Assembly (NCBI GenBank): GCA_965649825.1
Contig: OZ287711.1
Span: 1-25,000 of the forward strand
Length of the DNA stretch: 25,000 nt
Direction of reading: 5' to 3'
Source: Penicillus capitatus
Taxonomy: Eukaryota; Plantae; Chlorophyta
Within the stretch, counting starts at the first letter, position 1. Each line of letters begins with the position of its first letter. The notes beneath the pieces are model-generated. The model saw only the letters and a program-made list of their open reading frames with translations. It did no database searches and was not told where the DNA came from. This document shows, piece by piece, positions 1 to 25,000 of the stretch. Position numbers and translations under genes: made by a program.

Positions 1-1854
1 CAATGCATGCACCAGCACCGTCACACTGGACACATCGAAATGTGTGGGATTCGCAGTGAACTGTCGTTTAGAAGCAAGAATGGCAACTTCTGGCTTGAAG
101 TCGAAGTGTGCACACGTCATCAAGAACCCACTCAATTGATTGGGGTTCAGAATTCCTTTTTTCAGTCCTTCGTCGAATGTTGCACTCAATCGTTCTTTCA
201 ATTTCTCTACAACAAAAGCTTTCTGATTGCAGTGACAACTTGGAATGAGTGTACCAGATGGGTTTCTACAGATGATCGAACTGAGACGAAAGTAGTTTAG
301 AAGCTGCCCGGCATGAAACGCATGCAATCCAGACTCCGTCAGTTTGACTCCTTTCTGAATGAAAGATCGCGGCAATGGAGTGTATGGAATGACCAACGAT
401 CGAAGGAATTGCAACATGTCGAGGGGAGAAAACACATCCATCTTGTGATCGACGACTTCACACAAACGCTCCACAAGTTTTCGAGGCTTCGGGATGGACA
501 GATGACTCAAAGCAAGTGCGACATTCATCAGATCCCGTTTTGCGAACTTCTCCATTCTCGACTGCAAGGCGTCATAGAGAGAAGGGAGAAAACGACTTGT
601 GGATGGTCTTGCTCCTCCCAACATAAAAAATCCTTGGACATACTCAACAAGAATCATAATGGTGGATCATCAGACCTGTTGCCGCAGAAATCAATTGTTC
701 CACTGTCATGTCACCGTACTGCGTGCTGGTATGTTCCATAGCTTGTTGGAGAAAGCTATCAAATGGTCGTCCGTTGATAAAGACCGTTCGAAATCGAAAA
801 CCAAACTGACCCATAGAGCGCAACATGATCGAATAACTTGCTGGACTCATGTGACCCAAATGCCTTTCTGCCTAAATCGAGTAAATGACCACGCAGTCTC
901 CGACGCTTGAGGATACTTGTTCCAACAGACTGCGGATGAGACTGTGGTGCTTTTCAATGACCCATGTGTGTTGTTTAACTTGACTCGATACGGACACAAT
1001 GCGATGAAGCATTGTCACGATATGCTCACCATTGATCAAATGTGCTTCGCACTCCAACAGCCGGCGATAAGAATTCAGCAAATCTACAAATCAAACATCA
1101 CCATCGCGACCTTGTGTTGTGCTGGAGGCCTTCAAGGATGAAACGCTTCTCTAAAGTGGGAGCGCTAAACGCCAGATTCTGCAAACTTTTTTTTGCATCC
1201 AATGCGATGAACATAATGGCGTTGTTTAACCGAGACGCCTGTCCTGTGCGAGGAGACACTCTCACTGTATCTCTGGGATCAACACGCATTCCAGTTCGAC
1301 GAAACTGTTCACAGAGGACATCGCGCATAAGGCCCAGGACATTCCATGCACTCTGTTTCACGTCATCTCGCTCCAGACCTCCAACTTTAGCAACCCTTTC
1401 AACCTCATTGATGGCTTCAAGAGAGAGTCGAGAAATCGTCGCGTTAATTGGATCCGGATCAGGAATCGTTGATGGCGCTGGATCATTGTACAAAGGAGCT
1501 CTTTCAACGATGGAACGATGTCGAGGACGACTTAACGACCAGCTCCGATTCTCCAATCGAGTGTCAGATGGGAATTGCTCTTTACTTTTGAACGCGTCCT
1601 GCACAAATCTGCTAGTGAATGTGCGAGTTAACAGTGCAGCAGAACGACTCAACAGGATAGGCGCTGTATTGACCAGATGGATCTTCCCTGGTACTGTCTA
1701 GTCCCGACGTCGCGCATCGTTTGACGAGACGAAACTGCAAACACACGCGATCAACGCCGACAGAACGGGAAACTCGTGGAATGGAGGTTACCGCTTGGTT
1801 GGAATTGAGTTCCTTCCGCGGCTTACACTGTCGCATTAACTGGGAAGGAATCAT
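1..1854 (-). CDS. Alpha-solenoid helical-repeat protein, probably an organelle-targeted RNA-binding protein (OPR/HPR/FASTK-RAP-like); 3' end lies outside the window
   Basis: ATG at 1854. Phase-consistent GT-AG introns at 1653-1599, 1144-1084 and 916-872 join the short track ORFs into one frame, and the frame is open from 660 to 1. Degenerate ~37-aa amphipathic repeats are visible (MSPASYSIMLRSMGQFGF / MTVEQLISAATGL / FAKRDLMNVALALSHL / FSPLDMLQFLRSL / FHAGQLLNYFRL / LNPNQLSGFLMTCAHF / FDVSSVTVLVHAL). The N-terminus is Ser/Arg-rich, like a transit peptide. The junction near 610-680 is not resolved. The family call comes from pattern recognition only. Confidence 0.6.
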
Positions 1855-3257
1855 TCTGGACCATTCAGCAAAGAAACGTCCACGGCGCGTATAACACGCC
1901 TCGTCATTGTCTATGGTGTGTTTCTCGTTCTCGCACTTTAGTCAATAGTGTGTATCGAAAGCGACCTGGGTTTTCGAGGAAGCATGGGCGAGTCCGACGA
2001 GGTCCTCGAGATGCAGGATCCGTGACACCACAGCGAAGACACTTTGCTGACCTCTTGAAATGCCACCTGAATGATTTGAAGGAAAACATCCATGTGATTC
2101 CCTTTTTTCTTAGCTGATCACTTACTCTGTGACAAGTGACTGCTCTCTAGCGGGGGAATTGAAGTCGTTGAACCATTCTTTGCGATGGAGTGGCTATCGA
2201 TCGTTTTAGATGATTACTTAAATGCGTCCGATCTCTAAGAGGCGAACTGTAAATGGAAATGAATTCTGTCAAAGTTTAAACTAAGAAGTGTACCACAATT
2301 GAGCCTTCAGTTAACCTAACGGCAGTCTGGGCTCATAGAAGATAGGGTACTCGCCACGTGCACTTGTAGGCAACAACACAATGCTGTAAAAGTGAACGAG
2401 AGGAGAGAAGTTCAATCTCAACCAAACCATTCATGATCATCGCTTTTATCAGAACCTCTTCAGTGGTCATTATCAGCCTGGAAAGTAGGTACATCGGCTT
2501 CCTTAGCAGGGAAAAGAAAACCCAAGGACATAACTGTTGCGTTGTTCGAATCCCATCCCACTTTTCAACTACGAAAGTGAAAGTGTTGCTCATGACGTTA
2601 GAATCTCGCCATCAGACTCTGCTCGACGACAAGGAAGATTCGCCTTTTCGCCCTCCGTAACTCCGTCCGTCACGGCGACAAAGAAAAATGTGAAGAATCA
2701 GATACCTCTAGTGATTAACATGTGCTCTTTCAGACGTGTTCTGTGTCCTCAAAGAACATAATCGCAGATAAAGTCTCTCAGGATCACAAAAGAGCACATT
2801 CACTTTTAAGGGAAAGAACACGTCACTGTCGCGGCAGTGCATTGCATCTGTTTCCATCGTTCGGGGTACACGAAGAGAACTGGTATAAAACGGCTGCCCT
2901 TTTAGCTATTGTAATCAGCCTCAAGCCCAGCATTCCGTTCTCACGTGGAGTGGATTTCAGGAATTCGCCATGGACTCGACGGGCCGAGTTCTGTAATGTG
3001 CTTTCTGTACTTTATGTCGTCTTTCCTATCGCTGACACTTCAGAAGAAGTTTCGTTTAAGAGAACATTGGTCTGATACGACAACAACAATCTGAAACTTT
3101 TCTTGTTCAAGATGGAGTACAGGATTGCGAAGAAAACACAATCGAGGAACTAAACGCCTTGAGTGGCGGAGCGCATATGGATGATATAATGGAAGGACGA
3201 AGTCCATGACAGAAGAAAAAACGAACACACATGCCCTGATATAATGATGAACTTTAT

Positions 3258-3731
3258 TCAATGCCTATCCAGGCACGATGGTGGTTTTCTGAGACGAGCA
3301 AATAAAACTGGACGTTCATGTAATGGTTGCTGAGGACGAAGCTGATCCCATTAGCCTCCGTAATAACCGCCATCTAGCAACACACCTGTATTATTATTGA
3401 CATGGCGATGTCGGTTTTCTTACTCTTCACATTTTCTTGCCAATCGTTCGACTTGTTATTCTCTCCGCTGGCACACTTGTAGCAATCTTCTTCGTCTTGT
3501 TTGTAATTGACGTGGTGAAGGAGCTTGCTGGAATCGTGATCTACGTCACAGTCCTCGTCCGCGCAACCTTTATTATCATCTCCATCCCAGTTATGCTGGG
3601 ATAGTTCTGTTCGCAGGCACAGACAGACAAGTTGTAACGTTAGCAAAGGGGAAGGTCTTACGTCTGGCAGAAACATGAAACAAGAGGATCCCCGCAAGCA
3701 TAAAAACACTCAAGTTCATCGAGCGCGTCAT
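3258..3731 (-). CDS. Small secreted acidic, Cys-containing protein of unknown function (~116-120 aa)
   Basis: Exon 1 is 3731/3719-3662 and encodes a signal peptide-like MNLSVFMLAGILLFHVSAR. Intron 3661-3607 (GTAAGA...CAG, 55 nt) joins it in phase to exon 2 (3606-3386), which is the track ORF frame (QLSQHNWDGDDNKGCADEDC...DEEDCYKC...). A probable intron at 3385-3330 leads to a last exon ending in TGA at 3258; this last exon is less certain. Confidence 0.5.
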
Positions 3732-6143
3732 GATGAAAGCGCCTGCGGATGGGGAACAAAGAACAAAACGCTACTGTAGACGGAGGTTGCAATCTTCGCG
3801 AATTTATAAGGTCGCAGCGACAGGTATAGACGCGTTCTCGTTGTTCCTTGCATCTGCCTGAAATATCGTTATCTTCTGTGGTCGTGAGAAGTGAAGGAAA
3901 GGCAATACGATTCTTGGGGACGCGACCCGCGGTTCGAAGACCGCTTCGCCACAACAGGAGATTATCCGAGGTTTATGAATGCATACTAGTCACGTTCGAT
4001 GAAACTGTACACTCTCAAGTATCTGAATAGCTGCTGATGGAACGATTGGTCGTCCATTGGGCATAATCCATGACCTTGTGAGAATGGCGCAATAGAGGCT
4101 TGTCTTACTGCTCTAAGAAGTGGACGCCGTACGAACGCTCGATCTCTTGATCGACTTTAGAAAAAAGCGTTCATCTTTCTTCGCCTGCGTCGAAGAAGAT
4201 CGCATTCCTGCCCATTGACCTTCGTCACAGATGTCTTTGAACAAGCAGCTTCTATAAAACAAGTTTTGGTCAGATACAATATGTATCCCACAGCACTGGG
4301 TATTGATGCTTTTTGAGAAAGTTACTTGAAACGAGTCTAGAACCACTCGTTTCGTCTATTCTGCTGACGTTAAGCACTTCGCCTCATCCGCAGTACGAAA
4401 TTGGATGCCACAACCGGTTTCTGTCGACGTCCTTGATGGTCTTATTGAAACTGGACCAACCGACGGCGTCAACGCAGGGTCAATCGGGAGTAGAGATCGC
4501 GCAGCTAAGAATAAGTGTGCTGTCATCACGGACAGGAAACGAAATGGCGATACGTGCGTCTTGGTCTGCATCTGCGTCTTTTCAGGACTTCGCAGGACAA
4601 ACCGAATGTTGAAAAATCAGAAAAGTAAATTGAAAATGAAAATGGTCTGCATCGGCGGCGACCATGTTACGTCAGTTCGTTTGTGCCTGTGTAAAATGCA
4701 GCGATCCGCAATAGGACTAGCATCTCAGTCACCTTAAGTTTTGGAAGAGATGCTTAATCGCAGGATCTTTCTTATGATCCTAGTCTCTATGTATACAAAA
4801 TGGTGCATTGTTACAAAAGAGATCGTTGGTGTGTTTAATAGTGGAGGACAGAAGCAAATGTCGACTAGCTCAGATATCTACCCACAGTAGAGGATCGGGT
4901 AAGCTTATCGACTTGTTTAAAGGCATGTGAACATGAATGAACGACAAAAAGCTGCGCCTTAATGTTCTTGATGAACTATTTTTAAGACCGATTGTGTTTT
5001 TCTATCCGATACGACATAACAGCACAACAAATACAAACAGCAGAAAGTAGTCTGGATTTCTTTCTGTTTTGAATTTTTGCTGCATCGAATCCAGAACTTT
5101 AGCCACTGTTGAATTAAAATGAACTCCCCTGAAACTAACTCTTTGAGCTCATTTACGAAACGATGCAAGGGAAAGCGTCCCGTTTAATCGTGAACGCATC
5201 TTACCTGTCTTGAGGACGGCAAACGCATTCGGAAAGTAACCCTGTATTTCATACAATCGGCCACTTTCACTGAAGGATTCAAAGGAATACTGTAAGGAAT
5301 GCAGTTTTATACTGCGTACTGCCCACACAGGCTGTTTGTTGTACCCTCCGTAATGATCCCGCTTTGTCAAATCTAAGATGATTGAACATGACGATGACGA
5401 TGTCATCTGAGCTGGACAGAGTTCTGATGATGTTCGATACAGGGCAGTGTCATGTTCAGCTTCTAACTGCGTTTTGCGAATTTGTTTTCTATTCCTCCAC
5501 TAACAGTGCATTTAGACAAAAGCTTGTCGTCTAATCAGATTTAGTAAAATCTCATTTGATGATTGATTGCCTCGCGCATTTCAGTGATAATGCCGAACTG
5601 AGGATCCTGACTGCGGCTTCCGTCTGTACTAGTGATTGATCAGTCAGTGACAGTGATTTATTCTCACTGAAAAACATTAGTCGGACGAAAACGAACGATT
5701 TCTTACGATATCCCTTTGAACGAATGTCCAACCGTAGGGGGAGGAAGTTTGGAAGAATTCGAAAACCGTACAAGTGTCTCTGTTTATTCATAACGACCAT
5801 ACAACTTTATCATGTCGCCAAGGTGTCGCAGACAAGTTAGCCGCCAGCCTCCGGCGGAACTCCTGTCTTAGCCTGAAAGCATCAGAATGCAGAATACAAG
5901 CTGTTCCTCTCGCATCGTTCCTGTTGTACAACGTGTACTTCGTGGACAAGTGACAGAAGAGACAACTTCTTGTCTTTGATTGGCAGCTAAGCTACCCGTC
6001 GACAACGGTCAGACGTCTATGCAACACTGGAACTGATTTGAAGCTTGTCTTAAAAACGCCAACCTCCAACAGACGTGAAGACATATAGCACGTGTTCTTC
6101 GAATTAGTCTTCAAAGCTCGTTCAGTTATAGAGTGCTTCCGCC

Positions 6144-7228
6144 ATGAAGACGATGCGACCGGCATTTTTCACCGCCCTGGCGTTGCTCTGTCTTTTCAGT
6201 GTCGAAGGAGAACGTTTGAAAGGTGGATGCGTTTTCACCTGCTTCAGTTGCTGTATCACTCACTGCTTTTGTGTGCCCTTTCAGTTGGCGGACTCTGCGC
6301 TTGTACAGCACTCCACGATCCTGTCTGTGGAACCGACAAAAAAGACTACTCGAATAGAGGCTGTGCAGATTGCGCTGGCGTAAAAGTCGCTTGCAAAGGC
6401 AAGTGTCCTTGCAAGTCTCCAATTAACGGCTGCGTCTGCACCACGGAGTACGCTCCGGTTTGCGGAGTCAATGGAAAGACATACTCGAACAAATGTAACG
6501 CCGACTGCGCCAACGTTGCAGTCAAGTGTCCAAAAGAATGCCCCTGCAAAGCAGAAGAGTGTTCCTGCGATCCAAAGCCAGTGTGCGGATCAAATGGTGC
6601 AACATACCTGAACAGATGCCAAGCGAAGAAGGCTGGTGTTGCCGTCGCATGCGATTATGCGTGTCCATGTGCGTTACCATTCCCTTATCTCACAACCAAT
6701 GTTCTTCTGTTGTATTGCAGGCCGTGCTTCTGTTCCTTGTGATAACATTTCTTGCATATATCCCTGTTCAAGGCCCGAATGTCCAGCAGTTCCAAATGCT
6801 CGATGTATCGGTACTGGCCCATGTGGTTGCGCAGAAGTCTATTACGCAGACTGCAAAATCGTCGATTGCAGTACGGCAATTGTTTTCTGAGTACGTACGA
6901 CATGTGTGATATGATGACACCTAGGTGCTCAACCGCAGCCAAGCATTGTCCCTACACCTAGTGTACGTCCCTCGTTCTGCTTGAAGGAAGTGAGCATGAG
7001 CAGTCTTGTCATGGTATGTGTATCTATCTATTCTTGCTGCAGGGCTGGACATGTGACTTTTCCAACGGATATCGTCCAAAGAAGGATAGATGCTGCCCTG
7101 GACTGAAGTGTTGTGAGGATTGCGTCAAAACCATCGGCAAAGGAGATAAACATGACATTAATGCCCTTCATTTGTTCCCATTCCCAACTAAGAAGAAATG
7201 CATGCGTCGTTGCCCTAAGTGTCGTTAG
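6144..7228 (+). CDS. Secreted multi-domain Kazal-type protease inhibitor-like protein (3 Kazal-like domains, a Cys-rich module, a Pro-rich linker and a C-terminal knottin-like module), 287 aa
   Basis: Exons 6144-6222, 6285-6668, 6721-6870, 6925-6989 and 7043-7228 total 864 nt, with all four GT-AG introns (52-62 nt) in phase. Signal peptide MKTMRPAFFTALALLCLFSVEG. Kazal motifs CACTALHDPVCGTDKKDYSN, CVCTTEYAPVCGVNGKTYSNKC and CSCDPKPVCGSNGATYLNRC. The C-terminal module reads CLKEGWTC...RCCPGLKC. Confidence 0.85.
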
Positions 7229-7747
7229 ATACATTTTATGATTCATCTGTGATCTCTGTCTGTCTTTGATTTCGTTTGCTTTTCTGTTAGCTGTTGTTAA
7301 CATGAACCTGGCTTTCCTTTCTATTTGTATGGCTCTGTCAGTACACAGAGCTCGATGTGTGCCGTCGGATGTTGCTGTAGTTGGGGCGGACGAAAGTGAG
7401 GACGCGGGCGAAGCAGCGAGACAATAATGCGTGAAAAATAATCTGTAAGGTTGGTATGTTGAATCTGTATACAAAACCTTCACGTTGACATGACCGTTTA
7501 ACATTCAGCTTCAGTAATCACGTCAGTGCAGAAGCAGCAACCTGCACCAATAAGGCCTTTCGATCTCGCGCGATTTCGAATTGGAGGCACTCATAAAAGG
7601 CTCGGGTCCACAAAAAACGGATGCCATGTTCATTACAGCAACGATGCGTCAGTTGCCAATTCGTCGTACGAGAGGTCGTGCAAAATTCTCGAAAACGAAA
7701 CTCGGACAGAACATGGTCAACAATCGCGTGCTCTTTGAACGCCGCGT

Positions 7748-8228
7748 TTAGCAAATCCCAAGAGTTGTGGGATAAGAGAGAGTGGGCTTCGTCTGTGAGA
7801 AGAAGAACCTGCAAACGTACGTTTCCCAGTTGAAATCGAACACAACGCACTCTACATGCCGCCACCATGCACTGCTTTGTCATTTAGGAGGAGGCATACC
7901 CTTTATGTATTCGCAGCAAATGGCAATGCACTCATCGAAGTCCCTAACCTTGTCTTCACCGAAGGGCTCTGTGTTCCACTTCTCTCCTGGTATAAGCTCT
8001 ACGCAGCACAGTGAAGATGGAGTCTTTGAAGATTCACCCTTACTTGCGCTGTTTTCGACACGGTTTCTCGAAGATCCTTTCCCGACAATGCCATCACCCT
8101 CGCCCACGTAGGCATTTGCCTACGAGATATAAAAGGCAGTCGGTAAACACCGGCGACAGAAAATTGTGCCTTACCGAGTAGAAGCACAAAAGGGCGAGGA
8201 TAATCAGAATTTTTGCGTTGGCGGACAT
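7748..8228 (-). CDS. Small secreted protein with a PAN/apple-like domain, 125 aa
   Basis: Exons 8228-8175, 8119-7900 and 7851-7748 total 378 nt, with introns GTAAGG...TAG (55 nt) and GTATGC...TAG (48 nt) in phase. Signal peptide MSANAKILIILALLCFYSANA. The mature part contains DFDECIAICCEYIKECVVFDFNWETYVCRFF, which has PAN/apple-like Cys and aromatic spacing. Ends in TAA. Confidence 0.7.
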
Positions 8229-9294
8229 GATTCGCGAAGATCAAGTAGGCGTTCAAGAAAACCGACGAAACGAAAAACCTCGGCGGCAAAGAGGAAAAAT
8301 GACGGCGGCCGAAGGAACTGCTCGAATTTATACAATTTTCTATCTAACTGTCGTGTCTATTTTTTGCTGCAAACGACAAACGAAAGCATCTGGTCGAGAG
8401 TGGCGGCTGCTTTATTCGCTGACGCAGACAGATAGAAGACTGCAGATTCCATCACAGTTAGCTTGCCTGTCGCTGTGAAGTTTCTTGGCATCTGTAGTGC
8501 TGCATGCAAAACCACCGACGATGTGACGTGCGGTGGTAGGCGCAATCTCTCGCTGGCGTGCTGTAGCCGCACACATCACTAACAGTTGTTTGCTGCTCAG
8601 TTCCTACAAAACAATGGAGAAAGCGAACAGAGTGATCGCTTAGACTGCCTAATGGCTGCAGTAAATGTCAAGATCTAAACCACCAGCTCGATGATGCCTC
8701 TGGACTCACCCAGTGGTCCAGAAGACTGAAAACACTTCGACTGTCGAGTAGATGGACCAATTACACTTTCCTTGTAGTTCTACAGAAGGGTGCATGAGAG
8801 AAGGTGGCGGATTGTCATCGAAGATCTGTGACACTGGTTTGCTAAAAATGTGGCGCTTTCATGATGACTGTTGGTGAACGACGGGAATGAAACTCTTTCA
8901 ACTCTCGATCAACAGCTGAGCAGCTTTTTCAATCTTCGCACCCCGATCGGACAGTTGGGTAAAGACACGGACGGCTCCGTTCATGGAGATACAAAAAACA
9001 ACAGCAGAATGCAGGTGTCCACTCCTTCCTTTTCTTCATGTCATGTTAGACTAGAGGACGAAGCACATTTTCCGTTTCCACTCGAATCCAGTGTCTATCT
9101 GACATATCGCGGACATGTGCGTTGCCATTCCCTAAGGCGGTTCCACTTCACGGCTCCACTGTTGTGAACGACACTGACAAGCAGCTGTTACAAGGAGTCA
9201 AAACAACTCGCCATCAGTTGAGAAATGGATCGATGCAGTCCAATCGACCCAGATGTTTGGCAGAATTCTTTGGGGATCCCTTGCAGATGACAGA

Positions 9295-9299
9295 CAACA
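9295..9299. repeat. Target-site duplication CAACA (left copy)
   Basis: CAACA immediately precedes the left LTR, and the same pentamer follows the right LTR at 10807-10811. Confidence 0.9.
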
Positions 9300-9396
9300 T
9301 GTCAGCGGAAGGCTTCACTGATTACAGAGCAAGGTACAAATGTGTTCACATCCATGTGTTCATACGCTACAGGTGATGTGACAGTCTTGTCTGACA
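9300..9396 (-). repeat. 3' LTR (97 bp)
   Basis: Base-for-base identical to 10710-10806 on manual comparison. TG...CA ends with a 6-bp terminal inverted repeat. Contains TGTAA on the minus strand at 9326-9322. Confidence 0.95.
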
Positions 9397-9399
9397 TGG

Positions 9400-9414
9400 T
9401 CCCATCCACCTTCC
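9400..9414 (-). promoter_or_regulatory. Polypurine tract
   Basis: GGAAGGTGGATGGGA (13 of 15 purines) on the minus strand, separated from the 3' LTR by CCA. Confidence 0.6.
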
Positions 9415-9468
9415 GTTTGCGCAGACTCCGAAAACGTGAAAACCCTTCGAAAAATGAACAGAATTAAG

Positions 9469-10551
9469 TCAATCGATACCCGAGGTAAACGTCCGTTTAA
9501 ACACTGAGAAAATGCTCCATCCTGTAGATGCTACCTCATCAATCGCTTCTTGTGGACCCTCCGCTCTCTGACGCGCATCCGATGTCGTCGGAGTTGCTGA
9601 CTCGACCGCACCCAAAGCCCGCGCCCGCGGACAATCCTTAATCAGATGCCCTTTGCATCGGCAGAAATAACAGATTCTGCCTCGACCGACGATCCTTGCG
9701 CCATCTTCTTTTGTCACGTCAGTCTTCGTTCGCCGTTTCTGTGGATACCGTCCAATGTCGTGCAGCACTCGCTTCATCTGCTGCAACGTCTTCGAACTTC
9801 GTTGTCTTTCTAGTGTCCTCGTCGACATCACCTCAGCTGTCCTTTCGAAGCTCGTCTGCACATCCTTTTGTAGTGTCTTCACCTCGTTGGCTAGCGATTG
9901 TAGACATGGCACCAAATCGGGTGCCGAAATGAAATTCTTTTTCGCCTCTGTGAAGGCCGTTTCAGTCTCTGTCAGTTTCTGTTGTAGAGAGGAAGCTTCT
10001 TTGCGGGCCTTGTCTACTTCGTGTGTTGCCTGGTGGACATCCTGTAGGGCCTCGATCATGCCTTGTCGTTCCTTGGTAGCGTTTTGTTGCGCCTCATCAA
10101 CGTCTCCTCGCAGTTTCTCGTTAATTCGCCGCTCTTCCTGCAGGCTTTTCAGCAATTCTTCCTTTTCCGCGCGAATCACGCGCAACGCCCTTTGTGCATT
10201 GGTGAGGTTTTCACCTGTTGCGGTCAACTCGCGCCGCAGTCCATCACTCGCTTGTCTTTCTTCCTGCAGCCTCTGCGGCAGGTCACGTCTCTCCCGTACC
10301 CATGCGCCAATCCGCTCGAGAAAACGCTTCATCTTATTCATGTCCACCAACCAGTACCACGCATCGTCGACAACGTCCTCTGGCTGCGTCAACACCGGGC
10401 GTCCCCTCAGTTTAGGGAAACAGTTTTCGTCTTCGCCCGCTTCGGTTATAACGTTAAGCAAGGCATAGTCGCCTAGTTGATATGTTCCATACAGACTTCT
10501 CCTTCTCTCTTCATCTTGACCCTGCTCTCTCTGTTGTGGTGCTCGACTCAT
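9469..10551 (-). CDS. Gag-like protein: long coiled coil plus one CCHC zinc knuckle (360 aa from the first ATG)
   Basis: Intact intronless ORF filling the element interior; the first in-frame ATG is at 10551, while the track's GTG start is at 10641. Contains CYFCRCKGHLIKDC (CX2CX4HX4C) and a heptad-rich E/K/Q/R/L segment of about 170 aa. Confidence 0.85.
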   Translation of the reverse strand: MSRAPQQREQGQDEERRRSLYGTYQLGDYALLNVITEAGEDENCFPKLRGRPVLTQPEDVVDDAWYWLVDMNKMKRFLERIGAWVRERRDLPQRLQEERQASDGLRRELTATGENLTNAQRALRVIRAEKEELLKSLQEERRINEKLRGDVDEAQQNATKERQGMIEALQDVHQATHEVDKARKEASSLQQKLTETETAFTEAKKNFISAPDLVPCLQSLANEVKTLQKDVQTSFERTAEVMSTRTLERQRSSKTLQQMKRVLHDIGRYPQKRRTKTDVTKEDGARIVGRGRICYFCRCKGHLIKDCPRARALGAVESATPTTSDARQRAEGPQEAIDEVASTGWSIFSVFKRTFTSGID

Positions 10552-10697
10552 CCTTGCCGAGGCTTCTTGAAATTCCTTGGTTCGTCTAGACACGTCTAGA
10601 CAGGTCTCAACAACTTCCACACAGGAAGATGCGTAAAGCACGCAGCAAAACGCTTCACGTCACACAGACGGAGTTCAACCGAAGGAGCGTAGACTCA

Positions 10698-10709
10698 GCT
10701 CCGAAACCA
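10698..10709 (-). promoter_or_regulatory. Primer-binding site, initiator tRNA-Met-like
   Basis: TGGTTTCGGAGC abuts the 5' LTR and matches the canonical plant-type iMet PBS TGGTATCAGAGC at 10 of 12 positions. Confidence 0.65.
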
Positions 10710-10806
10710 TGTCAGCGGAAGGCTTCACTGATTACAGAGCAAGGTACAAATGTGTTCACATCCATGTGTTCATACGCTACAGGTGATGTGACAGTCTTGT
10801 CTGACA
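10710..10806 (-). repeat. 5' LTR (97 bp)
   Basis: Identical to 9300-9396 and immediately followed on the minus strand by TGGTTTCGGAGC. Confidence 0.95.
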
Positions 10807-10811
10807 CAACA
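10807..10811. repeat. Target-site duplication CAACA (right copy)
   Basis: Matches 9295-9299. Confidence 0.9.
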
Positions 10812-11552
10812 CATGACCCATTATCATTCATTTCCTGCGAAAGTGAAACATCCGATTTTTACCCTTATTGGAGCATCGGTCAGGATCCCGACACTTGATA
10901 ACAAGAGAAAACTGGATTGGCAAGATCTTGACTACTCAGAGTGCTTGCGACAACACGTGTCCTTGTGCTGCTTCAAATGGCTTCTTAACACACCGATGAA
11001 CGCATTCAATGAAATGATCATTGCAATACAACCTGAAGACTGATTGAGCGCGTGGATGGGCAGCCAATTGATAGAATCAATCCGGCCATGCGATCCAATC
11101 TTCAGAGAGATAAGCACAAAGGAGGTTTCTTCGCCTCCAAATGCTCGTTCAGCTTCTCAGAAGAAACATTCGTCATCGTTTCACGTTCCCTGTCGAATCA
11201 AAATTGATTCGAGAGAAGGCAACACGCATCTCGTTACTAGATATCATTGAAAGACAGCGTCGACGAATTCGTCATCGACATAGAAACGAGTAGATGATGC
11301 CTCCTCCATTCAACTTGAACGAATGGTTGCATGTGGAAATCTTCTGCAATGATGGCGACAGATTTCTCTGGCGCAAATAAAGTCACATCACGCCAAACGA
11401 AACGACGGCTACCCTGTTTACGCGATCGCTGTACAAACAATCATTATCTCATGGTCGTTATGCTGTTGCCAAGCATAGGCGAGGCGAGTTATGAGCACCT
11501 CTGAGTCGGAAGACGAACTAGAAGAACGTATTTGGCTACAGAAGTACTGTGA

Positions 11553-11571
11553 CTCTCTCTCTCTCTCTCTC
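11553..11571. repeat. (CT)n microsatellite
   Basis: Nine CT units read directly. Confidence 0.9.
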
Positions 11572-12239
11572 GATTTCCAAGATCAACGGCTTGCGTCTTA
11601 CCTGAGCCAATGTTGGAACGCTGTGGCCACTCTCTTCGACCGGTATGCACATATGCATAACGACGGCACTAGGAGACACCGTCACGCAAATTCTCTTTCT
11701 ATGAAATTGACAGTCGCAATCGAGAGGCCCTTGGCGAGAGACTCGACCAATTTTCCATACCCGCGCATTGGGACAAGATCTCTTTTCGAGATGACGTGAC
11801 CTGGAGAGCAAAGGAACCGCGTTCAGCAACCGAAGGATAAGACTTTCCGTGCTTCCGAAGTGATTTTGAGAATTCCGGATGTTGCAAGCGATTGTGATAG
11901 ACGGAACAGCTTACGTGCTAAAAGTGAGGGTCGAATTCACCACACGTTGTCCCGTTAAAATACAGCACTTAGCTTCTGATGTCCCATCAAAGGACATCTG
12001 TCCCCTTCCGGGTCACAGCAGCTTCGGATTACGTAAACGTTTCTGCCGAACTTCGTCTATAATCCCTTTTTATCTTACACCGCGCTTCGGCGCTGCAAGT
12101 TTCCTCCGCTTCTGAAGATATCCGACTTAGCCATTTCACTTCAAGGCGACTTAGCAGGAAGCCACTCGATATGCTCGACACGGACACACACGACAGTGTC
12201 CAAGAGCGTTGCCGTTCGTTTTCCTGTACACGACAAGGA

Positions 12240-12941
12240 ATGAGAGTAACAGTTCTCAAACAGAACAGCACGACTCTCATTGCCCGCTGCTCCGAGGACG
12301 ACGCCGTCATTGATTTGAAGCGCAAGATATGGGATAAGGACGATGGGTGCTCAGTCGATCTCTACCGTTTGGTTTTTGGTGCTAAGACGCTGCGAGATAC
12401 AGACCGTCTCAGAGACATCGGCATTCAAGACGCATCCATCGTGCATTTGATCTTCAGAGGCGTTGGAGGAGGCGCGTCCCTTTCTGCGGTAGCCTTCAAC
12501 TTCGCCAGCTTGGAAAGCGGTGGCAACAGGCTTTTCCGCAAGAATGCTCCGAAATACAAAGTTATCCGTCATGGATTTAATCTGAAGGGTCGCTGTACGA
12601 ACGTGGAGTGTCAAGCTTATGGGCAACTGGCATGGAGCAACCTTGGATTCAGTCGTTCTCCGGAAGAAATCACGTCGGCTTTTGAGACTGCCGGGTTCAA
12701 TATTGGTTCTCTGCTCCACGAGACACCCTGTCCTCTTTGTAAGGACATGCTAGACCCTGACTCCATCGTTTCCTGTGGATTCTTTCGATGCCGCTACTCC
12801 TATGAAGGTTTTCAGAAGGGCAAGAAGTCTGCCATCAGAGGGAGAGGCAAAGCAAGCGACCGCGATGGGTTCGAGTACCATGATGGCATGATGGAGAGCA
12901 AGACTTGGACATCTTTGATTATTGCCGTCGAGCGCATATAG
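12240..12941 (+). CDS. Ubiquitin-like domain fused to a Cys-rich (putative Zn-binding) domain of unknown function, 233 aa
   Basis: Intronless ORF. The N-terminal ~78 aa has ubiquitin-fold hallmarks (MRVTVLKQ...DLKRKIWD...YRLVFGAKTLRDTDRLRDIGIQDASIVHLIFRGVGG). The C-terminal domain has CTNVEC, CPLC and CGFFRC. Met at 12240 is preferred over 12171 because it aligns with the ubiquitin Met1 position. Confidence 0.8.
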   Translation: MRVTVLKQNSTTLIARCSEDDAVIDLKRKIWDKDDGCSVDLYRLVFGAKTLRDTDRLRDIGIQDASIVHLIFRGVGGGASLSAVAFNFASLESGGNRLFRKNAPKYKVIRHGFNLKGRCTNVECQAYGQLAWSNLGFSRSPEEITSAFETAGFNIGSLLHETPCPLCKDMLDPDSIVSCGFFRCRYSYEGFQKGKKSAIRGRGKASDRDGFEYHDGMMESKTWTSLIIAVERI

Positions 12942-15053
12942 AATGCCGTTCAAATATTTACTCGATCTGTTTCTTGATAACGTCATTTTATTCAGGAAAA
13001 TCAACTTTTGCCGGAGTGTTGTACTTGTATGATCCACTATCGTGTTGTTCTGAAGAGTAAGAGGATTTTTTCGTTTTCAACATAGGATCTTCCATATCTC
13101 GTTATCTAGAATATCGACTGAATCAGTGGCACCACCCTTCAAATCCTTATCTTGCCACTGAAGCAAGTTGGCGGCGTCCCAATGGACGTAAACGCAGTCG
13201 TGACACTGTCACGTTTTCTTAAATGGGTACTGGATACATATGCGGGTTTACTGTGACTGGAAACTGTATCTTCGAGGGTGTTTGTTGCACAAAACGATTT
13301 GTTTGATTTGATCATCTGTAAGATCACTTCGACTCAATTATTCTAATGGCAACAGAAATCTCTTGTGGGTTTCTGTTCGTTCTCTCTCGATTCGTCGGCC
13401 GCAAAATGCCTCTTGCTTTCGACTTCTGTCAGATTTTACAGACTCTTACGCGTCTTCATTAGATAACATGAAGTCGATAAGGTCAGCGCTCTTAGCTAAA
13501 TCGCCTCTTCATTTAATGTCCTTTAGAGTAGCGCAAATTTCGTCTTCTTATGCGCCGAAGTGGCTTTGAAAAATCAACTGTGAAGTTAAGAGCAAAAAGC
13601 TCCTTACATAAGAAGACCTAATAACAAATGATTCTTCTGGCAAGGCATCAAAGGAACAAAACTGTCCCCAAATCTAATAGGCTGCCTCCATGAGACAAAA
13701 GAGTTTCTGATTAGAGCGAGCTTTCGTGGCGAACTGACGAAAATGGCAATGAACTGGAGCATCTGAACAGCGATGCAAAACGTATCGTTCCAGTTGTCAT
13801 CTGACAGACAAGATGTCTCATGTTTGTGCCACATTGTTGAATAGCTAACGCCTTCACCGTGCACCATCGACATAACTCTGCCGAATACAATGAATCGGTT
13901 TGGTTCTGCTAGCAGCGTGAACTCGTATGTTGATATCTCGCAATTTGTTAGTGCTTTTATAGCGAGTGACTCTCGATTTCTCGTATCCGCCAATATGCTC
14001 TTCATTCTGTCCGTGCATGACAGAAAACACACAAAATTCAAGCTCAAGTTTCTTCCACATTCGAAGAGGATAGACAGGAAGACCGCCGCTCGACTGAAAC
14101 CGCAACGTGCATTCTCTTCCACTCCAAACATGTGTCAGTTCTAGTAAGGTGGGTTTTGGAATCGCTGCAACGTGTCTTTCGACGAATATCGGTGATTCTT
14201 GAGCACAGAGGCATACCGTCTTTCCTTAAGATTAACGGCGCGATTCATAAAACCGTCCGTATGATGCGTAATCTAACCTTTCTGCGTCTCCTTTGAACAC
14301 GTGCCATAATGACATTCATTCCAAAATCTACTGGGAGTAGGATGACCGTTTCATCGAATGAGAATGAAGCAAATCATTTCCAATGCGCTATTCCCGAAAT
14401 CCCACGAGGCGAGTAAGAACTTCAAACGCACTGAAGTAGTTTGTGTCTTTAACGCACACCAATCAAGAAAGAGATCTCTTCCGTTGTTGAATCACTTCAC
14501 ACCTATCCGTTTCTGTTTTCAATCCCTACTGCCACGTAAACGCCATCGGGATTGCGAGGCGCGAGTTTTGTCAGGTGTCCTACCTGCATTCGGACATGAA
14601 AAGAGAAACAGTTTTACGGTGACAGTGAGAGAGGGTGACACAGAAGACAGTTTCTGCTCTACGGGTAATCCGGCAGGCGAAAGGATTGTCTCTTAAGAGT
14701 ATTTGGAAAATGACTGGGCAATGGGTTCCAGGAAAAGATGTCATTCGTCATGCTGCCAATCACCACCGCCACATTCCCAATCCGCGAATGCTATCATCTC
14801 CATGTGATCTCATATCTCATCGAAGCAAAGAGAGAGTGAGAACACAGTGTCTGCTGGCAGTGACCTTACTGGAACCGTTGAAAGGACACTGGAGAGCAAC
14901 AGTTTGGACTTCAAAGTAAAGAACGAAGTGAAAACGAACACGAAGCAATGATGAGAAGACAAGAAGACAGGTTTCTAGGAAAGGCCACCGAAGTCGCCGT
15001 CAAATGTCACGTCAAGGTAGGGGTTTGTGTAGGGAGGGACTTAAGAGTAAAAA

Positions 15054-15427
15054 TGCCCCTGTCCGTAGACGAAAAACGGTTCAACGTAAGCGTAAACTGA
15101 CCGCTGAATGGCGGTGCCCCCTGTCCGTAGACGAAAAACGGTTTCTCATAGGCGTAAACTGACCGCTGAATGGCGGTGCCCCCTGTCCGTAGACGAAAAA
15201 CGGTTTCTCATAGGCGTAAACTGACCGCTGAATGGCGGTGCCCCCTGTCCGTAGACGAAAAACGGTTTCTCATAGGCGTAAACTGACCGCTGAATGGCGG
15301 TGCCCCCTGTCCGTAGACGAAAAACGGTTTCTCATAGGCGTAAACTGACCGCTGAATGGCGGTGCCCCCTGTCCGTAGACGAAAAACGGTTTCTCATAGG
15401 CGTAAACTGACCGCTGAATGGCGGTGC
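15054..15427. repeat. Tandem minisatellite, 6 x 62 bp
   Basis: The unit GTCCGTAGACGAAAAACGGTTTCTCATAGGCGTAAACTGACCGCTGAATGGCGGTGCCCCCT starts at 15061, 15123, 15185, 15247, 15309 and 15371. Copies 2-6 read identically (copy 6 ends at 15427), and copy 1 differs in one internal patch. Confidence 0.95.
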
Positions 15428-15567
15428 TCCTCCCCTTTCATGGTAAATTAAGCAACTGCACTCGCAGCGTCGGATACATAAGCACCATTGCAAGTTGTTT
15501 TTATTCCTCTTTCTCTCGCTCTTTACTTTCCTGTGTATCTCTGCGGAAATCCGTGCTTCATCGAAGC

Positions 15568-18500
15568 ATGAAACTCATAATTTCCTTCTTTTTCTTGTTT
15601 TTGACCACGGTTCACGGCATACGCGGAAAAGGGCACGTCACTGAAGATGACATTTCAAACAAAGGTCGACCCTGTGACATTCACCGCGTGGTTGGCGAGG
15701 ACTTACTGCTTCAGAATCGCTTTCTTTTTTGTCTCTTCTCATGTTCCTCTATGCAATCGAGGCAAATATAACCGTCGGTAGAGATACTGATATTTTCTGT
15801 TCTAGGACGCCGCATGACACAAGATGCAAGTGACACGAGCCGAGTGCCTTCCAACGTTACGTTAAGGGAGGCGTTCAGAAATCTGCGTCGCGGTCAAACC
15901 GTCGTCTTGGAGAATAGAAACTATGCATTCCAGATAGCATTGAGGATCGATGTCCGCGATGTCACACTCCTCGGCGACGCGGGAGGCCGAACAGTGATTA
16001 CTTGTCCCCCTGACGACAGCGCTGTCCTCATACGGTTAGACGACTCAGACACTCACTCAGTCGCCGTTCTTGACCTTTGGCGCTGTTCCTGGTCGACAGG
16101 TCGTCGAATGTGACGATTTCGGACATAACATTCCAAGACTGTCGAGACGTTTCGGCCGTGGTGGTGGAGAACGATCCCGATGATGCTTCCAGGACAACCA
16201 GCGCAGTCTTCGAGAGGGTGTCATTCAAAAACAACACTCAGGGACGGCAGACGGCGACAGGGTCGTTCGCCCTGGCGCAGCCAATGGGAACGCTGACCAT
16301 CCACCCATGCTCTTTTGTGGAGTGCAGTGGACCGATGCCGGAGGCGGAGGTTCGGCATTCGACATTCGAGGACAACGAGGCTGACCAAGGCGGAGGCATT
16401 CACTGTGCCAGATGCAAGCTGCGGATCGTGAACTCCACGTTCAGCAGCAACCGGGCTCTGTCCAATGGAGGAGCCGTTTTTGCGCGAGATGCAGGGACGG
16501 TGGTGGACATCGTCGACTCCTCGTTCGTCGACAACACAGTGACGCAGGACGGCATACAGTTCGAAGTCGCACGCAGCGACGGCCGTCCGATAGAGCTCGT
16601 GAATCACTTTACTTTCAATTTCCCCAGTAATGGCGGCGGCGCCCTTTTTATTAACTCCGTTGCAAATCTCTCAGTGGCTGGGTCTTCGTTTCTGGGCAAC
16701 CAGGCCCCAAGTGGAGGAGCCATGAAGTCCATTATCGTCGAAAGCACTCTCTCATCGAGTACGGACAGATCCTCCGTGCTCGTTGTGAACAGCACGTTCG
16801 AGCAGAACCACGCCAGTGTTCCGGATTCAATGCCAGTCCAGTACACCGAGGACAGCATCGGAGGCGCAGTCTACTTCGTATGCAGTGCGGAGAACTTGGA
16901 CAAATGGAGGTTCGACAACTGCACCTTCAGAAGCAACACGGCGCGTCACGGAGGCGCTCTCCACGTGGTCGCACTTCAGCAGAACGCACTGACGATGGAC
17001 GACTGTCTCTTCGAAGACAATCGAGCGGAGGAAGCGGGAGGAGCTGTGATCCTGAGGAACACTGGCGCGTTCGAGACAAACGCCTCTGCCTGGTACAGAA
17101 ACGCGGCGAATCTTGGCGGAGGCATCCTGGTGACGAACGGGGCAAACTTCAGAACGCGGGGCCTGGCAGGTCTTATCAGCGACGGACGCGTTGGCAGGTC
17201 GACTGTGCTCCACGAAAACAGCGCCGTCTACGGAGGAGGCATCATGTGTGCTGGGTGCGGAGAGATGACGCTGCTCGACGCCAACATCACCTTCAACGTT
17301 GCAAGCGATTCCGGCGGCGGTCTCTACGTTCTGGACGCGCCAGATGCGATATCCATACACCAGTCTCTGTTCGCCAGCAACGTGGCGTATCAAGGGGGTG
17401 GCATCGCTCTCAGATCTGCTGCCTTCGTGTCCTTCAGAGTGACCCAGCCGTCCCTCTCGAACATCCTCGTGAACAACACAGCCGTGGTCGGAGGAGGTCT
17501 CTTCGCAGAGGCGAATCGACAGCGACAAAACAAGCTCTCGGTACGTCTGCTCCCTCCCGAGTACGTGCTGCTAAGTACTCGTGTCGCTTGCAGATCACTA
17601 GAACCCGATTCGAACGGAACCGAGCCGTGCGGGTCGAGGACCTGGGATTTCCGCTCGCCAGAGACCAATCGGAAGCGGCAAACGACACCGGCGGCAGGTC
17701 GCTGCTCCAGCAAGCTGCACAGTCGGACGGTCTGTCGTCCACTGCTTCCCCTTCCTTCACCTGCGGAGAGGGCGGCGGCGGCGGCATGTGTCTGGTGTAC
17801 AGCGTCCTGCCAGAGAGCTCGATCGGCGACGTCATCGTCACAGGAGTGGCCTTCGATGGCAACGTCGCTTCCATAGGAGGTATGCCTGTTCGCAGACCGA
17901 AACCACTCGTCGAGGCGTCCTTCTAGGCGGTGCCTCCGTGCAAGTGGCCGGAGACGGCTGGAACCGACATCTTCAGAATAACTGTCCGGAGATCCGACCA
18001 ACGACGGAACCCTGTCGACTCTTTCGGCTGGTGAACGTCACCGCGACGGGAAACGTTGCCCAGTACGGAGCGGGAGGATGGTTTGTCTCCCATCCAGAGT
18101 CCGTTCTCGTCGGATGCGACGCGCTCGATCCAGAGGGATGGGTGGATCTGCTGTCCGCGTCGAAGTCTGATCGGCTGTCGAAAGAGTACTGTCTGCGACT
18201 CCGGAACAACACTGTTCTGGTGACAATCGCCGATCTCACTACCGAGTCTCCTGTTGATCGCTCGCATGTGTTCAGGACGCGGATGGAGAGTACGGAAACG
18301 ACATTGCGAGCGGTGTCTACTCGCTGAAGCTGCTGAACCCAACGTCTCCAATCGTCAACCACACGGGCGGAAAGACGCTGATTCCTCCGTGCCCCAGTCC
18401 CGAAGACTGCAGCAAGAGCGAATCGGATGGCATCAGAATCGCCGTCAAGGATGCCTTCAATCAGACAATCACTGGCGGCGTTGCGGATGCAGGTAAGCTT

Positions 18501-20789
18501 CTGAGTGATGGGCACCGTCTTACCGAGGTTCATTGACAGAACTGCAAGTGCTCTTGGTGTCGACGGCTATTGTCGGAGAACAAGATTATCTGGCGACGAA
18601 AGGCATATTCAACGTGAATAATACTTTGGGAATTGGCATTGGAAGTACCTCCGAGATTATTTTTCGTTCTGGGGGTCTGAAAACAAACTTGACATTCTCT
18701 ACCAGGGAATGCTTTCCGGGAGAGATCGAGGCAAGCAATGAGTGCCAGCTCTGTCAAACAGATCAGTATTCCTTCAATACCTCCAGCATCTGCAGTGACT
18801 GTGAGAATCGTGCCAAATGCAGTGGTGGATCCAGTCTTGTCCCAATCGATGGTTATTGGCACTCGACTCCCTTCTCTCCACAGTTTCACGAATGCATCAT
18901 TAAAGAAGCTTGCAAACGTACTGACCGCGAGACAGTTTTGAGAGCGTACTATGAAGACAATGACAAGATTTCTGCTGAGATCGCCACATTGAATGCATAC
19001 ATATCAAACGATGGTGGAACGACGCAGCGGCCGTCATACGATGACTACATTCAATGCTCCGACGGATACAGTGGTATTCTGTGTGGTTCCTGTGAAGCAG
19101 GTTATGGGCACTCTGCTGGTGGCGAGTGTATCAAGTGCCTGAAAAGCAGAGGACTATCAATCATGATCATTTCCGTTTCAACACTGCTTAACCTTTTGCT
19201 ATTGATTTGGACAGTAAACTCGACGCTAGAATTGTTCGAAAACATACTTCAGACTAGCAGACAACAAGCCAACAGAACACCGCCGCCTCCCGGACAAGCC
19301 AACAGAACACCGCCGCCTCCCGGACAAGCCAACAGAACACCGCCGCCTCCCGGACAAGCCAACGGAACACCGCCGCCTCCCGGACAAGCCAACGGAACAC
19401 CGCCGCCTAGCAAGGTTTGTTAATTCTCTCTTTTCATTGAACACGATCACTTCTTTTTTCTTCAGATTCTCGCCAACTATATTCAAGTCACAAGTTTGGC
19501 GATGAATATCAATGTGGACTGGCCAGGTATCATCCGGCATTCTCTCAGAGTACAAGGTGAGACTGGCGAAGCGTAATCTCAGAGTGCTCTAATGTAGATG
19601 TTTTCTAGATTTCGCAATGATGCCAGCCGTCGGAACATACTATGTTCCAATCGAATGCACATTCGAAGAGAATGTCCACGGCGAGAATGGACCCGACACA
19701 GTCAAGGCTTTCCTCCTCCGGATTTTCCTACCTGTCTGCATTAATGTATTGATTGTCATTGCAGGATGTCTTTTCATTGGGCTGTGTCAAAAAGCCTGCG
19801 GGAACTGTTTCTTTGGTAAGCAGCGCCAGACTATCATGCTCCAAATGAAAACAATCATCCCTATCGCCTTATATGCCACTCTCTCTTTTTCCTGGAGCGA
19901 TCTTTCGTTGGAATTGATGAAGGCATTTAACTGTATTGGAGTGGATGAGACACAGTCTGACCCACCAAATGAGTATGATCTTTATGCTTTAGAAAAGGAC
20001 TCTGTCTGGGTAGAAGATCCCACTCTATATTGTTCCGAAGGCGATCATAGAGTGGTGAAGCGTGTAGGAATTGCTGGTTTTGTCATTCTCCCTTTACTGA
20101 TGGTTTTACTTGTATTTTGGATAGCAATAGATTTGACAGTAATTGACAATCAAAATGCCACTTCTGTCGGCAGTAGCAAGAATAGTATGCGTTTGTCAGA
20201 GAAAATCCGCCATGGAACGAAAAAACTGGGTGCGACAGCAGCAGATATCTTCGCCAATAGAGATACCTCTTCTAGAGACGATAATAATAGTGAAATCTCT
20301 GAGTTTGCTGTAGCTTTCCTCGCGCAAGAAATTCTCAGCGCACTGAGGAAAGTGCTTGTGGCAGTAGCAGTTGTCCTTGCCGCGACGAGAGGGTCTAATC
20401 TTCAGGCCGCCCTGATTTTAGGAATCCTTTGTGTTTTTCTAGCCGCTCACCTGTTTTCTAGACGTTTCATGGTTCGCGAATCTGAAAATCCCAGCTGTTC
20501 AAACAGTGACATCGGGTTGCGCTCAGTGGCCAAATGGGGAAGATCGAGTCATGGATTGCACGCTTTGGAGTCTGCATCACTGCTTGCATCGATCTCGGTC
20601 TTCCATTCAGCTATTGTGTTTGGCGATCCCGAGACATCAGAAGCACTAAAGACGGCACTGGGAGTTATTGTTTTTCTTCTTAATGCACTCTTTGTGTTCT
20701 CTATACTCTTTGTTATCCTTTTCCCTCAGGAAGAAGAAGAGGAAAAAAAGAAGAGGAAAAAAGAAGTTCAGCGCCCAACAAACCAGTAG
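15568..20789 (+). CDS. Large surface protein: signal peptide, Pmp-like parallel beta-helix repeats, Cys-rich (GCC/TNFR-like) repeats and a multi-pass TM anchor (1,569 aa by hand model); paralogue 1
   Basis: Exons 15568-15664, 15806-16034, 16100-17540, 17594-17879, 17927-18219, 18276-18492, 18540-19414, 19466-19556 and 19609-20789 total 4,710 nt, with all introns GT-AG and in phase. Repeated FxxN...GG[A/G][I/L/V] motifs (FEDNEADQGGGIH, FSSNRALSNGGAVF, FRSNTARHGGALH, FEDNRAEEAGGAV). Cys repeats CFPGE..CQLCQTDQYS..CSDCENRAKCSGG and CSDGYSGILCGSCEAGYG. The TM region starts LSIMIISVSTLLNLLLL and ILANYIQVTSLAMNINVDWP. Confidence 0.88.
19265..19408 (+). repeat. Coding tandem repeat, ~4.8 x 30 bp, encoding (G)QAN(R/G)TPPPP
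   Basis: The unit CAAGCCAAC(A/G)GAACACCGCCGCCTCCCGGA repeats in frame at the end of exon 7. Confidence 0.95.
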
Positions 20790-20908
20790 AGTTTTGTAGG
20801 TCCACTTTTTTTATATTTAGTCACGAAGTTTAGCTTTCCTTTCTTCGAAAGACCGGGAGCACGAGGACATATCAGCAACAAATTTACCACGTTCATTTCT
20901 ATGAAAAC

Positions 20909-20913
20909 TGTAA
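20909..20913 (+). promoter_or_regulatory. Candidate chlorophyte-type polyadenylation signal TGTAA
   Basis: About 120 nt downstream of the paralogue-1 stop. TGTAA also occurs about 110 nt downstream of the PAN gene stop (7637-7633, minus) and inside the LTR. A pentamer can occur by chance. Confidence 0.35.
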
Positions 20914-22785
20914 GAGCAACATCATCACATTCTTAATCTGCCATCCCAGTTATCTAGAACGACAAAGGATTGCAGATGTCAAGGAGCACAAAGCGAAAAC
21001 GATGGATAACGCAACTGGTTGTGTGTGTCATCTGGGCATAGGTACTTTATGGGTGGAACAGTGTCCTGGATGTACACCACCTTTAAGGGCTCGTGCCGCA
21101 CCTTACCAAACACAAGAGCTACGTGATCGATTACCAGAACCGTAAGCTCTGGAGTGTCCCGGCAGACAGCTGGTCTAAGAATGTGTGACCTACGATGAGT
21201 TTGTTGCGGTCGGAAGGAGATTCACTGATTAGATGCTTAACAATCAAACACTTAAAGATCTAATCATGTTAATGACGCTAGACGCTCTGGTGGCGTTTGC
21301 TGATGTTATCGTAAAGCCTGTGGTTTTCTACTGATCTAGGTGTGTGCTCAACAAAGAGTAAACATCCAGACAAATTTAGAAACACATCTTCGTTTGACTC
21401 ACTCTTCTGCAAGACGTGTCTCGAGCCATCTGAAAGGATAACGCCTCTGGTTCATGCACCTAAATAATGGAGTATTCGACTTTGAGTGAGATATGCGAGT
21501 GGAGAAAGCATAACCTGCAGTCAGGAGAGAAGTAACTCGCAAGTAAAGGGTACAGAAGTGGTCATGCACCCTGACTAGAACCCAAGAGAATTTACCTTCA
21601 GGTCGACTTGTGCTCGGGCCGCTTGGCCGCGCATTCAATAAACGGCAAAGAGTATCGTTCGATTATGAAGTGTTCAATGGGGATTGTCCACAGAAGGCAA
21701 TTTTGCATTACAATGAAAGATCGATCATAACCGCAATATCACACTTGGCAGTGTTCTGCCCATCGTGACAGCAGAAATCTTTCTGACAGGAAGTTCAAAG
21801 TAGTAAACAACAATACAACTAGTATATGGTATCAGCAAGAACGCGGAAGATCATCCAGCTTTCTACAACAATGCCTCATCGTCTCTTAAAAAAGTGCACG
21901 TTTTCCGCAGCTCTACATGGAAAACCGTGCGGGACTCCTGTCTTGTGACGACTCTCCTTCTACGCTCAAAAGCTGATTGCCGTATGAACGCGTAATGACA
22001 CCTCATTCATAGTCGTCATCCGCAAATGAACCATCAATTTAAGAACTGCATGTATTCTCTATGTGATGTGTATCATCTTGGCAGGGTGGATATCTCCGGC
22101 AAATGCGAATCTGGATGCTGTATGTAAACGAGTGAGTGAGTGGGGTCTGCGAGAAAACTGTCAACCCGAACAGTTGGCATAACAGGGAATTCAGTGGTCG
22201 TATCGAACTCCATGCAGATGAGATATCACCCACTCTTAGTAAGAGATCGGCCTCCATACTCTTCTCCGCATTTTATGAACTCGCAATGACGTGACACTTG
22301 GACTGGAGAACATCTACGAATCCCACATTTGTTCGTCTACAAATGCACTTCGAGTAAGACTGCTGAACAAACAGCACGAGAACAGAGATAACAATAGAGA
22401 CAAGTTTCTGTATTTGCTCCAGAGGGTGCCCTTCAGCTGGAATGCTCTATGTTTTCCAGTCAGTTGCAGTTTGCCAGGCTTTTCCGTTACATTTATGTTT
22501 TTCACGCAAGGAATCGTGATCTTTCTGTCCAGCAAAAGTCGACGCTTCGTCGACGAACCGTTCAACGAGGCAGTTTCCTGTCACGATGATTGAACGGTGA
22601 CGGGTCTATGCGCAATGAGCCGGAGTGAGAAATGCTGATGGCCAGTGACGTCATATCAATCTTGAGGCACTGAATCATACAATTAGATGCATTCGACTTC
22701 CACCTGTTATGTGTTTCCGCCACATTTCTTTTGTTGTTTCGAGTTTTCTCACTTGTTTCCAAGAGAACCTGCAAGCTCGACTGTC

Positions 22786-25000
22786 ATGCAATTCGCTGCC
22801 GTCATCTTCCTCGCGCTGCTAAGCGCAACTCGGAGCGTCGGTTTAGAAGGAAACGGCAGAGTGAATAGTCTCTTGAGCGAAGGTCGGTCTGAGAGTATGT
22901 ATGCAGTGTCGTTTGCGCGGACTCATCGCTAAGATTAGTTAGTTCCTTTCTTTGTCTCTTTTCATCATCTCCTATTCAGTCGAGGAGGATATAACCGCCA
23001 ACTACATATCTGAAACGAATTTCGTTTATTGTATCTAGGACGCCATCTGACTCAGGATGAAGTCGATGAACCCCCAGTACTTTCCAACGTTACGTTAAGG
23101 GAGGCGTTCAGAAATCTGCGTCGCGGTCAAACCGTCGTCTTGGAGAATAGAAATTACACACTCAGAAGAACACTGAGGATCGATGTCCGCGATGTCACAC
23201 TCCTCGGCGACGCGGGAGGCCGAACAGTGATTGCTTGTCCCCCTGACGACAGCGCTGTCCTCATACGGTTAGACGACTCAGACACTCACTCAGTCGCCGT
23301 TCTTGACCTTTGGCGCTGTTCCTGGTCGACAGGTCGTCGAATGTGACGATTTCGGACATAACGTTCCAAGACTGTCGAGACGTTTCGGCCGTGGTGGTGG
23401 AGAACGATCCCGATGATCCTTCCAGGACAACCAGCGCAGTCTTCGAGAGGGTGTCATTCAAAAACAACACTCAGGGACGGCAGACGCCGACAGGGTCGTT
23501 CGCCTTGTCGCAGCCAATGGGAACGCTGACCATCCACCCGTGCTCTTCCGTGGAGTGCAGTGGACCGATGCCGGAGGCGGAGGTTCGGCATTCGACATTC
23601 GAGGACAACGAGGCTGACCAAGGCGGAGGCATTCACTGTGCCAGATGCAAGCTGCGGATCGTGAACTCCACGTTCAGCAGCAACCGGGCTCTGTCCAATG
23701 GAGGAGCCGTCTTTGCGAGAGATGCAGGGACGGTGGTGGACATCGTCGACTCCTCGTTCGTCGACAACACAGTGACGCAGGACGGCATACAGTTCGAAGT
23801 CGCACGCAGCGACGGCCGTCCGATAGAGCTCGTGAATCACTTTACTTTCAATTTCCCCAGTAATGGCGGCGGCGCCCTTTTCATTAACTCCGTTGCAAAT
23901 CTCTCAGTGGCTGGGTCTTCGTTTCTGGGCAATCGAGCCCCAAGTGGAGGTGCGATGCGATCTGTCGTTGATGCTCGCTTTTTCTCGAGCACGAACAGAT
24001 CCTCCGTGCTCGTTGTGAACAGCACGTTCGAGCAGAACCACGCCAGTGTTCCGGATTCAACGCCAATCCAGTACACCGAGGACAGCATCGGAGGCGCAGT
24101 CTACTTCGTATGCAGTGCGGAGAACTTGGACGAATGGAGGTTCGACAACTGCACCTTCAGAAGCAACACGGCACGTCACGGAGGCGCTCTCCACGTGGTC
24201 GCACTTCAGCAGAACGCACTGACGATGGACGACTGTCTCTTCGAAGACAATCGAGCGGAGGAAGCGGGAGGAGCTGTGATCCTGAGGAACACTGGCGCGT
24301 TCGAGACAAACGCCTCTGCCTGGTACAGAAACGCGGCGAATCTTGGCGGAGGCATCCTGGTGACGAACGGGGCAAACTTCAGAACGCGGGGCCTGGCAGG
24401 TCTTCACAGCGACGGACGCGTTGGCAGGTCGACTGTGCTCCGCGAAAACAGCGCCGTCTACGGAGGAGGCATCATGTGTGCTGGGTGCGGAGAGATGACG
24501 CTGCTCGACGCCAACATCACCTTCAACGTTGCAAGTGATTCCGGCGGCGGTCTCTACGTTCTGGACGCGCCAGATGCGATATCCATACACCAGTCTCTGT
24601 TCGCCAGCAACATGGCGTATCAAGGGGGCGGCATCGCTCTCAGATCTGCCGCCTTCGTGTCCTTCAGAGTAGTCGAAGCATTCTACTCGAATATCCTCGT
24701 GAACAACACGGCCGTGGTCGGAGGAGGTCTCTTCGCAGAGGCAAATCGACAGCGACAAAACAAGCTCTCAGTACGTCTGCTCCCTCTCGAGTACCTGCTG
24801 CTAAGTGCTCGTGTCGTTTCCAGATCACTAGAACCCGATTCGAACGGAACCGAGCCGTGCGTGTCGAGGACCTGGGATTTCCGCTCGCCAGAGACCAATC
24901 GGAAGCGGCAAACGACACCGGCGGCAGGTCGCTGCTCCAGCAAGCTGCACAGTCGGACCGTCCGTCGTCCACTGCTTCCCCTTCCTCCACCTGCGGAGAG
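22786..25000 (+). CDS. Pmp-like beta-helix surface protein, paralogue 2 (runs off the window end)
   Basis: Exons 22786-22882, 23039-23267, 23333-24770 and 24824->25000. Exon 1 (97 nt) and exon 2 (229 nt) have the same lengths and phases as in paralogue 1. Signal peptide MQFAAVIFLALLSATRSVG. No stop codon was seen in the exons compared. Confidence 0.85.
23082..25000 (+). repeat. Near-identical duplicate of 15849-17770
   Basis: Colinear at offset 7,233, then 7,230 after one 3-nt indel. Intron 2 is identical, and intron 3 has 5 substitutions in 53 nt. Overall identity is roughly 95% by eye. Confidence 0.95.

Follow-up and report, generated by a model that had tools for sequence, protein, structure and literature searches.

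How can an LTR element of 1.5 kb with a single gene move from one chromosomal site to another? This is the question raised by a locus in the window, by which we mean the whole stretch of 25,000 nucleotides that was analyzed. Positions 9300-10806 are a real, intact LTR retrotransposon with one gene, 1507 bp long, which lies on the minus strand and is read from right to left in the window. The reading we prefer, and to which we give a probability of roughly 0.75, is that this is an intact copy of a family of non-autonomous LTR elements in a eukaryotic host, probably a chlorophyte-like alga, and that the enzymes for its movement are provided in trans.

The two LTRs (10710-10806, the 5' LTR in the orientation of the element, and 9300-9396, the 3' LTR) are 97 bp long, identical at 97 of 97 positions, and have TG...CA ends with the terminal inverted repeat TGTCAG/CTGACA. 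A 35-nt LTR probe has exactly two matches in the window against 0 expected from 100 shuffles. Immediately outside the LTRs the sequence CAACA is found as a target-site duplication (TSD), with the left copy at 9295-9299 and the right copy at 10807-10811. One uninterrupted ORF (10551 to 9469, minus strand) codes for 360 amino acids, followed by a stop, when read from the first ATG and for 390 when read from an upstream GTG, and Pfam finds no protease, reverse transcriptase (RT), RNase H or integrase in the element. On these points the first-pass annotation was right. It had also reported a PBS-like 12-mer, a PPT and a TGTAA in the LTR, and these are present but belong to the other strand. Since the element runs against the direction of the window, the real primer-binding site (PBS) and PPT are at the ends opposite to those of a plus-strand reading: the putative 12-nt PBS TGGTTTCGGAGC (10709 to 10698) directly adjoins the 5' LTR, and a purine-rich stretch at the PPT position (9434 to 9397, sense TTTTCGGAGTCTGCGCAAACGGAAGGTGGATGGGACCA) adjoins the 3' LTR with the purine-rich GGAAGGTGGATGGGA(CCA). 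In the same way TGTAA is found in the LTRs (10732-10736 and 9322-9326) only when the minus strand is read. Rfam and ARAGORN found nothing in the window. When the empty site is reconstructed no ORF of more than 117 codons spans it, and the insertion therefore looks intergenic.

The same insertion is present in OZ245997.1 and an ENA twin, which represent a slightly different haplotype or strain. This disposes of the assembly artefact that the first-pass annotation had allowed for, and it also removes the claim that the element is very young, since LTRs of 97 bp are too short to be dated and two haplotypes or strains with flanks that differ by about 0.2% both carry the insertion. That the structure is artefactual, or else a true part of the genome of a Putridiphycobacter (Bacteroidota), is hardly credible. 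OZ245997.1 is titled as a bacterial (Putridiphycobacter) MAG, and its coverage tag of 344x, compared to 4-43x on other contigs bearing the family, would suit such an origin; the insertion exists, however, in two versions of the locus which are not identical, independent copies each have a TSD of their own, the coding density is low, and the genes around the element are those of a eukaryote (E2F/DP, ubiquitin, Kazal, an intron-containing tRNA-Met, LINE RTs, and a TYW3-Kelch-TYW2-JmjC gene which is split across frames). It should be noted that a 6.9-Mb record which is used as a bacterial species genome includes eukaryotic chromosome sequence, so that false reports of “eukaryote-like genes in bacteria” are possible.

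The copy-number check proposed in the first-pass annotation gave a clear answer. At least 11 copies including the one in the window were inspected, and the ten others are at other sites. Ten of the 11 have LTR pairs, which range in length from 97 to about 267 bp and differ by 0-3 substitutions, one pair having a 2-bp indel as well. Transposition has left eight distinct and unambiguous TSDs among the gag-only copies (CAACA, ATTGT, AGATG, GAAGT, CGGCT, ATGGC, GAAAC and AACAC), all of 5 bp and all different. In the other copies one ORF fills the space between the LTRs save for a short leader and trailer, and their gene tables contain no pol families between the LTRs. The copy L004 also holds a nested MITE-like insert. 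Homologues of the ORF product form about 30 protein clusters with 37-92% identity, some of which have 4-16 near-identical members on different large contigs. The architecture is old: it is retained in a distant relative from another sample (L133), in which the protein is about 21% identical and the order is LTR, PBS (with one substitution), the same leader motif, one ORF and LTR. No gag-only LTR element was found in the green-algal literature searched, and the multi-copy family is undescribed.

Some apparent extensions of the family were rejected. A homologue of 505 aa (P0006) owes its length to the gene caller, which read through the 5' LTR, and the RT beside the copy L001, which was considered as a partner, belongs to a LINE. 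A JGI metagenome scan with GACAN{0,2}TGGTTTCGGAGC gave at least 120 loci; none of the matches listed encodes the protein, and we take them to be chance matches. The context of the loci inspected resembles ordinary coding sequence. A scan of viral contigs found nothing.

The LTR has a conserved core, CCTTGCTCTGTAA (10732-10744 and 9322-9334), which includes the TGTAA, and a TATA-like TATGAAC (10768-10774 and 9358-9364) about 38 nt upstream of it. Motif scans find TGTAA in every non-autonomous LTR of the family and, in seven of nine, a TATA-like box that precedes it by about 38-46 nt; downstream of TGTAA the U5 sequence CTTCCGCTG is conserved in all of them. The chlorophyte poly(A) signal is UGUAA (PMC1868727, PMC4025486), and judged by its sequence the TGTAA in the LTR core is likely to be the poly(A) signal. 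The 5' leader (10552-10697) contains the conserved blocks CTCCGTCTnnGTGACGT, a CYTCC-N5-GGARG hairpin and GTCTAGAC repeats. A structured leader is common to all 11 gag-only copies inspected, and compensatory changes occur in 11 of 33 predicted leader pairs, including a G:C to A:U change in the PBS hairpin of L133. The leader is a candidate packaging or dimerisation region.

The 12 nucleotides of the PBS are identical in all 11 gag-only copies and in three other elements of the same assembly: an autonomous element (L130), a second gypsy-like element (L129) and a non-coding TRIM (L131). The sequence begins with TGG, the complement of CCA, is placed 0-2 nt from the LTR, and is kept across families; the matching tRNA is not among the host loci read. 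The autonomous element (L130, 3423-8193) is a complete Ty3/gypsy-type element of 4771 bp with a single gag-PR-RT-RH-IN ORF, identical LTRs of 151 bp and the TSD GATGC. Its LTR is unrelated to that of the family and contains no TGTAA, and the approximately 0.2 Mb of host assembly read yielded no autonomous element that has the LTR, U5 or leader motifs of the family. The common PBS may merely reflect that one tRNA serves all LTR elements of the host. Mobilisation in trans, as proposed in the first-pass annotation, is nevertheless the best reading because the element has no pol, belongs to a family and has a PBS in common with Ty3/gypsy-type elements of the assembly, a complete one among them.

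What kind of protein does the element code for? The sole relevant Pfam match is a sub-threshold zf-CCHC (E 0.15) on CYFCRCKGHLIKDC, and the search finds no Gag domain in the ORF product. The match is a CX2CX4HX4C zinc knuckle (C294, C297, H302 and C307; 9631-9672), which is invariant in the family together with C-terminal motifs and is preceded by basic linkers rich in RRRR. The AF2 models, which are of moderate confidence (mean pLDDT 67 and 74), have a small N-terminal beta-rich domain (residues 23-69; 10345-10485) without structural match, followed by one helix of about 135 residues (residues 71-206; 9934-10341), predicted to be coiled-coil-like and mostly with pLDDT >90, and two shorter helices. 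A two-lobed, all-helical capsid (CA) fold is absent from these models. Foldseek with the models gives no match at E <3 and a PDB sequence search is also empty. Four non-significant Foldseek hits with the full model suggested a chromodomain-like N-terminus, which was lost when the domain was modelled alone. The ORF product has no match to named proteins or to Pfam or PDB families, and in a profile search of 1.84 billion proteins gag-pol proteins match it at the knuckle only. The hhalign comparison with the gag of two pol-carrying elements gives a probability below 1%, the only likeness being the zinc knuckle of L130. “Gag-like”, the term of the first-pass annotation, is thus justified only by the position of the ORF and the CCHC knuckle, and the role of the product has to be deduced from its architecture.

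These results bear on the origin of the ORF. The element could have arisen as a classic TR-GAG by internal deletion of an autonomous Ty3/gypsy or Ty1/copia element, in which case the ORF is that element's own diverged gag. The position of the ORF, the C-terminal knuckle after a basic region and the common PBS all fit with this, and the comparison covered just two autonomous-type elements. We nevertheless consider a deletion origin unlikely, as the Pfam, AF2, Foldseek and PDB results speak against a Gag, the matches to gag-pol proteins are confined to the knuckle, and the one-ORF architecture is retained in the relative with about 21% identity.

The dN/dS values are 0.24-0.44 in all pairs tested, and the ORF is by this measure under purifying selection. 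One may still imagine that the ORF is dispensable for the movement of its own element, being an interfering or competing factor (like the truncated restriction factors derived from Gag) or a captured host gene with a coiled coil and a knuckle. Such a role would agree with the lack of homology to known Gags, and the non-coding TRIM with the same PBS multiplies without any ORF. Selection between transposed copies argues against it, as does the finding that the family members examined are all inside LTR elements and never occur as a host gene; moreover, a protein that coats RNA requires the combination of knuckle, basic linker and coiled coil. We therefore hold a dispensable ORF to be quite improbable.

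Returning to a non-autonomous family served in trans, we infer the following scheme, including where the transcript begins and ends, what the protein does and which element acts as helper. The 97-bp LTR would provide a minimal promoter with the TATA-like box and a very short R with TGTAA as poly(A) signal. A transcript of about 1.3 kb would contain the 12-nt tRNA primer-binding site, the structured leader, one ORF and the purine-rich plus-strand primer region. The ORF product, with its N-terminal domain, long coiled coil, basic linker and CCHC knuckle, would multimerise and coat or chaperone the RNA that encodes it, with a role closer to that of a nucleocapsid or of LINE ORF1p than to that of a capsid. 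Autonomous Ty3/gypsy-type elements of the same genome which share the primer would supply protease, RT/RNase H and integrase, and integration would produce the 5-bp duplication.

The purine-rich stretch at 9397-9434 has a second property, in that it resembles the 5' half of initiator tRNA-Met (shuffle p 0.008 for the window copy). Over 10 elements the scores add up to 103, compared to 57 for the elongator tRNA-Met control. The stretch escapes the Rfam tRNA model, and in a blind scan of the window the site only ties second to fourth best; the resemblance is suggestive only, a lead and not a finding. The PBS as assigned and the tRNA-like stretch together predict that the host has an initiator tRNA-Met with the 3' end ...GCUCCGAAACCA and the 5' start UUCGGAGU.... 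If the resemblance is real, it would mean a new cis-element in reverse transcription. A tentative and rather doubtful extension of our preferred reading is that the family is a long-lived “satellite” lineage and not a decayed gag-pol element, with its own non-capsid, ORF1p-like RNA-coating protein and a same-sense tRNA-iMet 5' half at the PPT. The tRNA-iMet copy may in that case serve as a second site for primer contact or cyclisation, by analogy with the bipartite PBS of Ty3, or as a mimic in plus-strand priming, and it may be a cis-signal which the TRIMs and the autonomous gypsy elements of these algae also use.

Formal descriptions of single-ORF non-autonomous LTR elements are from flowering plants, and the present family shows this parasitic strategy in a protist that is alga-like, with at least one further environmental sample also containing it. 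The product of the selected ORF is not recognisable as a Gag and is conserved down to about 21% identity. This suggests that a hitch-hiking retroelement can profit from keeping a protein that does no more than coat or chaperone RNA. With the family, an autonomous element and a TRIM on one PBS, the host offers a compact test system for what non-autonomous retroelements need to encode in cis.

The known systems closest to the family are the TR-GAG elements of flowering plants, which are below 4 kb and have LTRs, PBS, PPT and a single ORF without PR, RT or IN (Chaparro et al. 2015, PMC4350172). The ORF of these elements has a recognisable Gag domain (UBN2 or Retrotrans_gag) similar to Copia or Gypsy gag (PMC4350172). 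The window family shares their short length, PBS, PPT, single ORF, lack of PR/RT/IN, multi-copy state and presumed mobilisation in trans. It differs from them in that its ORF product shows no recognisable Gag feature except the knuckle and has no predicted capsid fold, that its LTRs can be as short as 97 bp and the element as short as 1.5 kb, and that the host is not a land plant. With TRIMs it has in common the very short LTRs, the tiny size, the PBS and PPT and the non-autonomous state, but TRIMs have no coding capacity whereas the window element keeps a selected 360-aa ORF. As for the first-pass label of a TRIM/TR-GAG hybrid, the element is not a TR-GAG by the criterion of a recognisable GAG domain, and it is not a TRIM because it codes for a protein.

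To Ty3/gypsy elements (Metaviridae) the family is similar in its 5-bp TSD, TG...CA LTRs and a PBS identical to that of the gag-PR-RT-RH-IN element in the same assembly, and unlike the autonomous members it has no PR-RT-RNase H-IN polyprotein. The tRNA-iMet-related sequence beside the 3' LTR would be a further likeness to the Ty3/gypsy elements primed by initiator tRNA-Met. Yeast Ty3 has a 5'-3' bipartite PBS with a 3' segment complementary to the tRNA (PMC5371799), whereas the 3' stretch of the window element reads in the same direction as the 5' half of the tRNA. As in the nucleocapsid of retroviral and Ty3-type Gag, the CX2CX4HX4C knuckle has a basic flank. Proteins of the LINE-1 ORF1p type combine a coiled coil with a nucleic-acid-binding module. 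The window protein has no RRM or CTD and no detected homology to them in sequence or structure, and it is found in an LTR context; what it has in common with them is a long coiled coil followed by a basic nucleic-acid-binding part, in a protein whose gene belongs to the retroelement and which presumably acts on the RNA of that element.

The element (1507 bp, window 9300-10806, minus strand) is bounded by two identical direct repeats of 97 bp, 9300-9396 and 10710-10806, which start with TG, end with CA and share the terminal inverted repeat TGTCAG/CTGACA. The pentamer CAACA is found outside both of them (9295-9299 and 10807-10811), and a 35-nt LTR probe gives exactly two matches in the 25-kb window against 0 expected from shuffles. 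Between the LTRs there is a single long ORF on the minus strand (10551..9469), coding for 360 aa when counted from the first ATG. No protease, reverse transcriptase, RNase H or integrase is found by Pfam in the element, and the sole relevant Pfam match in the ORF is a sub-threshold zinc knuckle on CYFCRCKGHLIKDC. Rejoining the flanks, with the insertion removed, gives no long reading frame, and the insertion therefore looks intergenic.

Both ends of the internal region start with TGG beside an LTR, so that either strand could be read as having a primer binding site (PBS) there. The window minus strand is identified as the sense strand by the ORF's direction, by TGTAA, which is present in the LTR on that strand only, and by the 12-mer TGGTTTCGGAGC (10709..10698), which is invariant in all related elements while the opposite internal end is variable. 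In element orientation the 5' LTR (10806..10710) is adjoined by the PBS (10709..10698) and followed by the leader (10697..10552), the ORF, a short trailer, a purine-rich stretch (9434..9397) and, abutting it, the 3' LTR (9396..9300). The LTRs, target site duplication (TSD), PBS-like 12-mer, polypurine tract, TGTAA and uninterrupted ORF of the first-pass annotation are thus all present.

The window element is not alone. Its ORF has about 30 homologue clusters (37-92% identity), none of them named and none with a confident precomputed Pfam domain. We inspected 11 copies, fetching the DNA around ten homologues; three of the copies are on the public contig OZ245997.1. LTR pairs are found in 10 of the 11, from 97 to about 267 bp long and with 0-3 substitutions, one pair differing in addition by a 2-bp indel. 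The 5-bp TSDs are all different (CAACA, ATTGT, AGATG, GAAGT, CGGCT, ATGGC, GAAAC and AACAC), and in two further copies the TSD is ambiguous by one base. It had been suggested to look for longer copies carrying pol, and there is no room for pol in any of the inspected copies: the 2.6-kb copy at L004 owes its extra length to a nested MITE-like insertion with inverted termini, and the 2.0-kb copy at L128 has a frameshifted ORF. The L004 insert (2935-3964) is about 1 kb long and AT-rich, has long imperfect terminal inverted repeats and lies in the leader. From 4 to 16 nearly identical sequences, on different large contigs, are grouped in some of the homologue clusters, and the copy number is therefore at least several dozen. 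Between copies, pairwise dN/dS values are 0.24-0.44; the C-terminal half of the ORF, the knuckle and the final residues, FTSGID, hardly vary. The protein is thus kept by selection across rounds of transposition. We put the probability that the family consists of transposition-derived, non-autonomous LTR elements at roughly 90%.

More distant relatives lie on contigs of 0.7-2.2 kb (ENA, JGI, Logan), with the exception of the homologue P0043 on a 1.6-Mb contig. The homologue P0069 (locus L133), about 21% identical overall, comes from a scaffold of 1197 bp in a separate ENA assembly (ERZ23486785), on which an LTR of about 105 bp is followed by an AT spacer, the PBS TGGTTTCAGAGC, a leader with CTCCGTCTAAGTGACGT, one ORF, a purine-rich stretch and an LTR. 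The one-ORF architecture is found in more than one sample and, to judge from these sequences, is old.

The locus is also contained in OZ245997.1 (ena:ERZ25074695:ctg340592_344x_l; 6,932,391 bp), which is 99.65% identical to the window over 15.4 kb; in the PMP gene region identity falls to about 95%. The differences (5399, 11565, 15056-15430 and 15300-19200) are GACGAT and CT microsatellite lengths, copies of a 62-bp minisatellite and 30 SNPs, and the window is probably a second haplotype or strain. The element is identical in both versions, so the insertion is older than their split. The first-pass annotation had taken the zero LTR divergence to imply a recent insertion, while noting the low dating resolution of 97 bp; zero divergence over this length tells little about age.

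The title of OZ245997.1, "MAG: Putridiphycobacter sp.", names a Bacteroidota genus, yet the DNA at the locus is eukaryotic. It codes for an E2F/DP factor and for ubiquitin-domain, Kazal-domain and Chlam_PMP-repeat proteins, and has LINE and LTR elements and a low coding density. Two eukaryotic hallmarks are found at L127, an intron-containing elongator tRNA-Met(CAU) gene (14336-14425) and a fused wybutosine gene TYW3-Kelch-TYW2-JmjC split over several frames (811-5123). Among named relatives, those nearest to the TYW3 neighbour are from Volvox (39%), Chloropicon (36%) and Amorphochlora (39%); together with the TGTAA signal they point to a chlorophyte-like alga as the probable host. The coverage tag of OZ245997.1 is 344x against 4-43x in other family-carrying contigs, and its three family copies all lie within 172-475 kb; we suspect that the contig is a chimeric join or mis-binned.

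Other features of these loci should be mentioned. The window contains an ORF with two Kazal-type protease-inhibitor domains (6092-6742; Pfam E 2.6e-14), a tandem duplicate gene with Chlam_PMP/right-handed beta-helix repeats (16077-17876 and ~23030-25000, copies about 95% identical; further units are found at L128), an ORF ending C-terminally in five tandem PPPPGQANRT/PPPPGQANGT repeats (18533-19423), and an ORF without a Pfam match which looks like a multi-pass membrane protein (19617-20789). A short ORF at L128 (11425-11778), also without a Pfam match, contains ILIDEYNTSKCCCCC, which we take to resemble the RuvC/zinc-ribbon motif of TnpB/Fanzor proteins.

Every family LTR has TGTAA within a conserved core, which in the window copy is CCTTGCTCTGTAA, and has CTTCCGCTG downstream of it; UGUAA is the main poly(A) signal in chlorophyte green algae (PMC1868727, PMC4025486). 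In 7 of 9 non-autonomous LTRs a motif scan found, about 38-46 nt ahead of TGTAA, a TATA-like box, as TATTTAA, TATATAA or TATAAAT in long LTRs and as a degenerate TATGAAC in the 97-bp LTRs. With both signals inside the LTR, 97 bp could still hold a U3 with promoter, an R of perhaps 20-30 nt and a U5. The leader (140-180 nt) is conserved even across subfamilies with proteins about 40% identical. In one of the four hairpins that RNAalifold predicts in it, the 3' part of the PBS is sequestered; the others are an invariant CGUC/GACG hairpin, one of the form CYUCC-N5-GGARG and a palindromic one, GUCUAGAC. Compensatory changes occur in 11 of the 33 predicted pairs. It is the kind of region where packaging or dimerisation signals would be expected.

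The 25-40 nt abutting the 3' LTR, at the position of the polypurine tract (PPT), read in sense orientation TTCGGAGTCTGCGCAAACGGAAGGTGGATGGGACCA in the window element, TTCGGAGTTCCGCGCAGCGGAGATGGATGGGCCCATCCA in the L004 copy, TTCGGAGTTTGGCGGGAAGCGTGG in subfamily B, TTCAGAGTTTAGCAGGGAAGCG in the distant relative L133 and TTGGCGCAGGGAAGCG in the autonomous element at L130. Aligned with eukaryotic initiator tRNA-Met, this stretch is colinear with the 5' half (in human AGCAGAGTGGCGCAGCGGAAGCGTGCTGGGC; PMC13625232). The seven bases at its start are those that the PBS predicts for the acceptor 5' strand, and in L133 the same G-to-A change occurs in both PBS and stretch. The shuffle p for tRNA likeness ranges per copy from <0.001 to 0.07 (up to 0.16 with harsher scoring), and the summed initiator score is 103 versus 57 for the control, the host's elongator tRNA-Met. 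Rfam's tRNA model gives no hit on the stretch, and in a blind window scan the site comes no higher than a tie for second to fourth place. The support for a relation to the initiator tRNA 5' half is moderate. In yeast Ty3 there are contacts between the primer tRNA and the 3' end of the genome too, made through complementary segments and with tRNA 5' ends pairing with each other (PMC5371799), whereas the family stretch is colinear with the tRNA. By analogy, it may possibly serve in 5'-3' bridging.

A profile of 26 family members was run against 1.84 billion representative proteins. Beyond the knuckle it matched about 20 family members, full-length or partial, and a handful of more distant relatives with the common motifs FIxxPdLxxxLxSL, KxLxQMKRVLHDIxRxPxRRR and RxCYxCRxKGHLAxDC; in the remaining matches the knuckle alone was aligned, and no gag-pol polyprotein among these proteins matched outside it. 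In AlphaFold models of the whole protein and of its N-terminal part (mean pLDDT 67 and 74, respectively), a small beta-rich domain at residues 23-69 precedes a single helix that extends over about 135 residues, mostly at pLDDT >90. Two shorter helices come next; a basic linker, modelled as disordered, leads from these to the knuckle, behind which the tail is again disordered. Foldseek found no match below E = 3 in the PDB for either model, and a PDB sequence search gave only the knuckle of another protein. The earlier term "gag-like" is therefore warranted by position and by the nucleocapsid-type knuckle, not by a capsid domain. The architecture is closer to coiled-coil RNA-coating proteins such as LINE ORF1p, a resemblance and not homology. 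That the protein acts on its own RNA is an even bet.

The first-pass annotation proposed mobilisation in trans by a Ty3/Ty1 partner. At L130 a complete element of 4771 bp (3423-8193) lies about 1.6 kb upstream of another gag-only copy. It has identical 151-bp LTRs (TGTGAGC...AGCACA), the TSD GATGC, exactly the family's PBS straight after the LTR, and a single ORF of about 1450 aa with zinc knuckle, aspartic protease, RT, RNase H and integrase in Ty3/gypsy order; this ORF extends into the 3' LTR. A second gypsy-like element with this PBS, at L129, is interrupted by a LINE. LINE-type RTs (zf-RVT, YADD) are found at L001 (1-1540) and L129 (1931-3958 and 4775-5668), one of them nested within the gypsy-like element. 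A non-coding TRIM at L131 (1935-3660; LTR(278)-internal(445)-LTR-internal-LTR, all units identical, TSD AAGGA) also has the family's PBS; its LTR contains TATTTAA and TGTAA and is preceded by a tRNA-like stretch. Autonomous Ty3/gypsy elements thus share one primer in this host with non-autonomous elements of at least two kinds, which supports trans-mobilisation, and we somewhat favour Ty3/gypsy-type elements with the shared PBS as helpers. The shared PBS does not single out a specific helper: the L130 LTR is unrelated to family LTRs and lacks TGTAA, and the gags of the L130 and L129 elements have no similarity to the family ORF beyond the knuckle (hhalign probabilities <1%). This argues that the family are not simple deletion derivatives of these two elements.

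The window element matches no named protein or Pfam/PDB family, in agreement with the first impression of an unrecognised family, and our search of the literature on green algae turned up no gag-only LTR element. We classify it as a non-autonomous LTR retrotransposon keeping one non-canonical ORF with predicted RNA binding. The label TRIM/TR-GAG hybrid fits in part: the element works like TR-GAG (PMC4350172), but no GAG domain can be recognised in it; in size it equals a TRIM but, unlike the non-coding TRIMs, it codes for a protein.
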